DNA of 64,000 nucleotides from Bacteroidales bacterium (lineage in GTDB: Bacteria > Bacteroidota > Bacteroidia > Bacteroidales > UBA932): contig JAGCCX010000049.1 in the NCBI GenBank assembly GCA_017651465.1, forward strand, positions 4,909-68,908. The letters run 5' to 3'. Positions 1-64,000 of this stretch are shown one piece after another. The notes below the pieces were generated by a model, which saw only the letters and a list, made by a program, of their open reading frames with translations, had not been told where the DNA came from and did no database searches. A program made the translations under genes and the position numbers. How positions within the stretch are numbered: the first letter of the stretch is position 1; every line of letters begins with the position of its first letter.

Positions 1-1277
1 GCGCCGAACTCATCTATCAGCACCAGGGTGTTCTCATCTGCCTCGGAGAGCATTTCGCGCATATCCGAAAGGAAGGAACTGTAGGTGCTCAGGTCGTTCT
101 CGAGCGACTGGTCGTCGCCTATGCTCACCACAATGTTCTTGAATACAGGCAGTTCGGAACTTTCCGAGGTGGGTATGAGCATACCCCACTGGAACATATA
201 CTGCAGCAGGCCCGCCGTTTTGAGGCATACTGATTTGCCTCCGGCGTTGGGACCCGATATGAGCAGGATGCGCTTGGCGGGTGTAAGATTGATGGTGAGT
301 GGTACTATGGTCTTACCTTCTCGCTTGAGCGCCCTTTCGAGCAGCGGGTGACGTGCCTTGCGCAGGTTCACGCCCCCGTCGGACGATATGACAGGCATTC
401 CGGCGATGAAGTCCAGCGCCGTCTGCGCCTTGGCCATCAGGAAGTCTATTTCGCCTATGAACGAGGCCCCCTGCAGCACTTCCGGAAGATATGGACGGAG
501 GAAAGCGGTGAATTCCCTAAGTATGCGGGCAACCTCCCTTGCCTGGGCGAAGTGCAGCTCGCTTATGTCGTTCTCGAGCTCCAGGATTTCTGCAGGCTCG
601 ATGTAGCTTGTCTTTCCGGTGGACGATTCGTCGTACACGAATCCCGAGAGCTTGCGCTTGGAAGCGGCGCTCACGGGTATGAGATATTTGCCGTCACGCA
701 TTGCCACCGAGGCGTCAGGGTCGGCTATTCCGGCGTCCTGCGCCTGCTTGAGTATGGCTGTGGCTCGCCTGGATATGGCGGCTTCCTTCTCGCGTATGCG
801 CTTGCGTATGTCGGCGAGTTCGTCGGAGGCGTTGTCCTTGATGTCTCCGTAGCGGTCGAGTATCAGGTCAATGCGCTTGAGGATTACCGGAAAGTTGAGT
901 ATCGGGGCGCTGAGGGCCTTGAGGTTGGGGTAGATTCCGTCTTTGATGCTCGCAAAGAAATTGGTTATGCGCCTTATGGTGTCAAGCAATGTGCGGAGTT
1001 TGCCAAGGCCGAGGGCGTCAATGCTGCTCCCCTCGCTCTGGAGAGGCTCCAGGAAGGGGGCGCCGTCGATGAAGCCGGAAGTGGGGAAGTTCTCCTCGAA
1101 CAGCAAGATCAGGCGCATCTCGTCCGTGAGGGCAAGACGCTTGCGTATGGCCCCGGGCGATGTAGAGAAACGCTCCTCCGCCACCCGGGCAGCGGCGTAG
1201 TCCGTGCGGCACTTCTCGGCGATTATTTCCCTTACTTTGTTGAAGCCCAGTTTGGCTTCAAGCCGTTCATTGGTCAT
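1..1277 (-). CDS. mutS2: Endonuclease MutS2, N-terminal ~425 codons (gene runs off the window start)
   Basis: Reverse translation from the ATG at 1277 reads MTNERLEAKLGFNKVREIIAEKCRTDYAAARV... In the same frame near 200-270 it reads RILLISGPNAGGKSVCLKTAGLLQYMFQWG, a MutS-type Walker A. It is absent from the ORF track because no stop lies in the window. It overlaps the cdaA stop by 11 nt. Confidence 0.85.
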   Translation of the reverse strand, partial: MTNERLEAKLGFNKVREIIAEKCRTDYAAARVAEERFSTSPGAIRKRLALTDEMRLILLFEENFPTSGFIDGAPFLEPLQSEGSSIDALGLGKLRTLLDTIRRITNFFASIKDGIYPNLKALSAPILNFPVILKRIDLILDRYGDIKDNASDELADIRKRIREKEAAISRRATAILKQAQDAGIADPDASVAMRDGKYLIPVSAASKRKLSGFVYDESSTGKTSYIEPAEILELENDISELHFAQAREVARILREFTAFLRPYLPEVLQGASFIGEIDFLMAKAQTALDFIAGMPVISSDGGVNLRKARHPLLERALKREGKTIVPLTINLTPAKRILLISGPNAGGKSVCLKTAGLLQYMFQWGMLIPTSESSELPVFKNIVVSIGDDQSLENDLSTYSSFLSDMREMLSEADENTLVLIDEFG

Positions 1278-2037
1278 TGTTCTGAAGCTTGAGTTTAAGG
1301 GTGGCCGACGTCTCTACAAGAGTTATGCTCCTGCCCCTGACGAAGCTTACCTGCCCGGTCTCTTCCGACACCACTATTACGTCGGCGTCGCACTGCTCGG
1401 CAAGCCCGACGGCTGCCCTGTGGCGCATCCCGTAGTGGGCCGGGAGGTCCAGACGCTCGGTCAGCGGCAGGGTACAGCGGGCGGCGATGATATGGTTGTC
1501 GCCGATAACCATAGCTCCGTCGTGCAGGGGGGAATTCTTGAAGAAGATATTCATTATCAGGCGCTCGCTGATGCGTGCGTCTATGCTGTCACCGGTGGCT
1601 ATGATGCTCTGCAGGTTGTCCCTGCGGCGTATGACTATTAGTGCGCCGGTCTTGTGGGAAGCCATTTGCTCCACTGCCGAAACTACCTGCGACATATTGT
1701 CGGAGTCGAGCCCTTCGGCCCGCTGGCGGCGCAGGAGCCTGCGAATGAGGGTGTTGTCTCCGGCGGTGCGTCCTATGTTGTTGAGGAAACGGCGTATCTC
1801 GGGCTGGAAAATGATTATGATGGCCAATGCTCCTACGTCAAGTATGGCGCCGAGCAGGGCGGAAATCATACGCATATTCAGCGCAGTGGCAAGTACCCGT
1901 ACCAGAAAAAGGATGATGATGGCGATGAAGATATTCATAGCCGAAGAACCCTTTATCCAGCGGAAAATCACGAATATAACCGCCGCTACGAGTATGATGT
2001 CGATAAGGTCGACAAGCGTGAAATGCAAAAATTCCAT
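1267..2037 (-). CDS. cdaA: Diadenylate cyclase CdaA (three N-terminal TM helices + DisA_N domain)
   Basis: 256-aa ORF with a hydrophobic N-terminus followed by ...FFKNSPLHDGAMVIGDNHIIAARCTLPLT...HYGMRHRAAVGLAEQCDADVIVVSEETGQVSF, typical of DAC domains. Confidence 0.9.
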   Translation of the reverse strand: MEFLHFTLVDLIDIILVAAVIFVIFRWIKGSSAMNIFIAIIILFLVRVLATALNMRMISALLGAILDVGALAIIIIFQPEIRRFLNNIGRTAGDNTLIRRLLRRQRAEGLDSDNMSQVVSAVEQMASHKTGALIVIRRRDNLQSIIATGDSIDARISERLIMNIFFKNSPLHDGAMVIGDNHIIAARCTLPLTERLDLPAHYGMRHRAAVGLAEQCDADVIVVSEETGQVSFVRGRSITLVETSATLKLKLQNNDQ

Positions 2038-2080
2038 ATATCGTACAAATATAATAATATTTGTCGATTTTGGGTAATTC

Positions 2081-2143
2081 TGTCATTCCGCTCGCTTTCT
2101 GTCATTTCGAGCGAGCGAAGCGAGTCGAGAAATCTCCCGGTGC
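2081..2143. repeat. GC-rich intergenic repeat, copy 1 (GAGCGAAGCGAG core with internal hairpin)
   Basis: The sequence is tgtcattccgctcgctttctgtcatttcgagcgagcgaagcgagtcgagaaatctc. The core recurs at 10008-10022, 25509-25520 and, reverse-complemented, near 20990-21005. Confidence 0.5.
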
Positions 2144-2149
2144 CTTAAA

Positions 2150-3025
2150 TTACAGTCCCAGCACTTCCTTCATAAGGTCGAAAGTGCCCTGTTCGGCCTT
2201 GACAAGGGGGAGTCGCATTGTGGGGGTGCAGAGTCCGAGGAGCGAGAGGGCGGCTTTGGCCGGGATGGGGTTGGGCTCTACGAAGCAGGCGTGGTATAGG
2301 GGCTTAAGCGCCTCGTCCAGGGCTTCCGCTTCCTCCCAGCGGCCGTCGAGGGCGGCGCGTGTCATTGCCGATACCTTTTCGGGAACAATGTTGGAGGCCA
2401 CGGAAATGACTCCCTTGCCGCCGGACTTCATCATTTGGAAGGTAAGGTCGTCGTCACCGCTGAGGACCATAAAATCGGACGGAGCTCCGGCGAGTATTTC
2501 GCGTGCCTGCTCGATCTTGCCGGACGCCTCTTTGATACCCACTATGCCGGGAACCTCGCGGGCGAGCCTCAGGCAGGTTGCGGGCAGCATATTGGCCCCG
2601 GTGCGGCCGGGTACATTGTAAATCACGACGGGCTTTGAACTTGCCTCTGCAACGGCCTTGAAATACTGGAACTGCCCCTCCTGGTTGGGCTTGTTGTAGA
2701 ATGGCACCACCACCAGCCAGGCATCCACGGCGGCTCCGTCAAGCATCTCCATTTGGGTGAGGGTGCCCTGCACGCTGTTGCTACCGCAGCCAACAAGCAG
2801 AGGCACTCCGGCTGCATTGTCGTGCGTAATCTCGAGCATCGACACACGTTCGATGGGGTCGAGAGTCGGCGTCTCTCCCGTGGTGCCAAGGGGCACCAGA
2901 AAATCGGCTCCGCCTTCTACCTGGCGGCGCACAAGGGCGGCATAAGCTTCGTAATCGACTTCGCCGTCGGCGAGGAAGGGGGTTGCAAGGGCTGTCCCGC
3001 AGCCTTTTAGTTCGGGTATTTTCAT
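2150..3025 (-). CDS. dapA: 4-hydroxy-tetrahydrodipicolinate synthase
   Basis: 291 aa. Sequence MKIPELKGCGTALATPFLADGEVDYEAYAALVRRQVEGGADFLVPLGTTGETPTL matches the DapA/NAL aldolase family pattern. 4-nt overlap with dapB. Confidence 0.95.
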   Translation of the reverse strand: MKIPELKGCGTALATPFLADGEVDYEAYAALVRRQVEGGADFLVPLGTTGETPTLDPIERVSMLEITHDNAAGVPLLVGCGSNSVQGTLTQMEMLDGAAVDAWLVVVPFYNKPNQEGQFQYFKAVAEASSKPVVIYNVPGRTGANMLPATCLRLAREVPGIVGIKEASGKIEQAREILAGAPSDFMVLSGDDDLTFQMMKSGGKGVISVASNIVPEKVSAMTRAALDGRWEEAEALDEALKPLYHACFVEPNPIPAKAALSLLGLCTPTMRLPLVKAEQGTFDLMKEVLGL

Positions 3026-3687
3026 TTGATTATCAATTCTTTGAAGCTGTGAACTCCGGTTAAACCTTCAGTCATTGTGGCGGCCACTACGGCACCCTCG
3101 GCAAAGCCCTGGCGGGAGAAGGCCTCGTGCGAAATCTTAATCTTGTCAACTTCCGACTTGAACTTGACAACGTGCTTGCCGGGCACCTCTCCCGCGCGTA
3201 TGGAGGTTATGTCGGGTTTGACGCCCAGATGGTCTCCGACCAGGCGGGCCATCTCCTTGGCCGTGCCGCTGGGAGCGTCCAGTTTATGGACGTGATGAGT
3301 CTCCTCGATATGGGGAACGTAGCCGTAGCCCTTGAGGATGTCGGACACCTTCTCCAGGGCGGCGTAGGCGGCATTTACACCTATCGAAAAGTTGGAAGAG
3401 TAAATCATCGGCGTGCCGGCGGCATAGAATGCGGCCACCACGTCGCCCATTATATCGTCCCAGCCGGTGGTGCCTACCACGGCCGCCTTGAAATGCTCAG
3501 CTATCCATTTGTAGTTGGCGCGGAAGGCCGCAGGAGTGGTAAAGTCGATGCATACGCACTCGCGTGCTATTTCGGGAGGGGTGGCGCACACATCTTCGGT
3601 AGCGCACACAAGTTCGATTCCTTTGTGGAGCAGGACTCCTTCTATGATATGGCCCATACGGCCATAGCCGCTGATAATAACCTTCAT
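3022..3687 (-). CDS. dapB: 4-hydroxy-tetrahydrodipicolinate reductase
   Basis: 221 aa. N-terminal Rossmann motif MKVIISGYGRMG and the C-terminal HxxHKxDAPSGTA motif (ETHHVHKLDAPSGTA). Confidence 0.9.
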   Translation of the reverse strand: MKVIISGYGRMGHIIEGVLLHKGIELVCATEDVCATPPEIARECVCIDFTTPAAFRANYKWIAEHFKAAVVGTTGWDDIMGDVVAAFYAAGTPMIYSSNFSIGVNAAYAALEKVSDILKGYGYVPHIEETHHVHKLDAPSGTAKEMARLVGDHLGVKPDITSIRAGEVPGKHVVKFKSEVDKIKISHEAFSRQGFAEGAVVAATMTEGLTGVHSFKELIIK

Positions 3688-3695
3688 ATCGTGTT

Positions 3696-5762
3696 CTATT
3701 GTAGTATGTTACGTATAATTCCACTGGCCGCAAGCCGGGCCCCTTCGCCTGAACCCTTGATAACCAGGGGATAAGCCTCACCGCTATGTATGATGGTCAC
3801 GTTCTCGGTGCCGCTGATCCAATAGAACGGGCTGTCTATGCCGACCAGCCGCATCTTGATCTCGGCCTTGAAAGTGCCGTCGTCCCGCCTTCGGAGGGAG
3901 GCAACGAAACGCTGCCTGCTGCCTATCGCGTCCAGTTCGTCCTCGCGTCGCACGAACTTGGGCTCGTCCTCGTCGAGTCTGCGGTAAAAGTCCTCGATGC
4001 TGCCCTTAAAATACTCCGGACCGAGCATCGGTACAATCTCCACGTCTTTTTCTTCCAGGGGCACTCCGGCCTCGCGCGAGAGGATGAGGAGCTTTCGGAG
4101 GGCGTCCCTGCCACCGAGGTCGATACGTGGATCCTGCTCGGTAAGCCCGTCGGCCTGGGCCTTGCGCAACAGGGTGGCAAAGCTCTCGCGGCGCGTTCCG
4201 TCATAGCCGGTGATGATATAGTTGAGGGTGCAGGAAACCACTGCCTCAATGAGAGTTACGCCGTCGCCGCAATTGGCTCCGTCGGATATTGACTGGAGTA
4301 TGGGGAGGGCGTTACCCACGGTGGTGTCGTAGCGGAAGAAACATCCGTTTTCGGCCGCAGCGGCCTTGATCGCCGCGTAATCAACATAGGGAATGGCGAG
4401 CGAGCGGCGGTTGGAGGTGACCACGCTGATGCCCTTGTTGAACAGGGGGATGAACTTGCGCCAGATTTCGGTGCTGTCGGTGCAATCGACAAATATCGAA
4501 CGGCTCCGGGCCGTCTCGAGCACGTGGTCGGCAAAGTCGTGGCTACTGGAGATTTCTTTAATGACGATGCGCTTGCCGGCAGAGGGGAAGCGTCCGCCGC
4601 AAGCGTCCACTATGTCCTTCAGCGCGCTGCCCACCGCACCGTGCCCCGCAACGTACACATCCAGGGTTGTGAGGGCTCTTTCTTCGAAGAATTCCCTGTG
4701 GATTGCGGCAACGGTGCTTCGGGCCACATTGGAACGGACGCTGATGCAGAAATTGGTGCCGTCTTCGCATTCCACATCGCCCAGAGCTTTGATGCCAGCC
4801 TCGCGCAGGGCCGTTTCAATGCGCCGCAGGGCCGCTTTCCGGCCCACAGGGCCCTCGCCTATGAGGCACACGCGGGTGGTGCCGGACGGCTCGTCGTCGA
4901 GCGAGGCCACGCCTTTCCATTCGCCCATCACGGCATTGCGGGCGCAGATGATGGTGCCGGGATTGGCAGGGTCGAAGGTGTTGCGGATGTTGATGGCGAT
5001 GCCCTTTTCGCGCGCTGGTGCCACTGCCGGGGCGTAAAGCACCTTGGCGCCGTAGCTGGCCATATCGAAGGCCGCTTTGTAGCTTATTTCGGGAATGGTG
5101 CGGGCGGCGCTCACCACCTTGGGATTGGTGGTCATTATGCCCGGCACGTCGGTCCATATCTCCAGGTCCTGGGCATCGGTGGCGGCAGCGAACAGCGATG
5201 CGCTGTAGTCCGAACCTCCGCGGCCGAGGGTGGTTACATTCTCGTTCTCGTCGCGGGCTATGAAGCCGGGAGCCACAAAAATGCGCGTCTCGGGGTAAGA
5301 GTAGATGGTGCGGACAATAGCGGCATAAGACTTTTCCGTATCAACTTCTCCGCCGCTGGTGAAAATCATGTTGCGGGAGTCGATCCAGGTGGCCTTGAAG
5401 CCCTCGCAGGATAGTTTGCGTGAGAGTATGCGGGTAGAGAGCAGTTCGCCGAACGACTCGATGACAGGCGGGATGCAGCGCACCTCGGAGAACGTGCTCC
5501 GGCAGTCGGAGACGGCATCCTGGCGCTCTTTGCCGGTGAACAGGCGGTTGATGATGGCAAGGTGCTTGCGTTCCAGGGCGTCGATCAGCAGCTCCGGGTC
5601 TTCCGCATTGCCTATCTGGATGAGTGCGTCGGTGCAGCCGCTGATGGCGGAGCTTACAAGGATTACGCGGTCTTTCTCTGCCGCTTGCTCTACTATATCG
5701 AGTACCCGCGACATCGCCGTGGCGTTTGCCACCGACGAGCCGCCGAATTTAAGTACAATCAT
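3696..5762 (-). CDS. thrA: Bifunctional aspartokinase / homoserine dehydrogenase (short form, 688 aa)
   Basis: N-terminus MIVLKFGGSSVANA...LGRGGSDYSA is the aspartate kinase signature. The C-terminal half (VYVAGHGAVGSALKDIV..., NGxxFRYDTTVGxxLP) is homoserine dehydrogenase-like. 4-nt overlap with murA. Confidence 0.85.
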   Translation of the reverse strand: MIVLKFGGSSVANATAMSRVLDIVEQAAEKDRVILVSSAISGCTDALIQIGNAEDPELLIDALERKHLAIINRLFTGKERQDAVSDCRSTFSEVRCIPPVIESFGELLSTRILSRKLSCEGFKATWIDSRNMIFTSGGEVDTEKSYAAIVRTIYSYPETRIFVAPGFIARDENENVTTLGRGGSDYSASLFAAATDAQDLEIWTDVPGIMTTNPKVVSAARTIPEISYKAAFDMASYGAKVLYAPAVAPAREKGIAINIRNTFDPANPGTIICARNAVMGEWKGVASLDDEPSGTTRVCLIGEGPVGRKAALRRIETALREAGIKALGDVECEDGTNFCISVRSNVARSTVAAIHREFFEERALTTLDVYVAGHGAVGSALKDIVDACGGRFPSAGKRIVIKEISSSHDFADHVLETARSRSIFVDCTDSTEIWRKFIPLFNKGISVVTSNRRSLAIPYVDYAAIKAAAAENGCFFRYDTTVGNALPILQSISDGANCGDGVTLIEAVVSCTLNYIITGYDGTRRESFATLLRKAQADGLTEQDPRIDLGGRDALRKLLILSREAGVPLEEKDVEIVPMLGPEYFKGSIEDFYRRLDEDEPKFVRREDELDAIGSRQRFVASLRRRDDGTFKAEIKMRLVGIDSPFYWISGTENVTIIHSGEAYPLVIKGSGEGARLAASGIIRNILQ

Positions 5763-7069
5763 ACTTGGCGTTCAATATGTGCTCCGAGGGCGTTCAGGCG
5801 CAGGTCAATGTCCTGGTAGCCCCGGTCGATCTGGTCGATGTTGTCTATGATGGATGTGCCTTTTGCCGACATTGCAGCAAGCAGCAGGGCGATACCGGCA
5901 CGTATGTCGGGCGATGCCATACGCCCTCCGCGCAGCTGCATCCGGTGGTCGTGCCCAATTACCACCGCCCGGTGCGGGTCGCAGAGTATTATCTGGGCGC
6001 CCATATCGATGAGTTTGTCAACGAAGAACAGACGGCTCTCGAACATCTTCTGGTGTATGAGTACGCTGCCGCGGCACTGCACGGCGGTAACCAGCATTAC
6101 CGACAGCAGGTCCGGGGTAAGGCCTGGCCAGGGCGCGTCCGCTATGGTCATTATGGATCCGTCCATAAAAGATTCAATCACGTAGCTGTCCTGCGAGGGG
6201 ATGTAGATGTCGTCGCCCCTCTGCTCGAGCCTGACGCCCAGGCGCCGGAAGCACTCGGGTATGATGCCGAGCTCGTCGTAGTGCACGTTGGTTATGGTGA
6301 GCTCGCTCTGGTTGATGGCGGCCATACCTATGAACGAACCCACTTCGATCATATCGGGCAGCACCACGTGGGAGGCTCCGTGAAGCTCTTCTACTCCGGT
6401 GATTTTGAGCAGGTTGGAGCCTATGCCCTCGATTTTGGCTCCCATAGCCACCAGCAGCTTGCAGAGCTGCTGTACGTAGGGCTCGCAGGCGGCGTTGTAG
6501 ATGGTGGTGGTGCCCTTGGCGAGGGTGGCGGCCATTACGATGTTGGCCGTGCCGGTTACCGAAGCCTCGTCAAGCAGCATATAGCAGCCCTGGAGGGGGC
6601 CCTGGGTGCTGAGTTTGTATGCGTGGCGGGAAGTGTCGTAGGAGCAGTCGGCCCCGAGTTTGATGAAGCCGTCCAGGTGGGTGTCCACCCTGCGGCGGCC
6701 TATCTTGTCTCCGCCGGGCTTGGGGAAGTATGCCAGTCCGAAACGGGCAAGCAGCGGCCCCACGACCATCACTGAGCCGCGAAGGCGTGCGCATTTCTCC
6801 ACGAACTCGGCGCTGGAAACGTAGAATTCGTTGATGCGTGATGCGGTAAATGTGTATTCTCCCTTGGAGTGCCTATCTACCTTGACTCCCATTCCTTCAA
6901 GCAGGGAGATGAGGTTGCGGATGTCCAGGATGTCGGGAATATTGCTTATGGTGACACTGCCGGAAGTGAGCAGCACTGAGCTTATGACCTCAAGAGCCTC
7001 GTTTTTGGCGCCTTGCGGGGCTATGCTTCCGCTCAGACGATGACCCCCTTCTACTATAAATGAACTCAT
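5759..7069 (-). CDS. murA: UDP-N-acetylglucosamine 1-carboxyvinyltransferase
   Basis: 436 aa. MSSFIVEGGHRLSGSIAPQGAKNEALEVISSVLLTS is the characteristic MurA/EPSP-fold N-terminus. Confidence 0.95.
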   Translation of the reverse strand: MSSFIVEGGHRLSGSIAPQGAKNEALEVISSVLLTSGSVTISNIPDILDIRNLISLLEGMGVKVDRHSKGEYTFTASRINEFYVSSAEFVEKCARLRGSVMVVGPLLARFGLAYFPKPGGDKIGRRRVDTHLDGFIKLGADCSYDTSRHAYKLSTQGPLQGCYMLLDEASVTGTANIVMAATLAKGTTTIYNAACEPYVQQLCKLLVAMGAKIEGIGSNLLKITGVEELHGASHVVLPDMIEVGSFIGMAAINQSELTITNVHYDELGIIPECFRRLGVRLEQRGDDIYIPSQDSYVIESFMDGSIMTIADAPWPGLTPDLLSVMLVTAVQCRGSVLIHQKMFESRLFFVDKLIDMGAQIILCDPHRAVVIGHDHRMQLRGGRMASPDIRAGIALLLAAMSAKGTSIIDNIDQIDRGYQDIDLRLNALGAHIERQV

Positions 7070-7106
7070 CCGAATCTAATTTGTCCATAAAGATAGCAAT
7101 TTTTTT

Positions 7107-7114
7107 TATCTTTG
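7107..7114 (+). promoter_or_regulatory. Bacteroidetes -7 promoter box (TATCTTTG) for murB
   Basis: Matches TAnnTTTG and lies 6 nt upstream of the first ATG (7121). Confidence 0.45.
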
Positions 7115-7120
7115 ACGGCT

Positions 7121-8122
7121 ATGTTCAAAGAATACAATTTTGACCTGAGCTCACGCAATACTTTCCGGATGAAAGCGCGTTGTGCGTGCTTTGTGGAGTA
7201 TGGGAGTGTGGATGAGCTCTATTCGCTCGATTTTGACAGTCTCCCCAAGCCAATCAAGCATATAGGAGGGGGTTCCAACCTTCTGTTTACCGGTGATTTT
7301 CCGGGTACCATCCTGCATTCGGCCATCAAATATGTCAAGTATGTCGACCTGGGTCTTGACGAGGTGCCGGTAGTGGCAGGTTCCGGTGTGGTATGGGACG
7401 AGTTGGTGGCGGAACTATGCTCCCACGGGCTGTGGGGAGCCGAGAATCTCTCGCTCATTCCCGGCGAGGTGGGTGCTGCCGCTGTGCAGAATATCGGAGC
7501 TTACGGTGTGGAAATCAAAGACTTGATATCCGGCGTATCGTGCTTCGACCTGCAGGAGAAAAAGCCCTGCAAGTTCAGCGTGGGGGAGTGCGCCTATGGT
7601 TATCGCGAGTCGATGTTCAAGGAGAGCGGAGGGAGGTACATAATCACCTCGGTGCTCTTCAGGGTGTCGCGCGTGCCCCGTCCGCGCCTCGAGTACAAAG
7701 GCCTCGCCGGAGTTGATTCCTCCAGTCCGGCGGCCATCCGTGATGCCATTATCGCCATCCGCCGTACCAAGCTTCCCGACCCCGAAGAAATAGGTTCTGC
7801 CGGTTCGTTCTTCAAGAATCCGGTCATTACGGCCGCCGATTTCGTGCGCGTCTGCGATGCAGCAGCGCCGGGCTCGATAGTGCCTCACTACGTGCTGGAC
7901 GGCGGTATGATAAAGGTTCCCGCTGCCTGGCTCATCGACCAGTGCGGCTTCAAGGGCGAGAAGGAAGGAGGCGCCGCGGTGTACGAAAAACAGCCCCTGG
8001 TGATAGTGAACGCCAGCGGCTCTGCCACTCCCGGTGATGTGCTTGAACTGGAGAGGCGCATCATAGCCACCGTCCACGAAAAGTTTGGCGTCGAGTTGCA
8101 CCCCGAGGTGGAACATATCTGA
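7121..8122 (+). CDS. murB: UDP-N-acetylenolpyruvoylglucosamine reductase
   Basis: FAD-binding GGGSNLLF motif and a MurB C-terminal domain. The ORF-track start at 7112 is TTG, so I take the first ATG at 7121 (MFKEYNF...). Confidence 0.93.
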   Translation: MFKEYNFDLSSRNTFRMKARCACFVEYGSVDELYSLDFDSLPKPIKHIGGGSNLLFTGDFPGTILHSAIKYVKYVDLGLDEVPVVAGSGVVWDELVAELCSHGLWGAENLSLIPGEVGAAAVQNIGAYGVEIKDLISGVSCFDLQEKKPCKFSVGECAYGYRESMFKESGGRYIITSVLFRVSRVPRPRLEYKGLAGVDSSSPAAIRDAIIAIRRTKLPDPEEIGSAGSFFKNPVITAADFVRVCDAAAPGSIVPHYVLDGGMIKVPAAWLIDQCGFKGEKEGGAAVYEKQPLVIVNASGSATPGDVLELERRIIATVHEKFGVELHPEVEHI

Positions 8123-8133
8123 TGTAAAATTGC

Positions 8134-8141
8134 TATCTTTG
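8134..8141 (+). promoter_or_regulatory. -7 promoter box (TATCTTTG) for aspS
   Basis: TAnnTTTG, 22 nt upstream of the ATG at 8164. Confidence 0.5.
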
Positions 8142-8163
8142 CATTCCTGAAATAATTAGCACT

Positions 8164-9930
8164 ATGTATAGGACCAATACTTGCGGCGAGCTCCGCATTG
8201 CAGACAAAGGTAAGAAAGTAACCCTGGCGGGATGGGTACAAAAATCCCGCAAACTCGGAGGAATGACCTTCATCGACCTGAGGGACCGTTACGGCATCAC
8301 CCAGCTGGTGGTGGAGGCGGACGCCCCCGAAGAACTGGTCGAGACTGCCTCTTCCCTCGGACGTGAATTTGTAGTCCAGGTCACCGGCGAGGTGCTCGAG
8401 CGCCAGAGCAAGAATCCCAAAATGCCCACGGGCGACGTTGAAATCAAGGTCGAGGGCATCAACATACTTAACCGTGCATCCGTGCCTCCCTTCACCATCG
8501 AGGAGCAGAGCGACGGCGGCGAGGACCTGAGGGCCAAGTACCGTTATCTCGACCTGCGCCGTCCGCCCCTCCAGAGGGCTCTGGCCCTGAGGCACCGTCT
8601 GGCCCAGGAAATCCGCACCTATCTTGACGGCCAGGACTTTATGGAGATAGAGACTCCGTACCTCATCAAATCGACTCCCGAGGGCGCCCGCGACTTTGTG
8701 GTGCCGTCCCGTATGAATCCCGGCACATTCTACGCCCTGCCCCAGAGTCCCCAGACCTTCAAGCAGCTGCTTATGGTTGCCGGCTACGACCGCTACTTCC
8801 AGATTGTACGCTGTTTCCGCGACGAGGACCTGCGCGCCGACCGTCAGCCCGAGTTCACCCAGATCGACTGCGAGATGAGCTTCGTGGAGCAGGAAGACGT
8901 TCTCAATATGATCGAGGGTATGATGCACCAGATGTTCCGCAACGCCCTTGGCGTAGAGATTCCCGATCCTCTGCCCCGTATGAGCTGGTACGATGCTATG
9001 GACCGCTACGGCTCCGACAAGCCCGACATTCGCTTCGGAATGGAAATCAATGAGATAAGCTCCCTGGTGCAGGGCTGCGGCTTCGGAGTGTTCGACTCCG
9101 CGCAGTACGTTGGCGCCATCGCCGTTCCGGGTTGCGCGGAATATACCCGCAAGCAGCTGGACGAGCTTACCGAGTGGGTCAAGCGTCCGCAGGTGGGCGC
9201 CGCCGGCCTGGTGTACGTCAAGCTCAACGCCGACGGAAGCATCAAGTCCAGCGTCGATAAGTTCTATTCGCCCGAGAAGCTTCAGGAAGTGGCTGCCGCT
9301 TGCGGAGCATCCGCCGGCGACCTGCTGTTGATTATGTGCGGCGAGAAGCGCAAGACTCAGACCCGCCTGGGCGTGCTCCGTATCGAAATGGGCAACCGGC
9401 TTGGCCTGCGCGACCCCAAGGTGTTCGCACCTTTGTGGATTGTGGATTTCCCCCTGCTTGAGTGGAGCGAGGAGGACGGACGTTTCTACGCTATGCACCA
9501 CCCGTTTACGGCTCCCAAGCCCGAGCACGAGAAGTGGTTCTATTCCAATGCGAAGGAAGACCTGGAGAGGGTATGTGCCAATGCCTACGACTTCGTGCTC
9601 AACGGCACCGAACTCGGCGGCGGTTCTATCCGTATCCACAATGCCGATATGCAGAAGCGTATGTTCGAGGTGCTGGGCATCAGCCCCGAGGAGGCGGACT
9701 ACAAGTTCGGCTTCATCATCAACGCCTTCAAGTACGGCGCCCCGCCTCACGGAGGCCTGGCTTTCGGATTCGACAGGGTCTGCGCCCTGTTCGGCGGTCA
9801 GGAGACCATCCGCGACTACATCGCCTTCCCCAAGAACAACCAGGGCCGCGACGTTATGATCGATTCTCCTTCCAAGATCGATCAGGTGCAGATGGACGAG
9901 CTCTGCCTGGTCAGCACAGTTAAAGAATAA
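8164..9930 (+). CDS. aspS: Aspartate--tRNA ligase
   Basis: 588 aa. Sequence [11 protein letters not shown]...[12 protein letters not shown] (OB anticodon domain) plus class II motifs [18 protein letters not shown] and GGGSIRIH. Confidence 0.97.
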
Positions 9931-9933
9931 CCG

Positions 9934-10050
9934 CATCGGGAAGAGGCTGCTGTTTCGGATTCGTAAGCACCCGCGCTTGTAGCGGGAGGGGCCCACGCAG
10001 TGGGAGGGCGAGCGAAGCGAGGATGGAGAAACAGCAGCCTCTTCCCGATG
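9934..10050. repeat. MITE-like GC-rich repeat, copy 2: perfect 23-bp terminal inverted repeats around a 71-nt core
   Basis: catcgggaagaggctgctgtttc (9934-9956) is the exact reverse complement of 10028-10050. The core contains gggaggggcccacgcagtgggagggcgagcgaagcgagg, shared with the copies at 25431-25537 and ~20910-21015. Confidence 0.7.
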
Positions 10051-10370
10051 AAAGCAATAGCTCTATGTCTGGAAACGACTTTAAAATTTTAGTTGATACC
10101 GTCGAGAATGGTGTCCGTCATATTACGGCCGCTCCCAGTGGGTTGGTATGCTCCAAGCTGATAGATTTCGACTTGGTTGACGGGCGTATCCATAACCTTA
10201 AGTATCTGGCCGGCTGCAACGGCAACCTCCAGGCCCTCGGGGCGCTTCTTGAGGGAGCCACAGCCGACTTTGCCATCGAACGCCTGAGCGGCATCAACTG
10301 CGCCGGGCGCGGTACCTCCTGTTCCGATCAGCTCTCCCGTATCCTCCGCCAGGTCACCAGGCAAAATTAA
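10023..10370 (+). CDS. TSCPD-domain protein (TIGR03905-like 4-Cys family)
   Basis: Sequence CSKLIDFDLVDGRIHNLKYLAGCNGNLQALGALLEGATADFAIERLSGINCAGRGTSCSDQL matches the family pattern. The first ATG (10023) lies inside the repeat's right arm, so ATG 10065 (MSGNDF...) is an equally plausible start. Confidence 0.72.
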   Translation: MEKQQPLPDESNSSMSGNDFKILVDTVENGVRHITAAPSGLVCSKLIDFDLVDGRIHNLKYLAGCNGNLQALGALLEGATADFAIERLSGINCAGRGTSCSDQLSRILRQVTRQN

Positions 10371-10380
10371 TTTTTGCGCT

Positions 10381-11292
10381 ATGCAAACCACTACTATCCC
10401 TTCCCCCAAAGGAGATATTCAGATCTCCTTGATTTATTCCGTTCCCGAAAGCGCCCCCAAGGGCATAGTGCAGATTGCTCACGGAATGTGTGAGCATAAA
10501 GAGCGTTATATCCCCCTGATGGAATTCCTGTCGGCAAACGGCTATGTGGCCGTGTGCAACGACCATCGCGGCCACGGAGCTTCGGTGCTCTCCAAAGACG
10601 ACCTGGGCTATATGGGCAAAGACGGATGGCTTGCCCTGGTAAACGACCTTAAGGCCGTAACTGACTGGGCTAAAGCGCAATGGCCATCGCTGCCATTCAA
10701 TCTTTTCGGGCACAGTATGGGCTCTTTGGCCGTGCGTTCCTATGCGCATCGCTACGACTCGGCCCTGGACAGTTTGATAGTATGCGGCTGCCCGTCCGAT
10801 AATCCGGCCAAGGGCGCGGGAATAATGCTTGCCAAATTGATAGGAAAAGTCAAGGGCTGGCACTACCGTCCGATGGTGCTCCAGAAGATGAGCTTCGGTG
10901 CATACAACAAGCCGTTTGCATCCGAAGGCTGGCCGGCCGCCTGGGTGTGCTCCGATCCCGATGTGTTGAAGGCCTACCACGCCGATCCTCTTTGTCAGTT
11001 CGTGTTCACCGCCGACGGGTTCCTGAATCTGCTGTTGCTGATGAAAGATTGCTACGATCCTTCAGCCAAAGTCGCCAATCCCGGCCTTCCTGTGCATTTT
11101 ATATCCGGATCCGAGGACCCCTGCCGTGTGAGCGACAAGGCCCTCGACGGAGCGGTACAAGCAATGCGTGACCTCGGCTACGCCAAAGTCACGCTGAAAG
11201 TATATCCCGGAATGCGGCACGAGATTCATAACGAAACCGGCCGCGCCGAGGTGTGGAACGATATTCTGTCTTATCTGAAAACTACTGCTTGA
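10381..11292 (+). CDS. Alpha/beta hydrolase (lysophospholipase / monoacylglycerol lipase-like)
   Basis: HGMCEHKERY...NDHRGHGAS and the nucleophile elbow GHSMGS. 303 aa. Confidence 0.85.
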   Translation: MQTTTIPSPKGDIQISLIYSVPESAPKGIVQIAHGMCEHKERYIPLMEFLSANGYVAVCNDHRGHGASVLSKDDLGYMGKDGWLALVNDLKAVTDWAKAQWPSLPFNLFGHSMGSLAVRSYAHRYDSALDSLIVCGCPSDNPAKGAGIMLAKLIGKVKGWHYRPMVLQKMSFGAYNKPFASEGWPAAWVCSDPDVLKAYHADPLCQFVFTADGFLNLLLLMKDCYDPSAKVANPGLPVHFISGSEDPCRVSDKALDGAVQAMRDLGYAKVTLKVYPGMRHEIHNETGRAEVWNDILSYLKTTA

Positions 11293-13981
11293 TAAGTACT
11301 ATCGGGTATTCGTCCGTGGCAAAGTTGACCTGACCGAAATAATAGCCTTGAGTGTAATTGTCAATGCCATACAAGCCTTGAGTAAAGGCCAGGCCGAACG
11401 GCTTGTCGGCTTTGTATGAGCCGTCGCCCTGGCGGGTAAATGTGACCACACCTTCATTGGCAGTAAACCGCCCGGACATCAATTCTCCGTCCCACAAGAA
11501 CATCGACCAATCTGAGCCTGCGTTTTCCCAGTAACAAGGAGTTTGCTGAGGCAGAGGAATGCGGATACGGCTGCGGTCGCCGGCCACTACGCCGTAAATA
11601 TCTACCGATGGAGTAAAACTATCCTTATATCTGGCGGCAAACTCTGAGAACCACGACAAGGTTGCTCTTGTGGCATCGGAAGCATATTCGCCCACAGAAG
11701 CCGTCCATTCTAGATAATTGTATTCATCAGTATTGACATAAGCGTATGCCTTCATTGTATAGTCTCCGAACAAATCCGCGTGCGGGTGCACTCCGGACTC
11801 GTATTGAGCGCGGGTCAGGACTATTGTCGCATACGGAATAGTTTGGTCAATGCGGTCGTAAGTTACTTCCGGAATGCTCTGCCCATCGGCAATAATCAGA
11901 TACTTGAGAGGAGATGTAAAGGTGTTGTACTTAACATCGCTGACCAGTTCTCCGTTGCGCCAGAGAGGCTCTTCATACACTCCGTCGAAATAATACAGCT
12001 TGGGGTTTTTGCTTACGTCGAGCAGTTCAAGAGGATTGCCTCCGAACACAACTTCTGTAAGATCCGGATTCTGGCTGAGGTCGATCCCGGTGATGTCGTT
12101 GTCGAAGAAGCGCAGGTACTGGAGCTTTGGATTATGCGAGACATCCAAAGTCTTCAGCTCGTTGAGGCAACAGTAAAGAACCTCAAGATAGGAGTTCTTT
12201 GTTACGTCCAGGGAGCCAAGCGGATTATATGATACATAAGCGCGGACCAAATACTTGAGATGCGTTAAGTCCAGTGAAGTCAAATTATTATCATAGCAAG
12301 ACAGATATGATATATTCTCGTTGTTAGAGATATCAAGTGAGGTGAGATTGTTGCCCCAGCAATATAAAGTTAAGAGCTGGGGTTGTTTGCTAACATCAAG
12401 TGTAGACAAACCGCAACCTCCGCCGTACAGCGTCTCCAGAAGGGGGTTGTTGCTGAGGTCAAGACTACCTATATTCTTGTTATAATTGCAATTAATATAA
12501 GTAAGCTTTGGATTGTGACTTACGTCAAGAGCATTGAGATTGTTGCCGGAAAGATATAATCTGTCCAGTACCTGGCAGTCGCTTAAGTCAATCTCGGTCA
12601 CCTTGTTGTCCGTGAGCGCGAGGGTATTCAGCTTGGAGCAGTTCTTGACATTGATTTCGGAAATCTGGTTAAATTGAAGGTTAACGATTTCAATATCAGG
12701 ATTCGAGCTTAAATCGACTTCATTCTGGATGTTATTGTAGGAGCAGTCGAGATACTTAAGTTTGGGCAGCCACGGGGTTTCAAGACTGCGCAGGGAGCCT
12801 GGATTGTCCGAAGTGCCCCGGCAAACCAACGTTTCAAGGTTCTCGAAGAACATCAAGTCTTCCAGTCCGGGCGCGTCAGTACTGGCCGTTCCGTTGATGT
12901 TGATTTCTTTGACTGCAAGAGCCTCCGCAAAACTGATCTCCCCGTCGTGACTGGTGTCGAAATTATTGACGCAATACTGCTTGAAACCCTCGCTCTCGAA
13001 AACCAGGTTTCCCTCGAGGGGCTTGAATTCCAGGTCTTTGTCGCGCAGAGTCAGGCGGCTGAATACCGAACGCTCTATGCTGAACGATTTATTTACATTG
13101 TATGTAGCATAAGTGGATGGCGTCCTGAACGTGACCGTCATACCCTGGGTGAAAGTGATGGGAGGCAGGAGTGCGTAGTATGGCTCACCGGGATCTAGGC
13201 GATAGTCGCCGTTGCTGCCGTCGTCCATAATCCAGAATTCATCGGGAGTGTGATAATTGTATTCTCCGCCCTCTCCTACAGCCTCAATCAGTTCATCTGG
13301 AATGGACAGACTTTCCATTACAGGTTTGCCATCGGCGTCGAAGGATATTTCCATTATTCCCCACAGGGGATTGCCGTCGTTGTTTTTGATCACGACACCC
13401 ATAAGGTTCGGATTATCAACGACAACCTTGAGTCCGCCGCAGACATTGTAAAAATGGAAATGGGTGTCTTGGGAGCGTGCAACCATAGGGAATGTGATGC
13501 CCTCACGCGGCAGCAAATGAGGCCTGGTCTCGTACCCGAAAATCTTGCCGTCCTGAAAATCATATACATCGAACCCGTTTAGCAGAGGAAGCCTGATTTT
13601 GCCGTCCACCATTCCGCACAGATTGATGTACTCGCTTCCTGTATATGGATGAATACCATATAGATATTCTCCCACGGGATATTTAAGTTCGCCGGTAAAC
13701 GTGGCGGTCGAAGCGCTGCTCGACTCTTCCATCGCAAAGGCGGCACCTGTATCTTCAGGATTTCCGGTAAATACACCTATAGGGTCTTCGTCACCCTCCC
13801 AGAACAACTTTCCGGTGTCTTCTTCCAGATACAACTTGGTTCCGGTACCTTCGCCTATGGTGGCGGTAATGGTTATTTTGCCCGGAGCTATCCGAGTCTC
13901 GGGGGCGGTGTCCAATTCTTTTTCACTTAGGCAGGCGGAAAGCATCAGGGCCGCCAGGCAAATCAAATTAATCTTTTTCAT
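11282..13981 (-). CDS. Surface lipoprotein, 899 aa: fimbrillin-like N-module + leucine-rich repeats + C-terminal unknown domain
   Basis: Lipobox LMLSAC followed by an acidic stretch. N-module motif GKLFWEGDEDPIGVF...TATFTGE...YGIHPY. About a dozen 21-22-aa LRR units (LxxLDxSxNxxLxxL). Its 3' end overlaps the convergent hydrolase gene by 11 nt. Confidence 0.85.
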   Translation of the reverse strand: MKKINLICLAALMLSACLSEKELDTAPETRIAPGKITITATIGEGTGTKLYLEEDTGKLFWEGDEDPIGVFTGNPEDTGAAFAMEESSSASTATFTGELKYPVGEYLYGIHPYTGSEYINLCGMVDGKIRLPLLNGFDVYDFQDGKIFGYETRPHLLPREGITFPMVARSQDTHFHFYNVCGGLKVVVDNPNLMGVVIKNNDGNPLWGIMEISFDADGKPVMESLSIPDELIEAVGEGGEYNYHTPDEFWIMDDGSNGDYRLDPGEPYYALLPPITFTQGMTVTFRTPSTYATYNVNKSFSIERSVFSRLTLRDKDLEFKPLEGNLVFESEGFKQYCVNNFDTSHDGEISFAEALAVKEININGTASTDAPGLEDLMFFENLETLVCRGTSDNPGSLRSLETPWLPKLKYLDCSYNNIQNEVDLSSNPDIEIVNLQFNQISEINVKNCSKLNTLALTDNKVTEIDLSDCQVLDRLYLSGNNLNALDVSHNPKLTYINCNYNKNIGSLDLSNNPLLETLYGGGCGLSTLDVSKQPQLLTLYCWGNNLTSLDISNNENISYLSCYDNNLTSLDLTHLKYLVRAYVSYNPLGSLDVTKNSYLEVLYCCLNELKTLDVSHNPKLQYLRFFDNDITGIDLSQNPDLTEVVFGGNPLELLDVSKNPKLYYFDGVYEEPLWRNGELVSDVKYNTFTSPLKYLIIADGQSIPEVTYDRIDQTIPYATIVLTRAQYESGVHPHADLFGDYTMKAYAYVNTDEYNYLEWTASVGEYASDATRATLSWFSEFAARYKDSFTPSVDIYGVVAGDRSRIRIPLPQQTPCYWENAGSDWSMFLWDGELMSGRFTANEGVVTFTRQGDGSYKADKPFGLAFTQGLYGIDNYTQGYYFGQVNFATDEYPIVLIKQ
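12019..12949 (-). repeat. Tandem ~63-66-nt coding repeats (LRR units), visibly more AT-rich than the flanks
   Basis: Periodic recurrence of ...gttgtc/gttgcc...aagatc/aagtcc... units. The protein shows repeated L-D-[VLI]-S-x-N-P-x-L. Confidence 0.7.
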
Positions 13982-13992
13982 AGTGCTCGGAT

Positions 13993-14142
13993 TTAAAGTT
14001 CGGGACCATCAACGATAACCAATTCGGAATCGACTTCATAGTGAGTGACCGAATCGCATAAAAGGTCGTGGGTGCAAGTGGCCGCAATCTCCGCCTGAGG
14101 CGCCATATACCTTAAAGCGGTAAAAAAACGAGGTTCAATCAT
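13993..14142 (-). CDS. sORF family member 4 (49 aa): MIEPRFFTALRYMAPQAEIAATCTHDLLCDSVTHYEVDSELVIVDGPEL
   Basis: ATG at 14142 and TAA at 13993-13995, 11 nt before the ATG of the LRR lipoprotein gene. A TATATTTG box lies 24 nt upstream. It aligns without gaps with sORFs at 42668, 45435 and 59009 (Y-x-[AP]-P-[QV]-[AVI]-x9-[LGV]-[LI]-[CA]-[QDE]-[SA] plus an acidic tail). Confidence 0.5.
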   Translation of the reverse strand: MIEPRFFTALRYMAPQAEIAATCTHDLLCDSVTHYEVDSELVIVDGPEL

Positions 14143-14166
14143 ATTTTGCTACTAATGAGGTTAATG

Positions 14167-14174
14167 CAAATATA
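14167..14174 (-). promoter_or_regulatory. -7 promoter box (TATATTTG on minus strand) for sORF4 / LRR lipoprotein
   Basis: The plus strand reads caaatata, 24 nt upstream of the sORF ATG. It is flanked by an 8-bp inverted repeat: ttttgcta (14144-14151) and tagcaaaa (14173-14180). Confidence 0.45.
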
Positions 14175-14260
14175 GCAAAAGATTCTTATCTTCAAGCACG
14201 TCTGGTGCCGAAGAACCCTGCCGCGTGAGTTTCAATGCAGGTGAGGAATGATAATCTGCC

Positions 14261-16201
14261 TTAAGCCCTCCGGCAGACGTAGTCGAAGAAGGGCTGTATG
14301 TCTTTGCGCGAGCTGAACCGGGCCATATACACCTGGTTCCCGAGGGCGTCTGAAAGGGCGTCGGGCATACGCTGGCACATACAGATGCCAAGGTTCGCAT
14401 CGGCGGAACTGAAAGCCCCCGAGCCATACTTGGCGAGGATGTCCTCGTGCGAATGGACATAGCGGTAGCAGTCTCTACGGCTTGCATAGGCACACCAGTA
14501 TTGCTCTCCTGAGCCCTTGTGGCGGGAGTCGAAAGTCACCATATCCGCCCATATCTGGAATACGTCGGTGGAATGGGCGAAGTTCATCATATCGGGCGTG
14601 TAGCCTCCTGCAGGGCGCATATTCACCTCAAGTCCCACAAAATCGCCCCTCTTTCCGAGACCTTCGCGGTCGCGGTCGAGCTTGAAGAATTCCAGGTGCA
14701 CGAAGCGGCTCTTGATGCCGAAAGCCTTGACGGTACGGCGACCTATGCGCGAGAGTGCGGCGGGCACGTCTCTCTCGACATAATAGCAGGAGTCGAGGTT
14801 CCCGTGCACTATGTCCATAATGGGCGTGGGATACACTCCCATCGACTCGAACAACGGTTCTCCGGCCGAATTGTATATGGCGTCGTAAGAGGTCAGCAGG
14901 CCGGTGATGAATTCTTCCACCACGAAGGCTCCGTAGTTACCGCCGTGCTCGCCGAACCAGGCTTTCAGTTCCTCGTCGGAATTCATCTTGAAGGTGCCGC
15001 TGGCGCCCACGCCGTTGTCGGGCTTGGCAATTATGGGGTATCCGGTCTTGCGGGCGAATGCGCGTACGGCCTCCAGACCCTCCGCCGCCTTGATCTGGCG
15101 GGCCGTGGGGATGCCTCCGGCGGCATAGTACTTTTTCATCTCCGACTTTTCTTTGATGCCGTCGATGCTGTCGCTCTTGATGCCGGAGTTTACATTGAAG
15201 TCGGTGCGCAGGCGTGCGTCCTGCTCGAGCCAGTATTCATTGTTGGATTCGATCCAGTCGATGTGCCCCCATTTGTGGGCGAACCAGGCCACGGCGCGAT
15301 ACACTTCGTCGTAGTCTTCGAGGTTGCGCACCTGATAATAGTCGGACAGCGAGCCGCGGAGTTCGTCGTTGAGGGCGCCCCAGGGTGTGTCGGCAATGCC
15401 CAGCACATTGGCTCCGTTGCGCTTGAGGGCGGCGCAGAAGTGGCTGTAGGTCTGGGGGAAATGAGGAGAAATAAAAACAACGTTCATAAAAGTATACACT
15501 TGATTTTCGTTACTAACTTGACGCATACCGCCGCCAGATATCTCCCAGGCGGTCCCGTACAGGGTTTCCCTGCCGGAGCGGTTTAAGATGTAGCCCCCGT
15601 CGGGGAAGGTATAAAATGTGTGCGAGTAGCTGTCGGGAAAGATGATGTCTTCAAACAGGCGCTGTCCGTCAACTACTGCGTTCCTGACTTGATGATAGTG
15701 CGGAATTATCTGGAGGCGCGTGAGTCCCAGGCCCTTGAGCCAGCGCTTGTATGAGGGATCGGCGGCCTCGCCCTGGAGTTCGGGGTGGGAGTACACCATC
15801 TCGGCACAATTCATACTGCCCGCGCTGCATCCCATAACCAGCCCGCGGAAACCTTTCAGAAGCTCTTTCAGGCCTATTTCGTGGAGGAAGCGGTTTTGTG
15901 TGGGGACGTGGCCGCCGCAGAGCACGATCCAATGGGCTTTGTTCACCAATTGGGCGGCGAGCCCGCAATTGCGCCGGTCGAGCATCGTTATTTCCGAGGG
16001 ATCGATTCCGGAGTTTCTGATACAAAGACTCATACCCGAGAGCACGCTTTCGGTAAAAGCCTCGTCGTCCGGCGCCGCGCTGATCAGCAAGACCCGCGGG
16101 CGAAGGGGGATGGAGGCGCGTACCGTAGCCAAAAAACCATTGTCTTCGGTAAACCTGTCTTCTCCGTAGCGCGTAGGGCTTCCAGTCAGAATCAAAGTCA
16201 T
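14261..16201 (-). CDS. Fusion ORF: peptidase S51 (peptidase E/cyanophycinase-like) N-half + ATP-grasp ligase C-half
   Basis: 646 aa with no internal stop. The N-half has the S51 nucleophile motif VMGCSAGSMN. The C-half begins at an internal Met (15487, MNVVFISPHFPQTY...) and carries ATP-grasp features (IIAKPDNGVGASG...VVEEFITG...GLEVNMRPAGG). Confidence 0.8.
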   Translation of the reverse strand: MTLILTGSPTRYGEDRFTEDNGFLATVRASIPLRPRVLLISAAPDDEAFTESVLSGMSLCIRNSGIDPSEITMLDRRNCGLAAQLVNKAHWIVLCGGHVPTQNRFLHEIGLKELLKGFRGLVMGCSAGSMNCAEMVYSHPELQGEAADPSYKRWLKGLGLTRLQIIPHYHQVRNAVVDGQRLFEDIIFPDSYSHTFYTFPDGGYILNRSGRETLYGTAWEISGGGMRQVSNENQVYTFMNVVFISPHFPQTYSHFCAALKRNGANVLGIADTPWGALNDELRGSLSDYYQVRNLEDYDEVYRAVAWFAHKWGHIDWIESNNEYWLEQDARLRTDFNVNSGIKSDSIDGIKEKSEMKKYYAAGGIPTARQIKAAEGLEAVRAFARKTGYPIIAKPDNGVGASGTFKMNSDEELKAWFGEHGGNYGAFVVEEFITGLLTSYDAIYNSAGEPLFESMGVYPTPIMDIVHGNLDSCYYVERDVPAALSRIGRRTVKAFGIKSRFVHLEFFKLDRDREGLGKRGDFVGLEVNMRPAGGYTPDMMNFAHSTDVFQIWADMVTFDSRHKGSGEQYWCAYASRRDCYRYVHSHEDILAKYGSGAFSSADANLGICMCQRMPDALSDALGNQVYMARFSSRKDIQPFFDYVCRRA

Positions 16202-16228
16202 AGGAATGCAAAGTTAGCAAAATACTAT

Positions 16229-16236
16229 TATCTTTG
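16229..16236 (+). promoter_or_regulatory. -7 promoter box (TATCTTTG) for the DUF1538 operon
   Basis: TAnnTTTG, 16 nt upstream of the ATG at 16253. Confidence 0.5.
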
Positions 16237-16252
16237 TATATCAAAATTTAGT

Positions 16253-17809
16253 ATGAAGAAATCCGACAGTATTTCGGGACAGCTTTGGTCTGCGTTGTTT
16301 GACAAGCTCAAGGAGGCCCTCGCCTCGGTGCTTCCCGTGAGTTTGATCGTACTGGCGTTGTATCTGCTGCCCTGGGTCGAAATCTCCAGCCACGAGCTCG
16401 TAGTGTTTTTTATATCCACACTTTTGCTGGTGCTCGGAATCGGCCTTTTCAATTTGGGCGCCGACCTTGCTATGACCCCTATGGGACAGTACATCGGCGA
16501 GGGTCTTACCAAGTCTAAAAGGACTACGATCCTCGTGAGCGTGTGCCTCCTGATGGGTGTGCTGATTACCGTAGCCGAGCCCGACCTCTCCGTACTGGCC
16601 GGTCAGGTGAGCGCGGTAATGAATTCTAAATTACTGATTTACACGGTGGGCATCGGGGTTGGACTGCTGCTGGTGCTGGGAGTGTTCAAGATACTCCTGC
16701 ATCTTGACCTTCCTTCAATCCTGATGTTTATGTATATGATGCTGTTCTGCGTCACGGCCCTGCTTATCGAGGGCGGACGCGGATCGCTCCTTGCCCTGTC
16801 CTTCGACTCCGGCGGCGTGACCACGGGTCCCATAACTGTGCCGTTCATAATGGCTCTCGGCGTGGGTATAGCCCTTACGGTGGGCGGCAGGAACGCCAGC
16901 GAGAACAGTTTCGGCCTCATCGCGCTTTGCTCGGTGGGTCCCGTGCTGGCCGTCTTGTTCCTTTCGATGATGTCCAACGGCAGCCTCGACTTCCAGGTTC
17001 CCGACTACTCGATGGACGCCATCCTCGAAGAGGGCATAGGCAATGTGTTTATCGGGCAGATGGCCGACGTGGGCCAGTCGCTCATACTGATCCTGCTGGT
17101 GTTCTTTGCGCTGCAGTTCCTTATTCTAAAGCTCCCCGGCAATAAGCTGGTGCAGATACTTGTGGGCGCCGTTTACACTTTCGTGGGCCTCGTTATCTTC
17201 CTTTCCGCCGTTGAGATGGCTTTTATGCCCATCGGCTACAAGATCGGAGCGGGCCTTGCCGGTGAAAACCCCTGGCTCATCATTATTTTTGCCTTCATAA
17301 TCGGCAATGTGGTGGTTATGGCCGAGCCGGCCGTGCACGTGCTTAAGAATCAGGTGGCGGAGATTACCGGCGGGGAAGTTTCGAAGCGCCAGATGATGTT
17401 GGCCCTGTCACTGGGCGTGGGTGTTTCCATCGGGCTGTCGGTCCTCAGGGTCTATCTTGGATTCTCGGTCCTGTATTATCTTGTGCCGGGCTATCTTATC
17501 TCGCTCGTGCTTTCGTTCTTCGTGCCCAAGCTCTACACCGCCATTGCTTTCGACTCCGGCGGCGTGGCCAGCGGCCCCCTTACATCCAGCTTCATTTTGC
17601 CTATGGTGATAGGTACTTGCGTTGCGATGCAGGGAGAGTCTTCGGTGCTGGATTTCGCGTTTGGAGTGGTGGCGATGGTGGCTATGACTCCGCTTATTAC
17701 CATCCAGTCTCTCGGCTTCAAGTCGGTGATGAGCGTGCGCCGGCGCAAGAGCGTCGCTATGCGCCGTATCCTCGAGGCGGCTGACGATCAAATCATTTAT
17801 TTCGAGTAA
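16253..17809 (+). CDS. DUF1538-family integral membrane protein (two DUF1538 repeats)
   Basis: Starts MKKSDSISGQLWSALFDKLKEAL... Polytopic and hydrophobic, with repeated ...AEPDLSVLAGQV / ...AEPAVHVLKNQV and FDSGGVTTGP / FDSGGVASGP motifs. The ORF-track start at 15785 is an upstream extension that overlaps the convergent gene. Confidence 0.85.
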   Translation: MKKSDSISGQLWSALFDKLKEALASVLPVSLIVLALYLLPWVEISSHELVVFFISTLLLVLGIGLFNLGADLAMTPMGQYIGEGLTKSKRTTILVSVCLLMGVLITVAEPDLSVLAGQVSAVMNSKLLIYTVGIGVGLLLVLGVFKILLHLDLPSILMFMYMMLFCVTALLIEGGRGSLLALSFDSGGVTTGPITVPFIMALGVGIALTVGGRNASENSFGLIALCSVGPVLAVLFLSMMSNGSLDFQVPDYSMDAILEEGIGNVFIGQMADVGQSLILILLVFFALQFLILKLPGNKLVQILVGAVYTFVGLVIFLSAVEMAFMPIGYKIGAGLAGENPWLIIIFAFIIGNVVVMAEPAVHVLKNQVAEITGGEVSKRQMMLALSLGVGVSIGLSVLRVYLGFSVLYYLVPGYLISLVLSFFVPKLYTAIAFDSGGVASGPLTSSFILPMVIGTCVAMQGESSVLDFAFGVVAMVAMTPLITIQSLGFKSVMSVRRRKSVAMRRILEAADDQIIYFE

Positions 17810-17813
17810 GCCT

Positions 17814-18173
17814 ATGGAAACACGTAATGTCGCGCCTGTAAAGCTTGAGTTGTTCGTTGCCGTGGTTCACGACAAGAAGGCATCGTACTACTCCAGTATC
17901 ATACAGTCCCATCAGGCAAATATCCAGTTTTTTACTCCCTGTACGGGAGTTACCCACCTGCTGCTCAGCTCCCTGGGTCTTACTCCCTCGCCAAAGACCT
18001 TGCTGGCAAGTGTTGTGCGGAGCGATGAGGCCCAGGGCCTCGTGGATTTCTTCCGCGATACTATCGCCAAGGGCAAAGAGTATAAGGGAATAGCGTTTAC
18101 GATTCCCCTGACGAGTGTGATCGGCACTCTTGTATATGGATTTTTAAGTAACGAAAGAACCACTGTAAAATAG
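17814..18173 (+). CDS. P-II-like small protein (divergent)
   Basis: 119 aa, placed between the DUF1538 gene and a clearer P-II-like gene. Its size and beta-alpha-beta pattern resemble that neighbour. The call is weak. Confidence 0.55.
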   Translation: METRNVAPVKLELFVAVVHDKKASYYSSIIQSHQANIQFFTPCTGVTHLLLSSLGLTPSPKTLLASVVRSDEAQGLVDFFRDTIAKGKEYKGIAFTIPLTSVIGTLVYGFLSNERTTVK

Positions 18174-18181
18174 CAATCGCA

Positions 18182-18502
18182 ATGGATAACAAATACGAAT
18201 TGATAGTCTGTATAGTCAACGCCGGTTTCTCCCAGAACGTTGCCGCGGCGGCCACTAAGGCCGGTGCCAAGGGAGGCTCCGTGGTCAAGGGGCGCGGTAC
18301 CGCCAATCCCGAGGCCGAAGAGTTCTTCAACATCAGCATCCAGCCCAACAAAGAAGTGGTTCTGATTCTCGTTACCGCCGACATCAAGGACGCCGTTATG
18401 CGTTCAATCTACAAGGAATCCGGGCTCTCGACGGACGGCCAGGGCATCGCCTTCTCTCTCCCCGTCAGCCGCACCACCTTCGATAGCTTGATCAAGGAAT
18501 AA
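18182..18502 (+). CDS. P-II family (nitrogen regulatory protein P-II-like) small protein
   Basis: 106 aa. Sequence MDNKYELIVCIVNAGFSQNVAAAATKAGAKGGSVVKGRGTA...KEVVLILV is typical of the P-II-like partners of DUF1538 proteins. Confidence 0.75.
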   Translation: MDNKYELIVCIVNAGFSQNVAAAATKAGAKGGSVVKGRGTANPEAEEFFNISIQPNKEVVLILVTADIKDAVMRSIYKESGLSTDGQGIAFSLPVSRTTFDSLIKE

Positions 18503-18519
18503 AAAGCCCTTAAAACCAA

Positions 18520-18549
18520 ACCGGTCCGCCCTGGAAAGAGCGGACCGGT
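18520..18549. terminator. Bidirectional intrinsic terminator hairpin
   Basis: 10-bp GC-rich stem accggtccgc / gcggaccggt with a 10-nt loop, between convergent genes ending at 18502 and 18571. Confidence 0.7.
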
Positions 18550-18570
18550 GAAAGTATTGTAAGCGGAGTA

Positions 18571-20664
18571 TTAGTCCTCTTCTTTCTCCTGGGCTGCGTA
18601 CTCGGCGAGGAGCTTGGTTTGCACATCACCGGGAACGGGCTGGTAGTCGGCGAATTCCATAGTGAAGGTGGCCGAACCTGCGGTCAGCGAACTCAGGGTG
18701 GTGGAGTAGCGGTAAAGCTCTGCCAGGGGAACGCGTGCCTTTAGGATGGCGAAGCCCTTGTCTGCACCCATATCGCCGAGCATACCGCGGCGGTTCTGGA
18801 GGTCGGACATAACGGCTCCCTGATACTCGCTGGGAGTCATAACCTCTACGTTGTAGATAGGCTCGAGGATCTTGGGACCTGCGTTGCGGAAAGCCTCACG
18901 GAAGGCGTTGCGGCCTGCGATGATGAAGGCGATTTCCTTGGAGTCGACGGGGTGCATTTTACCGTCGTACACAAACACGCGGATGTCACGGGCGTAGGAA
19001 CCGGTAAGAGGGCCCTCTACCATTCTTTCCTTGATACCCTTGAGGATGGCGGGCATAAAGCCGAGGTCGATGGCGCCGCCGACCACGCAGTTGTAGAATT
19101 CCAGCTTGCCGCCCCATTCGAGCTCGGTGATATCCTGGGTCTTGATGTTGAGCTGAGTCTCCTTGCCGTTGATCATAAACTTGGTGTTCAGGTCACCCTC
19201 GGCAGGGCAAACGAGCAGATGGACCTCGCCGAACTGGCCGGCGCCGCCGGACTGCTTCTTGTGACGGTACTGTGCGCTTGCCACCTTGGTGATGGTCTCG
19301 CGGTAAGGCACCTTGGGAGCGAAGAGCTCGACCTCCAGGCCGAACTCGTTGTTCAGACGCCACTTGACGATATTGATGTGCTGCTCGCCGTTTCCTGAAA
19401 GGATGGTCTGACGGAGCTCCTTGGAGTATTCCACGACCACGGTAGGATCCTGGGAAGCGATCTTCTTGAGAGCGTCTCCGAGCTTCTGGTCGTCCTGCTG
19501 GACCTTGGCCTTGATGGCGCAACGGTACTTGGGAGCGGGATACTGGATACGGTCGTAAACTATATCGGAACCGGGAGTTGCGAGGGTGGTGCTGGACTTG
19601 CTGTTCTTGAGCTTGACGGCGCAGCCGAAGTCACCGGCGTGGAGGCTGGTGACGGGCTCCTTCTTGCTGCCGGCCACTGCGTAGATGGCGGAGAAGCGGT
19701 CTTTGCCGCCGTTGGTGGGATCTTCCAGATCCATACCGGTGGTAAGGGTTCCGCTCATAACCTTGAAGTAAGAAACCTCGCCGAGGTGCTGCTCGACATC
19801 GTTCTTGTAGATGAACAGGGAGGTGGGGCCGTTCTCCTTGACCTCGGGAGCGGGAGCAACGTCCTTGATGAACTCCATAAGGCGCTTGACGCCGATGTCT
19901 TTCTTGCCGCAGACACAGAACACGGGGTAGAGCTCGCCGCTGACGATACCCTTGTTGAGGCCGCTGTGAATCTCCTCCTCGCTGAGGGTGCCCTCTTCGA
20001 AGTACTTCTCCATAAGAGCGTCGTCAAACTCGGCAGCCTTCTCGATGAGCTGCTCACGGTATTCCTCGGCCTGGTCGGCTGCATCTGCAGGGATATCCAG
20101 AACCTCGCCGCCCTTGTAATACTTCATAGTGAGAACGTCGATCACGCCGTCGAATGCGGCTCCGGAAGCGTTGGGGAACTGAACGTTCACGATCTTGCCG
20201 CCGAAAGTCTCTTTCATCGAGTTCTGTACGTTATCCCAGTCTGCCTTGTCAGCGTCCAGCTGGTTTACGGTGATGATCATAGGCAGCTTCTGGGCCTCAG
20301 CCCTGCGCACGAAGCTCTCGGTGCCTACTTCCACGCCCTGCTGGGCGTTGATCACCAGAACGCCGCTCTCGCACACGCGGAAAGCCGAATAGGCACCGCC
20401 GATGAAGTCGTCGGAACCGGGGGCGTCGATGATGTTGATCTTGCCGCCTGCGAACTCGGCGTAAAGCGGAGTGGCGTAGATGGAACGCTGGTTGATTTTT
20501 TCAAGCTCGTTGTTGTCGGACAAGGTGTTCTTGTCTTCGATTGAGCCCATTCTGGAGATAACTTTGCCCTCGAAGAGCATGGCCTCCGCAAGAGTGGTCT
20601 TGCCGGACTTGGTAGCGCCGACCAGAACTACGTTGCGGACCTCTTTGGTTTGGTATTCTTTCAT
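18571..20664 (-). CDS. Elongation factor G paralog (EF-G2-like, degenerate GTPase motifs)
   Basis: 697 aa with five-domain EF-G architecture. The P-loop GATKSGKT is intact, but DAPGS replaces DTPGH, NQLD replaces NKxD, and QRSIYA replaces ERGITI. Confidence 0.9.
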   Translation of the reverse strand: MKEYQTKEVRNVVLVGATKSGKTTLAEAMLFEGKVISRMGSIEDKNTLSDNNELEKINQRSIYATPLYAEFAGGKINIIDAPGSDDFIGGAYSAFRVCESGVLVINAQQGVEVGTESFVRRAEAQKLPMIITVNQLDADKADWDNVQNSMKETFGGKIVNVQFPNASGAAFDGVIDVLTMKYYKGGEVLDIPADAADQAEEYREQLIEKAAEFDDALMEKYFEEGTLSEEEIHSGLNKGIVSGELYPVFCVCGKKDIGVKRLMEFIKDVAPAPEVKENGPTSLFIYKNDVEQHLGEVSYFKVMSGTLTTGMDLEDPTNGGKDRFSAIYAVAGSKKEPVTSLHAGDFGCAVKLKNSKSSTTLATPGSDIVYDRIQYPAPKYRCAIKAKVQQDDQKLGDALKKIASQDPTVVVEYSKELRQTILSGNGEQHINIVKWRLNNEFGLEVELFAPKVPYRETITKVASAQYRHKKQSGGAGQFGEVHLLVCPAEGDLNTKFMINGKETQLNIKTQDITELEWGGKLEFYNCVVGGAIDLGFMPAILKGIKERMVEGPLTGSYARDIRVFVYDGKMHPVDSKEIAFIIAGRNAFREAFRNAGPKILEPIYNVEVMTPSEYQGAVMSDLQNRRGMLGDMGADKGFAILKARVPLAELYRYSTTLSSLTAGSATFTMEFADYQPVPGDVQTKLLAEYAAQEKEED

Positions 20665-20695
20665 TGTATCAGGTGTTGTTAATTATCAAAGTCTG

Positions 20696-20703
20696 CAAAT
20701 CTA
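20696..20703 (-). promoter_or_regulatory. -7 promoter box (TAGATTTG on minus strand) for the EF-G paralog
   Basis: The plus strand reads caaatcta, 31 nt upstream of the ATG at 20664. Confidence 0.45.
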
Positions 20704-20889
20704 ATAATTTTTACACCGATTACCAAAATAATAATTAAAGACCTGCTCTCCGGAGTATCCTAACTCGGCCCGAAGGAACTCGTCCACGTCGTCCGGAGCG
20801 AGCCTCAAGGCCCTGCAGACCGCCTCGAAACTGCTGAACCTGCCCGATTCCAGCAGCGTCTCAAACTCTTTGTAAACTTTCTCTCTCAT
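20701..20889 (-). CDS. Small hypothetical protein (62 aa)
   Basis: MREKVYKEFETLLESGRFSSFEAVCRALRLAPDDVDEFLRAELGYSGEQVFNYYFGNRCKNY. The longer 113-aa reading (to 21042) runs through a GC-rich repeat copy and is unlikely. Confidence 0.45.
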   Translation of the reverse strand: MREKVYKEFETLLESGRFSSFEAVCRALRLAPDDVDEFLRAELGYSGEQVFNYYFGNRCKNY

Positions 20890-20909
20890 AACATTCGTTT
20901 GGTTGGTTG

Positions 20910-21015
20910 TCAATCCCGGCAGCGCCTGGCGAAGGGCCGCCCCCGGCACAGGGGCCCGCCCGTGGGAAGGGCCGTTTGCGGCGTTCCCAAGCCTTCGCTC
21001 AGCGCCCCGGGCTGT
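20910..21015. repeat. GC-rich repeat, copy 3
   Basis: Contains caggggcccgcccgtgggaagggc, compared with gaggggcccacgcagtgggagggc at 9986-10009. It also contains gccttcgctcagcgc, the reverse complement of the GAGCGAAGGC-type core. Confidence 0.45.
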
Positions 21016-21170
21016 GCTGCAAAAATGGACAGATGTCTGCAAAAATGCAACAAAGCCAAAGGGGTAAAAACGGGGGTCAAAACCACTTTTTGCTGATTTT
21101 TTAAGATTTTGTCTGATTTTTATAGAAAAATGTCCATAAAACCACTATGGCTTAAGCCGTTACGAACTTG

Positions 21171-21178
21171 TAATTTTG
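21171..21178 (+). promoter_or_regulatory. -7 promoter box (TAATTTTG) for the XRE regulator gene
   Basis: TAnnTTTG, 17 nt upstream of the ATG at 21196. Confidence 0.45.
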
Positions 21179-21195
21179 TTCTGTAATCGACAGCT

Positions 21196-21522
21196 ATGGG
21201 AAAAGTGCACGAATACATCAAGAAACTGCGCATCCAGAAGGGCTATTCGCAAGACGAAATGGCCGACTTGATGGGCATCGAACGCTCGACCTACAGCAAT
21301 TTCGAGCTCGGCAAAACCAATCTCTTCAGCCGCAACCTGACCAAGTTCGCCCAGGTGCTGGACATAAACGAAGAAGACATCCTCCTCGGAGAGCCCAAGC
21401 TCCGCGGATACTTGTCGGAAAACGACCTTGCCGAACGCCTTGACGCTCTTTCGGAGCAAATCGAAGCGCTCACCGAAACTATCAATCTTCTGTCGCTCAA
21501 GATCGACGCCCGGAAGAAGTAG
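21196..21522 (+). CDS. XRE-family helix-turn-helix transcriptional regulator
   Basis: IKKLRIQKGYSQDEMADLMGIERSTYSNFELGKTN is a Cro/C1-type HTH. The C-terminus looks coiled-coil-like. Confidence 0.85.
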   Translation: MGKVHEYIKKLRIQKGYSQDEMADLMGIERSTYSNFELGKTNLFSRNLTKFAQVLDINEEDILLGEPKLRGYLSENDLAERLDALSEQIEALTETINLLSLKIDARKK

Positions 21523-21555
21523 CCCCCTCCCCGTTGTGAGTTCCGGCATTTTGTG

Positions 21556-21563
21556 TAACTTTG
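21556..21563 (+). promoter_or_regulatory. -7 promoter box (TAACTTTG) for rnhB
   Basis: TAnnTTTG, only 6 nt upstream of the ATG at 21570. Confidence 0.4.
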
Positions 21564-21569
21564 CGTATT

Positions 21570-22181
21570 ATGCCGACCAAAATCAATCTGCTCAGCTATA
21601 TGGAACCCGGACGTCTCGAAGCCGGCTGCGACGAGGCTGGACGTGGTCCTCTGGCCGGTCCGGTATATGCCGCGGCGGTAATCCTCCCGCCCGATTTTCA
21701 TCACCCGCTGCTCAACGACTCCAAGCAGATGAGCCGCCGCTCCCGCGAGACTCTTCGCCCCATTATCGAAAAGGAGGCGCTCTCCTGGGCCGTCGTTGCG
21801 GTGGAGGCAGAGGAGATAGACCGCATAAACATACTCAAGGCCAGCATCACGGGGATGCAGAGAGCGGTGCGCGCCCTGAAGGTAAAACCCGATTTCCTGC
21901 TTATCGACGGCAACCGCTTCACCCCATTTGACGGCTATGCTTATGAGACGGTGGTGCACGGCGACGGCACCTACGCCAGCATTGCGGCCGCATCGGTGCT
22001 GGCAAAAACCTACCGTGACGAGCGTATGGCCGCCATCGCCCGGCAGTACCCCGGATACGGCTGGGAACACAACGCCGGCTATCCCACTCCGGAACACATC
22101 GACGCAATCAAGCGTCTGGGATATACTCCGGAGCACCGCCGGAGCTTTCACCCCAAAGAATTGGAACCAACATTATTTTAA
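21570..22181 (+). CDS. rnhB: Ribonuclease HII
   Basis: Contains GCDEAGRGPLAGPVYAAAV...DSKQMS...VHGDGTYASIAAASVLAK. The first ATG is at 21570; the ORF-track start at 21561 is TTG. Confidence 0.93.
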   Translation: MPTKINLLSYMEPGRLEAGCDEAGRGPLAGPVYAAAVILPPDFHHPLLNDSKQMSRRSRETLRPIIEKEALSWAVVAVEAEEIDRINILKASITGMQRAVRALKVKPDFLLIDGNRFTPFDGYAYETVVHGDGTYASIAAASVLAKTYRDERMAAIARQYPGYGWEHNAGYPTPEHIDAIKRLGYTPEHRRSFHPKELEPTLF

Positions 22182-22183
22182 AT

Positions 22184-24289
22184 ATGAAAAGAATAGTTAC
22201 AAGCATTTTGTGCGCCCTCCTGCTTATGCCCGCAGCCTTGCGTGCCGATGAGGGTATGTGGCTCCTGCCACTGCTCGAAAAGATGAACGCCGACGCCCTC
22301 CGCAACCTGGGCTCCCGTCTGACTCCCGAGCAAATCTACAGTGTCAACCATTCCTCCATCAAGGACGCCATAGTCCAGTTCGGGGGCGGCTGTACCGGCG
22401 AGATAATCTCCGGCAGCGGCCTGCTGGTGACCAATCATCATTGTGGGTACGGCGCTATCCAGGGCCTGTCGTCCACCGAGCATAACTACCTCGAAGACGG
22501 CTACTGGGCCTCCAGCCGCGAAGAAGAACTTCCGGTGCCCGGCCTCACCGTGCGTTTCCTGCAGAGTATGACCGACGTCACCGACACCCTGGCCACCGGA
22601 GCTTCCCGCCAGGCGCTGATCGCCGCGGCAATGAAGGAGAATCCTAACTGCCAGGTGAGGATCGTGAGCTTCTACAACGACAACGTCTTCTATATGATAG
22701 TATCCAAGATCTACCGCGATGTGCGTTTCGTGGGCGCTCCTCCCGCATCGGCCGGCAAGTTCGGCGGCGACACCGACAACTGGATGTGGCCACGTCATAC
22801 CTGCGACTTCTCGATGTTCCGCGTTTATGCCGGTCCCGACAACGAGCCCGCCGACTATTCTCCGGACAATGTGCCTATGGTGCCCCGCCAGTTCCTCGGC
22901 GTGTCGCTCAAGGGCGTTAAGGAAGGCGATTTCGCAATGATTATGGGCTATCCCGGCAGCACCCAGCGCTTCCAGACTTCCGCCCAGCTTGAAGAAATGC
23001 TCGAGGCCAACAACATCCGTATCGCAGCCCGCGGAGTCCGCCAGGACATACTCTGGAAGGCTATGCGCGCCGACGAAAAAGTGGCCCTGCAGTACGCCAG
23101 CAAGTATTCCGGATCGTCCAACGGCTGGAAGAAGTGGATAGGTGAAAAGGAAGCTTTCGAGGCCCTTGAAATCATCCCCCGCCAGAAGCAGAAGGAGAAA
23201 GAACTCGAAGAGTGGATAGCCTCCGACCCGGCACGCGCCGAGGCCTGGGGCGGTGCCGTGGACAAGATTGCCAAGGGCATCGCTGATACCAAGCTCCCTC
23301 TTGAAGCCGCAACCCTGCTGGGCGAGAGCGTGGGACGTATCGAACTGCTCAATTTCGCCGCCGCTATGGACCGTTCGTACGCTATGGCCAAGTCTGCCGC
23401 GGAGCAGAACCCAGATGTAAAGATCCAGGATGCCATTGACGCCGTTTTTGATTATCTGGGCGATGCGTACAAAGACTACGACGAAGAGGTGGACCGCAAG
23501 GTGGCCGCTGCTATGATAGACTTCTACAAGCAGAACCTCATCGGCAATCCCATCAAACTGGACGGCAAGGATATCCGCAAGATCGACACCAAACGTCTGG
23601 TGGACAATCTGTTCAAGAAGAGCGTGTTCACCTCCGAGCAGAAGGCGCTCTCCAAGCCCATCACCGACAAGCTGCTCGACTCCGACCCTGCCGTGCGCCT
23701 CTACCGTGCGCTGATGGAGACGATGACGCCCCTCCGCAGCCAGGTGACCGAAAGCCAGAAGGAGCTTAGCGATGCCACCAAGGCTTATGCCGCCAGCCTG
23801 CTGGAGTGGAAGAAGGGCGAGCCTTCGTACCCCGATGCCAACAGCACCTGCCGCCTCACCTACGGTACCGTCAAGAGTTACGAGCCCAAGGACGGAGTGC
23901 TCTATAAGTACTACACCACTCTCAAGGGCGTGATGGAGAAAGAAGACCCTGACAACTACGAATTCCGTGTTCCCGAGCGCCTGAAGGAGATCTTCCAGAC
24001 CAAAGACTACGGCCAGTACGCCGATGCGAACGGTGAGCTTGTGACCTGCTTCCTTACCAATCTCGACATTACCGGAGGCAACTCGGGAAGCCCCGTTCTG
24101 GATGCGGACGGCAATCTTATCGGCCTTGCATTCGACGGCAACTGGGAAGCTATGAGCAGCGACGTTATGTTCGAGCCCAACCTTCAGAGGTGCATCTGCG
24201 TGGACATCCGTTACGTGTTGCTGATGATGGACCGCTTCGGCGGAGCAGGCTATCTGCTGGATGAGATGAACATTGTTAAAAATGACTGA
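22184..24289 (+). CDS. S46-family dipeptidyl-peptidase (DPP7/DPP11-like)
   Basis: Signal peptide, then DEGMWLLP...GSGLLVTNHHCGYGAIQ... and C-terminal TGGNSGSPVLDADGNLIGLAFDGNWE (catalytic Ser). Confidence 0.93.
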   Translation: MKRIVTSILCALLLMPAALRADEGMWLLPLLEKMNADALRNLGSRLTPEQIYSVNHSSIKDAIVQFGGGCTGEIISGSGLLVTNHHCGYGAIQGLSSTEHNYLEDGYWASSREEELPVPGLTVRFLQSMTDVTDTLATGASRQALIAAAMKENPNCQVRIVSFYNDNVFYMIVSKIYRDVRFVGAPPASAGKFGGDTDNWMWPRHTCDFSMFRVYAGPDNEPADYSPDNVPMVPRQFLGVSLKGVKEGDFAMIMGYPGSTQRFQTSAQLEEMLEANNIRIAARGVRQDILWKAMRADEKVALQYASKYSGSSNGWKKWIGEKEAFEALEIIPRQKQKEKELEEWIASDPARAEAWGGAVDKIAKGIADTKLPLEAATLLGESVGRIELLNFAAAMDRSYAMAKSAAEQNPDVKIQDAIDAVFDYLGDAYKDYDEEVDRKVAAAMIDFYKQNLIGNPIKLDGKDIRKIDTKRLVDNLFKKSVFTSEQKALSKPITDKLLDSDPAVRLYRALMETMTPLRSQVTESQKELSDATKAYAASLLEWKKGEPSYPDANSTCRLTYGTVKSYEPKDGVLYKYYTTLKGVMEKEDPDNYEFRVPERLKEIFQTKDYGQYADANGELVTCFLTNLDITGGNSGSPVLDADGNLIGLAFDGNWEAMSSDVMFEPNLQRCICVDIRYVLLMMDRFGGAGYLLDEMNIVKND

Positions 24290-25337
24290 TAAAGACGTTC
24301 TTAAGATACTTTCCGAAGTACGCCATCCCGCCCGGGGCGACCGCGATATAGTGGACCTGGGTATGGTGCACGGGGTAGAAATCAAGGGTGGCGGCGTGAC
24401 CGTCACCCTGGGTTTCCCCAAGAGGCGCGACCCTCTTGCCGAGTACCTCATAGGGGCGGCCCGTGCCGCTCTTATCAGGGGCGGAATAAAAGATCCCAAA
24501 GTAGAAACCATAGTGCTTGAAGATGCGGCGCCCAAGAAAAAGGCCCCGGAATTCGATACCGAGTGCCTCCGTAACGTGCGCCACATCATAGGAATAGCCT
24601 CCGGAAAGGGCGGGGTGGGCAAGTCCACCGTGGCGGTCAATCTGGCCTGCGCCCTCGCGCGCCTCGGATACAAGGTGGGCCTTGCCGATGCCGACGTGTA
24701 CGGCCCGTCCGTACCGCTTATGACGGGCACCGAAGGAGCCCAGCCTATGGCCGAAGAAGTGGACGGACGCGAGCTCATCATCCCGCTGGAGAAGTATGGC
24801 GTCAAGTGGATGAGCATTGGATACTTTGCCGAGAGGGGACAAGCCCTGATATGGCGCGGTCCTATGGCCTGCAATGCGCTCAAGCAGATGATTCTGCAGG
24901 TCAAGTGGGGAGTTCTCGACTTCCTGCTGGTGGATATGCCGCCGGGCACCGGAGACATTCATATCAGCCTGCTGCAGGAGGTGCCCCTCGAGGGAGCCCT
25001 GCTGGTCACGACGCCCCAGGAGGTGGCTCTTTCCGACGTTGAGAAGGGCGCCAATATGTTCCGCAACAAGAATATCAACCGGCCCATCTTCGGGCTGGTA
25101 GAGAATATGGCGTGGTTCACTCCCGCCGAGCATCCCGACGAGAAGTACTATATCTTCGGATGCGACGGCGGTGCCCGTATGGCGCAAGACCTTGGAATAG
25201 AGCTGCTTGGACGAATCCCCCTGGTTCAGGGTATACGCGAGGCCGGCGATTCCGGCGAGCCCGCGGCCCTGGGCACCAGGCCTGATGCGCAGGCATTTAT
25301 CGACCTTGCTTCACGCCTTGCAGATAAACTTGGATAA
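24282..25337 (+). CDS. apbC: Mrp/NBP35-family iron-sulfur cluster carrier ATPase
   Basis: Contains IASGKGGVGKSTVAVNLA (deviant Walker A) and an N-terminal MIP18-like domain. ATG 24282 overlaps the upstream stop by 8 nt. Confidence 0.9.
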   Translation: MTDKDVLKILSEVRHPARGDRDIVDLGMVHGVEIKGGGVTVTLGFPKRRDPLAEYLIGAARAALIRGGIKDPKVETIVLEDAAPKKKAPEFDTECLRNVRHIIGIASGKGGVGKSTVAVNLACALARLGYKVGLADADVYGPSVPLMTGTEGAQPMAEEVDGRELIIPLEKYGVKWMSIGYFAERGQALIWRGPMACNALKQMILQVKWGVLDFLLVDMPPGTGDIHISLLQEVPLEGALLVTTPQEVALSDVEKGANMFRNKNINRPIFGLVENMAWFTPAEHPDEKYYIFGCDGGARMAQDLGIELLGRIPLVQGIREAGDSGEPAALGTRPDAQAFIDLASRLADKLG

Positions 25338-25340
25338 GCT

Positions 25341-26270
25341 ATGGAAGTCCGCGCCAAAAAGGCCCTCGGCCAGCATTTCCTGACCGACCAGTCGATAGCC
25401 CGGCATATAGTCGATACTCTGTCCCCGGCGGGTCCGCTGCCGGAGGACCGTAGCCGCCCGTGGCTACGTGAACGGGAGGGGCCCGCGCCATCAGGCGAGG
25501 GAGGGATGAGCGTAGCGAAGTCCACCGGCAGCGAACCTGCCGGGGACGGTGTCCGCGACGTGCTTGAAATAGGCCCCGGAATGGGAGTCCTGACGCAGTA
25601 TCTCCTCCAGCGGGACGACATCGACCTGAAGGCCGTAGAACTCGACGGCGAATCAGTCGATTACCTTCTCACTCATTTCCCGGGCCTCCAAGGCCGCCTG
25701 CTCCAGGCCGACTTCCTGCGCCTCCCCCTGGAGCGTATCTTCCCGGGACCTTTCAGGGTGATAGGAAATTTCCCCTACAACATTTCTTCGCAGATATTCT
25801 TCAAGGTGCTCGACCACAAAGACCGCATTCCTGAAGTAGTCGGTATGGTCCAGAAAGAAGTGGCCGAGCGTATTGCCGAAAAGCCGGGAAGCAAGACTTA
25901 CGGCATCCTGAGCGTGCTTCTGCAGGCCTGGTACGACATAGAATACTGCTTCACCGTAGGTTCCGGCGCCTTTGCTCCTCCGCCCAAGGTGCAGTCGGCC
26001 GTAATACGTCTCACCCGCAACGGCAGGACATCCCTGGGCTGCGACGAGAAGCTCTTCAAGCTGGTTGTCAAAACGGCATTCAACCAACGCCGCAAGACCC
26101 TCCGCAATGCCCTTAAACCTTTGCTCCGTGACAGTCAATCACTTACGCAACTTGACCTGGTAAAAAGCAACCAGGTCAGTTTGGATAAGATGCTGGAACT
26201 CAGGGCGGAGCGATTGAGTGTGGAAGATTTTGCCGCCCTTACCAATGCAATAGGGCAGCTTAATCCTTGA
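25341..26270 (+). CDS. rsmA: 16S rRNA (adenine1518/1519-N6)-dimethyltransferase with a ~40-aa repeat-derived insertion
   Basis: KKALGQHFLTDQSIARHIVDTL ... [insert] ... VLEIGPGMGVLTQYL ... NFPYNISSQI. 309 aa, longer than my recollection of typical RsmA/KsgA length. Confidence 0.9.
   Translation: MEVRAKKALGQHFLTDQSIARHIVDTLSPAGPLPEDRSRPWLREREGPAPSGEGGMSVAKSTGSEPAGDGVRDVLEIGPGMGVLTQYLLQRDDIDLKAVELDGESVDYLLTHFPGLQGRLLQADFLRLPLERIFPGPFRVIGNFPYNISSQIFFKVLDHKDRIPEVVGMVQKEVAERIAEKPGSKTYGILSVLLQAWYDIEYCFTVGSGAFAPPPKVQSAVIRLTRNGRTSLGCDEKLFKLVVKTAFNQRRKTLRNALKPLLRDSQSLTQLDLVKSNQVSLDKMLELRAERLSVEDFAALTNAIGQLNP
25431..25537. repeat. MITE-like GC-rich repeat, copy 4, lying in frame inside rsmA
   Basis: Imperfect terminal inverted repeats ggtccgctgccggagg (25431-25446) and ccaccggcagcgaacc (25522-25537), 14/16 complementary. 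The core gggaggggcccgcgcca...gagcgtagcgaag is shared with copy 2. Confidence 0.65.
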
Positions 26271-27777
26271 TAAGCTCCGAGGCTTTCTGTATCAATTCTA
26301 CGAGGGCGGAGCGCAGACCTAGAGGGTCGATGTTCCCGCCCGGTTTGCTTTCCGGCTTGATGAGGTCTTCAGCCATACTCAGGCTTGCGGTGCCTTTGTA
26401 TTCGGAGTTCCTGAGAGTGAGGGCGTAGGCGGCAAGGCCAGCGGCGAAGTTGAACTCTGCCGAAGGCTTGAAGCCGTCATAGGTCGGTATGCCTGTGTTA
26501 GTGCTCAGCAAGAAGCTGTCTTCGCCCAGCCGCTTTTTGTATCTGACCTCGATTATGGCGGCGTTGGCAGCCATAGTATATGTCTCGGAAGGGATAAGCT
26601 CATAGAGGGCGGTAATTGTCTGACCTGCACCTATTTCGCCGGCGTCTTTCTTGTCGTCGTTAAACTCTTCGCTGGACATAAGGCGGTTCTCGTAGCCTAT
26701 CAGGCGGTAGCTGTCGACGTTCTCCGTAAATTTCACCTGGCATTTGGTGTCGTTGGCCACGGAGTAGAAGCGGGAGCGCTCGTGCACGAAAACCTTCATC
26801 ATCTCGTCTTCGCAGTCGATATAGGTGTATGTGCCGTTGCCGTGGTTGGAGAGATTCTCCATCCGGGAGTCTTGGTAATTGCCTGTGCCGAAGCCCATTA
26901 TGCTTAAGTAGATGCCTTTGTCGAGGTAGCTCTCCACCATCTCCACGAGCTCTTCGGTGGAACTCACGCCCACGTTGAAGTCGCCGTCAGTGCACATTAT
27001 GATGCGGTTGTTGCCGCCCTTGACGAAGTTTTCCACAGCCTCCTCGTAGGCCATTTTCATAGCCGCTCCGCCGGCCGTGGAGCCGCTGGCTGTGAGACTT
27101 TTGATTTTATTCTTGATCTTCTCGGCATCTTTTACATAAGTGGAACCGAGTTCTTTGCTTACTTTGCCGGAATAGGTGATGAGCGCCACCTTGTCGGTGG
27201 GACGCATTTGGTCAAGCATATTGCACAGGCCGCTTTTGAGCAGTTCTATCCTGTCCGGCCCAGCCATTGAACCGGAGGTATCGACGAGCAGGATATAGTT
27301 GGCATCGGGCATATCGGCCTCCTTCAATTCTTTGCCTTTCAGCCCTATACGCAGCAGCTTATGGCCTTCGGCCCAGGGGCAGTCGCCGATTTCGGCGTTG
27401 AGGGCGAGCGCATCGTCCCCCTGCGGGGAGGGATAGTCGAAAGTAAAGTAGTTCAGAAATTCCTCGGTGCGTATGGCGTCAGGGGAAGGAATCCGTCCGT
27501 CGGATATGCACCTTCTCATATATGCATAAGAAGCTCCGTCTGCGTCGATTGAGAACGTTGAGAGCGGCTGCTCGGACACTTTGATGAAGGGATTCTCGAT
27601 TATCTTGTCAAAGTTGTCGCCGCTTCCCTCCGGACCGGGATCGGGGCCGCCGATACTATTGACCATATTTGAATCGGAAGGGAAAAAGTCGGGGCCCATA
27701 AAGCCGTGATCTTTGCTGCAAGATAATGCAAAAAACAGAATGGAGGTGCAAACAAAGAGTTTGAATATGTTTTTCAT
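26260..27777 (-). CDS. von Willebrand factor type A domain lipoprotein (YfbK-like)
   Basis: Lipobox FALSC. MIDAS motif LLVDTSGSMAG. 505 aa, with a C-terminal region like that of vWA/DUF3520 proteins. Confidence 0.87.
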   Translation of the reverse strand: MKNIFKLFVCTSILFFALSCSKDHGFMGPDFFPSDSNMVNSIGGPDPGPEGSGDNFDKIIENPFIKVSEQPLSTFSIDADGASYAYMRRCISDGRIPSPDAIRTEEFLNYFTFDYPSPQGDDALALNAEIGDCPWAEGHKLLRIGLKGKELKEADMPDANYILLVDTSGSMAGPDRIELLKSGLCNMLDQMRPTDKVALITYSGKVSKELGSTYVKDAEKIKNKIKSLTASGSTAGGAAMKMAYEEAVENFVKGGNNRIIMCTDGDFNVGVSSTEELVEMVESYLDKGIYLSIMGFGTGNYQDSRMENLSNHGNGTYTYIDCEDEMMKVFVHERSRFYSVANDTKCQVKFTENVDSYRLIGYENRLMSSEEFNDDKKDAGEIGAGQTITALYELIPSETYTMAANAAIIEVRYKKRLGEDSFLLSTNTGIPTYDGFKPSAEFNFAAGLAAYALTLRNSEYKGTASLSMAEDLIKPESKPGGNIDPLGLRSALVELIQKASELIKD

Positions 27778-27882
27778 AAATATTGAGTATTTTTACAAGG
27801 TAAATCCGGCGGCCGGCGTTTTCTTGCATCGTTGATAAAATTATTTTTCAGGTGCAAGATTTTCACTTCCTGCGGGTTTAAG

Positions 27883-28581
27883 ATGCAGATGAAAAAACTA
27901 GTTAGACATATTGCTCTGTTTTTACTGCTCTGTACAGTTGCCGGAGCCTGCAGTAAGGGCGTTTATGACCCGGATGAAGGCCGTTACACCCCGGGATATT
28001 ATTCTGATTCTTCACCGCACGAAGCCGACGTTACTTTTCTTGCTACCATCACAAAAGATTCCAAGGGTATTGTGTACCTTTTGTCAAACGGCCGCAGGAT
28101 AGAACCTTTAACGGCTCTGGATTATACTCGTCAGCAAAGGGTGATGGTCAAGGCCGACCTCTACCATAAAGGCGAAAGCATATTTGCAAAGGTCAAGTGG
28201 ATGGAGCCGCTCGACGAAGGGGTTTTTACCCACGATGCGTCTGTGCCCGGCAGCGACGGCCTGGATGTGGAACTGGATTCGAGTTTTACCGAGCTTGACG
28301 ACGGGTATCTTACCCTCTTTTATACCTCCTGGTGGGGAGAACATCCCGTCCACCACGACTTCTACCTGGTGAGCGGCCTCAAGCTTGATGACCCGTATTA
28401 CCTTGAACTGCGGCATAACGCTCACGGGGACGGAAAGTATTCGAAGGAAGACGGTATTATTTGTTTTGACATAAATTCGCTGCCTCCCACCGGAGACGAC
28501 ACGAAAACTATACACCTTAAGTGGAACACAATTGAAGGGAATGAAATAATAGCGTCCTTTGAGTTTAAAAGCAGGAAATAG
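27883..28581 (+). CDS. NigD-like lipoprotein (tentative)
   Basis: MQMKKLVRHIALFLLLCTVAGAC lipobox. ...DDGYLTLFY...HHDFYLV...LELRHNAHGD...ICFDINSL resembles the NigD-family pattern from memory. Confidence 0.55.
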   Translation: MQMKKLVRHIALFLLLCTVAGACSKGVYDPDEGRYTPGYYSDSSPHEADVTFLATITKDSKGIVYLLSNGRRIEPLTALDYTRQQRVMVKADLYHKGESIFAKVKWMEPLDEGVFTHDASVPGSDGLDVELDSSFTELDDGYLTLFYTSWWGEHPVHHDFYLVSGLKLDDPYYLELRHNAHGDGKYSKEDGIICFDINSLPPTGDDTKTIHLKWNTIEGNEIIASFEFKSRK

Positions 28582-29125
28582 CCTGAGCGAGAGGGAATTG
28601 GCGCGGCTTGTCGGAAACGGGGATCCCCGTGGCCAGAGGGAGTTGTACGAGCGGTACGCGCCCTACTTGAGTGCAGTGGCCTCTCGTTACCTCGGGCCTG
28701 GCGACTCAGTGAAGGACCTGCTTCAAGACGTATTCATCAAGGTGTTCGACCGGTTCGGCTTGTACCACTACAGGGGAGAGGGCTCGCTGAAGGCCTGGCT
28801 GTCGCGGATAGTTGTCAACGATTCGCTGCGCATCCTCCAGAAAAGCGACCGCCTCCTGCCGGTAGAAAACCTGCCCGAGCCCGCCCAGGACGAAGATCCC
28901 GACGTGGAGAATGTGCCTCTGGATGTGCTGCACGATATGATTGCCCGCCTGCCCGACGGATACCGTACGGTGTTCAACCTGTATGTGTTCGAGCAGAAGA
29001 AGCATAAAGACATTGCCGCGCTGCTCGGCATTAAGGAAAATTCATCAGCTTCCCAGCTGCTGCGCGCCAAGGCGCTGCTGGCAAAGGAGCTTAAAGAGTA
29101 TAGAAAATTACACGCAAATGGCTGA
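28559..29125 (+). CDS. ECF-type RNA polymerase sigma-70 factor
   Basis: Region 2 (LYERYAPYLSAVASRYL...DLLQDVFIKVF) and region 4 (LPDGYRTVFNLYVFEQKKHKDIAALLGIKENSSASQL). There is no ATG near the 5' end, so a TTG start (28559 or 28598) is assumed. Confidence 0.82.
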   Translation: MSLKAGNSLSERELARLVGNGDPRGQRELYERYAPYLSAVASRYLGPGDSVKDLLQDVFIKVFDRFGLYHYRGEGSLKAWLSRIVVNDSLRILQKSDRLLPVENLPEPAQDEDPDVENVPLDVLHDMIARLPDGYRTVFNLYVFEQKKHKDIAALLGIKENSSASQLLRAKALLAKELKEYRKLHANG

Positions 29126-30389
29126 AAAATGGAATGACAAGCTGCGAAAGCAGTTATCTACTTATACTCAGGCACCCCCCGAGGGAGTGTGGGATGCCGT
29201 CGAGGGGCATATTGCCCAAAAGCGCACTGCCGCTCCTTTCCCCTGGTGGTGGGCCCTTGCCGGTGCCGCCGCAGCCCTTGTGGCGCTGCTGATAATTGTG
29301 CGTCCCTCCTCACCGGATCAGTCGCCCTCGGCCGGTCCTGCGGTGGCCGAACTCACCGATACCGTGGTTACTCCTCCCGCAGGGATTGATACAGTGCTTG
29401 TAAACCCTGCCGAGCCCGGCAACCCGGTAGCGCCTGTCAACACTGGCGCCCCTGTTCGCTCCGTCGCTCCTAAAAGCTCCGCCGCCCCTATGAACTCCGT
29501 TGCCCCTGTAAACTCCGTCACCCCAGGGCACCGCGCCGTGTCGGGCGAGGCTGTAGCCGAAGCCCTCGAAGAAGAGCCCGCCACTACTCCCGCAGCCCAG
29601 GATACAACCTCCCGGGAGGAGCATTACGCAGTTAAAGATGATATCAATCCGAGGGAAGGACTCCCCGACGTATTCATTCCTGCCGACCGTCCGCTTCTTG
29701 CAGTCGCTTCTCCGGTACGTCCCCGGCCCAATATCTCGCTTGTCACTTCCGGCGCCCTCGGCGCAGTCCCTTCCAACACCATTGCCGAATACGGTATGTC
29801 CGGCACTATGCGTATGGCTTCTTCGCGCAGTATGTCACCGGTATCGTTATTGAGCCGCAACAAGAGCACGGTCACGGATATCAAGCACAGGCTGGTCTAT
29901 CGTGTGGGCCTGATGGCCAATGTGCCCCTGAGCCGCCACTGGAGCGTTGAGACGGGGCTTCAGTTGAGCCGCCTTGCTTCTGATGTCGTTTCGACTTCCG
30001 GCAGTATGACTTCAAGCACCCACACCGATATGCACTATTTCGGAGTGCCGCTTATGGCCGTCTATACACCTTGGTCGGGACGGCATCTGAGCGTGTACCT
30101 CTCGGCCGGCCCTTCGGTTGAATATGGATTCAGAAGCTCGGGAAACATACGAGAAGTGATAGGAAACCTTGCCCCCGTGGTGCGCAATATCGACAAGTAC
30201 GTGCCGGGCGACTTCATCTGGTCGGTCGGAGCTAATGTTGGCGCCCAGTGGGCATTCGGCAGTTTTGGCGCCCTGTTCGTTCAGCCCGGTGTATCGTGGC
30301 ATATAGCAGGCGAGAATTCTCCGGAGTCGTACTACACCGCCAATCCGGTAGCTTTCAACCTCTCCGGCGGCTTCAGGATCCTTTTCTAG
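29118..30389 (+). CDS. Anti-sigma-like single-pass membrane protein with Pro-rich linker and C-terminal OMP beta-barrel-like domain
   Basis: The ATG overlaps the sigma stop (ATGGCTGA). The TM segment is FPWWWALAGAAAALVALLIIV. The C-terminus has alternating hydrophobic beta-strand patterns and ends ...FNLSGGFRILF (terminal Phe). Confidence 0.7.
   Translation: MAEKWNDKLRKQLSTYTQAPPEGVWDAVEGHIAQKRTAAPFPWWWALAGAAAALVALLIIVRPSSPDQSPSAGPAVAELTDTVVTPPAGIDTVLVNPAEPGNPVAPVNTGAPVRSVAPKSSAAPMNSVAPVNSVTPGHRAVSGEAVAEALEEEPATTPAAQDTTSREEHYAVKDDINPREGLPDVFIPADRPLLAVASPVRPRPNISLVTSGALGAVPSNTIAEYGMSGTMRMASSRSMSPVSLLSRNKSTVTDIKHRLVYRVGLMANVPLSRHWSVETGLQLSRLASDVVSTSGSMTSSTHTDMHYFGVPLMAVYTPWSGRHLSVYLSAGPSVEYGFRSSGNIREVIGNLAPVVRNIDKYVPGDFIWSVGANVGAQWAFGSFGALFVQPGVSWHIAGENSPESYYTANPVAFNLSGGFRILF
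29420..29525 (+). repeat. Imperfect short tandem repeats coding a Pro/Ala/Val/Asn/Ser-rich linker
   Basis: The protein reads NPVAPVNTGAPVRSVAPKSSAAPMNSVAPVNSVTP. The DNA shows repeated ...ctccgt(c/t)gc(t/c)cct... units. Confidence 0.5.
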
Positions 30390-30459
30390 AGTTTCGCCCG
30401 AAAGGTGAACCGAGGCTACGATGCCACTCTTGTTCTGACAGCCAAAAACCAGACCGGTT

Positions 30460-31533
30460 TTAACCGCTTTGCAGCCGCTTGAGGTTGCAGAGTATCAGGC
30501 GTCCCTGCTCGTCGCGCAGGTGCATTCCGTTGCCAAGGCACCACTTCCACCATTTGCAGTCCGCGCATTCACGGGTGCGGAAAGGGGAGTGGTCGCGGTA
30601 TATGCCGAAACGGTTCTCCCACACGTCGATGAAGTCGTCCGTGTAGATGTTGCCCTGGTCGTAATGGGAGCGTATGCTGTTGCAGCCGGAGATGGCGCCG
30701 TCGATGCGCACCGAGGCTATGCTCAGGCCGGCCTGACAACTGAACAGGTGGTCGCGCACCTTGCCCTCATAAGGCCCCAGGAAGCCCTCACAGCCGTAGC
30801 TCAGGTGTATGCGGCCCTCCTTGCGGGTAGCCACTATGAAGTCCATCAGGGCGCGGTACTGCTCATCGCTGATTTGCAATTCGGGGTCGGTGGCGGCACG
30901 TCCTACGGGGAACACGGTAAAAATGCGCCAGTACTTGAGCCCGAGCGATATCAGGTACTCTTTGATTTCGTTCAGGCTGGGGAAATTGCGCCGGTTTACG
31001 CAAGTCACCACGTCGAATGCTATGGAAGACTCCGCGGCAAGTATCTTGATGGCCTGCGAAGCATAGGAAAATGCATCCGGAACGCCCCTCATCCAGTTAT
31101 GGTCTTCCTCCAGCCCGTCCAGGCTGATGGTGGCGCTGCGCATACCCGCCCTGAGCAGCTGCTCAATTCTACCCGGGCTCATCAGTCGTCCATTGGACAC
31201 CATCCCCCAGGGGAATTCAAGCTCATAAATGCGCCGGGCGCAGTTTACGATATCTTCCCGCACAAGGGGCTCGCCGCCCGAGAGGATGATCAGGATCTTG
31301 TGGGAGTCGTATTTTTCCTTGATCCGCAGCAGCACCTTCTCGAAGTCGCCGAAGGGCATATCGGGATGGAGGGTGGAAACCTTGCAGTCGCTGCCGCAGT
31401 GGCGGCATTTCATATTGCAGCGCAGGGTACATTCCCAAAACAGCTGCATCAAGGGGTGCTCTTTGGCCTCCTCCTTGATGAAGCTGCTGTTGAGGTTCAG
31501 CGTAATCCGCTGCTTTAGGCTGGGGAAAGACAT
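30460..31533 (-). CDS. Radical SAM / SPASM-domain enzyme (rSAM/lipoprotein-system type)
   Basis: CxxxCxxC motif in ECTLRCNMKCRHCGSDC. The Cys-rich C-terminal SPASM region is SCQAG...GCNS...CADCKWWKWCLG...LCN. The start shares one nucleotide with the upstream lipoprotein stop (TAATG). Confidence 0.9.
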   Translation of the reverse strand: MSFPSLKQRITLNLNSSFIKEEAKEHPLMQLFWECTLRCNMKCRHCGSDCKVSTLHPDMPFGDFEKVLLRIKEKYDSHKILIILSGGEPLVREDIVNCARRIYELEFPWGMVSNGRLMSPGRIEQLLRAGMRSATISLDGLEEDHNWMRGVPDAFSYASQAIKILAAESSIAFDVVTCVNRRNFPSLNEIKEYLISLGLKYWRIFTVFPVGRAATDPELQISDEQYRALMDFIVATRKEGRIHLSYGCEGFLGPYEGKVRDHLFSCQAGLSIASVRIDGAISGCNSIRSHYDQGNIYTDDFIDVWENRFGIYRDHSPFRTRECADCKWWKWCLGNGMHLRDEQGRLILCNLKRLQSG

Positions 31534-31727
31534 TATTCCGCCTTTTCGGTTTCTTCCCCTGCGCTTTCTTCCTCGGCCTCGACCTCGTCTTCAGCCTTGG
31601 TGGATTCTGTCTGCTCGGTGGATTCGACCTCCTGATACTCTATTATGCCGGGAGCAGGCCCGTAGCAAGCCGTAAACAGGTTCAGTCCGAGAAACACCAG
31701 CAGTAGTTTGAAAAAAGCTTTTTTCAT
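31533..31727 (-). CDS. Small lipoprotein partner of the radical SAM enzyme (64 aa, acidic tail)
   Basis: MKKAFFKLLLVFLGLNLFTAC lipobox, then YGPAPGIIEYQEVE and a Glu/Thr/Ser-rich tail. Translationally coupled to the rSAM gene. Confidence 0.75.
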   Translation of the reverse strand: MKKAFFKLLLVFLGLNLFTACYGPAPGIIEYQEVESTEQTESTKAEDEVEAEEESAGEETEKAE

Positions 31728-31777
31728 GGTACTGCAATAATAGACATTTTGCGCTTGAATTCAAAATACTTTTTTCG

Positions 31778-31785
31778 TATCTTTG
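31778..31785 (+). promoter_or_regulatory. -7 promoter box (TATCTTTG) for RNase HI/pfkA
   Basis: TAnnTTTG, 12 nt upstream of the ATG at 31798. Confidence 0.45.
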
Positions 31786-31797
31786 AACATTGCCTTT

Positions 31798-32220
31798 ATG
31801 ATCGATTACATCATATACACAGACGGAGGCTATTCCACCAGCAACAACGTAGGGTCGGGCGCTTATATCATCCTTAAGTCCGACGGTCAGACGCTGGTAA
31901 AGCAAGACTCTTTCGTTGTCCGGAAAGAGACCAGCCAGCGTGTCGAGCTGATGGCCATCCTCGCCGCAGTGGACGCCCTCCCCGACCGTTGCTGCGCCCG
32001 CATCTGCACCGACTATCTGGCCGCCACCCTCTCGCTCGGCAAGGCGCCGCGCCGCAAGAACCAGCCCGACCAGGACCTCCTCATCCGCTACAAGCAACTG
32101 GTCAGGCGCAAGAAACTCCTTATTGAATTCAAATGGGTCCGCAGCCACATCGGCCACGGCTGGAACGAACTCTGCGACAGTCTCTGCACCGAGGCTCTCG
32201 CTCTTGCTGAAAGTAATTAG
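31798..32220 (+). CDS. rnhA: Ribonuclease HI-family protein
   Basis: Contains YTDGGYSTSNNVGSGAYIIL...ETSQRVELMAILAAV...ICTDY...WVRSHIGHGWNELCDSL, the RNase H type-1 D-E-D-D pattern. First ATG at 31798. Confidence 0.82.
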   Translation: MIDYIIYTDGGYSTSNNVGSGAYIILKSDGQTLVKQDSFVVRKETSQRVELMAILAAVDALPDRCCARICTDYLAATLSLGKAPRRKNQPDQDLLIRYKQLVRRKKLLIEFKWVRSHIGHGWNELCDSLCTEALALAESN

Positions 32221-32223
32221 TTT

Positions 32224-33213
32224 ATGGAAAGAACCATCAAGACCATCGGCGTACTCACATCCGGAGGCGATGCTCCCGGTATGAACGCCGCCATCCGCGC
32301 CGTCACGCGCACGGCCCGCTATCACGACATCAACGTAGTCGGTATAATGCGCGGCTACCAGGGGCTGATCGAGAAGGAATTTGTGAAATTCACCTCCTCG
32401 TCGGTGTCGAACACCATCCAGCGCGGAGGCACCATCCTCAAGACTGCCCGCTGCGGAGAGTTTATGACCCCCGAGGGGCGCAGAAAGGCCTACGACAATA
32501 TGGTTGAGGCAGGAATCGACGCCCTGGTGGTGATAGGCGGCAACGGCTCGCTTACCGGTGCGCAGCTGTTCGCCAAGGAGTACGATCTCCCCATCATCGG
32601 ACTCCCGGGCACCATCGACAACGACCTCTACGGTACCGACTACACCATAGGCTACGACTCGGCGCTGAACACCATAGTGCAGTGCGTCGATAAGATCCGT
32701 GACACCGCCAACAGCCACGACCGCATCTTTTTTGTGGAAGTTATGGGACGGGACGCCGGCTTCCTGGCGCAGAACAGCGCCATAGCTTCCGGTGCTGAGG
32801 CGGCCATCATTCCGGAAGGGGACACCGACGTTGACCAGCTGGCGGCTTTCATCGAGCGCGGCAAGCGCAAGAGCAAGAACAGCGCCATAGTGCTGGTGAG
32901 CGAGGCGCAGAAGAACGGAGTGGGCGGCGCGATGTACTATGCCGAGAGGATACGTAACGAGTATCCCCAGTTCGACGCCCGCGTCACTATCCTGGGCCAC
33001 CTGCAGAGGGGCGGAATGCCCACCGCCTACGACCGCATCCTGGCCTCGCGTATGGGCTACGCGGCCATAGAGGCCCTTATGGAGGGGCAGCGCAACGTGA
33101 TGATAGGCATCAAGAACGACGAGATAGTTTACGTCCCCATCTCCCGCGCCGTCAAGAACAACAAGCCCATTGACTCGGAGCTCATATCCGTCCTCAACGT
33201 GCTCTCTATGTAA
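32224..33213 (+). CDS. pfkA: ATP-dependent 6-phosphofructokinase
   Basis: Contains [20 protein letters not shown]...[11 protein letters not shown]...[21 protein letters not shown]...MGRDAGF. Confidence 0.95.
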
Positions 33214-33223
33214 TTCTACCGCT

Positions 33224-34360
33224 ATGGACAGAAGGGATTTCTTTAAATATTCGGCAACCGGCCTTGTGGGCCTTTCGCTGCTCGGGCGCTTGGGGGAAGG
33301 GTCTGCCGAGGCTTGCAAGCGTGATCGTTATTCCGTTGTAATTCTTGGAGATACTCACTACGACGCTCCCGATCCCGAACTCTATCACGCCGGTTACACC
33401 GACCCCAATCCCACGAGGGAGGCAAACCACCGCAGGGAGTTCGTGCGTAACGGGCAGATGTGGTCGGGACGCAGCCGCGAACTCATCAAGCGCGCGGCTT
33501 GCCTTGTGGACGAGAATACCCGATTCGTGCTCCAGATGGGGGACCTCATCCAGGGCGACACGGCCGACGCAGACACGCACAAGCGTTTCCTCGGCGACGC
33601 AATGAATCTGTTCAAGACAGAAGTGGCTCCCGACCTGCCTTTCGTCACCGTGCCCGGTAACCACGACCTGCGCGGCAACGATGATGCCGTTTGCACCGCG
33701 GCCTACTTCGAGTATATGAACAAAAGGATGTCGGAGGAGCTGGGAATGGAACTCAGCGGCCCCAATTTCCTTTTCCGCAGCGGCCCCGATGCCTTCGTGG
33801 TAATTAACTTTACCAAACCTAACGTGGAGAATATCACCAGCGTGCTCGAACAGGCCAGAGGCTCGAGGCACGTGTTCGTGGTAGTGCACAGTCCGGTTTT
33901 CCCCTACGACGACGAAAAATACTACTGGTGGTATCTTCTGGGCAATCGCAAAGACTCTCGGGCTGCTGAGCGCCGCAAGATGCGCGCACTTCTGGCGTCA
34001 CTCAACGCCATAGTCCTCTGTGGGCATACCCATAACACCGAGTTCCTCGACTGGCGGGGCGACGGGGGCCGTATCACCCAGATGACAATGAGCAGCGTAT
34101 GGCGCACTGACGAGCAGGCTACCTATACCGAAATTGCATCCGGAGCCAAAGAGTATTGCACCTTGTTGTTCAAGGAGAACCCCGATCTTGAAACCGAGGC
34201 CAACCTGGACCTGTTCGACGAGTACCGTGCCGGCATCCGCCAGTACAGTTTGTCCCCGGCGGCCGGCTCCTATAAGCTCATAGTCGACGGCGCCCACGTT
34301 TACGTGGACTTTTACGCCGGTGCTTCGCCGCGCCGCTCCAGGCGCTTCACGCTCCGCTAG
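33224..34360 (+). CDS. Tat-signal calcineurin-like metallophosphoesterase
   Basis: Twin-arginine signal MDRRDFFKYSATGLVGLSLL. Phosphoesterase motifs ILGDTHYD, MGDLIQGD, VPGNHD and CGHTHN. Confidence 0.85.
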   Translation: MDRRDFFKYSATGLVGLSLLGRLGEGSAEACKRDRYSVVILGDTHYDAPDPELYHAGYTDPNPTREANHRREFVRNGQMWSGRSRELIKRAACLVDENTRFVLQMGDLIQGDTADADTHKRFLGDAMNLFKTEVAPDLPFVTVPGNHDLRGNDDAVCTAAYFEYMNKRMSEELGMELSGPNFLFRSGPDAFVVINFTKPNVENITSVLEQARGSRHVFVVVHSPVFPYDDEKYYWWYLLGNRKDSRAAERRKMRALLASLNAIVLCGHTHNTEFLDWRGDGGRITQMTMSSVWRTDEQATYTEIASGAKEYCTLLFKENPDLETEANLDLFDEYRAGIRQYSLSPAAGSYKLIVDGAHVYVDFYAGASPRRSRRFTLR

Positions 34361-34366
34361 CGGAGG

Positions 34367-36463
34367 CTAGAACTTCATACCGGTTCCAACCATTATAAAG
34401 GAGTAGATATCCGCTTGCTCCTCAAGCACTTTCGCCAGGGGCTTGCCGCCGCCGTGGCCCGCTTTGGAGTCGATACGGATGAGCGTCGGGTTGGGTCCTG
34501 CGTTGCATTCCTGCAGGGTGGCTGCAAACTTGAACGAGTGGGCCGGCACTACGCGGTCGTCGTGGTCGGCGGTGGTTACGAGAGTCGCGGGATATGACAC
34601 TCCGGGTTTGAGGTTATGCAGGGGAGAGTAGCCCAGCAGGTACTTGAACATCTCGGGGCTGTCCTCGCTGGTTCCGTAGTCGGAGGCCCAGTTCCAGCCT
34701 ATCGTGAACTTGTGGTAGCGGAGCATATCCATCACTCCCACCTGAGGGATGGCAACGGCGTATAGCTCAGGACGTTGCGTCATACAGGCACCCACCAGCA
34801 ACCCACCGTTGGAGCCACCCACTATGGACAGGTGCTCCGGGCTGGTATAGCCTTGCTCTATCAGCCATTCGGCCGCTCCTATGAAGTCGTCGAAAACGTT
34901 CTGCTTGTTCATCTTGGTGCCTGCCAAATGCCAGGGCTCCCCGTATTCGCCGCCTCCGCGGAGGTTCACCTGCGCGTATATGCCGCCCCTTTCGAGGAAG
35001 GGTACGCGGGTGGCTGAGAATCCCGGACGCAGGGAAATGTCGAAGCCGCCGTAGCCGTACAGGTACACCGGGTTCTGCCCGTTGAGCTCCAGCCCCTTAC
35101 GGTAGGTCAGGAACATAGGGATGCGGGTGCCGTCCTTGGAGGGGAAGAACACCTGGATGCTTTCCAGTTCCGACAGGTCGAAATTGGTGCGGGGCTCTTT
35201 GTACACGCTGCTCTCTCCGCTGTTGATGTCCAGGCTGTAGATGGTGCCGGGAGTGGTAAAGGAAGAATACGTGTAGTAGCACCAGTCCTCGCCTTTGCGG
35301 CCCGCAAAGCCGGCGCTGCCCACTCCGGGAAGCGTCAGAGCCTGAACTCCGCTGCCGTCGATATTGCAGATGTAGGCGTGCGTGGATGCATCCTCGTTGT
35401 AGCTGGCAATGATTTTGTCGCCCACGAAGCTTACATTCTCCAGGACGCAGTCGCGCTCGGGGATGAGGTCGCGCCAGGAGGAGCAGTGGGGCTTGCGCAC
35501 GTCGGCCGTGACCAGGCGGTTCATCGGCGCTCCGTAGTTGGTGAAGATATAGATAGTGTCGCCGTCGGTCTCGACAGGGGTGCAGTTGCTCTTCATATCG
35601 GAGGTCATAAGGATGAAGTCTCCACCCCGCTTCAAGTCTTTGACGTACAGGTTGTTACCATTGTCGGCGCCACTCTCGGAAAGGAAGGCCATAGTCTCCT
35701 CCTCGTTGATATCTACGCTGTAGAAGCGAAGGGGCTCGGCCGGATTGCTGTAAAACAACTCGTCCTCGCTCTGGTCGGTGCCTATCTTGTGGTAGTAAAT
35801 CTTCTGGACTTCGTTCTTGCCGCTGAAGGCACCCACTCCCTCGGCGGGAGCGTCGTAGGCGCTGTAGTAGAAGCCCTCGCCCCTCCAGGCCGCGCCGGAG
35901 AACTTGGCCCACTCGATATGGTCGGGAAGGAGCTCGCGGGTGGCGGTGTCCATAACGTAGAACTCCTGCCAGTCGCTGCCGCTGCGGGAGATGGAGTAAG
36001 CCAGAAGCTTGCCGTCACCACTGAAGTACACGCCCTTGAGGGCCACGGTGCCGTCGTCACTCAGGGTATTGGGGTCCAGCAGCACGTGGGGCTCGGCGTC
36101 GGGGGAGTCCATCTCGTAGAGGACGCTCTGGTTCTGGAGTCCGTCGTTCTTGTAGAAGTACCACTTGCCGTTCTTGTGGCGCACGGGAGCGCCGACTTTC
36201 TCGTAGTCGTTGACTTCCTTGAGGCGATCCAGGAGCTTGCCCCTGAAGGGGATGCCCTTGAGATAGTGGTCGGTGTACTTGTTCTGGGCCTCCACCCAGG
36301 CTGCGGTTTCGGGCGAGAGGTCGTCCTCCAGCCAGCGGTAAGGGTCGGGCACGGCCGTCCCGAAATAATCATCGACTGTGGCGTCTTTGCGGGTCTGCGG
36401 CATCTGAGGCGCGCAGGAAGCGATGGCAAGTATGCTCATTGCGGCAATAAAGAATTTTCTCAT
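34367..36463 (-). CDS. Prolyl oligopeptidase (S9A) lipoprotein
   Basis: Lipobox LAIASC. Sequence YRWLEDD at the N-terminus, a beta-propeller region, and the catalytic GGSNGGLL...DHDDRVVP...GHG. Confidence 0.93.
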   Translation of the reverse strand: MRKFFIAAMSILAIASCAPQMPQTRKDATVDDYFGTAVPDPYRWLEDDLSPETAAWVEAQNKYTDHYLKGIPFRGKLLDRLKEVNDYEKVGAPVRHKNGKWYFYKNDGLQNQSVLYEMDSPDAEPHVLLDPNTLSDDGTVALKGVYFSGDGKLLAYSISRSGSDWQEFYVMDTATRELLPDHIEWAKFSGAAWRGEGFYYSAYDAPAEGVGAFSGKNEVQKIYYHKIGTDQSEDELFYSNPAEPLRFYSVDINEEETMAFLSESGADNGNNLYVKDLKRGGDFILMTSDMKSNCTPVETDGDTIYIFTNYGAPMNRLVTADVRKPHCSSWRDLIPERDCVLENVSFVGDKIIASYNEDASTHAYICNIDGSGVQALTLPGVGSAGFAGRKGEDWCYYTYSSFTTPGTIYSLDINSGESSVYKEPRTNFDLSELESIQVFFPSKDGTRIPMFLTYRKGLELNGQNPVYLYGYGGFDISLRPGFSATRVPFLERGGIYAQVNLRGGGEYGEPWHLAGTKMNKQNVFDDFIGAAEWLIEQGYTSPEHLSIVGGSNGGLLVGACMTQRPELYAVAIPQVGVMDMLRYHKFTIGWNWASDYGTSEDSPEMFKYLLGYSPLHNLKPGVSYPATLVTTADHDDRVVPAHSFKFAATLQECNAGPNPTLIRIDSKAGHGGGKPLAKVLEEQADIYSFIMVGTGMKF

Positions 36464-36467
36464 ACCG

Positions 36468-36475
36468 CAAATATA
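36468..36475 (-). promoter_or_regulatory. -7 promoter box (TATATTTG on minus strand) immediately 5' of the prolyl oligopeptidase ATG
   Basis: The plus strand reads caaatata, with only 4 nt between the box and the ATG at 36463. Confidence 0.4.
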
Positions 36476-36487
36476 GAAAAAATGTTG

Positions 36488-39373
36488 TCAATAGCAGGTG
36501 TACGGTCCGTATGTGGCTTCGACGCTGTAGGAGAAGTCGGTGTCGCGTAGCTTGTAAACGTAGAACTGCGAGCCCCCGGGGCTGACACGTATCACAAAGT
36601 GGCCGCCGTAGTCCTTGACTTTGCTTCCGAGGCCCTCGACGGGTGTGCCGCCTTTGATATCGACGGTATTGTCGAGGCGTCCCTGGTGGATGTTGGTTAT
36701 AAACACGTCACCCCACTGGCGGTGGAAGCTGAAAGCCGGGTCGCCTGGCTTGTCGGAGTCGAATATCTGGGCCACGGTTACTTTGGGCCGCAGTATGTTG
36801 GAGGTCGCGGCATCTATGGTATTGTAATACATATGGTGGCCGGCTTTCATCGCCTCGACCTTCTTGTTGAGCGAGGACACGATCTTCTGCATCACCCCCG
36901 TCTGGCAAGCGCAGTCGCCGCCGGAGTAATAGTCAAAGTTGCCGTACGATATGAGCACGGTGGCGCAGAGGCCATTTTCGGTCAACGAACCGCCGTAGGA
37001 GGTGAAGCTGCTGCCGTTCCAGTACTTACCGTTGGCTCCCAGGTTGTACACGGTGAAGTCGTACGAACTGTCGTACTTGAGCACGAACTGCTTCTTGTAA
37101 TTGCCGCTGGCGGTCATATTGAAGGCGTACCATTCCATACCGTCGTTGGTCTTGCGGTACTGGGCGAATTGCCTGAAATCTTCATATACGCTCTCGCTGT
37201 AGTCCGAAGAAGACGGGCTCGACCCCGGTCCGCAGCGGTCCACCAGCTTTTTGATGGGAAGGTCGTCATATACCGCCATCACTCCGGTGCGGCAGTAGCC
37301 GTCGCCCGAACTGCCGTAGGCCGCGCGGTGCTGGCCCATATGATCCTGATGGTAGTGGGTAAGGAAGAAGAAGTCGAGATAATCGTGCCCCGTGGGGCCG
37401 AGGAAGTACTTGGCGTAGGTGGTATAGACCTTATAAGGGCGTATGCCGGCCGAAGGTTTGCGGTCCACTGCGGTGGCGGAACTTGTCTCGTACTCGCCGG
37501 CGTCAATCATCATCGAGGTTCCGTCGGGCATAATCACCAGTGTGCATTCGCCGCGCCCCGAATTGATGGCGTGGATGTCGAGATAGCCTTTCTGCCAGGC
37601 GGGAAGCGTTTTTTCGCCGGGCTGGGGTATGGGATCGGGGTCTGAGGTACCCTCGCAGAGCACAGGCCTGATGGCAAGGCACTTCTGCACGTGCCCCACG
37701 CTCCAGGCGGCGTCGGAGTTGAGGTGAATGGTGTAGCCGTAGTCGCAGCTGTTGCCGGCACGGAAGCCGAGAATGGTGGTGCTATGGTCGGAGTCGGGGT
37801 ATTTGGCAAGGTCGAGTCCGGAGAATACGGAAGAGCGGTAGTAGCCCTGGGTGTTTACGTAATTGATTGATAAATTGCCGTTTATAAAGCGTCCCCGGCC
37901 CGTCTTCGGAAGGAACAGGCCGCTTTCGAGGTCGGCTTCCGTGAACTCGCGTGCAGTGGTGTTAAGGGTGGATTCCTCCCACGATGGGGTACTTGTGAGG
38001 AGGATTCCGTAAATGCGGTTGTTCCCGACGCTAACGTATCCTGCCTGCCCGCTGGCGTTCGTGGGAGCGCTTCCGGCGCGCAGAGTCTGTATTTCTGCAG
38101 ATTCGGGCATACGGTATTGCCCTTTGCTGGCCCAGAAAGCCACGTCGCCGTGGAGGGCGGATCCGGTGGCGAAGGAGCCGCCGGAAGGAGAGGCAAAGCA
38201 GTCATCTCCTGTTACTTCAGCGGCATCAAGGTCATCGGCGCTGCCCCCGGAGGCGCTGAAAATGCGCCCCGAGATGTTGTACTTGGCTGTGGTGGGGAGC
38301 ATATAGCCTGCATCGGACTTATAAGCATCGCCCGCCAGGCCGCCCCAGTTGAAACGGTCGAACGCGGTGGCGCTTTGGGTGAAGGTGACGGCGTTGCCCG
38401 AAGTGCCCACCTGGTCGCAGCCCAGGAATTCATATTGATGCGAGGCTATGCGCCAGCCGTTCTGGAAGCCCTTTGAGGTGGCCCCTCCGCTCTGGGCGAT
38501 GAGGTTGCCCGCAGCCCAGGCTATATTCTCGACTATGCGTACCTCGCTGCTGCGGGTGCATTTGGAGCGGACGTTGAGGGTGGGCATCGCCAGATAGTCC
38601 CGGGCCCCGAGGCTTGTGGAGGAGCGGGCGAACTTTATGCTCTCCAACCCCTCGATGAAAGTCTCGTCACCGTCCAGCAGGCCGATGCTGAGTTCGGAAT
38701 AATCTCCTGCAGGGATTGCGATCCGGAACTTCAGGTCGGTGCCGAAGCCCTCGCCGCAGGGGAACGAGATGGCGCGGGTCGAGGAAATATTCTCCGTCTG
38801 AATGGGCTCGAGAGTGGAGGTATTGAAGCTGAAATCGCCGCTGATGCGCTTGTCGCCCGCCTGGAGAACCAAGGCGCGGGCGTAGGCCGGAATATCGTGC
38901 AGGGTGATGTCCACCACGGGAGCGAGGTGCACGAAGTAAAGGTCCTGCGGCTGTGAGCCCTCCAGGGCGCCCACGTGGGAGGCCATTATTGCGGGCACAT
39001 CGTCCGAACGTTCCGAGCGCCAGGGAATGCTGATGCTCCCGGGAGAGTCGTCTGCAAGCTCGTAAGGATATACGGCTACTGCCCCCGGCTGGCCTGAGAA
39101 GGAACTGCAGGTAAAGGTGCCGGAAGAGCTGCCGGCGCCGCTGGTGAGCGTGGCGCGGAACTTGGTTCCGGCCGAGTTGTACAAGGCTATCTCATCGCCT
39201 GCGGTCCAGGTCATCTTGCCGCTGGAGGCTACCGCCACCTTGCTTTCAGGCGCGGGGGTATGCGCCGTTACCACCAGGGTCCTGGCGTCTCCGGGGCATT
39301 CCGTGGTTACCTTTTCTCTCTGGCAGGCTGCCGCGGCCAGGAGGATCGCAAGCAATGCTGATAGTTTTTTCAT
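36488..39373 (-). CDS. Surface lipoprotein, 961 aa: fimbrillin-like N-module + FISUMP/DUF1566-like lectin-type module + ComEC-type metallo-beta-lactamase-fold module
   Basis: Lipobox LLAAAAC. N-module GKMTWTAGDEIALY...SGTFTC...VAVYPYE. Middle module IAWAAGNL...FWASKGQYRMPESAEIQTL...GLFLPKTGRG...AIRPV. C-terminal module LPAWQKGYLDIHAINSGRGE...IDAGE...THYHQDHMG...MKAGHH...GHFVIRVSPGG...GPYTCY. ATGA overlap with the upstream gene. Confidence 0.85.
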   Translation of the reverse strand: MKKLSALLAILLAAAACQREKVTTECPGDARTLVVTAHTPAPESKVAVASSGKMTWTAGDEIALYNSAGTKFRATLTSGAGSSSGTFTCSSFSGQPGAVAVYPYELADDSPGSISIPWRSERSDDVPAIMASHVGALEGSQPQDLYFVHLAPVVDITLHDIPAYARALVLQAGDKRISGDFSFNTSTLEPIQTENISSTRAISFPCGEGFGTDLKFRIAIPAGDYSELSIGLLDGDETFIEGLESIKFARSSTSLGARDYLAMPTLNVRSKCTRSSEVRIVENIAWAAGNLIAQSGGATSKGFQNGWRIASHQYEFLGCDQVGTSGNAVTFTQSATAFDRFNWGGLAGDAYKSDAGYMLPTTAKYNISGRIFSASGGSADDLDAAEVTGDDCFASPSGGSFATGSALHGDVAFWASKGQYRMPESAEIQTLRAGSAPTNASGQAGYVSVGNNRIYGILLTSTPSWEESTLNTTAREFTEADLESGLFLPKTGRGRFINGNLSINYVNTQGYYRSSVFSGLDLAKYPDSDHSTTILGFRAGNSCDYGYTIHLNSDAAWSVGHVQKCLAIRPVLCEGTSDPDPIPQPGEKTLPAWQKGYLDIHAINSGRGECTLVIMPDGTSMMIDAGEYETSSATAVDRKPSAGIRPYKVYTTYAKYFLGPTGHDYLDFFFLTHYHQDHMGQHRAAYGSSGDGYCRTGVMAVYDDLPIKKLVDRCGPGSSPSSSDYSESVYEDFRQFAQYRKTNDGMEWYAFNMTASGNYKKQFVLKYDSSYDFTVYNLGANGKYWNGSSFTSYGGSLTENGLCATVLISYGNFDYYSGGDCACQTGVMQKIVSSLNKKVEAMKAGHHMYYNTIDAATSNILRPKVTVAQIFDSDKPGDPAFSFHRQWGDVFITNIHQGRLDNTVDIKGGTPVEGLGSKVKDYGGHFVIRVSPGGSQFYVYKLRDTDFSYSVEATYGPYTCY

Positions 39374-42300
39374 CGGATATGATAGGTGTTACTGTCGTTG
39401 AGGGCAATGTCTTTGGCTGCGCTGCGGAGCTTTGTAGCATCAGCCGCTGCAATGCCGCAGGTGGCGGGCGCGGAACCGAAGTCCTGGCCGTACATAATCA
39501 AGTAAGAGGTGCAGGCTTTGAGGTACTGGCACTCCCTTGAGGGGTGGGCGTTGTCGGTGTAATTAAGGTAATTATAGCCTGAGGCGTAACCGTAATTGTT
39601 GCGGGCGTTCCTGACAGCCGTACCTACCGGACTGATCCAGTTAATGTTAGGGTCGGCCTCGGCCAGGGCGAAGGCTCCGGTGAGCTGGAGTTCGTCGTAG
39701 GCATCGTAGCTCCCGAATCCGTAGAAATCACCGGCCTTGGTGGGCGACGACTTGCACAGCTCGTACATTATCTGGGCACTGGGCGAGGCGGCCCGCACGG
39801 CGGCGTTCATCTCCTTGGTGTACTGAAGTATCTGCGCGGGAGTGTAGGCTGCCCCGCCGGTAACTACGGAGGCGTCTCCGTAGGCATATTCGGCGGCAAA
39901 GTAGGTGCCGTCCTGAAGAAGGGCAAAATCGTATCCGCCCTCATTTATGGCCTCCTGAGAATACTCCAGGCCGTACAGGTGGTTGTAGTAATGCTGCGAG
40001 CCCTTGAGGTTGATCCTTATTTCCAGCTGGTGGCCTTCTTTGCGGGCCAGTTCCTTGAGCAGGAAGGCGGAGCCGAAGTAATAGGTGAAGGAGTTGCCGA
40101 GGACCAGCAGTTTCTTGGTGTCCTTTACCGCGGGTGCATCGGGATAGGCGATGAAGCGCACCGCCTCGTAAGTGAGGGGGGCGAAGTATAGCTGGGCTTC
40201 CGACGAGGGGGTAAGGGTGGCCCCGTTGCCGTTGATCTTGCCCACGGCGCGAAGGCGAACCTTTACAAAGTCGTTGGTGACGGCCTTGTGCAAGGTAAAG
40301 CTCAGGACCAGAGTGCGATAGCAAGAAGATGCCGGGCGCAGTATGGTGCAGGAGTACTTGACTGAAGGGTCTTCGGTCGCCGTGTAAGGGGCGTCGCCGC
40401 TCTTCCACTCTCCGTCTTCCCAATACTCAAGCAGCCAGTACTTGGGAAGGGCCTTGTTGTTGGCGTTTACTGTAAGCATAAGGTCGAAGTCGGTTCCGGC
40501 CGGGATGCTTTCTACCGAGGAGCAGAATTCGATGCAGTCGCCCTCGTCCAGGCCTCCGATGGCAGGACAGCCGTCGGAGTTGATGGTGTGCTTGAGCGAC
40601 CCGCTGGCCTTGGTCCGGCTGGTGGCGATGAATGCCGTGCCGGTAGTGGATGACCTGTTGGTGGCTATCGCCCGTCCGTTGTCTATCCACTCCTTTCCGG
40701 CCGCGGTGGGTGAGCTTGCGCTGCCGTAGAAGCCGGAAGTTATTTCCCATAACGCAGGGAATCCGTTGCCCGATGCCTCGGGGGTCGGAGGATCTACGGT
40801 GGGCTCGGAAGGAATAGTGGCCAGATAGACAGGGCGGACAGACAGTCCGGCAGGAGGGCCGAACAGATTGCAAGTGCGTGAAGAAGAAATGGTTATGCTC
40901 TCAGATGATACGGAGTCCCCGAATATCGGGCGTCCAACAGAGGAGCCGTCGGAGTGCATATAGAGCATTTGCGGACGGTGGCTCTGTACGCCCGAAGCTG
41001 CCATAGCCGACGACCAGTAGGCTCCGGTGGTGCCGCCATCGGTTATTTCGGAGCTGGCAGGGGTCCAGTTGGCAAGGACGGCCTTGGTCTCGACAGCCCT
41101 TTCGGCGCAGGGCTTCCTGTAGCCCGCCAGGGGGAGGAACAGACCGCTCTCCATATCGCCCTCGTCAAGCTTGCGGAAGCTCAAGTCGATGGTGCGTGCC
41201 TGCCATTCTCCGCAGGTGGTGAACAAGATTCCGTAGATGCGCTGCCCCGAGGCCTCGTAATAGCCGGCCTGCTGGTTGGCATTGTTCACAAGTGCCTCAA
41301 AGTCAGAGGGCCCGGGCATCATATACTGGCCCTTGCTGGCCCAGAAAACAAGGTCGCCGTAGTAGCTGGAGAAGGTCTTTACGCTTGCGGGAGTGCCGTT
41401 GGTAGCCCATTCTTTGGGATGGGTGTTGCCGTCGTTGTTGCCGCTGTAAAAGAAGTAGGGGGCGCCTTTGCCGGTGCCGTCCAGAAGGCTGTAGTCGAAG
41501 GCGCGCTCGCCGGTGCCGTCCCAGTAGCGGAATAATCGGCCTTGAAAGTCAAGTGCAGCCCCGCGCGGCCAGATGTAAGTGAAGTATGCCACCAGAGTGC
41601 CGCTGGCGACCCCTTTGTTGGGATACACGCTCACGCTGTCGGTTTGATAGGACGCGGCCGAGATTCCTCCCCAGTTGAAATGGTCGTAGTTCGACTGAGT
41701 GTCGCTGCCGCCCTTAAAGTCCCACTGGTTTGAGTGTAAGCCCCATCCGGGGACCCAGTTGTCCCGCGAGACAGACTGGTCACGAAGCAGGTTTCCCCTG
41801 GCCCATTTGGTACCGTGCACCTTGATGAATTCGGAGCGTGAAGCGCCCGTGAGTGCGCGTATGTTGAGGGCGGGCATCTGCACGAAGTCGCCAACCTTGA
41901 GGCTTGCCGACGTGGGCGGAACCGGAATGTCGCAGCCCTCCAAAGGGTCTCCGTCTCCGTCCAGTACCTGTACCTTGAGGTCGGTAAAGTCGTAGGCCGG
42001 CACGGGGAAATACAGTTCAACGGTGGCGTCGGGGCCGTATGCGGTTTTGGGCGGGAAGTAGATGATGCGGCTGTCGGCAGGGCCTCCCGTGCTGAAGCTC
42101 ACCCCGTCGGCGGATGACTTGATGGTAAAGTCTCCGGTCAACTGGGCCCCCGTTGCAGATTCCAGCTTGAACGCTCGTGCGTAAGCAGGCAAGTCCTTGA
42201 GGGTGAAGGCCATAATTGACATAAGGTGGCTAAAATGGACGGCGTTGATCTGGTCGCCGGACAGTTCGAGAGGCGATGCCATCACCGCCGGAACATTGTC

Positions 42301-42663
42301 GGAGTATTCGACATAGGACGGTAACGATACCGTGCCGGCCCTGCTGCCGGCAAACGCTGCGGGATGAACCGCAAACCGCGTGTCGAGGGTGCCTGAGATG
42401 CTGCCGGTGAACTTGCCGGAGTTGGTGCCGGCGCCTTCCGACAGGCTGAGGTCGAACTTGTCGCCGCTGGTGTTATATACGGCAATTGCATCGCCCTCGG
42501 TCCACGTCATCTTGCCGCGGTCGCTGGCGAGTTTGGTGGCAGGGATCGAGGCTTGGACCGTGATGCTGCGCAGGTCGAGGCATACGGGACTCTCTTCCGC
42601 CTCTTTGGAGCAGGCGATGGATGCCAAAGCCGCACAGATAAGAATTGTCACTGCGGGTCTCAT
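39370..42663 (-). CDS. Surface lipoprotein, 1097 aa: fimbrillin-like N-module + FISUMP/DUF1566-like module + unknown module + SGNH-like (DUF4886-type) C-module
   Basis: Lipobox ALASIAC followed by SKEAEES. N-module GKMTWTEGDAIAVY...SGKFTGS...FAVHPAAF. Middle module TKWARGNL...VFWASKGQYMMPGPSDFEAL...GLFLPLAGYR...SVRPV. C-terminal module KKLLVLGNSFTYYFGSAFLLKELARKEGHQLEI...DFALLQDG. Confidence 0.83.
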   Translation of the reverse strand: MRPAVTILICAALASIACSKEAEESPVCLDLRSITVQASIPATKLASDRGKMTWTEGDAIAVYNTSGDKFDLSLSEGAGTNSGKFTGSISGTLDTRFAVHPAAFAGSRAGTVSLPSYVEYSDNVPAVMASPLELSGDQINAVHFSHLMSIMAFTLKDLPAYARAFKLESATGAQLTGDFTIKSSADGVSFSTGGPADSRIIYFPPKTAYGPDATVELYFPVPAYDFTDLKVQVLDGDGDPLEGCDIPVPPTSASLKVGDFVQMPALNIRALTGASRSEFIKVHGTKWARGNLLRDQSVSRDNWVPGWGLHSNQWDFKGGSDTQSNYDHFNWGGISAASYQTDSVSVYPNKGVASGTLVAYFTYIWPRGAALDFQGRLFRYWDGTGERAFDYSLLDGTGKGAPYFFYSGNNDGNTHPKEWATNGTPASVKTFSSYYGDLVFWASKGQYMMPGPSDFEALVNNANQQAGYYEASGQRIYGILFTTCGEWQARTIDLSFRKLDEGDMESGLFLPLAGYRKPCAERAVETKAVLANWTPASSEITDGGTTGAYWSSAMAASGVQSHRPQMLYMHSDGSSVGRPIFGDSVSSESITISSSRTCNLFGPPAGLSVRPVYLATIPSEPTVDPPTPEASGNGFPALWEITSGFYGSASSPTAAGKEWIDNGRAIATNRSSTTGTAFIATSRTKASGSLKHTINSDGCPAIGGLDEGDCIEFCSSVESIPAGTDFDLMLTVNANNKALPKYWLLEYWEDGEWKSGDAPYTATEDPSVKYSCTILRPASSCYRTLVLSFTLHKAVTNDFVKVRLRAVGKINGNGATLTPSSEAQLYFAPLTYEAVRFIAYPDAPAVKDTKKLLVLGNSFTYYFGSAFLLKELARKEGHQLEIRINLKGSQHYYNHLYGLEYSQEAINEGGYDFALLQDGTYFAAEYAYGDASVVTGGAAYTPAQILQYTKEMNAAVRAASPSAQIMYELCKSSPTKAGDFYGFGSYDAYDELQLTGAFALAEADPNINWISPVGTAVRNARNNYGYASGYNYLNYTDNAHPSRECQYLKACTSYLIMYGQDFGSAPATCGIAAADATKLRSAAKDIALNDSNTYHIR

Positions 42664-42667
42664 AGCA

Positions 42668-42805
42668 TCAATAAGTTAAGTCGGAATCCCATTCACCCTC
42701 GCGGTATTCCATATCCTCCAGATTGGACTGGCAAAGCAACTGCCGGGGAACTTGCTCCCCCCAGCAGGCCTGCGGCGCGGAATAATTGTTCGTTTTAGGT
42801 ATCAT
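42668..42805 (-). CDS. sORF family member 1 (45 aa): MIPKTNNYSAPQACWGEQVPRQLLCQSNLEDMEYREGEWDSDLTY
   Basis: This is the C-terminal part of ORF-track entry 42668..42904, taken from the internal ATG at 42805. The TGA stop lies 4 nt before the ATG of the 1097-aa lipoprotein gene. It is homologous to the sORFs at 13993, 45435 and 59009. Confidence 0.5.
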   Translation of the reverse strand: MIPKTNNYSAPQACWGEQVPRQLLCQSNLEDMEYREGEWDSDLTY

Positions 42806-42928
42806 ACCTTTTCTTCGTGTTAACAGAAATCCTCGTACTCCTAATGCGATTACCCCGGGCTTCAGCACCCGGATGCCTTCATACAATGAGGCACCCAGGT
42901 GCATTCAACCAGGTTTCTACCACCACGT

Positions 42929-45415
42929 TTACTCAAACGTTGCCCAGATGGTGTTAAGTCCGTCGGTGGATACGACACCGGAGGCGGTGATGCCGTAATC
43001 GGAGCCGGCGAGGCTGGCGCCGAAGTTGGAGGAGGTCACAGCGACATTGTTTACAATGCACGCTGACGAGACCTTGATGGGTTTGGCCGAAGAGCCCCAG
43101 CAGCTCTTTGTGGAGGTGTTGGAATAGCGCCCTATCACTGCTCCGGCACTTCCTGCGTAGCTGCAGGAAACGGTGGCGGATACAAAGCAGTCATCACCGG
43201 TGAAGACGTCTATCGACGAAGAATTGTTGTTCTGCAGGCCGATAAGTCCGCCGGCGCTGTGGGTATTGGCCGGAGTCTCGGAAATAACGGTTATGGTTCC
43301 GTAGCTTGAGCACGCCTTGAATGATCCCAGGGTAGAATTGCCGGCCAGTCCGCCCAAATACATTTTGGCGACAGACGAATAAGAAGTAACCGAACCGTAG
43401 TTCACGCAGTTGGTGCAAGTGCCCCTTTGCATATAACCTACAATGCCGCCGTGGCGCATATTTGTGTTGGAGGTCTGTACCATATCGCACACTGCCCCGG
43501 CCGTTTCGCTGCCGGATTTGCCGTTCACGCAAGCGTCAATGAGTCCGTCTTCACCAGAAACCATTCCGGCAATGCCGCCGTAGCAAGACTCGATGCTGTG
43601 GTTACCCGTCTTGGTAATGGCGCCAAGGTTGGTACACCCGCTGATTAAAGCATCGTTGGAAACACGTCCGACTATACCGCCACCGGTGGCGAAGGAAGCA
43701 GTACTCTGGTTATAGCCGTTAATGTCTCCGTTATTGGTACAGTTGGAAACCACAATATTCCTGGCGGAAGCATCTGCCGCGCTTCCGTCCATACCTATGA
43801 TTCCACCCAGATAGATCTGGCCTGCCTTGACATTTACGGTAGTTTCAACAGTCCCCGAGTTAGAGCAATTAGTAATGGTTACGCCGGAAAGTGTGTTGCC
43901 GGTGCGGCCGGCTATACCTCCCAAGGTGTTCACGCCCTTGTTGGAAGAAGCTTTGATACGGGATATTTTGCCGGAATTAGTGCACCCGCTTATGGCTGCC
44001 TTGCCGGAAATCAGTCCTACGATACCGCCGTAATAGTTGTTGCCTGCAGTGCTCGCATTCATCGTGACATCCGCGTAGTTGTGGCAGTTTGAAACTTGAT
44101 TCTCGGAGCCGCTCATAATCTGGCCGAGGATTCCGCCGACGTAAACTCCGTCAATTGCATTCTCAACCGTTACGGGAATATAATTCTTGACGTTGCTGAT
44201 CTGGACGTTCTTTACACGGGCGGCAAGGGCGCCGGCGTAGCCTACCTTTGCACTGTTCACGACCAGGCTGCTTTCGTCTCCGTCTTTACCCAGCGTGAGG
44301 TCTTTTACACGAATTCTATCCTCGATGGAAGCTATGATGGAGAAGAATCCACCGTATTCGCTTGAGGTAACAAGCTGGATGTTGTAGATGGAGTGACCTG
44401 CGCCGTCAAAAGTGCCGGAGAAGTGGCCAGAATTCTCATTTCCGCTAACAGGCTTCCATTCGCCTCCGCCGTAGTTGATGTCGGCGCCCAGCTTGACGGT
44501 TTCGCCTGCGGTGTAGAAATCGGCCATAGAGGCCCATTTATCGAGGTCTTCCTTTGTTTTGATGGTTCCGTCGAACCAGTTCAGGCTGCCCAGGTTCTCG
44601 AACTTGCGGCCTCCGTTAACAGGAAGTGAGAAGCCGGCAGTTGAGGTACCGGTGCGGCTTGCCTTCTGGAGTGAAGACCCGGAGCCTTTTGAAAAACCTA
44701 AAATTATGCGTCCGACAGATGTCTGGGGCCATACTACGGCAAAATAGTTCTGTCCTGCGGTAAAGCTTCCGCTGACCTTGACGGTGGGCTTGCTGCCTGC
44801 CACGACCCCGGGCTCGGGAGTGACGGGGGCATCACCGATAATCTTTATTTCTCCTCCATTGGGATCGTCGGCCTGGACATAAATAGTGTTGATGCCGCTT
44901 TCGGGCACCTGGATCTCTACCAGCGAGGTGGCGTTCTTGAAGCTTACCTTGTCGGGTGAGGTGCTTGTGCCAATCTGCACAAGTGCTGCGGGATCTACCA
45001 CGCCACCTGCGGGAATGACCTGCTCGGTGGGCAGATAAAGCATAATGGCGTCAGCGGCGGCTCCCTCGGGAATGCTTGCCTCGGATAGTGCCGATGCAGG
45101 GTAAACCAGGGTGTAGGAGCTAGCCGAAGCTATGCTGACAGCGAAGGAGGCAGTTCTGCCGCCGTCCTCGATGTCATCCGCGGTAATAGCAGTAGATACG
45201 GCCCAAGTACTTCCGTTGTACACGGCAATCTGGTCTCCCTCCTGCCACACTACCTTGTAGGCGTCGAGGTTTGCCTTGGTAGGCTGGTCAAGGGTGGCGG
45301 TGAAAACGATGGTGTCGGAAGCAGTGGTCTCGGGAGCTGCTTCTTTGTTGCAGGAAAGGGCGGCAAGAGCGGCCGCGGCAACCAGTATATAATTTACAAA
45401 CTTTTTCATTTTCAA
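42929..45415 (-). CDS. Surface lipoprotein, 828 aa: fimbrillin-like N-module + GLUG-motif repeat region
   Basis: Lipobox LAALSC followed by NKEAAPE. N-module YKVVWQEGDQIAVY...TASFAVS...TLVYPASA. At least eight G-G-[IL]-[IVA]-G units are present: YGGIVGLISG, LGGIAGRTGN, LGGIIGMDGS, GGGIVGRVSN, YGGIAGMVSG, HGGIVGYMQRG, LGGLAGNSTLG and AGGLIGLQNN. Confidence 0.83.
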   Translation of the reverse strand: MKMKKFVNYILVAAAALAALSCNKEAAPETTASDTIVFTATLDQPTKANLDAYKVVWQEGDQIAVYNGSTWAVSTAITADDIEDGGRTASFAVSIASASSYTLVYPASALSEASIPEGAAADAIMLYLPTEQVIPAGGVVDPAALVQIGTSTSPDKVSFKNATSLVEIQVPESGINTIYVQADDPNGGEIKIIGDAPVTPEPGVVAGSKPTVKVSGSFTAGQNYFAVVWPQTSVGRIILGFSKGSGSSLQKASRTGTSTAGFSLPVNGGRKFENLGSLNWFDGTIKTKEDLDKWASMADFYTAGETVKLGADINYGGGEWKPVSGNENSGHFSGTFDGAGHSIYNIQLVTSSEYGGFFSIIASIEDRIRVKDLTLGKDGDESSLVVNSAKVGYAGALAARVKNVQISNVKNYIPVTVENAIDGVYVGGILGQIMSGSENQVSNCHNYADVTMNASTAGNNYYGGIVGLISGKAAISGCTNSGKISRIKASSNKGVNTLGGIAGRTGNTLSGVTITNCSNSGTVETTVNVKAGQIYLGGIIGMDGSAADASARNIVVSNCTNNGDINGYNQSTASFATGGGIVGRVSNDALISGCTNLGAITKTGNHSIESCYGGIAGMVSGEDGLIDACVNGKSGSETAGAVCDMVQTSNTNMRHGGIVGYMQRGTCTNCVNYGSVTSYSSVAKMYLGGLAGNSTLGSFKACSSYGTITVISETPANTHSAGGLIGLQNNNSSSIDVFTGDDCFVSATVSCSYAGSAGAVIGRYSNTSTKSCWGSSAKPIKVSSACIVNNVAVTSSNFGASLAGSDYGITASGVVSTDGLNTIWATFE

Positions 45416-45434
45416 TGTCTTTTAAGATTATACA

Positions 45435-45569
45435 CTAGTCGCTCCATACGATATCGTCCACGCTTGTGGGCTCTTCGAATTCACCACCGCTGGCCTGACA
45501 CAGGCCGAGGGTGCAGTCATAAGGTTCCGCGTAAACCTGCGGAGGGGTGTAAGCCTTTTTCTTTGTCAT
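45435..45569 (-). CDS. sORF family member 2 (44 aa): MTKKKAYTPPQVYAEPYDCTLGLCQASGGEFEEPTSVDDIVWSD
   Basis: Hand translation of the minus strand gives ATG at 45569 and TAG at 45435-45437. It lies 21 nt after the stop of the upstream MBL gene and 19 nt before the ATG of the GLUG lipoprotein gene. Confidence 0.5.
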   Translation of the reverse strand: MTKKKAYTPPQVYAEPYDCTLGLCQASGGEFEEPTSVDDIVWSD

Positions 45570-45590
45570 AATATGTGTGTGTTTGTGATT

Positions 45591-46877
45591 TTATTCGCAC
45601 TTGATGGGCCCCTCGATCGATTTGACCTTGTACAGGTTGTTGGTGTCGTCGAGCTGGTATATGTAGAACTCGCCACCGCCGGGGGCTACCCTGATAACGG
45701 TGTGCCCGTTGATATGGCAGCGGTCGTACAGATTGGCGTTGGGGGTTGAAATCACCGGATCGATGCAGGTGAAGTACAACGATACGTCCTCGTAGTAATA
45801 CTTATGGTCGAGAAGGGCTTCCACAGTGCTCAGCATAGGCTGGTCGGTGCGCTGGGCGAAGCTCTGGGTGACCACTACGCGCGGCTTGAGTATGCTCATC
45901 TGTTCTGCAGGCAGACAGTTGACCGACATATGGTGGTCGGCCTTCATAGCCTCGATGGGCCTGCCGATCACCTGGGCCACGGGCACCGCCATCTTGGTGT
46001 TGCCGCCCGCGTCGCCGGCAGTATAATAGTCGAATTTTCCGTAGCTGATAAGGGAGATGCAGGAATTGCCGTTCTCATAAGGAATGGTGCCGCCATATGC
46101 ATCTACTATGGTGCTGCCGTTCCAGTACTCTCCGTTGACGGCGTAGTTGAATATCTTGAAATCGGGGTACTTTGCCTTGTTGTAAAGCAGTACCAGCTGC
46201 TGGTCGGTCCCGGCCTTGAACCGTTCCATCACCAGCCCCTTCTTGGATGTAGCATACTTTACGAACTCGGTGTAGTCGCCGACAGTCTTTGCACTGTAAT
46301 CCTTGCCGCTCTTGTCGATAAAGGCGTACTCGGGGTCGTCGGCGCTCCAGGCGCGGTCGAGGAGCTTTTTGTAGGGAAGAGTAGCATACAGGGCCATCAT
46401 TCCCGTGAGTGTATATCCCTCGGAACTTATGGTAAAGCCCTTGCCGGACGGGGTTCCGTAGTGATCGATGTGGAAGTGGCTCATCACTGCATAGTCCAGG
46501 TAATTGTGTCCCGTAGCTTCGAGGAAGTGCTTCATATAGCGCGCCTGGGTAAAGTAGGCGCGGGTGTTTGCGTCAGGTCTTTGGGTCACGGATACAGGCG
46601 ACGAGGTCGAGGTTACCGTCTCGCCTGCATCAATCATCATCGTGGTGCCGTCGGGCAGAATGAAGAAAGTACATTCTCCGCGGCCGGTACTTATGGCGTG
46701 GATGTCAAGCCAGCCCTCGGCCCACGGGGGGAGGGCTTTCCCCACCTCTGCCTCGAGGGGAGTCCTGATCGTTTCCTGCTTGTCGGGGCCTGTTTTGTCC
46801 CCGTCGTTTTTGTTGCACGACAGCGGGAGCAGGAGAGCCGCCGCTAAAAAATATAAGTAAAATTTTCTCATTGGCAC
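45591..46877 (-). CDS. ComEC-type metallo-beta-lactamase-fold lipoprotein (428 aa)
   Basis: Lipobox LPLSC followed by NKNDGDK. Contains LPPWAEGWLDIHAISTGRGE...IDAGE...SHFHIDHYG...MKADHH...GHTVIRVAPGG...GPIKCE. Confidence 0.85.
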   Translation of the reverse strand: MPMRKFYLYFLAAALLLPLSCNKNDGDKTGPDKQETIRTPLEAEVGKALPPWAEGWLDIHAISTGRGECTFFILPDGTTMMIDAGETVTSTSSPVSVTQRPDANTRAYFTQARYMKHFLEATGHNYLDYAVMSHFHIDHYGTPSGKGFTISSEGYTLTGMMALYATLPYKKLLDRAWSADDPEYAFIDKSGKDYSAKTVGDYTEFVKYATSKKGLVMERFKAGTDQQLVLLYNKAKYPDFKIFNYAVNGEYWNGSTIVDAYGGTIPYENGNSCISLISYGKFDYYTAGDAGGNTKMAVPVAQVIGRPIEAMKADHHMSVNCLPAEQMSILKPRVVVTQSFAQRTDQPMLSTVEALLDHKYYYEDVSLYFTCIDPVISTPNANLYDRCHINGHTVIRVAPGGGEFYIYQLDDTNNLYKVKSIEGPIKCE

Positions 46878-48055
46878 TTGAACGGTCCGTCTACTTGGAG
46901 AACCCGGTATTCAAAGTCGGTGTCGTCCAACAAATATACATAAAATTCTGAGCCACCCGGCATTACGCGAATCACGATATGCCCGTTAATGCCTGCGGCC
47001 TTGTCGTATAGTTCTTTGTGCAGGCTCCTCTGCTCAGGGCCTATATTGGTAAAGTAAAAGTATTTAGGCCCGGGGTACACGGTGTCCGTACCGAGCAGCC
47101 GGGAGAGAGTTTCGATATCGGGCTGGATATCCCTCTCGTAGAAGCTATGGGTCACTACCACCTGCGGACGGAGTATGGTCATAGTCTCGTCCTTCATAGT
47201 GTGGTACGACAGATGATGGTCGGCCTTCATAGCTTCAACCGGCCGGCCGATAGATTGCGCCACCGGCAGGGCGACCAAGGTATTGCCGCCAGCGTCGCCA
47301 CCGGTGTAGTAGTCAAAGTCGCCATAGCTTAGCAGGAAACAGCAGGATGCGCCGTTCTCGCGCATCAGTGTATCTTGGTACACATTCACTCTCTTCTTGC
47401 CGTCCCACACTACGCCGCTGGCCGCATAGTTCCGCACCACCAGTCCGGGATAACGGCAGGGGCGGTGCCGGAGACGTATCTGCCGCCGCGAGCCCACCTT
47501 CATCGCCTCGGCCTTCATCCCGTCGTGCTTGCAGGCGTACTTTACGAACTTTGGATAGAAGCCGCTGCCTTTGGATGAGCTTGGGAGCTGGGCCCCGGCG
47601 AAGTCCGGCCAGGCCCTGTCGAGGAGCCGCTGGAAAGGGATATTGGCCTCCACGCCGGCGATTCCGGTGAGTTCATATCCTCTCACGGGATCGGGCTCCA
47701 TCCATTTCTCAATCTGGCCGATATGGTCGTTGTGATAATGGGTGACGACGGCGTAATCCAGCTTGCCTTTACATACTGACGGCAGGAAGTGCCGGATATA
47801 CCGAGAGTACACCTCCACCGGCCTGGTCTGTCCGTCCGGCTTTGGAGGAACCTTGTCGAATTTCGCGGGCTTGTAATCAACGAACTCGCCTGCATCGACC
47901 AGTACCGAGGTCCCGTCGGGAAGGATTATGAAAGTGCACTCCCCGCGGGATGAATTGATGGCGTGAATGTCGAGGTACCCCTCCTGCCACGGGGGCAGGG
48001 GGGACCCGACAGTAACGGCTGCTGCAACTATGTTTGCCAGCAGAAGAAGCATCAT
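46868..48055 (-). CDS. ComEC-type metallo-beta-lactamase-fold secreted protein (395 aa)
   Basis: Signal-like N-terminus. Contains LPPWQEGYLDIHAINSSRGE...VDAGE...THYHNDHIG...MKADHH...GHIVIRVMPGG...GPFKCQ. 4-nt overlap with the upstream gene and 10-nt overlap with the downstream gene. Confidence 0.85.
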   Translation of the reverse strand: MMLLLLANIVAAAVTVGSPLPPWQEGYLDIHAINSSRGECTFIILPDGTSVLVDAGEFVDYKPAKFDKVPPKPDGQTRPVEVYSRYIRHFLPSVCKGKLDYAVVTHYHNDHIGQIEKWMEPDPVRGYELTGIAGVEANIPFQRLLDRAWPDFAGAQLPSSSKGSGFYPKFVKYACKHDGMKAEAMKVGSRRQIRLRHRPCRYPGLVVRNYAASGVVWDGKKRVNVYQDTLMRENGASCCFLLSYGDFDYYTGGDAGGNTLVALPVAQSIGRPVEAMKADHHLSYHTMKDETMTILRPQVVVTHSFYERDIQPDIETLSRLLGTDTVYPGPKYFYFTNIGPEQRSLHKELYDKAAGINGHIVIRVMPGGSEFYVYLLDDTDFEYRVLQVDGPFKCQ

Positions 48056-49995
48056 TTCTTGGTGACTTTTATGTCGAACACGAAGATACGCGGGGCGTTG
48101 GATGCACCCTTGGGACAGTCGATCTTGAGTTTGGTGTTGGCAGTCAAGCCGCTGGCCTCCAGACGAATGTGCGATACGGGCTTGTCGATGTCGGCATTAT
48201 TCCACGAATGCGGGAAATAGTCGTTGTCAACCAACTCCAGCGTGGTGCCGCCATTCTGGAAGCTGCTCAATGCGGTTGAGGCCTCGGGGAAACTTGCTCC
48301 GGCCTGGCTGGCAGCCACATAGGCGTCTCGGACAATGGTGCCGGAATTGAAAGTTCCGCCATTCTCGAGAATGAAGAACACAGGGTCGGTGGAAGATGTG
48401 GAGAAACGGGATATTTCTATCTCGATTACTGCATCGGTGCTGCCCTGGATGCTGCTGAATGCAGGCGTAGTCATGGCTCCGGCAATGGCTCCGGCGCAGA
48501 GCTGCAATGCACTAGGACGCTCCGAAGCATATGCGAACACCCAGTCCTGAAGGCCATAAGCCTGCATATATTCTGGCTTGGCTTCGGCAGCGGAAGAAGC
48601 ATCCTCGGGATAATCGAAGGTGAAGTTGCCGTTGTTCTGAGTAACAGTCCCAGACGCCGGCAGATACCCGTCGTAAACATCCACTTTGCTGCCGTTGCCC
48701 CCTGCAGGCGCCATATAATCGCCGCCCATTGTGCAGAGGTCAAAGTCTTCATGGAAGATAACGGCGGGATCGGGCTCTTCAACCAGCCGGATATTGTATT
48801 TGGGAGCTGTCGGATCGGAAATGTCGAAGCGCACGTGCATCTTGCCAGGACTGGTAAGGTTGATGGTGAAGGGGTTGTTGGCAACAGCGGTACTTGCCAT
48901 GGTGCCTATGGCCCTCTTGACATAGTAGGTCTTCACGCTTTTTCCTGCGCTCTTTATACCGGCTACGGGCAGAGCAGAGTTATCGGAAGAGATGGAGCCC
49001 AGGCCGCCTGCACCGGAGAAGGTTGCAAAACCGAATGGTTCGCCCTCGAGCTCGACAACGAAGCTGGTGCTTGCGGGAACCTCGACTTCACCTTCGAATA
49101 CCCCGTCGGATACTTCATCCAGGACGCTGCGTTCACCACCTATGTTGATACGGCAAGGAGGTGCTGCGATTTCGCCGCAAAGAACAATCATATCGTGCAT
49201 TTCGGCCCTTGAAACCCCCGTAGTATAGTCGCTGAGGGGCTGGCCTATGACTTCACGGTCTTTGGCGTCGCGGAACGATGCGTTAATGACGGAATAGTCG
49301 GCAGCCGGAACGGGAAGGAAAGCGTAAACGCTCTTTCCCGCAGCACTTACTAGCAGCTCTGCGTCACCCTTATCAATGGCATCGGCAGGCCTGATGCCGC
49401 GGTCGAGCACATCGGACACGGCGCATTTGAAAGTGCCGCTCAGGGCTCCGTCAGGGCTTGAAAGCAGAATTTTGGTAGCATCGGCCGGATAATTGTTGAT
49501 GGTAAGCTTAAGGAAGCCCAGTGCCTGCTTGAAGGCAAGGTTCCAATCGTTGCCAATGGCTGCGAGCATAACTCCCGGATAGGTGGAAGACACACTGGCC
49601 TTGTAGCTGCCGGGTACCTTAAGGCTTATGGACGCTCCGTCGCAGGAAACAGCGGCCGAAGCAGGATATACGGCTACGCTGCCAAGTTCCTTGCCGGAGG
49701 GAATGGTTCCCTTGAAAATGGCGCGTTTGGTATCGCCTGTTCCGTCTAGGCTGAAGGTCACAAGGGTGCCGTCGGTGCAGGCGACTGCAATCTGGTCGCC
49801 TCCGTCCCAAGTCCCGTGCCCTTTCTCGTCCATAAAGGCCTTGGTCTCAAGGTTCTCGAAAGTTGCGAGGAACGATACTTCCCCAGTACGGGAGAAGGTT
49901 TCGTCCGGGACCCAGGATTCGTAGCTATAGTCTTTGCAGCCGGCGAGCAAAGCTGCTGCCGCAGCAAATATTGCAATATACTTTTTCATATCCAT
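48052..49995 (-). CDS. Surface lipoprotein, 647 aa, in the SusE/F position: fimbrillin-like N-module + unknown C-domains
   Basis: Lipobox LLAGC. N-module GHGTWDGGDQIAVA...RAIFKGT...VAVYPASA. It starts 7 nt after the SusD stop. I cannot assign the C-terminal ~350 aa. Confidence 0.78.
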   Translation of the reverse strand: MDMKKYIAIFAAAAALLAGCKDYSYESWVPDETFSRTGEVSFLATFENLETKAFMDEKGHGTWDGGDQIAVACTDGTLVTFSLDGTGDTKRAIFKGTIPSGKELGSVAVYPASAAVSCDGASISLKVPGSYKASVSSTYPGVMLAAIGNDWNLAFKQALGFLKLTINNYPADATKILLSSPDGALSGTFKCAVSDVLDRGIRPADAIDKGDAELLVSAAGKSVYAFLPVPAADYSVINASFRDAKDREVIGQPLSDYTTGVSRAEMHDMIVLCGEIAAPPCRINIGGERSVLDEVSDGVFEGEVEVPASTSFVVELEGEPFGFATFSGAGGLGSISSDNSALPVAGIKSAGKSVKTYYVKRAIGTMASTAVANNPFTINLTSPGKMHVRFDISDPTAPKYNIRLVEEPDPAVIFHEDFDLCTMGGDYMAPAGGNGSKVDVYDGYLPASGTVTQNNGNFTFDYPEDASSAAEAKPEYMQAYGLQDWVFAYASERPSALQLCAGAIAGAMTTPAFSSIQGSTDAVIEIEISRFSTSSTDPVFFILENGGTFNSGTIVRDAYVAASQAGASFPEASTALSSFQNGGTTLELVDNDYFPHSWNNADIDKPVSHIRLEASGLTANTKLKIDCPKGASNAPRIFVFDIKVTKK

Positions 49996-50001
49996 TAAAT
50001 G

Positions 50002-51804
50002 CTAGTAACCGGGGTTCTGGTCTTCTTGATTGATTTTAGGGTTGGTGCGAATTTCCGTGTCGGGCAATGGCCAGAGTTCGTCCTTGCCTGTCTGGAAGAA
50101 CATGTTGATAAGCACCCTGAGGTTGAAGTCCTTGCCGTCCCAAGTCTGGGCCGGGTCGTACGAAACGGTCCAGTTCTCGTCGATGGTCGGCTTGGCGTTG
50201 GAGAGATTGTTCTTGAATGCGGGAGCGTATTGCGGTCCGTTGACCACCTTGGCTGCAAGCGGCCTGCCGTCGGAGAGTTTCCAGCGGCGGATATCGAACC
50301 AGCGAAAGCCTTCGGCACAGAGTTCGACGGTGCGCTCGTAACGCAGAGCGCTGCGGAGTTCCGCCCTGTCGAGAGTAGTGATCTTAGGCATCTTTACCCT
50401 CTGTCGTATCTGATTGATATCGCTCTGGGCCCTCTTCAAGTCGCCTCCGTTCATTTCGATATTAGCCTCGGCGTCGATGAGGAGCAGCTCGGCGTAGCGC
50501 ATTATGCACACGTCAAGGTCGTCCTCATAGCTGGTGGTGAGGGTCTCGCCGTAGTAGGCTTTATCGGCGAACTTGCGCCACAAATAGCCTCCGGGGCCCT
50601 TGGTTCCGTTGGGTCCGTACTCGCTCTTGTTACCATAGACGTCGTTGTTGTTGACCATGGCGTTGGTGTTATAGTCCCTGACCTGCTTGGCGTTGGGGTC
50701 GGTGCTGTACTCAACATTGTTTATACGGGTATCGGAACGCAGGCAGTACAGGTCGAGACGCGGATCCCTGTGGTTCCAAGGGTCCTGCCAGTTGTACAGA
50801 GGTGACTCGGTGATGGACTTGCCGTCGGTGCATTGGAAAGTGTCCATAAGCGCCTGTGAAGGACCGCAGCCGGCGGCGCCGTTGGCAACACGGGAGGAGT
50901 ATGTGTACACCATGGAGTGCACGTTGGAAGCTGCCAGTTTGTTGTATTGGATGGCCCACATCCACTCGTCGCAGGTTTCTCCCTCAAAGCCGAAGAGTTC
51001 GGAAGCGGAGGGCTCTCCCTCAGTTAGGGCGTTGGGATAATAGGTGCAGTCAAGGGGCTCGAGAGTATAAACACCTTCGGAGAGTTCCATCGCTTTGCTC
51101 GAATACTTGGCGGCCTCGGCATAGCGTCCCCAGTTGAGGCAGATACGTGCCTTGAGGGTGTAAGCGGCAGCACGTCCGATACGGCAGGAGCCCCACTTGG
51201 CCTTCTCCCAGCGAACCGGAAGGGCGTCCAACAGGTCGTCGTCCATTTCTTCGAGGATACGGTTGATTACCTGCTCCCTGGGAGTACGCGGGTATGCGTA
51301 GTCTTCCAGTGTAAGGCAGTGGTCTATGAAAGGAATATCGCCATAGAACTGGCAGCCCATATCATAGATATATGCCCTCAGGCACAGGAGTTCGGCCTTG
51401 AACTGCAGGTACGTTTCCTCGGACATCTTATCCTTGATGTCGTCGAGCTTGTCTAGTACCAGATGTATACGTCCGGCAGTCTTGTAGATGCGGCCGTACA
51501 GGTATGTGGCATCGCTGTTGGTCTGTGTGAGGGTGGACGTGACAAAGTAGTCCCAGCTACGCAGGCCCACGCGGTGAGTGCCGATATCGGTGATGTTGTC
51601 GGTGAAGCGGGTAGGGAAGTTGCTGTACTGCAACTCACTGTTCGCCAAGTTCTTGTAGCTTACCAGAACGCCACTCAGGGCCTCTTCCTCGCTGGCGGGG
51701 AAGGTTCCGGTGGACGGTCCGTTGAGGGGATAGCGTTCCAGGGTTTTGTCGCAAGCGGTCAGCGAGAGGACCGATATCATTATGAGTATAATAATCTTTT
51801 TCAT
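50002..51804 (-). CDS. RagB/SusD-family nutrient uptake outer membrane lipoprotein
   Basis: Lipobox LSLTAC. TPR-like SusD pattern (...RAYIYDMGCQFYGDIPF..., ...RYAELLLIDAEANIEMNG..., ...RYERTVELCAEGFRWFDIRRW). Confidence 0.93.
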   Translation of the reverse strand: MKKIIILIMISVLSLTACDKTLERYPLNGPSTGTFPASEEEALSGVLVSYKNLANSELQYSNFPTRFTDNITDIGTHRVGLRSWDYFVTSTLTQTNSDATYLYGRIYKTAGRIHLVLDKLDDIKDKMSEETYLQFKAELLCLRAYIYDMGCQFYGDIPFIDHCLTLEDYAYPRTPREQVINRILEEMDDDLLDALPVRWEKAKWGSCRIGRAAAYTLKARICLNWGRYAEAAKYSSKAMELSEGVYTLEPLDCTYYPNALTEGEPSASELFGFEGETCDEWMWAIQYNKLAASNVHSMVYTYSSRVANGAAGCGPSQALMDTFQCTDGKSITESPLYNWQDPWNHRDPRLDLYCLRSDTRINNVEYSTDPNAKQVRDYNTNAMVNNNDVYGNKSEYGPNGTKGPGGYLWRKFADKAYYGETLTTSYEDDLDVCIMRYAELLLIDAEANIEMNGGDLKRAQSDINQIRQRVKMPKITTLDRAELRSALRYERTVELCAEGFRWFDIRRWKLSDGRPLAAKVVNGPQYAPAFKNNLSNAKPTIDENWTVSYDPAQTWDGKDFNLRVLINMFFQTGKDELWPLPDTEIRTNPKINQEDQNPGY

Positions 51805-51810
51805 GGCTCC

Positions 51811-54800
51811 TTAGAATTTAATGTCAACTCCGAAGGTATAGGTGGATACCAGAGGATACTTAGCACCTTCAGCACCGGCCTCGACGCCTTCGGTGCTGGT
51901 GGTAAACATATTCTCAGGGTCATAACCCTGCCAGTATTTGGTGAGGGTGAAGAGGTTGGTGGCGTTTGCAAACAGGGTCAGGTTGCTTATCTTTGCCGTC
52001 TTTATCAACTTCTTGGGGAATGTGTAGCTGAGCTGCAGGTTCTTGAGGCGGCAGTACGATGCGTCGGCCATCCAAAAAGACGATGTCTTCTTGTTAAGTT
52101 CGCTTGCATAGCTGAGTCGCGGGAACCTGGCGTCGGGGTTGTCGGGTGTCCAGCGGTCGAGGTGCTCCTTGCGGAAAGTTCCTCCCTGAACGCAAGGCTG
52201 TGTGTAGTAACCGCTGAGGTAAGCGTCCACCTTGCCGACGCCTTGCAGCTGGGCGCTGAGATTGAATCCCTTCCAGCCGAAGCTCAGCACCGCTCCGTAG
52301 GTCCAGCGGGGGATGGTGCTGCCGATGATCTGGCGGTCCTGGTCGTCAATCTTGCCGTCTGGTGCGGGAATCTTGTTGCCCTTGGCGTCGAGTATAAAGT
52401 CTCCGTTAGCATCGACTTTGAATTCACCGGCCACATCCTCGTAGATAAGGTCGCCCGGCTTTGTTTCTACGCCGTATTGCGGGCAGGTCGCATTTATCTG
52501 GTCGGCTTCTTCCTGGCTGCGGGCCATTCCTATGCACTTAAGTGCGTACACCGAACGGACCGCGTAGCCTTCTTCGTTGCGCAGGAGGCTTCCGTCCGCG
52601 GTGCCCTTCATATCGACGATCTGGTTGTGCACGTCGCTCAGGTTGGCGTCTATGCCCCAGCGCCAGTCGCCGATGGAGTCGTGATAGCCGATTCCCAGCT
52701 CCCAGCCTATATTACGTACCGTACCGGCATTCTGGTAAGGGGCCGTAAGTCCTATGGTAGAGGGGATGTCCAGTTGCATCAAGATTCCGTAGGTGTTCTT
52801 GTAGTACCAGTCGGCGGTTATGTCGAATTTGCCGAGCAAGCCTGCGTCGATACCAATGTCATACATCTCCGAGGTCTCCCAGGAAATCTCTTCGTTGGCC
52901 AGGTTGTTCAGACCCACGATGGGATAGATAATGTCGGCCGCAGAAATGCTGGAAATAGTGAGGGACTGGATGGTGGGATAATAGTCTGAGCCGATGTTCT
53001 GGTTACCGAGCTGGCCGTATGAAGCACGTATCTTCAATTCGTTGATAGTCTTCTTGGCGCCTTTCATCCAAGGTTCCTCGGTAATGCGCCAGGCCGCAGA
53101 TGCAGAAGGGAAGATACCCCACTGGCGACCCTTGGCAAATCGGGACGAACCATCGAAACGTATGTTGGCCTCGAAGAGGTAACGCTCTTTGAAATTGTAG
53201 TTCACACGCCCGAAGAAGGACGCCAGCGCCCACTGGTAGCGAGCACCGCTGTTCTCTTTGAGTTCATTGTCGGCACCGGCGTTGATGGTATGGTATTGGG
53301 GATACGCGAAATCGCGTCTGTATGCTTCCAGGGTGCGGTTGTCCATATCCTCATAGGAAGCACCGGCAAGCAGCTGGAAATCGTGGGCCTCGGCGAATTT
53401 CTTGTGAACCTTGGCCGTAAAGAGGTAGTTTCCGTACACGGTGTTGCCGTGGTTGTCGCGCAGGGAGTTGTATTCCCTGTTCTTGATGGGGGACACGGTG
53501 CCGTATGGGTCGGAATAATATGTTACCAGATCGGTAAAGTTATTGGTGTAGCTCAAGGTCAGACGCGGTGCAATCGTGCCCTCGAGGGTAAGCCATTTCC
53601 AAGGCTTCCAGGTAAGAGCCGCTGCACCCGATAGACGGTAGGTGTCGGCAGTCACCTGGCCGCCCAGACCCTCATCCATCATAGGAAGCAGGTTTACCGT
53701 TCCTCCGGTAAATGGGGCGTAAGTACCATTGGACCACTGGGCAAGGAATAGAGGGTCACGTGCGTTCATGAATCCGAAGAAGGAATTCTGGTAAGGGCTG
53801 TATTGCCTGCGGCCGAAACTTCCGGAGAGGTCGAAGCGGAATTCGAGATTCTCGTTGATATCCACGTTCATGTTGTTGCGGAAGTTGTAGCGGTGATAGT
53901 TGGAACTCTTGATGATGCCGTTCTGGCTCAAGAAGCCGAAGCTTGTCAGGGAGCGCACCTTGCCGGAGCTGGCGTTGAGGGTGAGGGTGTGGTTGTGAGT
54001 GAGCCCGTTGCCGTTGAGGGCATGCTGACGCCAGTTGACTATGGGGTAGTTGTCGGGGTCGAGGAAATTATTCTTAAGGTAGTTGGAGATGTATTCATCG
54101 GTGTAGATGGATACGCTCCCGTCGTTTTCCGTGGCCTCGCGGTTCAGAATCATGTAGTCCACTGGTCCTACGGTGTCGGGGGTGGTGGTTGGTGTCTGCC
54201 AGCCCACATAGCCCCTGTATCCTACAGACGAGCGGCCTTTGTCGGCGCGCTTGGTGGTGATCAGGATGACACCGTTGGCGGCACGTGATCCATAGATAGC
54301 CGAGGACGCTGCGTCTTTGAGGACGGAAATCTTGTCAATCTGGCTTGCATCTACCGAATTCATGTTGCCTTCGATACCGTCGATGAGCACCAGAGGTGCG
54401 GGGCTGGACTCGCCGAAGGTCCCGATACCGCGGATGCGGATGTTACCTGTATCGGCACCGGGAGCTCCGCCTCCGGTGGTGACTGTTACGCCAGGAATTG
54501 CACCCTGCAAGGCGGTGGAGGCCTGTACAATAGGCTTGTTGTCAAGCAGCTCGGAGGAAATGGCTCCCACTGCACCGGTCAGGTTGACCTTCTTTTGGGT
54601 GCCATATCCTACCACAACTACATCATCCAGGAATTCGGCGTCGGTTTCCATCGAAATGGTGTACTGGGCATTCTTTCCTACAGTGATTTCCTTGTCTGAA
54701 AAGCCCAGGAACGATACAGTAAGTACGTCTCCTTCCTTGGCTGCGATGGCAAAGCGGCCGTCATTGCTGGTAACCGTGCCGTTTTTTGTGCCCTTGACGA

Positions 54801-55218
54801 ATACCGATGCGCCTGGAAGGGGTTCTCCGTCGGAATCGAATACTGTACCTTGAATAAGCGGCTTCTGCTGCCCTTGTGGCTGTTGTACCTTCGGGTCGGA
54901 AGCAGGAATGTTGCTCAGAACAATGTTGCCTTCTATAAAGGAGGCTTTTACATTGGTTCCGCGGAACACTTCTTCAAGCACTGCGAGCACATCTTTGTCG
55001 CGTGCGTCAATACTGATGCGGCGGTTCTTGTCGAAGGCTGCATCGTTGTAGAAGAAGGTGTATCCGCTCTGCTGCTCGATGGTTTTGAGCACGTCCGAGA
55101 CCTTCTGGCTGTCGGCTCGTACTGAGATTGTGCGCGTCTGTGCAGGCAGGAGGGTGGATACCCCCAGCATACACAGCAGTAGCGCAATCTTTGTCATGAG
55201 TTGATAGGTTCTTCCCAT
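51811..55218 (-). CDS. SusC/RagA-family TonB-dependent receptor with N-terminal STN signalling domain
   Basis: 1135 aa. STN-like region (ISVRADSQKVSDVLKTIEQQSGYTFFYND...), CarboxypepD_reg-like region (GTVFDSDGEPLPGASVFVKGTKNGTVTSNDGRF), plug (VVVGYGTQKKVNLTGAV), and barrel ending ...YTFGVDIKF. Confidence 0.95.
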   Translation of the reverse strand: MGRTYQLMTKIALLLCMLGVSTLLPAQTRTISVRADSQKVSDVLKTIEQQSGYTFFYNDAAFDKNRRISIDARDKDVLAVLEEVFRGTNVKASFIEGNIVLSNIPASDPKVQQPQGQQKPLIQGTVFDSDGEPLPGASVFVKGTKNGTVTSNDGRFAIAAKEGDVLTVSFLGFSDKEITVGKNAQYTISMETDAEFLDDVVVVGYGTQKKVNLTGAVGAISSELLDNKPIVQASTALQGAIPGVTVTTGGGAPGADTGNIRIRGIGTFGESSPAPLVLIDGIEGNMNSVDASQIDKISVLKDAASSAIYGSRAANGVILITTKRADKGRSSVGYRGYVGWQTPTTTPDTVGPVDYMILNREATENDGSVSIYTDEYISNYLKNNFLDPDNYPIVNWRQHALNGNGLTHNHTLTLNASSGKVRSLTSFGFLSQNGIIKSSNYHRYNFRNNMNVDINENLEFRFDLSGSFGRRQYSPYQNSFFGFMNARDPLFLAQWSNGTYAPFTGGTVNLLPMMDEGLGGQVTADTYRLSGAAALTWKPWKWLTLEGTIAPRLTLSYTNNFTDLVTYYSDPYGTVSPIKNREYNSLRDNHGNTVYGNYLFTAKVHKKFAEAHDFQLLAGASYEDMDNRTLEAYRRDFAYPQYHTINAGADNELKENSGARYQWALASFFGRVNYNFKERYLFEANIRFDGSSRFAKGRQWGIFPSASAAWRITEEPWMKGAKKTINELKIRASYGQLGNQNIGSDYYPTIQSLTISSISAADIIYPIVGLNNLANEEISWETSEMYDIGIDAGLLGKFDITADWYYKNTYGILMQLDIPSTIGLTAPYQNAGTVRNIGWELGIGYHDSIGDWRWGIDANLSDVHNQIVDMKGTADGSLLRNEEGYAVRSVYALKCIGMARSQEEADQINATCPQYGVETKPGDLIYEDVAGEFKVDANGDFILDAKGNKIPAPDGKIDDQDRQIIGSTIPRWTYGAVLSFGWKGFNLSAQLQGVGKVDAYLSGYYTQPCVQGGTFRKEHLDRWTPDNPDARFPRLSYASELNKKTSSFWMADASYCRLKNLQLSYTFPKKLIKTAKISNLTLFANATNLFTLTKYWQGYDPENMFTTSTEGVEAGAEGAKYPLVSTYTFGVDIKF

Positions 55219-55225
55219 AGTGTTA

Positions 55226-56245
55226 TTAATAGACGATTATTACTTGGCGGCCGGAGATGTTGTCCGGATCCGCACCCTTTAAGTCGGTGTCGAAGTGTAT
55301 TTTGGTAGTGCGCTTGAAGTGTTCAAGTACCACATCCAGGGTCTGACCGCTGAAAATACCAGTGTAGCGGTTGGACAGCAGGGCTTGGTTGCGCACCAGG
55401 AATTCTATGTTGAAGCGGTTGCCTATGGCCCTCAGGGCATCTTCGAGGCTGGTGTTTTCGAGTATGGTCTTGCCGTCTTTCCAAGCCGTGACTGCGGGGC
55501 CGTCGATGTTGCGCCTGGTTAGCTTGAAAGTTTCGGCGTTGAAGCAGAACTGTTCTCCGGGATTCATCGGCACCGTACGGAAGCGGCCTTCCGCATCGGT
55601 GCAGTGCAACAGTACCGATCCGGATACAAGGGTTGTCCTGACTTCGGGCCCGCGGTCTGAGTAGGCTTCTACGTCGAATTCGGTGCCCGTTACTTCTACC
55701 TGCATATTGCCGGTGCTTACAATAAACTTGCGTCCGTTGTCTTTGGCTACGTCAAAATACGCCTCTCCGTCGAGGGTCACTTCTCGGGTGCTGCCAAAGT
55801 GTATGGGGTAGCTCAGGGTGGAATTGGAGTTCAGCCACACCCTGGTCCCGTCGGGGAGGGTGGTGCTGGTGGTCATACCTACCGTAGATTTAATTTGTAC
55901 AGGAGGCAGGCTGTCTTGCTTACGGATTTCGGACGAGAGCCATATTGTGCTGATGAGCAGAGGGATGCTCAGGATGGCTGCGGCCAGCTTGAGCCAGCCT
56001 AACGCGTTGCGGGTGCGGGTTTGGCGCATCCGGGAATGAATGGCGTGCAGGGCGTTGTCGGTGTCGGCTTTCTCGGAGGCCTCGGCAAGGGAGCACAATT
56101 GCTCGAGCCGAAAAAACTGTTCCGCCATCTTGCGGTTGGCCGTGCTCCGGCATATCCACTCGTCAACCTCCCGGCCTTGCTGCTCCGATACTTCCCCCCT
56201 TGCATAGAGCGGGAGAAGCTCCTGTATTGTTTGGTCGTTTAGCAT
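55226..56245 (-). CDS. FecR-family anti-sigma factor
   Basis: 339 aa with one TM (LKLAAAILSIPLLISTIWL). FecR domain ...LPDGTRVWLNSNSTLSYP...REVTLDGEAYFDV..., and a C-terminal domain typical of Bacteroides PUL anti-sigmas. Confidence 0.9.
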   Translation of the reverse strand: MLNDQTIQELLPLYARGEVSEQQGREVDEWICRSTANRKMAEQFFRLEQLCSLAEASEKADTDNALHAIHSRMRQTRTRNALGWLKLAAAILSIPLLISTIWLSSEIRKQDSLPPVQIKSTVGMTTSTTLPDGTRVWLNSNSTLSYPIHFGSTREVTLDGEAYFDVAKDNGRKFIVSTGNMQVEVTGTEFDVEAYSDRGPEVRTTLVSGSVLLHCTDAEGRFRTVPMNPGEQFCFNAETFKLTRRNIDGPAVTAWKDGKTILENTSLEDALRAIGNRFNIEFLVRNQALLSNRYTGIFSGQTLDVVLEHFKRTTKIHFDTDLKGADPDNISGRQVIIVY

Positions 56246-56305
56246 CTTTTGTGGTCTTGTACAGTATAGACAAACGAAAGACTTGTTACCCTAAACGAAA
56301 ATATA

Positions 56306-56313
56306 TATATTTG
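56306..56313 (+). promoter_or_regulatory. -7 promoter box (TATATTTG) for the PUL ECF sigma gene
   Basis: TAnnTTTG, 20 nt upstream of the ATG at 56334. Confidence 0.5.
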
Positions 56314-56333
56314 TGCAGAACGACTGCTTTTTA

Positions 56334-56873
56334 ATGACCGACGACAATCATCTGTTTTCCCTCGTGCGGACTGGAGACAGGAACGCTTATGACAAGCTGT
56401 TCCGGCGTTGGTACGCCCCTATGGTGTCGTATGCACTGCAATTTGTGCCCCTTGCCGAAGCGGAGAATGTGGTTCAGGACGTTTTCTTCGCCCTGTGGAA
56501 AAACGCCCTGGCCATAGAACTGCGCAGCGGCCTGGCGTCGTATCTGTATTCATCGGTAAAGAACCGCTGCCTGAATGTAATCGACCGCAAGGCCCTGTAT
56601 GAACGCTACAATTCGTCTGTAAGGGCATCGGTGGCGGATGCCGTAACGGATAGGGAACTCTATAGCGTAAGGGAGCTTGGCGCGCGGCTTTCCAAAGCAC
56701 TCGGGGAGCTCACTCCCGAGCAGCGTTCGGCCTTCGAAAAAAGCCGCCGCGACGGGCTTAAGTACGAGCAGATTGCCTCTGAGGAAGGGGTGTCGGTAAA
56801 AACTGTGGAATATCGCATCTCGCAGGCACTCAAAAAATTGCGCCTTGCTCTTGCGGATTACTTGCAGACGTAA
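56334..56873 (+). CDS. ECF sigma-70 factor (Bacteroides PUL-associated type)
   Basis: MTDDNHLFSLVRTGDRNAYDKLFRRWYAPMVSYA... Region 4 is LTPEQRSAFEKSRRDGLKYEQIASEEGVSVKTVEYRISQAL. The ORF-track start at 56313 is GTG, so the first ATG (56334) is taken. Confidence 0.9.
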   Translation: MTDDNHLFSLVRTGDRNAYDKLFRRWYAPMVSYALQFVPLAEAENVVQDVFFALWKNALAIELRSGLASYLYSSVKNRCLNVIDRKALYERYNSSVRASVADAVTDRELYSVRELGARLSKALGELTPEQRSAFEKSRRDGLKYEQIASEEGVSVKTVEYRISQALKKLRLALADYLQT

Positions 56874-58948
56874 GGTCCGAATACCGCCTTTACATTGTAC
56901 TCAAGGTCGGAGTCGTCCAGCACATACACATAATATGAGCCGCCACCGGGGAGTACGCGTATGACAACGTGCCCTTGGGTGGCGGAGAACTTTGATACGT
57001 CCACCCCTTCTCCGGTAAGAGTAGTGACGTTGCTCTCCGCCAAGTTGGTGGTAAATATCTTTACTGACGGGCTGGCGCTGAGCACTCTCTTGATGGTGGC
57101 CGGGTTGGGTTGTACGTCCTGCCACACTCCAGCAATGTACACATCGGGCTTGAGGACTCCCAGCAGCTCGGCGCTGTTGGTGTTCTTGGTGCTGTGGTGG
57201 CTGGCCTTCATCGCCTCCACCTTGGACATAACTTTGGAGATGGGCAGTTCGATGTCTTTCCAACTGTGAGTCGAGCGCCCTGTGAACTGGATGTCGCCGC
57301 CGGCAAACCAGTCAAACTTGCCGTAGCTGAGGTGGAATACGCAGGAGTAGATATTCTCGTTTATGTCCCATTCGACGAGGTTGGCAAGGCACTCCGAAGC
57401 GGGCGGGACGTAATTGGTATTGACCGAGGTGCCGCTGCCGGTCCAGATGTTGCCTCCGGCTGCTATTCCCCTTATTACGAATGACTTGTACGCATCCGGA
57501 AAATGCAGCTGGACCAACTGGTCGGTGCGTCCGACGGCAAAATTCTCGCGTACGGTTCCGAAGTTGCGGGCGCTCCAGTCGAGGAAATTGACGTAATTGG
57601 CGTAGCGTTTCTGGCTGCCCTCGTCGCCGTAGTCCACCGAAGGACGGTCGGACCAGTCGCCACGGTCTATCACCTTGTTGATGGGAATGGACATCCCTAC
57701 GTCGGGCAGCCCGTTCACCACGAATCCGCCGGCGTCAAGGTTGGCGCTGCTCATCGGGCGGCCGTTCTTATCGACAGGCTGCCAGCGGTAGGTGCTGTAG
57801 CCGTTGCGCCAGGCACCTATATGGTCGCCGTGATAATGGGTGGCCAGAAAGTAGTCGATCCTGCCGCCGGCAACCACCGGGGCGAAGTGGCGTATGTAAT
57901 TGACTATCACCTGCCCGCAGCTAATCTCCACACTGGGCTTTGAAGCTATTCCGGAAGTGTATCCATACTCGCTCTGGGGCCCTCCGGCGGCATCTACCAG
58001 CATAGTGGTTCCGTCGGGGAAGATGTAGTAGAACGCCTCGCCCCGGCCTCCGTTAATGCCGTGTATGTCGAGGTAACCCTGACGCCACGCGGGCAGAGGC
58101 TTTCCGAGCGCAACCGACACGGGATTGCCGGGCTCGATGCGCACCGGAGTCATCTTGAGAACCTTGGAGCGTTCTATCCCTATCCTTTTTGCCGATACGG
58201 CCTGGAAGCTCCTTCCGGCATCATCGAAGACCGTGGCGGTAAAGCCCTTTTCGAAAGTGGCAGGAGGGAGGATGAACCAAAATTCCGTTGCATTTTCGGG
58301 CGTATCTCCTACGGCCACGGAAGGGGAGCAGGTGAGCGTAAGCTCGGTAAGGGCGTCCTGAGACAGTACCTGCACCTGGGGCGCTCCGTCGGGGCACAGC
58401 ACCTCCAGGCGGCCGGCGAGCGGCTCGGAATTATTGCCCTGCAGGGTGATGCCCGCCACAGTCCCGGTGCCCCAGAGCCGCAGCACGAGGGCTCCGCACA
58501 AGTTTTTGAATGTCAGATGGTTGCCATCCGTACGGGCCGCCATCGGGCTCGCACCGGGAGCAAAGCCCGGACCGATGTAGGTTTGAGTTGAAGGAAAATC
58601 GATGTTCAGAGCTTCGCCGCTCAGGCTGGTATTTGCGCTGTGCGGATAAACGGCAAAGATTTCTCCGCTTCCGCCTTCACCCTCGCCGATGCTTTCGAAG
58701 GAGCCTTCCTTATCTCCGTCGGCGCCCATAAAACGGTACTCACGGCCTGCCCCTCCGCCTTTGAAAACCGTTATTCTGTCGTCCGCATTCCAGTGCTGCT
58801 TGTATTCGCCGTCGATATAGACCTTAGTGCCGGAAGCCTCCTCGAAGGTTGCCTCGATAATGTCTTTGCTACCGGAGATATCCTGCTGTTTGCTGCAAGC
58901 GGAAAGCAGCAAAAGGGCAGTCGGCAGAATTATTCGGAGCAACTTCAT
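56858..58948 (-). CDS. Surface lipoprotein: fimbrillin-like N-module + ComEC-type metallo-beta-lactamase-fold module
   Basis: Signal MKLLRIILPTALLLLSAC followed by SKQQD. N-module YKQHWNADDRITVF...EGSFES...FAVYPHSA. C-terminal module LPAWRQGYLDIHGINGGRGE...THYHGDHIG...MKASHH...GHVVIRVLPGG...GPYVCK. The longest ORF starts at 58975 (MIKIVSLHV...), but a TATCTTTG box at 58955-58962 lies inside that extension, so the ATG at 58948 is preferred. The 3' end overlaps the sigma gene by 16 nt. Confidence 0.83.
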   Translation of the reverse strand: MKLLRIILPTALLLLSACSKQQDISGSKDIIEATFEEASGTKVYIDGEYKQHWNADDRITVFKGGGAGREYRFMGADGDKEGSFESIGEGEGGSGEIFAVYPHSANTSLSGEALNIDFPSTQTYIGPGFAPGASPMAARTDGNHLTFKNLCGALVLRLWGTGTVAGITLQGNNSEPLAGRLEVLCPDGAPQVQVLSQDALTELTLTCSPSVAVGDTPENATEFWFILPPATFEKGFTATVFDDAGRSFQAVSAKRIGIERSKVLKMTPVRIEPGNPVSVALGKPLPAWRQGYLDIHGINGGRGEAFYYIFPDGTTMLVDAAGGPQSEYGYTSGIASKPSVEISCGQVIVNYIRHFAPVVAGGRIDYFLATHYHGDHIGAWRNGYSTYRWQPVDKNGRPMSSANLDAGGFVVNGLPDVGMSIPINKVIDRGDWSDRPSVDYGDEGSQKRYANYVNFLDWSARNFGTVRENFAVGRTDQLVQLHFPDAYKSFVIRGIAAGGNIWTGSGTSVNTNYVPPASECLANLVEWDINENIYSCVFHLSYGKFDWFAGGDIQFTGRSTHSWKDIELPISKVMSKVEAMKASHHSTKNTNSAELLGVLKPDVYIAGVWQDVQPNPATIKRVLSASPSVKIFTTNLAESNVTTLTGEGVDVSKFSATQGHVVIRVLPGGGSYYVYVLDDSDLEYNVKAVFGPYVCK

Positions 58949-58954
58949 AACGTG

Positions 58955-58962
58955 CAAAGATA
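58955..58962 (-). promoter_or_regulatory. -7 promoter box (TATCTTTG on minus strand) for the 56858..58948 lipoprotein gene
   Basis: The plus strand reads caaagata, 6 nt upstream of the ATG at 58948. Confidence 0.45.
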
Positions 58963-58982
58963 CTATTTTTATCATAATTGTG

Positions 58983-58990
58983 TATCTTTG
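58983..58990 (+). promoter_or_regulatory. -7 promoter box (TATCTTTG) for sORF3 / metallophosphoesterase lipoprotein operon
   Basis: TAnnTTTG, 18 nt upstream of the sORF3 ATG (59009). It sits back to back with the minus-strand box 21 nt away. Confidence 0.5.
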
Positions 58991-59008
58991 AGCATTCTAC
59001 CCACCACA

Positions 59009-59137
59009 ATGGAGAAACATCGTTATATACCACCTGTCATTGAGGTCTTCGCCGCTGTCAGCGGGGGAGTGATAGCCGAATCTTCCTCCGAGTCGCTGGA
59101 GATTCCCGAAATGATTGAAGAACAGCTTGAATGGTGA
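59009..59137 (+). CDS. sORF family member 3 (42 aa): MEKHRYIPPVIEVFAAVSGGVIAESSSESLEIPEMIEEQLEW
   Basis: It forms the C-terminal part of ORF-track entry 58640..59137, starting at ATG 59009. Its TGA overlaps the downstream lipoprotein start (TGATG at 59135-59139). It aligns without gaps to the other three sORFs from the conserved Tyr, but has Ala in place of the conserved Cys. Confidence 0.5.
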   Translation: MEKHRYIPPVIEVFAAVSGGVIAESSSESLEIPEMIEEQLEW

Positions 59138-61494
59138 TGAGGAAGTGTTATTTCGTTGTGCTCGCAGCTTTGCTCTTCCTTTCGGGCTGCAATAAAGAGG
59201 CTCCCTGTCCGGAAGAGTCGCTTACCGTTCTTCGTGTGGGCCTTGCCGAGACCCGTACCAGCCTGGGACCTTCCGCCGACGGCAGGCGTAAGGTGTACTG
59301 GAGCGAGGGAGACTGTATCAGCGTCAACGGCGTTGTGTCCGAAGCTCTTTCAGGCATACCGGACGGCTCCACCCAGGCCGACTTCCGCTTCACATCTGCC
59401 CTCAGCGCGCCGTATAACATCCTGTATCCGGCTTCTGTTCTTAAAGACGCCTACACGGTTGTCCTGCCTGCGGAGCAAGCTTTCGTGGAGGGCGGCATCG
59501 CTTCCGGCGCCTTGCCTATGGCCGGCTACAGCGCCGACGGGACCTCCGCTTCGATAGGCCATCTGTGCGCGTTGGTTTGTGTTTCCGTCAAGAGGGGAGC
59601 CACCGCCGCAACTATCGGCACCCTATCATTTATGAGCAATGCAATGGAGCAGGTGAGCGGAGAATTTGAGATTGATTATCGTTCCCATACGTTGATTCCT
59701 ACCTCCTACGATGAGGCCGACTGGGAAGTGACGGTAAATGTGGGTGCTCCTCTGCCCGCCTCGGCCCCCCTTGAAATCTGCGTGGCTGTCCCTGCGGCTA
59801 CTTACGACACCGGCTTCACTATCAAGGTCAATGGTACCGGCGGCGCAGTTACCAAGGAGATGTCAAGGAGCGTGACGCTCGAGGCCGGGCATATCTATCT
59901 GCTTGATGCATTTGCCTTCGTGCCCACCGAGCCCGAAGATTACAATGTCACCGGCCGTGTGGTTGACAATGCCGGGACGCCGGTAGAGGGCGTGGTAGTG
60001 ACGGACGGCGCGCAGTGCACCCGCACCAGGGCCGACGGAAAATTCTTTATGACATCCGACCTGCCGAGCGTCAAGTTTGTGTATATCAGCACTCCTTCGG
60101 GTTATCTGCCGAGGGTCGATAACGGCATTCCAAAGTTCTACAAGCCCGTTTCGGCAAGCGGCGGCATCGTTAACTGCGGTGACTTCGTGCTGACCCCCGT
60201 GCCTGACCCGGACAACTGCACCATCTTCTTTATGGCCGATCCGCAGCCGCGCAAGTCCAGCTATGCCTACGACAAAATCGGCTACCATTCTCTGAACTGC
60301 TGCACCGACCTGTATCGCGAGCTCAAGGAGACCGCTGCCGCCACCGGGCGGCAGGTTTACGGAGTGTGCCTTGGCGACCTCGTGCACGAGGATATGTCGC
60401 TTTATGCCCAATATACCGCCGGGCTCAAGACCCTGGGCTATCCGACATTCAATGTGATCGGCAACCACGACCACAACCCTTCGGCTGCTGATGATGCTGC
60501 GGGAGCCGCCGACTACGAGTCTTACTTCGGCCCTGCCAACTACTCGTTCAATATAGGCAAGATGCACTTCGTTGTGCTGGACAACCTTTTGATGTACAAG
60601 GAGTCAGGCACCCTGAAGTCGTTCAACGTGGGCCTGTCCGACGCCGCCTGGCAATGGCTCCAGGCCGACCTGGCCCAGGTGCCGACCAGCACGATTGTTA
60701 ACGTATGCTCGCACGCGCCTATGTTCCGTACCGATGCCGACGGTGAGGTCTCGGGGCGTGAGACAACCCCGCACGGCAACGATTACAGCCTTCTGCTGAG
60801 GGGCTACACGGAGGTCCACGCCTGGGCGGGACATACTCACCGAAGTTTCAACTACGTTTACCCCTCTTCGCACCGCCACCGCCGTATAAATGTGCATACC
60901 CTTGCTCGCTGCACCGGAGAACTCTGGACCAACGAGTATCTTGCGGCCGGCACTCCCAGGGGATTCACCATAGTGGAAGTGCGGGGCGGCCGTATAGCCT
61001 CCTGGCGCTTCCATCCTACCAAGTACCAGACAAGCGCCTTTGCCGGTCCCGGCGGGCAGCCTGCGTACAAATGGCGGGACTGGAGCTACAATTCTTCAGG
61101 TGTGGCACAGATGAACGGCGGCGGTGCCCTTGACGAGTCGTACCAGATGCACCTGTATCCTCCGGGCTCATATGCCCCGTCCGACGGCTATCTGTATGCC
61201 AATGTGTTCCTGTACGATGGCTCGTGGGGTACTCCTGTATTCACTCTTGACGGCGGATCTTCCACGACTATGACGCTTGTGTCTGAAGACAGCCGGCACG
61301 ACCTTGCCACCACAGAATTCAAGACTTTCTACAAGAACAACAACCCCACAACGAACAGTTCCAGTTCGTACGAAGCATCCATTACCGGCAACCTTCATAC
61401 GCTGTTCAGGGTGCAGGCTCCCGCCACAGGTTCCGGCACCGTGTCGGTAAGGGACCGCTTCGGCAACGTTTACACCCGTACAATAAGTTGGTAA
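59137..61494 (+). CDS. Surface lipoprotein: fimbrillin-like N-module + CarboxypepD_reg-like domain + calcineurin-like metallophosphoesterase + C-terminal domain
   Basis: Signal MRKCYFVVLAALLFLSGC followed by NKEAP; an alternative ATG lies at 59131. N-module RKVYWSEGDCISVN...QADFRFT...NILYPASV. Then YNVTGRVVDNAGTPVEGVVVTDGAQCTRTRADGKFFM. Phosphoesterase motifs FFMADPQ, LGDLVHED, IGNHDHN, CSHAPMF and AGHTHRS. Confidence 0.85.
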   Translation: MRKCYFVVLAALLFLSGCNKEAPCPEESLTVLRVGLAETRTSLGPSADGRRKVYWSEGDCISVNGVVSEALSGIPDGSTQADFRFTSALSAPYNILYPASVLKDAYTVVLPAEQAFVEGGIASGALPMAGYSADGTSASIGHLCALVCVSVKRGATAATIGTLSFMSNAMEQVSGEFEIDYRSHTLIPTSYDEADWEVTVNVGAPLPASAPLEICVAVPAATYDTGFTIKVNGTGGAVTKEMSRSVTLEAGHIYLLDAFAFVPTEPEDYNVTGRVVDNAGTPVEGVVVTDGAQCTRTRADGKFFMTSDLPSVKFVYISTPSGYLPRVDNGIPKFYKPVSASGGIVNCGDFVLTPVPDPDNCTIFFMADPQPRKSSYAYDKIGYHSLNCCTDLYRELKETAAATGRQVYGVCLGDLVHEDMSLYAQYTAGLKTLGYPTFNVIGNHDHNPSAADDAAGAADYESYFGPANYSFNIGKMHFVVLDNLLMYKESGTLKSFNVGLSDAAWQWLQADLAQVPTSTIVNVCSHAPMFRTDADGEVSGRETTPHGNDYSLLLRGYTEVHAWAGHTHRSFNYVYPSSHRHRRINVHTLARCTGELWTNEYLAAGTPRGFTIVEVRGGRIASWRFHPTKYQTSAFAGPGGQPAYKWRDWSYNSSGVAQMNGGGALDESYQMHLYPPGSYAPSDGYLYANVFLYDGSWGTPVFTLDGGSSTTMTLVSEDSRHDLATTEFKTFYKNNNPTTNSSSSYEASITGNLHTLFRVQAPATGSGTVSVRDRFGNVYTRTISW

Positions 61495-61576
61495 GCTTTT
61501 ATCCCGGCGTCTTGCCCGGCATAGAAGCTACCGTATGCCGAACGGCACGTGCGGTGGAAAGAGGTAGGAAAACAAA

Positions 61577-61609
61577 AGTAGGAGGGAAACAAAGCGTTTC
61601 CCTCCTACT
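61577..61609. terminator. Bidirectional intrinsic terminator hairpin
   Basis: Perfect 14-bp stem agtaggagggaaac / gtttccctcctact with a 5-nt loop, between convergent genes ending at 61494 and 61633. Confidence 0.75.
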
Positions 61610-61632
61610 CGGTGTAGGCCGTGAGCGTCCTG

Positions 61633-64000
61633 CTAGAGTTCGCTCAGGCTCTTTGTGAGCTCGTCGTTTTTGGTCACGATCAGGTCCTGATATTCCTTGA
61701 GACCGGTACCGGCAGGAATCAGGTGACCGCAGATGACGTTCTCCTTGAGGCCTTCCAGGTAGTCCACGCGACCGCGGATAGCTGCCTCGCTGAGTACCTT
61801 GGTAGTCTCCTGGAAAGAGGCTGCAGACATAAAGCTGTCGGTCTTGAGGGCCGCACGGGTGATACCCTGGAGAACCAGGCGGGCCGTTGCGGGCCTTGCG
61901 GGACGGGTGACCAGGAGCTTGAGGCCCTGACGCTCCAGAGAAGCGTTCTCGCCCTTCATCTCACGTGCGTTGATCACGTCTCCGGCCTCATAGCGGTCGG
62001 AGTCTCCGGCGTCCTCTACGATATACTTGCCGTAGATGGCGTCGTTGGCATCCATAAACTTCCACTTGTCTACAAGTTCTTCCTTAAGGAACTGAGTGTC
62101 ACCCGGATCGGTGATCTCAACCTTGCGCATCATCTGGCGGATGATGATCTCGAAGTGCTTGTCGTTGATCTTCACGCCCTGCAGACGATACACGGCCTGA
62201 ACCTCATTGACAATGTACTCCTGAGCCTTGACGGGACCAAGGATGTTCAAGATATCGTTAGGCGAAGTGCCACCGTCGGAAAGGGCGGTGCCGGCCTTAA
62301 CATAGTCGTTCTCCTGAACCAGGATCTGCTTGGTAAGGGGCACGAGGTAGTGCTTCTCCACGCCGCTCTTGTTGCGGACGGTGATCTCGCGGTTGCCTCG
62401 CTTGACCTTGCCCATAATCACCTCGCCGTTGATCTCGGAAAGCACTGCGGGGTTGCTCGGGTTACGGGCCTCGAAGAGCTCGGTAACACGCGGCAGACCT
62501 CCGGTAATATCGCTTGCCTTGCCGATGGCGCGGGGGATCTTGATGATTATGTCGCCGACCTTGACCTTGCTGCCGTCCTCGGCCATAACGTGGGCACCCA
62601 CGGGCAGGTTGAACTGCCTGATGCTCTCGCCGGTGACGTCGAGGATGTGCAGGGTAGGACTCTTGGTCTTGTCTTTGGACTCGATGATAACCTTGTCCGT
62701 GCTCATCGAGAACTCGTCGGCGGCCTCTTTCTGGAAGGTAGTGCCGTCGATCATATTCTCGAAGCGTACGGTACCGGCCTGCTCCACGATGGTGATGGCG
62801 TTGTACGGATCCCATTCGCAGATACGGTCGCCCTTGGACACCTTGTCACCGTCTTTCTTGAAGATGATGGAGCCGTAGGGGATATCGTACTGGGAGAAGG
62901 TAATGCCGGTGTTCTCGTCGATGATGCGGAGCTCGGTCATACGGCTTACCACAACCTCCTGGGCCTCTCCGGTAACCTCGTCCACCCTCTGGATGGAACG
63001 GAGCTCCTCGTAGGCCAGCTTGCCGTTGTACTTGGACTCGATGAACGAGTCGGCAACGGCACCGGATGCGGTACCACCGACGTGGAAGGTACGAAGCGTA
63101 AGCTGGGTACCGGGCTCGCCGATGGACTGGGCGGCGATGACGCCCACCACCTCGCCTTTCTCAACCATACGGCTGGTGGCAAGGTTGCGGCCGTAGCACT
63201 TGGCGCACACGCCCTTGCGGCTCTCGCAAGTGAGTACGGAACGGATCTCCACCTGCTCGATGGGCAAGGAGTCGATGAGTTCGGCGTCCTTCTCGCGTAT
63301 CTCCTGCCCGGCGTGGAGGATAATCTCTCCGGTAAGCGGGTTGAAGATGTCGTGTACGGTGGTACGGCCAAGGATTCTCTCGCCCAGGGACTCCACCACC
63401 TCATCTTTGTTCTTGATGGCGGAGGCGATGAGTCCGCGGAGGGTTCCGCAGTCCTCTTCGGTGATGATCACGTCGTGCGATACGTCCACCAGACGCCTGG
63501 TCAGGTAACCTGCATCGGCGGTCTTGAGGGCGGTATCGGCCAGACCCTTACGGGCACCGTGGGTGGAGATGAAGTACTCGAGCACCGACATTCCTTCCTT
63601 GAGGTTGGAAATAATAGGGTTCTCGATAATCTCGGCTCCGGAGGCACCGCTCTTCTGCGGCTTGGCCATAAGGCCTCGCATACCGCAGAGCTGCTTGATC
63701 TGCTGGGTCGAACCACGGGCGCCGGAATCCAGCATCATAAATACCGGATTGAAGCCCTGCTGGTCGCTGGAGATCTGCTTGGTAACGATGCCGGTGAGGT
63801 TGTTGTCAACGCTCGTCCACAGGTCGATAACCTTGTTGTAACGCTCCTGGTTAGTGATGAAGCCCATTGAGTAGTTGTCCTTGATACCGGCGATCTTGGC
63901 GTAAGCGTCGTCGATAAGGGTCTTCTTCTCTTCGGGCACGATCACGTCGCCGAGGTTGAAGGATATACCTGCACGGAAGGCCTGGTCGTATCCCAGATTC
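61633..64000 (-). CDS. rpoC: DNA-directed RNA polymerase subunit beta', C-terminal part (gene continues past window end)
   Basis: Contains ...[16 protein letters not shown]...[10 protein letters not shown]...[47 protein letters not shown]...[11 protein letters not shown]. The reading frame stays open upstream of the listed Met (63945) to the window edge. Confidence 0.97.

Follow-up and report, generated by a model that had tools for sequence, protein, structure and literature searches.

In several bacterial systems, namely SecM-secA, MifM-yidC2 and VemP-secDF2, a gene connected with export is regulated by a translated leader ORF in front of it, and TnaC is a further leader of this kind. In other systems small acidic secretion chaperones, for example those of type III secretion, are encoded beside their substrates. 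Small genes also specify the precursors of modified peptides, whose leader is bound by the RRE, a domain of the maturation enzyme, and in lasso peptides Cys is permitted as the first core residue. The lasso-peptide leader carries the motif YxxPxL at positions -17 to -12 (PMC10368454). Here we analysed a group of short ORFs (sORFs) that precede large lipoprotein genes in Bacteroidales and that resemble each of these systems in part.

The four sORFs of the window and the genes that follow them

The window, that is, the whole stretch of 64 kb of Bacteroidales DNA under analysis, contains the four sORFs listed in the initial annotation, all of them with the translations given there (Table 1). The gaps were likewise reproduced: sORF1 ends 4 nt before the next gene, and sORF2 starts 21 nt past the stop of an MBL-like gene and ends 19 nt before the GLUG gene if this starts at TTG 45415, or 25 nt before it if the likelier ATG 45409 (MKKFVNY...) is taken. 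Over the four members the sORF ends range from 7 nt inside to 25 nt before the lipoprotein gene. Two statements needed correction. Whereas sORF1 and sORF2 lie on the minus strand as had been said, sORF4 is on the plus strand; and the tail Trp is indeed present in three members, but these are sORF1, sORF2 and sORF4, the Trp being absent from sORF3. No TAnnTTTG box occurs within 130 nt upstream of either sORF1 or sORF2, in agreement with the earlier claim.

Tyr-x-x-Pro is invariant in the four peptides, and exactly 17 residues past this Tyr there is a Cys in three of them and an Ala in sORF4, which the family HMM recognised with E = 7.6e-08. When the 64 kb are translated in six frames, the pattern Y.[AP]P[QV][AVI] has exactly four matches, one within each of the sORFs, a count that is circular because the pattern was derived from those same ORFs. 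Orthologues of sORF1 were found upstream of lipoprotein genes of 1085-1098 aa (loci L009, L017, L020, L021 and L022) and those of sORF2 upstream of GLUG lipoprotein genes (L007, L009, L011, L015-L020 and L022), while sORF3 has the homologues P0003, P0005 and P0009. An ATP-grasp/S51 gene stands beside sORF3 and was considered as a peptide-modifying enzyme; the pairing was absent from every other locus examined, and the candidate was rejected.

Table 1. Positions of the features discussed
Feature	Position	Strand	Remarks
sORF1	42668..42805	-	45 aa, MIPKTNNYSAPQACWGEQVPRQLLCQSNLEDMEYREGEWDSDLTY; intra-operon family member
1097-aa lipoprotein gene	39370..42663	-	ATG at 42663, 4 nt after sORF1; product has shared N-module
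Stem-loop, 11 bp, in sORF1	42740..42767	-	CTGCTGGGGGG-AGCAAG-TTCCCCGGCAG, G-U pairs counted
sORF2	45435..45569	-	44 aa, MTKKKAYTPPQVYAEPYDCTLGLCQASGGEFEEPTSVDDIVWSD; intra-operon family member
826/828-aa lipoprotein gene	42929..45409	-	after sORF2; GLUG-motif similarity weak, below cut-off; N-module Mfa2-like
sORF3	13993..14142	-	49 aa, MIEPRFFTALRYMAPQAEIAATCTHDLLCDSVTHYEVDSELVIVDGPEL; without Trp; first ORF of transcript
899-aa leucine-rich-repeat (LRR) lipoprotein gene	11282..13981	-	11 nt after sORF3
-7 promoter box (Bacteroidota)	14167..14174	-	TATATTTG; begins 32 nt upstream of sORF3 ATG
sORF4	59009..59137	+	42 aa, MEKHRYIPPVIEVFAAVSGGVIAESSSESLEIPEMIEEQLEW; Ala in the family's Cys position; first ORF of transcript
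787-aa metallophosphatase lipoprotein gene	59131..61494	+	start overlaps last 7 nt of sORF4
-7 promoter box (Bacteroidota)	58983..58990	+	TATCTTTG; begins 26 nt upstream of sORF4 ATG
Paralogous lipoprotein gene without sORF	36488..39373		
Paralogous lipoprotein gene without sORF	48052..49995		
Paralogous lipoprotein gene without sORF	56858..58975		

The claim that each sORF stands 5' of a gene with the same paralogous N-terminal module (N-module) holds for all four members, and this module is the only part common to the different downstream proteins, on which a lipoprotein signal is present. In a structural model with a pLDDT of 59 the N-module is reminiscent of Mfa2, the type V pilus anchor: the top three Foldseek matches were the fimbrial proteins 3r4r, 4jg5 and 5nfi (probability 0.98-0.99, with TM-scores of only 0.32-0.35). 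The Pfam Mfa_like_1 match was weak and below its cut-off, and searches of PDB profiles and NCBIfam with the lipoproteins gave weak matches only. Type V pilus anchors and fimbrillin-like lipoproteins (Mfa2 of P. gingivalis, BDI_3522) share with the proteins studied here the lipoprotein signal and, by this low-confidence model, the beta-sandwich N-module, but the N-module here bears large enzymatic or binding domains (GLUG, LRR, metallophosphatase, MBL).

The sORF family in related genomes

Related loci were gathered by seeding with the GLUG lipoprotein alignment, and the family HMM was then run over about 1 Mb of them, which yielded 54 unique peptides of 38-55 aa. Because the HMM matches in dozens of other genomes occupy the same position, and the best reversed-sequence decoys got no further than E = 0.12-1.8 during iteration and 0.48 in the last search, the survey gives independent support for the family. 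All carriers found are uncultured rumen or gut genomes of Bacteroidales.

The placement 5' of lipoprotein genes that had been noticed in the window proved to be near-invariant, a long ORF lying within 40 nt of the sORF end for 58 of the 65 HMM matches; most of the others are the first of a tandem sORF pair, and some tandem sORFs abut with 0-1 nt between the reading frames. Relative to the sORF stop, the start of the lipoprotein gene falls anywhere from 23 nt upstream to 27 nt downstream, on the same strand, and the product of this gene contains the W..GD.I motif of the N-module in 57 of the 65 cases. Viewed from the other side, an sORF directly precedes about 31 of 39 GLUG-type lipoprotein genes, and loci for which the peptide, and not the lipoprotein, had served as query showed the same arrangement. 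The downstream lipoprotein gene is the only conserved neighbour. The MBL genes had raised the idea of a conserved upstream partner, PqqB being an MBL-fold protein; this idea was discarded, the upstream neighbours being heterogeneous (among them LacI, PHP, M14 and GDPD). The sORF and the large surface-lipoprotein gene form a two-gene cassette.

Several lines of evidence show that these are coding sequences. None of the 54 unique sequences has lost the frame, even where nucleotide identity has fallen to 48-61 %; synonymous sites are saturated, with dN of 0.41-0.58; where dN/dS can be computed, distant pairs give 0.2-0.4 and close pairs 0-0.12; members differ in the synonymous codons that they use at the invariant Tyr, Pro and Cys positions; and the peptides diverge in step with the adjacent lipoproteins (identities of, for example, 77 % versus 74 % and 44 % versus 47 %). 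The intact frames, the saturation of synonymous sites at such dN values and the tracking of the neighbouring protein identify a coding family, and neither chance ORFs nor an RNA element. The sORFs are hence, by these measures of sequence change, genuine protein-coding mini-genes under purifying selection. The initial annotation had argued for a real co-evolving family rather than chance ORFs, and conservation as ORFs across many uncultured Bacteroidales genomes bears it out; the frame-preserving substitutions with dN/dS below 1 that it proposed to look for were found, and the orthologues contain neither the stops nor the frameshifts that would have spoken against it.

The family is a previously undescribed one. 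As had been claimed, no credible match came from described families: NCBIfam and a profile search of PDB sequences (E <= 10) returned nothing for the sORF peptides, and Pfam returned only CotJA (E = 0.049; 13.9 bits, below the cut-off of 25). Searches of 5.8 billion protein clusters and 1.84 billion cluster representatives found only about two dozen called copies, and all named database copies are annotated as 'hypothetical protein'. Three high-scoring long proteins from the representative search (P0006, P0008 and P0011) aligned only as many short repeated stretches, and P0008 and P0011 were rejected as internally repetitive sequences unrelated to the family. Our literature search gave nothing relevant on an upstream sORF of such kind in Bacteroidales.

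The peptides are acidic (pI about 4.1), AlphaFold predicts no secondary structure for them, and they follow a common layout. A Met with basic residues is followed by the invariant Tyr-x-x-Pro, by 13 residues that vary in sequence but not in number, by (L/I)-Cys-(Q/E/S)-Ser and by an acidic tail with a near-terminal Trp. The position Tyr+17 is Cys in 47 of the 54 peptides, and Tyr+5 is I, V, L, A or M in 27 and Cys in 18. The Trp lies 0-6 residues from the stop, roughly evenly over 0-4, and 12 to 21 or more residues from the Cys. Two readings of this layout were rejected. A mini-lipoprotein is contradicted by the lack of a hydrophobic core, most members having Asp, Glu, Arg or Gln between Pro and Cys, and by the residue before the Cys, which is Leu, Ile or Phe in 51 of 54 and not the small residue required; and diversity-generating hypervariation of the variable segment is contradicted by seven copies from one species, whose sORFs differ by 0-3 nt.

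The layout could also be that of a precursor of a modified or exported peptide, of lasso-like or another RRE-dependent class and with maturases encoded elsewhere in the genome, an explanation we consider improbable. Tyr-x-x-Pro-x-hydrophobic would then be the leader recognition motif, and the core would run from the conserved Cys onward; this second part we judge equally improbable. Tyr and Pro are invariant, their spacing and that of the hydrophobic residue to the first core residue equal those of the lasso YxxPxL motif, and this first residue would be small, being the Cys that prevails at Tyr+17. The fixed-length front half and variable back half, at about 45 aa overall, are also RiPP-like. 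The would-be cores are short and acidic (15-25 aa). An Asp or Glu within positions 7-9, where lasso cores need one for ring closure, is present in 42 of 54, but the 27 % Asp/Glu content of the tail would by itself put one there in about 60 % of cases. At -2, where lasso leaders have Thr and rarely Ile or Val, Thr occurs in 0 of 54 peptides; the residues there are L (19), G (9), V (8), A (5), I (5) and others. In addition, neither the window, nor eight distinct peptide-seeded loci, nor 24 immediate upstream neighbours contain a gene for an asparagine-synthase-like cyclase, a transglutaminase-like protease (B or C maturase genes of lasso systems thus not being nearby), a PqqD/RRE protein, a radical-SAM enzyme or a peptidase-ABC exporter. 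The occurrence of several copies per genome, each joined to a different lipoprotein gene, is unusual for such precursor genes, and the host clade, Bacteroidales, is a further point of difference from the lasso systems.

RNA structure, translational coupling and a possible partner protein

We examined the RNA of the sORFs for structure in excess of that expected from coding. The 60 nt from the Tyr to the Cys codon are more stable than controls (codon-shuffle z of -1.51 versus -0.21 for control coding windows; -1.16 versus -0.17 under synonymous recoding), although the synonymous-recoding signal becomes marginal (p = 0.059) when averaged over 17 sequence clusters for relatedness, and two of the four window members have no excess. 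The stem-loop of sORF1 (Table 1) is one example of this tendency, and in L021 the sORF1 orthologue has a perfect stem of 13 bp. Such stems would suit an RNA or DNA element, for instance an intercistronic stabilising hairpin within which an ORF is open by accident. We hold this to be highly improbable, and it is already largely refuted, as the frame, the start and four key residues are retained at the nucleotide divergence given above with synonymous changes at conserved residues, and as the 3' half has no excess structure (z = -0.02) yet keeps the Trp and the acidic character. Rfam gave no match, the hairpins are out of register between orthologues, and RNAalifold found no covarying pairs and only four invariant ones, for which a conserved RNA secondary structure was rejected.

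The starts of the two genes of the cassette differ. Pairing probability is 0.40 at sORF starts versus 0.52 at the following lipoprotein starts (p = 1.5e-7), and upstream AT content is 70 % versus 60 %. Tentatively, and with low confidence, we favour an action mainly in cis, in which the sORF is a translated leader translationally coupled to the lipoprotein gene. Ribosomes would load at the AT-rich, unstructured start of the sORF, behind a promoter or within a long operon, and would melt its hairpin-prone 5' half; termination would then take place close to the lipoprotein start, in surroundings that are less open and poorer in AT, and lipoprotein translation would hence be coupled to, and possibly gated by, that of the sORF. 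The peptide would also matter, because its residues are conserved, and it could work as a nascent chain on the ribosome or, after release, as a partner present in one-to-one amounts with the lipoprotein precursor. The position of sORF3 and sORF4 as first ORFs behind TAnnTTTG boxes supports a leader. On the other hand, the paralogous genes of the window that manage without an sORF (Table 1) speak against it, and the lipoprotein starts that follow an sORF do not exceed in structure ten that lack one (0.52 versus 0.50; p = 0.42), so that a dependence on coupling is hypothetical.

Like SecM, MifM, VemP and TnaC, the sORFs are short, lie immediately upstream in the same transcript as a gene with an exported product, conserve their amino acid sequence including a Trp and have RNA structure nearby. 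Unlike these leaders, they have no N-terminal export signal, and their hairpin is internal, 60-80 nt from the downstream start, which it does not visibly sequester; stalling is here purely hypothetical. The conserved residues do not keep a fixed distance from the stop, and no arrest motif at a fixed distance from a stall or stop site is present among the family peptides. Conservation over the whole peptide and the variable position of the Trp, which count against the cis leader, make the family unlike a classical arrest peptide and suit a trans-acting peptide at least equally well.

Such a peptide, once released, would bind the cytoplasmic precursor of its cognate lipoprotein, with either the signal peptide or the Mfa2-like N-module as the binding site, a proposal that is possible though rather doubtful. 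That it would escort this one precursor, or keep it from folding, up to Sec export, coupling merely matching the amounts, we regard as doubtful to the same degree. The conserved residues spread over an acidic peptide with no predicted secondary structure would be those of a linear binding motif, and its target would be found in the only conserved neighbour and, within this, in the N-module. Peptide subfamilies pair with particular types of downstream protein, and two diverged tandem copies are both kept across species (L027, L028 and L033), which is easier to understand if each has a protein function. However, several paralogous N-module lipoproteins of the window have no such peptide, and the RNA-level signal would be left unexplained. 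We know of no cytoplasmic escort for lipoproteins in Bacteroidota. Type III secretion chaperones are comparable in that they are small and acidic, that each substrate, a large exported protein, has its own chaperone gene beside it, and that the two co-vary, but they are folded dimers of about 130 aa from another secretion system, whereas the sORF peptides have 45 aa, no predicted structure and Sec-exported lipoproteins as neighbours.

Significance for Bacteroidota surface lipoproteins

The function of the sORF family is still a guess. The peptide might be a new kind of substrate-specific factor for Bacteroidota surface lipoproteins, either a cognate cytoplasmic escort of Mfa2-like precursors or a sensor that, as a nascent chain, permits lipoprotein translation in keeping with the capacity for export, and in both cases part of a mobile 'sORF plus N-module' cassette placed on many enzymatic and adhesive domains; we consider this outcome unlikely as matters stand. 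The family is in any case a well-supported addition to the catalogue of small proteins, of a kind that gene callers mostly miss. At present its usefulness is restricted, since the carriers found are all uncultured rumen or gut genomes. How very large surface lipoproteins are made, controlled and delivered in Bacteroidota is only partly understood, and the same is true of the translation of genes deep in long operons in these organisms, whose mRNAs have no Shine-Dalgarno sites. A mini-gene tied one-to-one to a class of lipoprotein genes offers a concrete, mutable handle on both lipoprotein delivery and translation without Shine-Dalgarno sites.

A family of small coding genes paired with lipoprotein genes

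Examination of the window found sORF1 and sORF2, two of its four small ORFs of about 45 codons lying 5' of lipoprotein genes, where the initial annotation had put them, and the ORFs of the other two members, sORF3 and sORF4, were likewise confirmed. The placing of sORF4 on the minus strand was wrong, as this ORF is read from the plus strand and its final 7 nt overlap the start of a plus-strand 787-aa gene. From sORF2 to the GLUG lipoprotein gene behind it (828 or 826 aa) there are 19 nt to a TTG and 25 nt to the likelier ATG. The four peptides do align without gaps from the Tyr on; the tail Trp ascribed to three of them is present in sORF1, sORF2 and sORF4 and missing from sORF3. The residue pattern that had been proposed occurs at only 4 places in the six frames of the window, all within sORF1 to sORF4, a count that is circular. 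No TAnnTTTG promoter box (-7 box) precedes sORF1 or sORF2, as the initial annotation had stated. Between 58940 and 58990, TATCTTTG boxes lie on both strands about 30 nt apart, with the 705-aa lipoprotein gene and sORF4 diverging from them.

Coordinates of the small ORFs and associated features in the window and in related loci from other genomes (L handles)
Feature	Position	Strand	Details
sORF1	42668..42805	-	product MIPKTNNYSAPQACWGEQVPRQLLCQSNLEDMEYREGEWDSDLTY; stop 4 nt ahead of the ATG of the 1097-aa gene
sORF2	45435..45569	-	product MTKKKAYTPPQVYAEPYDCTLGLCQASGGEFEEPTSVDDIVWSD; start 21 nt past the stop of a 428-aa MBL-like gene
sORF3	13993..14142	-	49 aa; first ORF behind its -7 box
-7 box of sORF3			TATATTTG; starts 32 nt 5' of ATG
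sORF4	59009..59137	+	42 aa; first ORF behind its -7 box
-7 box of sORF4			TATCTTTG; starts 26 nt 5' of ATG
11-bp stem in sORF1	42767..42740	-
sORF1 orthologue, L021	2979..3119		perfect 13-bp inverted repeat in coding sequence, GCAGAGCAAATGC-ATGG-GCATTTGCTCTGC
N-module lipoprotein gene without sORF	36488..39373
N-module lipoprotein gene without sORF	48052..49995
N-module lipoprotein gene without sORF	56858..58975
MBL-like gene	45591..46877
MBL-like gene	46868..48055
ECF sigma gene	56313..56873	+	divergent from the minus-strand operon
S51/ATP-grasp fusion gene	14261..16201	-	646 aa; peptidase S51 (cyanophycinase-like) plus ATP-grasp; directly 5' of sORF3
Gene without Pfam match at E <= 0.001	22178..24958	-	926 aa
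Gene without Pfam match at E <= 0.001	21291..22151	-	286 aa
Tandem pair, L008	5536..5932		before one lipoprotein gene
Tandem pair, L018	4703..4975		before one lipoprotein gene
Tandem pair, L027	1072..1423		before one lipoprotein gene
Tandem pair, L028	1593..1895		before one lipoprotein gene
Tandem pair, L033	1485..1908		before one lipoprotein gene
Family member, L013	8001..8162		53 aa

Judged from the pattern of substitution, the sORFs are very probably protein-coding. Orthologues at 48-61 % nucleotide identity keep frame and start intact, with dN values of 0.41-0.58 and saturated synonymous sites, and dN/dS ranged between 0.2 and 0.4 where computable and between 0 and 0.12 in close pairs, bearing out the expectation of frame-preserving change (dN/dS < 1). 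The invariant Tyr, Pro and Cys are encoded by differing synonymous codons across members, and Rfam gave no match for the sORFs. Because identity to the sORF2 peptide declines in step with that of the neighbouring lipoprotein, the peptide evolves at about the rate of an ordinary surface protein.

Pfam, NCBIfam and the PDB hold no credible family match to the peptides, and neither these domain libraries and structures nor the literature searched yielded a description of the family, in agreement with the initial annotation. When 1.84 billion representative proteins were searched with a profile, nine more small proteins (39-53 aa) sharing the family layout came up, and word-indexed searches of 5.8 billion clusters yielded another handful; where named, the database copies are hypothetical proteins of 'Bacteroidales bacterium', and every family carrier found is uncultured. 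On the contigs of these peptide-seeded matches a small ORF is followed within a few nt by a large gene every time, including alternating arrays and tandem small ORFs (40 aa - 1085 aa - 45 aa - 818 aa - 49 aa - 474 aa in L009; 44 aa - 830 aa - 46 aa - 829 aa in L011; two small ORFs and then a GLUG lipoprotein gene in L008; 39 aa and then the gene of a 1014-aa LRR/M64 protein in L014).

The family HMM was also run over the six-frame translations of 78 loci that surround GLUG-lipoprotein relatives in species-representative genomes, mostly rumen or gut Bacteroidales MAGs, with some Firmicutes MAGs among the weakest, partial matches. After iteration this gave 65 non-redundant matches, whereas the best reversed-sequence decoys had E values of only 0.12-1.8 across iterations and of 0.48 in the last search. 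The consistent position 5' of lipoprotein genes was upheld: 58 of the 65 matches stop no more than 40 nt away from a long ORF, the others being mostly the first of a tandem pair, and the downstream ORF carries the motif of the N-module, the paralogous N-terminal module of these lipoproteins, in 57/65. Conversely, about 39 GLUG-type genes have a placeable start, and 26 of them have a significant sORF immediately 5', with a recognisable divergent one in 5 more. The sole clear exception to the rule is the L013 member, which precedes a GH43-like 502-aa protein that lacks both the N-module and the lipoprotein Cys, although it does carry a signal peptide. In three of the tandem loci (L027, L028, L033) the two copies belong to separate subtypes and are both conserved, each with a C-terminal DA(Y/F)xDWD; the pair lies behind a LacI-type regulator gene in L027 and L028 and behind a gene of similar size in L033. 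The sORFs are a new family of small coding genes forming a cassette with the genes of Mfa2-like-N-module lipoproteins.

Peptide anatomy and the resemblance to lasso precursors

The 54 unique family peptides (for example the predicted AYTPPQVYAEPYDCTLGLCQASGGEFEEPTSVDDIVWSD) are 38-55 aa long (median 45) and acidic, with pI about 4.1 and net charge about -5. Basic residues follow the initial Met, and after an invariant Tyr-x-x-Pro motif there is a Cys at 5-7 residues past the Tyr in 31/54, a Leu at 16 in 42/54 and a Cys at 17 in 47/54. The stretch from Pro to this last Cys is fixed in length and highly variable in sequence, and the part from the Cys on (15-25 aa, 27 % Asp + Glu) has a Trp among its last six residues in 48 of the 54. 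AlphaFold, run on a 15-sequence alignment, predicted no secondary structure (pLDDT 70, pTM 0.17).

This layout recalls lasso leaders, in which YxxPxL spans positions -17 to -12, counted from the first residue of the core (PMC10368454): in the family, Tyr, Pro and either a hydrophobic residue or a Cys stand at exactly these positions when counted from the conserved Cys, and the would-be core is of suitable length. However, Thr(-2) occurs in no family peptide, acidic residues are only slightly over-represented at core positions 7-9 (78 %, where about 60 % would be expected), maturase genes were not found in the neighbourhoods examined, and copy number and linkage to lipoprotein genes are unlike those of genes for modified-peptide precursors. 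It is therefore very improbable that the peptides are lasso precursors, and we do not file them as such. The 24 immediate upstream neighbours are heterogeneous (MBL-like, LacI regulators, PHP, M14 peptidase and GDPD, for example) and include no peptide-maturation enzyme. The S51/ATP-grasp fusion beside sORF3 was considered as a possible peptide ligase and rejected; its pairing with an sORF is absent from all other loci examined.

The lipoproteins and their locus

The N-module is common to the four proteins that follow sORFs and to three window lipoproteins without one, and is made up of a lipoprotein signal, Cys-(N/S)-K-E and ...TKA.LD...KV.W..GD.IAV...AVYPA; C-terminal parts are diverse (GLUG repeats, LRR, metallophosphatase, MBL). 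Its AlphaFold model is of modest quality (pLDDT 59, pTM 0.57), and the top three Foldseek matches are the Bacteroidales fimbrial proteins BDI_3522, BDI_3519 and the P. gingivalis anchor Mfa2 (probability 0.98-0.99, TM-score 0.32-0.35), so that calling the module fimbrillin-like is reasonable but not proven. Two of the three genes without an sORF start between 4 nt inside and 6 nt past the preceding stop, and the third is preceded, very near its start, by a promoter box of its own; it would thus seem that sORFs are found where the gap between genes is longer.

The window is chromosomal, with housekeeping genes for AspRS, MurB, DapA/B and an EF-G-like protein, and a long operon of polysaccharide-utilisation type on its minus strand encloses both sORF1 and sORF2. 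The order of this operon is FecR-type anti-sigma, SusC-like protein with STN domain, SusD-like protein, 647-aa lipoprotein, two MBL-like proteins, sORF2, GLUG lipoprotein, sORF1, 1097-aa lipoprotein, 961-aa lipoprotein and S9 peptidase. Many products of 36488..58975 and 59131..61494 are secreted or lipoprotein phosphoesterase types: MBL-like domains recur in the 705-aa lipoprotein and the 961-aa one (there in the C-terminal region, by sequence motif and with no Pfam match), and the 787-aa protein is a metallophosphatase. In related loci, genes of the PHP, Exo_endo_phos and GDPD types are present. Viewed alongside the SusC, SusD, anti-sigma and ECF sigma genes, this phosphoesterase content suggests a locus that may serve the utilisation of nucleic acids or another phosphodiester-linked polymer.

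Possible leader or partner

Within 60 nt from the Tyr codon the sORFs fold more stably than expected: mean z was -1.43 under mononucleotide shuffling (-0.39 in downstream-gene windows and -0.02 in the sORF 3' half; P = 1e-6), -1.51 under codon shuffling (-0.21 in the comparison; P = 7e-8) and -1.16 under synonymous recoding (-0.17; P = 1e-6). Averaged over 17 sequence clusters the signal was weaker, at -1.16 under codon shuffling (P = 0.011) and -0.68 under synonymous recoding (P = 0.059), and sORF3 and sORF4 showed no excess. RNAalifold found no covarying pairs, and stems are out of register among orthologues, the 13-bp stem of L021 differing in this way from that of the window copy. These data are suggestive of a hairpin tendency in the Tyr-to-Cys segment and not of an established element. 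Pairing is lower at sORF starts than at the starts of the lipoprotein genes that follow (0.40 against 0.52, P = 1.5e-7), and AT content is higher (70 % against 60 %). Where a lipoprotein gene has no sORF, its start is as paired as where it has one (0.50), with 71 % AT.

By its type the family can be grouped with small upstream ORFs that are conserved and with small partner proteins. We tentatively read the sORFs as translated leaders that may couple or gate lipoprotein translation, because stop-to-start spacing is tight, tandem copies abut serially, an sORF can come first behind a promoter, the initiation context of sORFs is good relative to that of the gene behind, and the hairpin tendency is present. 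Bacteroidota lack Shine-Dalgarno sites, and a translated leader would bring ribosomes to a lipoprotein start codon in poorer context. Doubtful when taken by itself, and almost as likely as the translated leader, is a peptide that would be released and then bind the precursor of the lipoprotein; it owes this standing to conservation across the whole peptide and to a Trp that keeps no constant distance from the stop. Leader and released peptide are compatible, and one need not exclude the other. The sORF family, so far without annotation, is solid and reproducible, and the genomic rule that it follows is unusually strict.

Follow-up and report, generated by a model that had tools for sequence, protein, structure and literature searches.

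The locus described here is tentatively read as a substrate-induced SusC/SusD uptake system in which phosphodiesterases replace glycoside hydrolases, and which would act on phosphodiester-linked substrates (polyol- or sugar-phosphate polymers). About five phosphodiesterases lie where sugar-cutting enzymes usually sit, which suggests that phosphate-linked polymers are probably harvested, and not ordinary polysaccharides. The window, that is, the whole stretch of 64,000 nucleotides that was analysed, comes from an anaerobic rumen Bacteroidales.

Organisation of the locus

Fifteen features of the window are referred to in the text (MBL, metallo-β-lactamase):

36488..39373, minus strand: 961-aa lipoprotein with a stalk, the middle domain of the 1097-aa protein and a C-terminal MBL paralog
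39370..42663, minus strand: 1097-aa lipoprotein with a stalk, a middle domain, residues ~630-850 and a putative C-terminal SGNH-like (DUF4886-like) esterase module
42668..42805, minus strand: sORF1, 45 aa, same small-ORF family as sORF2 (HMM match 1.7e-20)
42929..45415, minus strand: GLUG lipoprotein, 828 aa, with a stalk and a GLUG-repeat region
45435..45569, minus strand: sORF2, 44 aa, of a conserved small-ORF family
45591..46877, minus strand: predicted MBL-fold phosphodiesterase paralog, 428 aa (426 aa on contig L001), a lipoprotein predicted to be at the surface
46868..48055, minus strand: predicted MBL-fold phosphodiesterase, 395 aa, with a plain signal peptide (Lactamase_B 8e-6)
48052..49995, minus strand: 647-aa lipoprotein in the SusE/F position, predicted from an AlphaFold model to be a non-catalytic surface binding protein
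50002..51804, minus strand: SusD-family surface lipoprotein, 600 aa (Pfam SusD_RagB 1e-46, SusD-like_3; lipobox ...LTAC-DK)
51811..55218, minus strand: SusC-type TonB-dependent transporter with an N-terminal STN domain, 1135 aa (Pfam STN 4.6e-10 at residues 53-101, CarbopepD_reg_2, Plug)
55226..56245, minus strand: FecR-type anti-sigma factor, 339 aa (Pfam FecR 2.5e-17, FecR_C 3.3e-12)
56334..56873, plus strand: ECF sigma factor, 179 aa from ATG (179-186 aa, as the ORF opens with GTG at 56313; Pfam Sigma70_r4_2 3.5e-16, Sigma70_r2, Sigma70_ECF)
56858..58975, minus strand: 705-aa lipoprotein adjoining the sigma gene, with a stalk and a C-terminal MBL paralog (Pfam Lactamase_B 4.9e-5)
59009..59137, plus strand: possible third member of the small-ORF family, upstream of the 787-aa gene (weak HMM match)
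59131..61494, plus strand: 787-aa lipoprotein with a stalk and a calcineurin-like phosphoesterase (Pfam MetallophosN 1.7e-19, MetallophosC 1e-11)

The genes from FecR to the 428-aa MBL form a tight operon, neighbouring genes being separated by 6-7 nt or overlapping by 4-10 nt. Past the MBLs the minus strand runs on through the sORF2, GLUG, sORF1, 1097-aa and 961-aa genes. Both the tight cluster of ECF, FecR, STN-SusC, SusD, 647-aa and two MBL genes and its same-strand continuation had been proposed in the original prediction, and the Pfam domains and gene map bear them out. The 179-aa sigma gene is called alike on contig L001. As judged from its Pfam domains, the trans-envelope architecture of ECF sigma factor, FecR and STN-SusC claimed earlier is real and is a sensing module, while SusD and the 647-aa lipoprotein occupy binding-protein positions. 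The expected calcineurin-type phosphoesterase is also present, MetallophosN and MetallophosC identifying the 787-aa protein as a fifth phosphoesterase beside four MBLs.

The MBL-fold enzymes

The MBL (Lactamase_B) folds are as predicted, but there are four paralogs rather than two: the 395-aa and 428-aa proteins and the C-termini of the 961-aa and 705-aa proteins. The 428-aa and 395-aa enzymes are 47% identical over 387 aa, residues 590-960 of the 961-aa protein are 37-39% identical to both, and residues 287-705 of the 705-aa protein are 34% identical to the 395-aa enzyme. The binuclear-metal motif set is complete in each of the four. In the 395-aa protein the residues D54, H106xH108xD110H111, D254 and H280H281 are invariant across 36 homologs; the HFHIDH, GD and KADHH motifs of the 428-aa protein are all intact, and the MBL part of the 961-aa protein carries HYHQDH and KAGHH. 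The 961-aa architecture is common to many homologs of ~960-1020 aa, some of which match Lactamase_B, and a ~697-aa ortholog of the 705-aa protein flanks SusC in L012 and L072.

A structure model of the 395-aa MBL (pLDDT 92) has its best Foldseek match in Pce (2bib, 8.8e-14), with the MBL domain of ComEC second (9ic4, 2.9e-13) and β-CASP RNases next. A PDB sequence search with the same protein also finds Pce/CbpE (1.9e-7), and in profile searches with the MBL family the match to Pce spans both motif blocks (1.8e-10, versus 1.4e-3 for ComEC). Sequence and fold thus support a predicted activity as Pce-type phosphodiesterases. The fold allows several phosphodiester substrates, given that Pce is a phosphorylcholine esterase that removes a phosphocholine decoration and does not cut the backbone, while ComEC-MBL is a DNase.

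The 395-aa MBL, like its orthologs, has no lipobox Cys, and is probably periplasmic because its signal peptide is plain. The 428-aa MBL has the lipobox LPLSC-NKNDGD, and in its orthologs, lipoproteins too, the Cys is followed by acidic residues. The same pattern is seen in nearly all loci of the window type, where a plain signal peptide marks the first MBL and the ones after it are lipoproteins. From their sequences the lipoproteins, including the 428-, 961- and 705-aa MBLs, are predicted to be surface-exposed.

Accessory lipoproteins and small ORFs

All of the large lipoproteins have one N-terminal stalk domain in common. The 647-aa protein has no match in Pfam or in the PDB sequence search; its AlphaFold model (pLDDT 86) is all-β, with an N-terminal ~260 aa that match the fold of Bacteroides fimbrillin/Mfa-like adhesins (3sy6, 3t2l, 3ufi) and C-terminal β-sandwiches with weak CBM-like matches. 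The model predicts a fimbrillin-like stalk followed by non-catalytic β-sandwiches, a binding architecture, and the protein adjoins SusD in related loci too. A T9SS nuclease assignment for it was rejected (18 bits against a cutoff of 260, the matched domain being modelled as a β-sandwich). The same stalk carries GLUG and LRR-type modules elsewhere in the window.

The N-terminus of the 828-aa protein resembles those of the other stalk lipoproteins, and its residues 280-828 match Pfam Glug in 4 stretches (2.3e-5), with no match in the PDB sequence search. Its family is present in 16 of the 95 loci fetched, including 7 of 80 GTDB genomes. The 1097-aa protein, which has no PDB match, is 34% identical to the 961-aa protein over residues 18-514. 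In homologs the middle domain that they share usually forms a direct fusion with an MBL, an arrangement suggestive of a binding module that works for this enzyme. The SGNH-like module noted earlier in the 1097-aa protein retains the GNSF and DNAH motifs, but its DUF4886 match (E=0.021) is below threshold. The N-terminus of the 787-aa protein resembles those of the GLUG and 705-aa proteins, and the protein has a weak, sub-cutoff match to the NCBIfam model for the 2',3'-cNMP phosphodiesterase SpdA (2.6e-7).

A conserved family of ~45-aa ORFs places one ORF ahead of each accessory lipoprotein gene. Homologs of sORF2, which has no match in Pfam or NCBIfam, are found at the matching position in L012, L016-L018 and L048 (pN/pS 0.3-0.5), and orthologs of sORF1 in L008, L019, L012, L018 and L048. 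The candidate at 59009..59137 matches the family HMM weakly (E=0.14), but has the Y-x-P-P motif, a C-terminal W and a close 43-aa relative (P0194).

Search for carbohydrate-active enzymes

No glycoside hydrolase (GH), polysaccharide lyase (PL), sulfatase or carbohydrate esterase family was found at Pfam and NCBIfam thresholds in the operon and downstream proteins, and no GH, PL or sulfatase by PDB sequence search or in the structure models of the 395-aa MBL and the 647-aa protein, in agreement with the original prediction. No carbohydrate-active enzyme (CAZyme) was detected in the whole 64-kb window. The fold search for hidden CAZymes that had been proposed as a check covers those two models and is negative for both; a cryptic glycan-active fold could sit in the GLUG module, in the middle domain of the 1097- and 961-aa proteins or in residues ~630-850 of the 1097-aa protein.

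Conservation and gene neighbourhoods

The arrangement of the locus is not due to chance, since genes in this order, encoding proteins 44-84% identical to those of the window, are found again in GTDB genomes and in independent metagenome contigs; the core of SusC, SusD, stalk lipoprotein and MBL recurs at 36-84%. Neighbours were counted in MBL-family loci from 80 species-level GTDB genomes, within the 95 fetched loci. SusD is found in 38 and SusC in 35 of the 80, GDPD in 14 (versus about 0.7 expected for an assumed 3 GDPD genes in every 4000), Metallophos in 13 and GH92 in 10; GDPD or a glycerol-3-phosphate/glycerol-1-phosphate dehydrogenase family occurs in 20. The recurrent partners are GDPD, glycerol-phosphate dehydrogenase families, GH92, a sugar kinase and polyol dehydrogenases, as well as phosphatases, while no nuclease, nucleoside phosphorylase or nucleoside transporter family recurs among the 80 loci.

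Among cultured relatives Alistipes timonensis is closest (50% identity), and there SusC, SusD, stalk protein, MBL, MBL and GDPD form a tight operon. In L014 the genes after the MBLs encode a member of the glycerol-1-phosphate dehydrogenase family, a transporter of the MFS type and a HAD phosphatase. In other branches of the MBL family the neighbours are GH92, sulfatase-like or FAD-oxidoreductase/DUF6772 genes, which makes it clear that the family is not uniform in specificity. Genes for GDPD, glycerol-phosphate dehydrogenase and an inner-membrane transporter are all absent from the window locus, and its substrate class is therefore transferred from relatives that are 36-52% identical and whose loci differ.

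Proposed function and alternatives

From the gene neighbourhoods of the MBL family, the substrates would most likely be polyol-phosphate or sugar-phosphate polymers, for example wall or lipoteichoic acids from the cell-wall debris of rumen Gram-positives; that the substrate is teichoic acid specifically is possible but doubtful. The enzymes borne at the surface on the shared fimbrillin-like stalk (the 428-, 961- and 705-aa MBL lipoproteins, the calcineurin-like enzyme and the SGNH-like esterase) would cut or trim the phosphodiester-linked polymer, and the fragments would be captured by SusD and the 647-aa protein and imported by SusC. In the periplasm the 395-aa MBL, which has a signal peptide only, may complete hydrolysis. 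Ligand-occupied SusC would signal through STN to FecR, releasing the sigma factor. The non-glycan or phosphodiester-linked substrate proposed originally gains real support from the Pce-type MBLs and the GDPD, glycerol-phosphate dehydrogenase and phosphatase neighbours. Of its examples, teichoic-acid-like polymers and phosphoglycans fit the neighbourhood context, and extracellular nucleic acid is weakened.

Phosphodiester chemistry could also serve the scavenging of small molecules, in the manner of the Pus (phosphate utilisation system) loci: phospholipid or sphingolipid head groups (glycerophosphoinositol, glycerophosphocholine, fragments derived from GIPC) and not a polymer would be imported by SusCD, and their phosphate and polyols then freed. 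Pce cleaves small phosphocholine esters too, the window has a calcineurin-like phosphoesterase and the relatives have GDPD. The PusCD loci of Flavobacterium johnsoniae combine a SusCD-like pair and ECF/anti-sigma genes with PI-PLC, calcineurin-like and GDPD-like enzymes and no CAZymes, and pusCD-like pairs lie beside glpQ in gut Bacteroidota (bioRxiv 10.64898/2026.09.03.749221). We nevertheless consider this unlikely: six large surface lipoproteins with binding-type modules (the 647-aa protein, GLUG repeats, the repeated middle domain) are what one expects of a system that captures polymers or particles and not small soluble diesters, tethering to the surface is predicted for several enzymes where those of Pus are predicted periplasmic, the rumen is assumed not to be phosphate-limited and no Pho-type regulator was seen. 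Extracellular nucleic acid has a backbone that phosphodiesterases alone can cleave, which would suit a locus with no glycosidase. The MBLs would then be ComEC-like DNases or RNases of the surface and the periplasm, the calcineurin-like enzyme a phosphodiesterase acting on 2',3'-cyclic nucleotides or on nucleotides, and SusCD an importer of oligonucleotides. The second-best fold match to ComEC, the β-CASP RNases after it and the weak SpdA match agree with this, but the MBL profile is much nearer to Pce, the T9SS nuclease match falls inside a modelled β-sandwich, and the genes that recur in related loci are those for GDPD, GH92, dehydrogenases and sugar kinase and not for nucleases or nucleoside metabolism, making this decidedly improbable.

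A glycan utilisation locus is improbable as well. Here one or more of the GLUG β-helix, the 1097/961 middle domain and residues 630-850 of the 1097-aa protein, all lacking a family assignment, would turn out to be a glycoside hydrolase or lyase of a new kind, and the MBLs, phosphoesterase and SGNH-like module would do no more than strip phosphodiester or ester decorations (phosphocholine, glycerol-phosphate, mannose-1-phosphate) from a glycan. Pce itself takes off a decoration, and in other branches MBLs lie between GH92 α-mannosidases or near GH2, GH106 or SASA esterases, where it is natural to see them as debranching or uncapping enzymes. Four MBLs to zero detectable CAZymes in the window is an odd ratio for decoration removal, however, and the usual direct fusion of the middle domain to an MBL points to binding. 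Least of all do we expect a regulated island for surface display or adhesion, in which the stalk lipoproteins would be adhesins and the MBLs would remodel the surface of the cell itself or of a neighbour (taking off phosphocholine as Pce does, for instance), with no nutritional role. The fimbrillin/"cell adhesion" protein fold of the stalk, the GLUG and LRR-type modules that it bears, and the nature of Pce as a virulence or colonisation factor rather than a catabolic enzyme are consistent with such an island. The original prediction had offered this as its other option; it is less likely given the conserved core of SusC/SusD, binding protein and MBL, the strictly conserved pairing with SusC/SusD (35-38 of 80 species) and the split of the MBLs, one copy being predicted periplasmic, between plain signal peptides and lipoproteins, as in catabolic loci. 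The dehydrogenases, kinases, transporters and phosphatases of the relatives also point to uptake and catabolism.

Comparison with known systems

Among proteins of solved structure, Pce/CbpE, the teichoic-acid phosphorylcholine esterase of S. pneumoniae (PDB 2bib, 1wra), matches the MBLs best in sequence, profile and fold alike. Both have the IH-x-IN N-terminal strand, HxHxDH, GGD and K-x-x-HH, and an extracytoplasmic location. Identity in the structural alignment is only 14-15%, however, and the window MBLs do not have the choline-binding repeat module and add a C-terminal β extension of ~90 residues and insertions (TM-score 0.49, normalised to the 395-aa query). The MBL nuclease at the C-terminus of ComEC shares the K-x-x-HH motifs of the MBL sub-clade, but the window MBLs are not fused to a competence channel, and their neighbourhoods have no link to DNA. 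GlpQ/GDPD teichoicases of Bacillus subtilis hydrolyse polyol-phosphate polymers for nutrition, a role like that proposed here, and GDPD is operonic with the MBL family in relatives such as A. timonensis; the TIM barrel of GDPD and the MBL fold are nevertheless unrelated.

With classical Bacteroides polysaccharide utilisation loci of the host-glycan type, the locus shares STN-SusC, SusD, FecR and a divergent ECF sigma factor, a binding lipoprotein in the SusE/F position, and a split of enzymes between surface and periplasm. It differs in its catalytic set, which consists of phosphoesterases and one SGNH-like module. In the Pus loci of F. johnsoniae, PusCD are SusCD-like importers of organophosphorus compounds under ECF/anti-sigma control (bioRxiv 10.64898/2026.09.03.749221). 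As in the window, a SusC/SusD-like pair is accompanied by phosphodiesterases or phosphatases in place of CAZymes, with an ECF sigma/anti-sigma pair and a calcineurin-like phosphoesterase, and the glpQ-adjacent pairs noted by the same authors match the GDPD-bearing relatives found here. The window enzymes are four Pce-type MBLs where Pus has PI-PLC or PhoA, most of them are predicted to be lipoproteins held at the surface by a fimbrillin-like stalk whereas a periplasmic location is predicted for those of Pus, many accessory binding-type lipoproteins are present, and the host is a rumen anaerobe and not a phosphate-starved rhizosphere organism. The pairing of SusCD with phosphodiesterases that we propose is therefore already precedented by the PusCD importers.

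Organization of the locus

ORF listing and Pfam scans of the window enabled the mapping of the SusC/SusD locus and its flanking genes, and confirmed the gene order of the original prediction. Genes are named by the length of their products, MBL denotes a metallo-beta-lactamase-fold protein, sORF a small ORF of about 45 aa, and the stalk is an N-terminal domain shared by the large lipoproteins.

Genes of the locus and its flanks (position in the window, strand, product).
33170-34360, plus: Metallophos protein, 396 aa, with weak purple-acid-phosphatase similarity, adjoining the S9 peptidase gene
34367-36463, minus: S9 prolyl oligopeptidase; the operon strand stops before this gene
36488-39373, minus: 961-aa protein; stalk, middle domain and C-terminal MBL
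39370-42663, minus: 1097-aa protein; stalk, middle domain and SGNH-like C-terminus
42668-42805, minus: sORF1, small-ORF family
42929-45415, minus: GLUG protein, 828 aa, stalk lipoprotein
45435-45569, minus: sORF2, small-ORF family
45591-46877, minus: 428-aa MBL protein, lipoprotein
46868-48055, minus: 395-aa MBL-fold protein, plain signal peptide
48052-49995, minus: 647-aa lipoprotein in the SusE/F position
50002-51804, minus: SusD (SusD_RagB, 1e-46)
51811-55218, minus: SusC, 1135 aa; STN (4.6e-10, residues 53-101), Plug and CarbopepD_reg_2
55226-56245, minus: FecR, with FecR and FecR_C domains
56334-56873, plus: ECF sigma factor, divergent from the minus-strand operon; Sigma70_r2, r4_2 and ECF (Pfam)
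56858-58975, minus: 705-aa protein on the other flank; stalk and C-terminal MBL
59131-61494, plus: 787-aa calcineurin-like phosphoesterase on the same flank as the 705-aa gene, followed by rpoC

From FecR to the 428-aa gene, neighbouring genes either lie 6-7 nt apart (6 nt for SusC and SusD) or overlap by 4-10 nt. The adjacent susC-like and susD-like genes of a PUL are present, as are the three elements of trans-envelope control, i.e. an STN domain on the transporter, a FecR-type anti-sigma factor and an adjacent ECF sigma gene. Promoter and terminator scans gave counts no different from those of shuffled sequences (terminator-like hits 27 versus 18.8 +/- 5.5). Within sORF1, at 42740-42767 (minus), there is a GC-rich stem-loop of 11 bp with a T-rich tail after it.

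A co-located GH, PL or CE gene, also looked for in a PUL, was not detected. The original prediction recognised no carbohydrate-active enzyme, and this is borne out by Pfam and NCBIfam, which identify no GH, PL, CE or sulfatase family in the locus proteins or elsewhere in the 64-kb window. The structure search that it proposed for cryptic CAZyme folds, run on models of the 395-aa MBL and the 647-aa protein, returned only MBL and stalk/beta-sandwich folds; a cryptic glycan-active fold may be carried by the GLUG region, the middle domain or residues 630-850 of the 1097-aa protein.

Window peptidases comprise S46 (22184-24289), S9, an S51/ATP-grasp fusion (14261-16201) and S33. The presence of several peptidases, together with the lack of detected glycoside hydrolases among the ORFs of the window that were scanned (most of those with at least 200 aa), hints that the organism is largely asaccharolytic. 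Window GC content is about 56%, and several long ORFs that run antisense to genes and have an Ala-, Gly-, Val- and Arg-rich composition were discarded as high-GC artefacts: the 575-aa ORF at 31591-33318 (minus), opposite PFK (32224-33213) and the Metallophos gene, and those at 45804-46847, 36599-37645 and 35378-36550 (all plus).

Metallo-beta-lactamase-fold proteins

All-against-all BLASTP of the window proteins identified four MBL paralogs: the 395-aa and 428-aa proteins and the C-termini of the 961-aa and 705-aa proteins. Thus both proteins originally predicted to have this fold do have it, but the count rises from two to four. The 395-aa and 428-aa proteins are 47% identical, and identities to the paralogs are 37-39% for the 961-aa C-terminus and 30-34% for the 705-aa C-terminus. 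The HxHxDH, GD and K-x-x-HH motifs are kept in all four, and the paralogs occur alone or joined to stalk and middle domains.

In a PDB sequence search, the sole meaningful relatives of the 395-aa MBL were Pce/CbpE (E=1.9e-7), the pneumococcal teichoic-acid phosphorylcholine esterase. A profile built from 36 homologs matched Pce over both motif blocks (1.8e-10) and, more weakly, the ComEC MBL domain (1.4e-3). The AlphaFold model (pLDDT 92, pTM 0.93) gave Pce 2bib (8.8e-14), the ComEC MBL nuclease 9ic4 (2.9e-13) and Pce 1wra within Foldseek ranks 1-4, followed by remoter MBL nucleases. The nearest solved structures in both the profile and Foldseek searches are therefore Pce and ComEC-MBL, ahead of beta-lactamases, glyoxalases and sulfatases. 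Residues D54, H106, H108, D110, H111, D254, H280 and H281 are invariant in the 36 homologs. Because of these sequence, profile and fold matches and the invariant active-site residues, the window MBLs are placed in the Pce/ComEC branch of phosphodiesterases within the MBL superfamily; they are probably active enzymes. Neither the choline-binding repeats of Pce nor a ComEC-channel fusion occurs in any of the four paralogs. An anti-phage role was rejected, since matches to Avs1a/6A-MBL (E 3e-3 to 9e-3) are far under the cutoff and the context is SusCD.

In nearly all loci of the window type, the first MBL (about 391-401 aa) carries a plain signal peptide that lacks a lipobox Cys, and the MBLs after it (about 425-440 aa) are lipoproteins in which acidic residues follow the Cys. 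The window fits this rule, its 395-aa protein being without a lipobox and its 428-, 961- and 705-aa proteins being lipoproteins. Going by predicted locations, the split would mirror the division between surface and periplasmic enzymes in catabolic PULs.

Stalk and accessory lipoproteins

BLASTP also revealed what the original map, though correct in gene layout, had overlooked: an N-terminal domain of about 250 residues, following the lipoprotein signal peptide, that is common to the 647-, 828-, 1097-, 961-, 705- and 787-aa proteins. The model of the 647-aa protein is all-beta (pLDDT 86), and its N-terminus matches 3sy6, 3t2l, 3ufi, 4h40 and 5nf4 with Foldseek probability 1.00 over about 290 residues. 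The first four of these are Bacteroides fimbrillin/Mfa-like “cell adhesion” structures. As judged from the model, the stalk is predicted to have the two-domain pilin-like beta fold of Bacteroidales fimbrillin/Mfa-like proteins (type V pilins), an assignment of fold only. In a distant homolog (P0156) the same stalk is joined to a GDPD domain, and the stalk is therefore a generic display module whose cargo includes phosphodiesterases.

The C-terminal sandwiches of the 647-aa protein have weak CBM-like Foldseek neighbours. Given its SusE/F position, and its conservation there in relatives, the protein is best read as a predicted non-catalytic surface binding protein. A nuclease assignment was rejected, as T9SS_DNase_Rie (NCBIfam) scores 18 bits where its cutoff is 260, and the model consists of beta-sandwiches with adhesin- and CBM-like neighbours.

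The 1097-aa and 961-aa proteins share a middle domain (BLASTP). By eye this resembled a Fibrobacter-type (FISUMP)/Lcl_C lectin, a reading that was dropped when no match was obtained in Pfam at E<=10, in single scans of 24 homologs or in a PDB profile search; matches of this type were sub-threshold and confined to two distant stalk-family proteins. GNSF and DNAH motifs occur in the 1097-aa C-terminus, whose match to DUF4886 falls below threshold (E=0.021, 14 bits versus a cutoff of 26.7); these features are consistent with a putative SGNH esterase. PDB sequence searches with the 1097-aa, 828-aa, 787-aa and SGNH-like segments gave zero matches.

Small ORFs

sORF1 and sORF2 are members of a family whose ORFs are 38-56 aa long and share a pattern that runs from a basic N-terminus through Y-x-x-P-x-hydrophobic and (L/V/I)(L/I)C(Q/E/S)S to an acidic tail, with a W close to the C-terminus. 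Across many loci, every significant match to an HMM of eight members is on the operon strand, in an ORF-calling gap directly before a stalk or GLUG lipoprotein gene.

Relatives of the small-ORF family (L-numbers are fetched loci carrying MBL homologs).
Window 45435-45569, minus, and 42668-42805, minus: sORF2 and sORF1
Window 59009-59137, plus: weaker member, before the 787-aa gene
Window 13993-14142, minus: weaker member, before an unrelated stalk lipoprotein with leucine-rich repeats
L008 12466-12597; L012 11322-11459, 16888-17007 and 20318-20452; L018 12438-12710: relatives elsewhere, among others

Orthologs have pN/pS of 0.3-0.6 with near-saturated synonymous change. The ORFs lack a signal peptide and match neither a Pfam nor an NCBIfam family; an exhaustive profile search of 1.84 billion representatives returned only seven small-protein clusters plus low-complexity noise. 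Despite the spacing of Y-x-x-P-x-hydrophobic about 17 residues before a conserved Cys, they were rejected as lasso-peptide leaders: the loci are without lasso cyclase or protease, there is no penultimate Thr, and an acidic residue at core position 7-9 is not conserved. The leucine-rich-repeat protein in the list is an 899-aa lipoprotein (11282-13981, minus) with a locus-type stalk N-terminus; the stalk-sORF module therefore extends beyond the SusCD locus. Overall, the sORFs appear to be tied to stalk lipoproteins rather than to substrate.

Distribution and gene neighbourhoods of the MBL family

Identical proteins are found on contigs from ruminant gut metagenomes and in the Bacteroidales MAG GCA_017962465.1, and the SusC-SusD-stalk lipoprotein-MBL core is repeated in contigs whose MBLs are 44-84% identical. 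Scanning GTDB with one genome for each species turned up at least 518 loci that encode the family, the majority in Bacteroidota (ruminant Bacteroidales, Alistipes, Muribaculaceae, Prolixibacteraceae and Bacteroides), with others in Verrucomicrobiota, Planctomycetota, Acidobacteriota and Proteobacteria. Neighbourhoods were compared over 80 species-level loci by calling ORFs, clustering them and annotating recurrent clusters; calling used a longest-ORF heuristic, with some genes mis-called, such as an over-long SusC in L020.

Families recurring near MBL genes (loci out of 80).
SusD: 38
SusC: 35
Stalk lipoproteins: 24
PF12831 FAD oxidoreductase: 22
GDPD glycerophosphodiesterase: 14
Metallophos: 13
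FecR: 13
ECF sigma: 12
GH92: 10
SSF transporter: 9
Zn-ADH: 8
DUF6772: 7

Fewer loci have MFS, PfkB kinase, Fe-ADH_2 (the family to which glycerol-1-phosphate dehydrogenase belongs), NAD-dependent glycerol-3-phosphate dehydrogenase, HAD and histidine acid phosphatases, or SASA esterase. The GDPD count compares with about 0.7 expected at an assumed background rate of about 3 GDPD genes per 4000, and 20 of the 80 loci have a GDPD or glycerol-phosphate dehydrogenase family gene. In Alistipes timonensis, whose type strain JC136 has an MBL at 50% identity, the order is SusC-SusD-stalk-MBL-MBL-GDPD with overlaps or gaps of under 15 nt; strain DSM 25383 is a culturable carrier of this arrangement. L014 reads SusC-SusD-stalk-MBL-sORF-stalk-FAD oxidoreductase-MBL-Fe-ADH_2-MFS-HAD. 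The theme of the family's neighbourhoods is phosphodiester and polyol- or sugar-phosphate metabolism, with sub-types that point to different substrates.

Two further arrangements recur. Prolixibacteraceae and relatives (L044, L045, L049, L052, L057, L063, L071, L087 and L088) carry GH92-Metallophos-GDPD-MBL-GH92 arrays, which suggests that the MBL uncaps phosphodiester-decorated mannans and is compatible with phosphomannan-type glycans. In several phyla (L054, L078, L083, L085, L089 and L093; e.g. L089 10001-18560), MBL clusters with SSF, DUF6772, a DUF6385-like 111-aa protein, PF12831 FAD oxidoreductase and Zn-ADH, often with LacI or PfkB, in what looks like an uncharacterised catabolic pathway.

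Some flanking genes also recur. The S9 prolyl oligopeptidase, downstream of the 961-aa gene in the window, also flanks the locus in the 66%-identity relative (L007, L008 and L027, 1-1200), there upstream of the sigma gene, so adjacency is kept despite rearrangement. In L007 and L027 the edge of the locus also carries a Metallophos gene, with no BLAST similarity to the 396-aa window protein. A radical-SAM/SPASM protein (30460-31533, minus) lies about 5 kb from the locus and has a 52%-identical homolog (L081 17984-19057) less than 10 kb from an MBL in an Alistipes MAG; this proximity could be synteny or chance.

Proposed substrate and mechanism

No glycosidase was recognised in the locus, and across the MBL family GDPD and glycerol-phosphate enzymes are frequent neighbours; a polymer with a phosphodiester-linked backbone is therefore the leading candidate substrate. 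Stalk-tethered phosphodiesterases and the SGNH-like esterase would attack such a polymer at the cell surface, fragments would be captured by SusD and the 647-aa protein and imported via SusC, and the periplasmic MBL would finish hydrolysis. Induction would follow from release of the sigma factor through STN and FecR.

The phosphodiester-linked polymer of the original prediction fits the GDPD and glycerol-phosphate context of the 80 loci, but nucleic acid, one of its examples, finds no support there, as no nuclease or nucleoside-metabolism family is recurrent among them. We keep nucleic acid as a possible substrate because of the similarity of the MBLs to ComEC. Small phospholipid head groups, as in Pus systems, are also possible, although they fit poorly with a locus that devotes so much to large proteins for binding at the surface. 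Few bacterial polymers in gut and rumen are more abundant than teichoic acids and related polyol-phosphate polymers. In the rumen, wall and lipoteichoic acids are plentiful, and they carry D-alanyl or acetyl esters on which, as a hypothesis, the SGNH module would act. That the substrate is teichoic acid specifically is a doubtful, if real, possibility.

The fullest form of the proposal is a dedicated system of rumen and gut Bacteroidales for phosphodiester-backbone polymers (above all the teichoic and lipoteichoic acids of Gram-positive neighbours) in which Pce-like MBLs, both stalk-borne and periplasmic, replace GHs and every accessory stalk lipoprotein gene is accompanied by a conserved gene for a peptide of about 45 aa; taken as a whole we regard it as tentative and unlikely. 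If it were true, Bacteroidales surface lipoproteins would have a new small-protein partner in the sORF peptide, and a large uncharacterised MBL family would gain a testable activity. If the locus type does serve teichoic-acid uptake, it would add a major way in which carbon and phosphorus are recycled from the cell-wall debris of Gram-positive bacteria; the literature searched yielded no such uptake system in Bacteroidota.

Comparison with Pus systems

Searchable literature gave no description of a teichoic-acid or MBL-based SusCD locus, and nothing relevant on teichoic-acid PULs, GDPD in PULs, DUF6772 or PF12831 with SusC. The concept of a SusCD locus with phosphoesterases instead of CAZymes is already known, however, from a September 2026 preprint on PusCD (bioRxiv 10.64898/2026.09.03.749221). 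In F. johnsoniae, the SusCD-like pairs PusCD1 and PusCD2 are required for growth on phosphatidylinositol and glycerophosphoinositol, according to work with proteomics and genetics; their loci carry ECF/anti-sigma pairs, PI-PLC, a calcineurin-like phosphodiesterase and a GDPD-like phosphatase, PusD1 and PusD2 have a conserved phospho-inositol pocket centred on a Trp, PusD variants are polyphyletic, and pusCD-like pairs adjoin glpQ in gut Bacteroidota (same preprint).

By the definition of that preprint, a Pus locus joins a SusCD-like pair to phosphatases or phosphodiesterases, and CAZymes in it are few or absent. The window locus has this composition, its enzymes being four MBL phosphodiesterase-type domains and one calcineurin-like phosphoesterase, with motifs intact and no recognised CAZyme. 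It differs from the Pus loci in that its enzymes are Pce-type MBLs in four copies, in their predicted surface display on a fimbrillin-like stalk, in its accessory lipoproteins and small ORFs, and in habitat (soil for Pus, the anaerobic gut for the window organism). If the proposed function is correct, the locus would extend SusCD-like organophosphorus import of the PusCD kind from soil to anaerobic gut communities.
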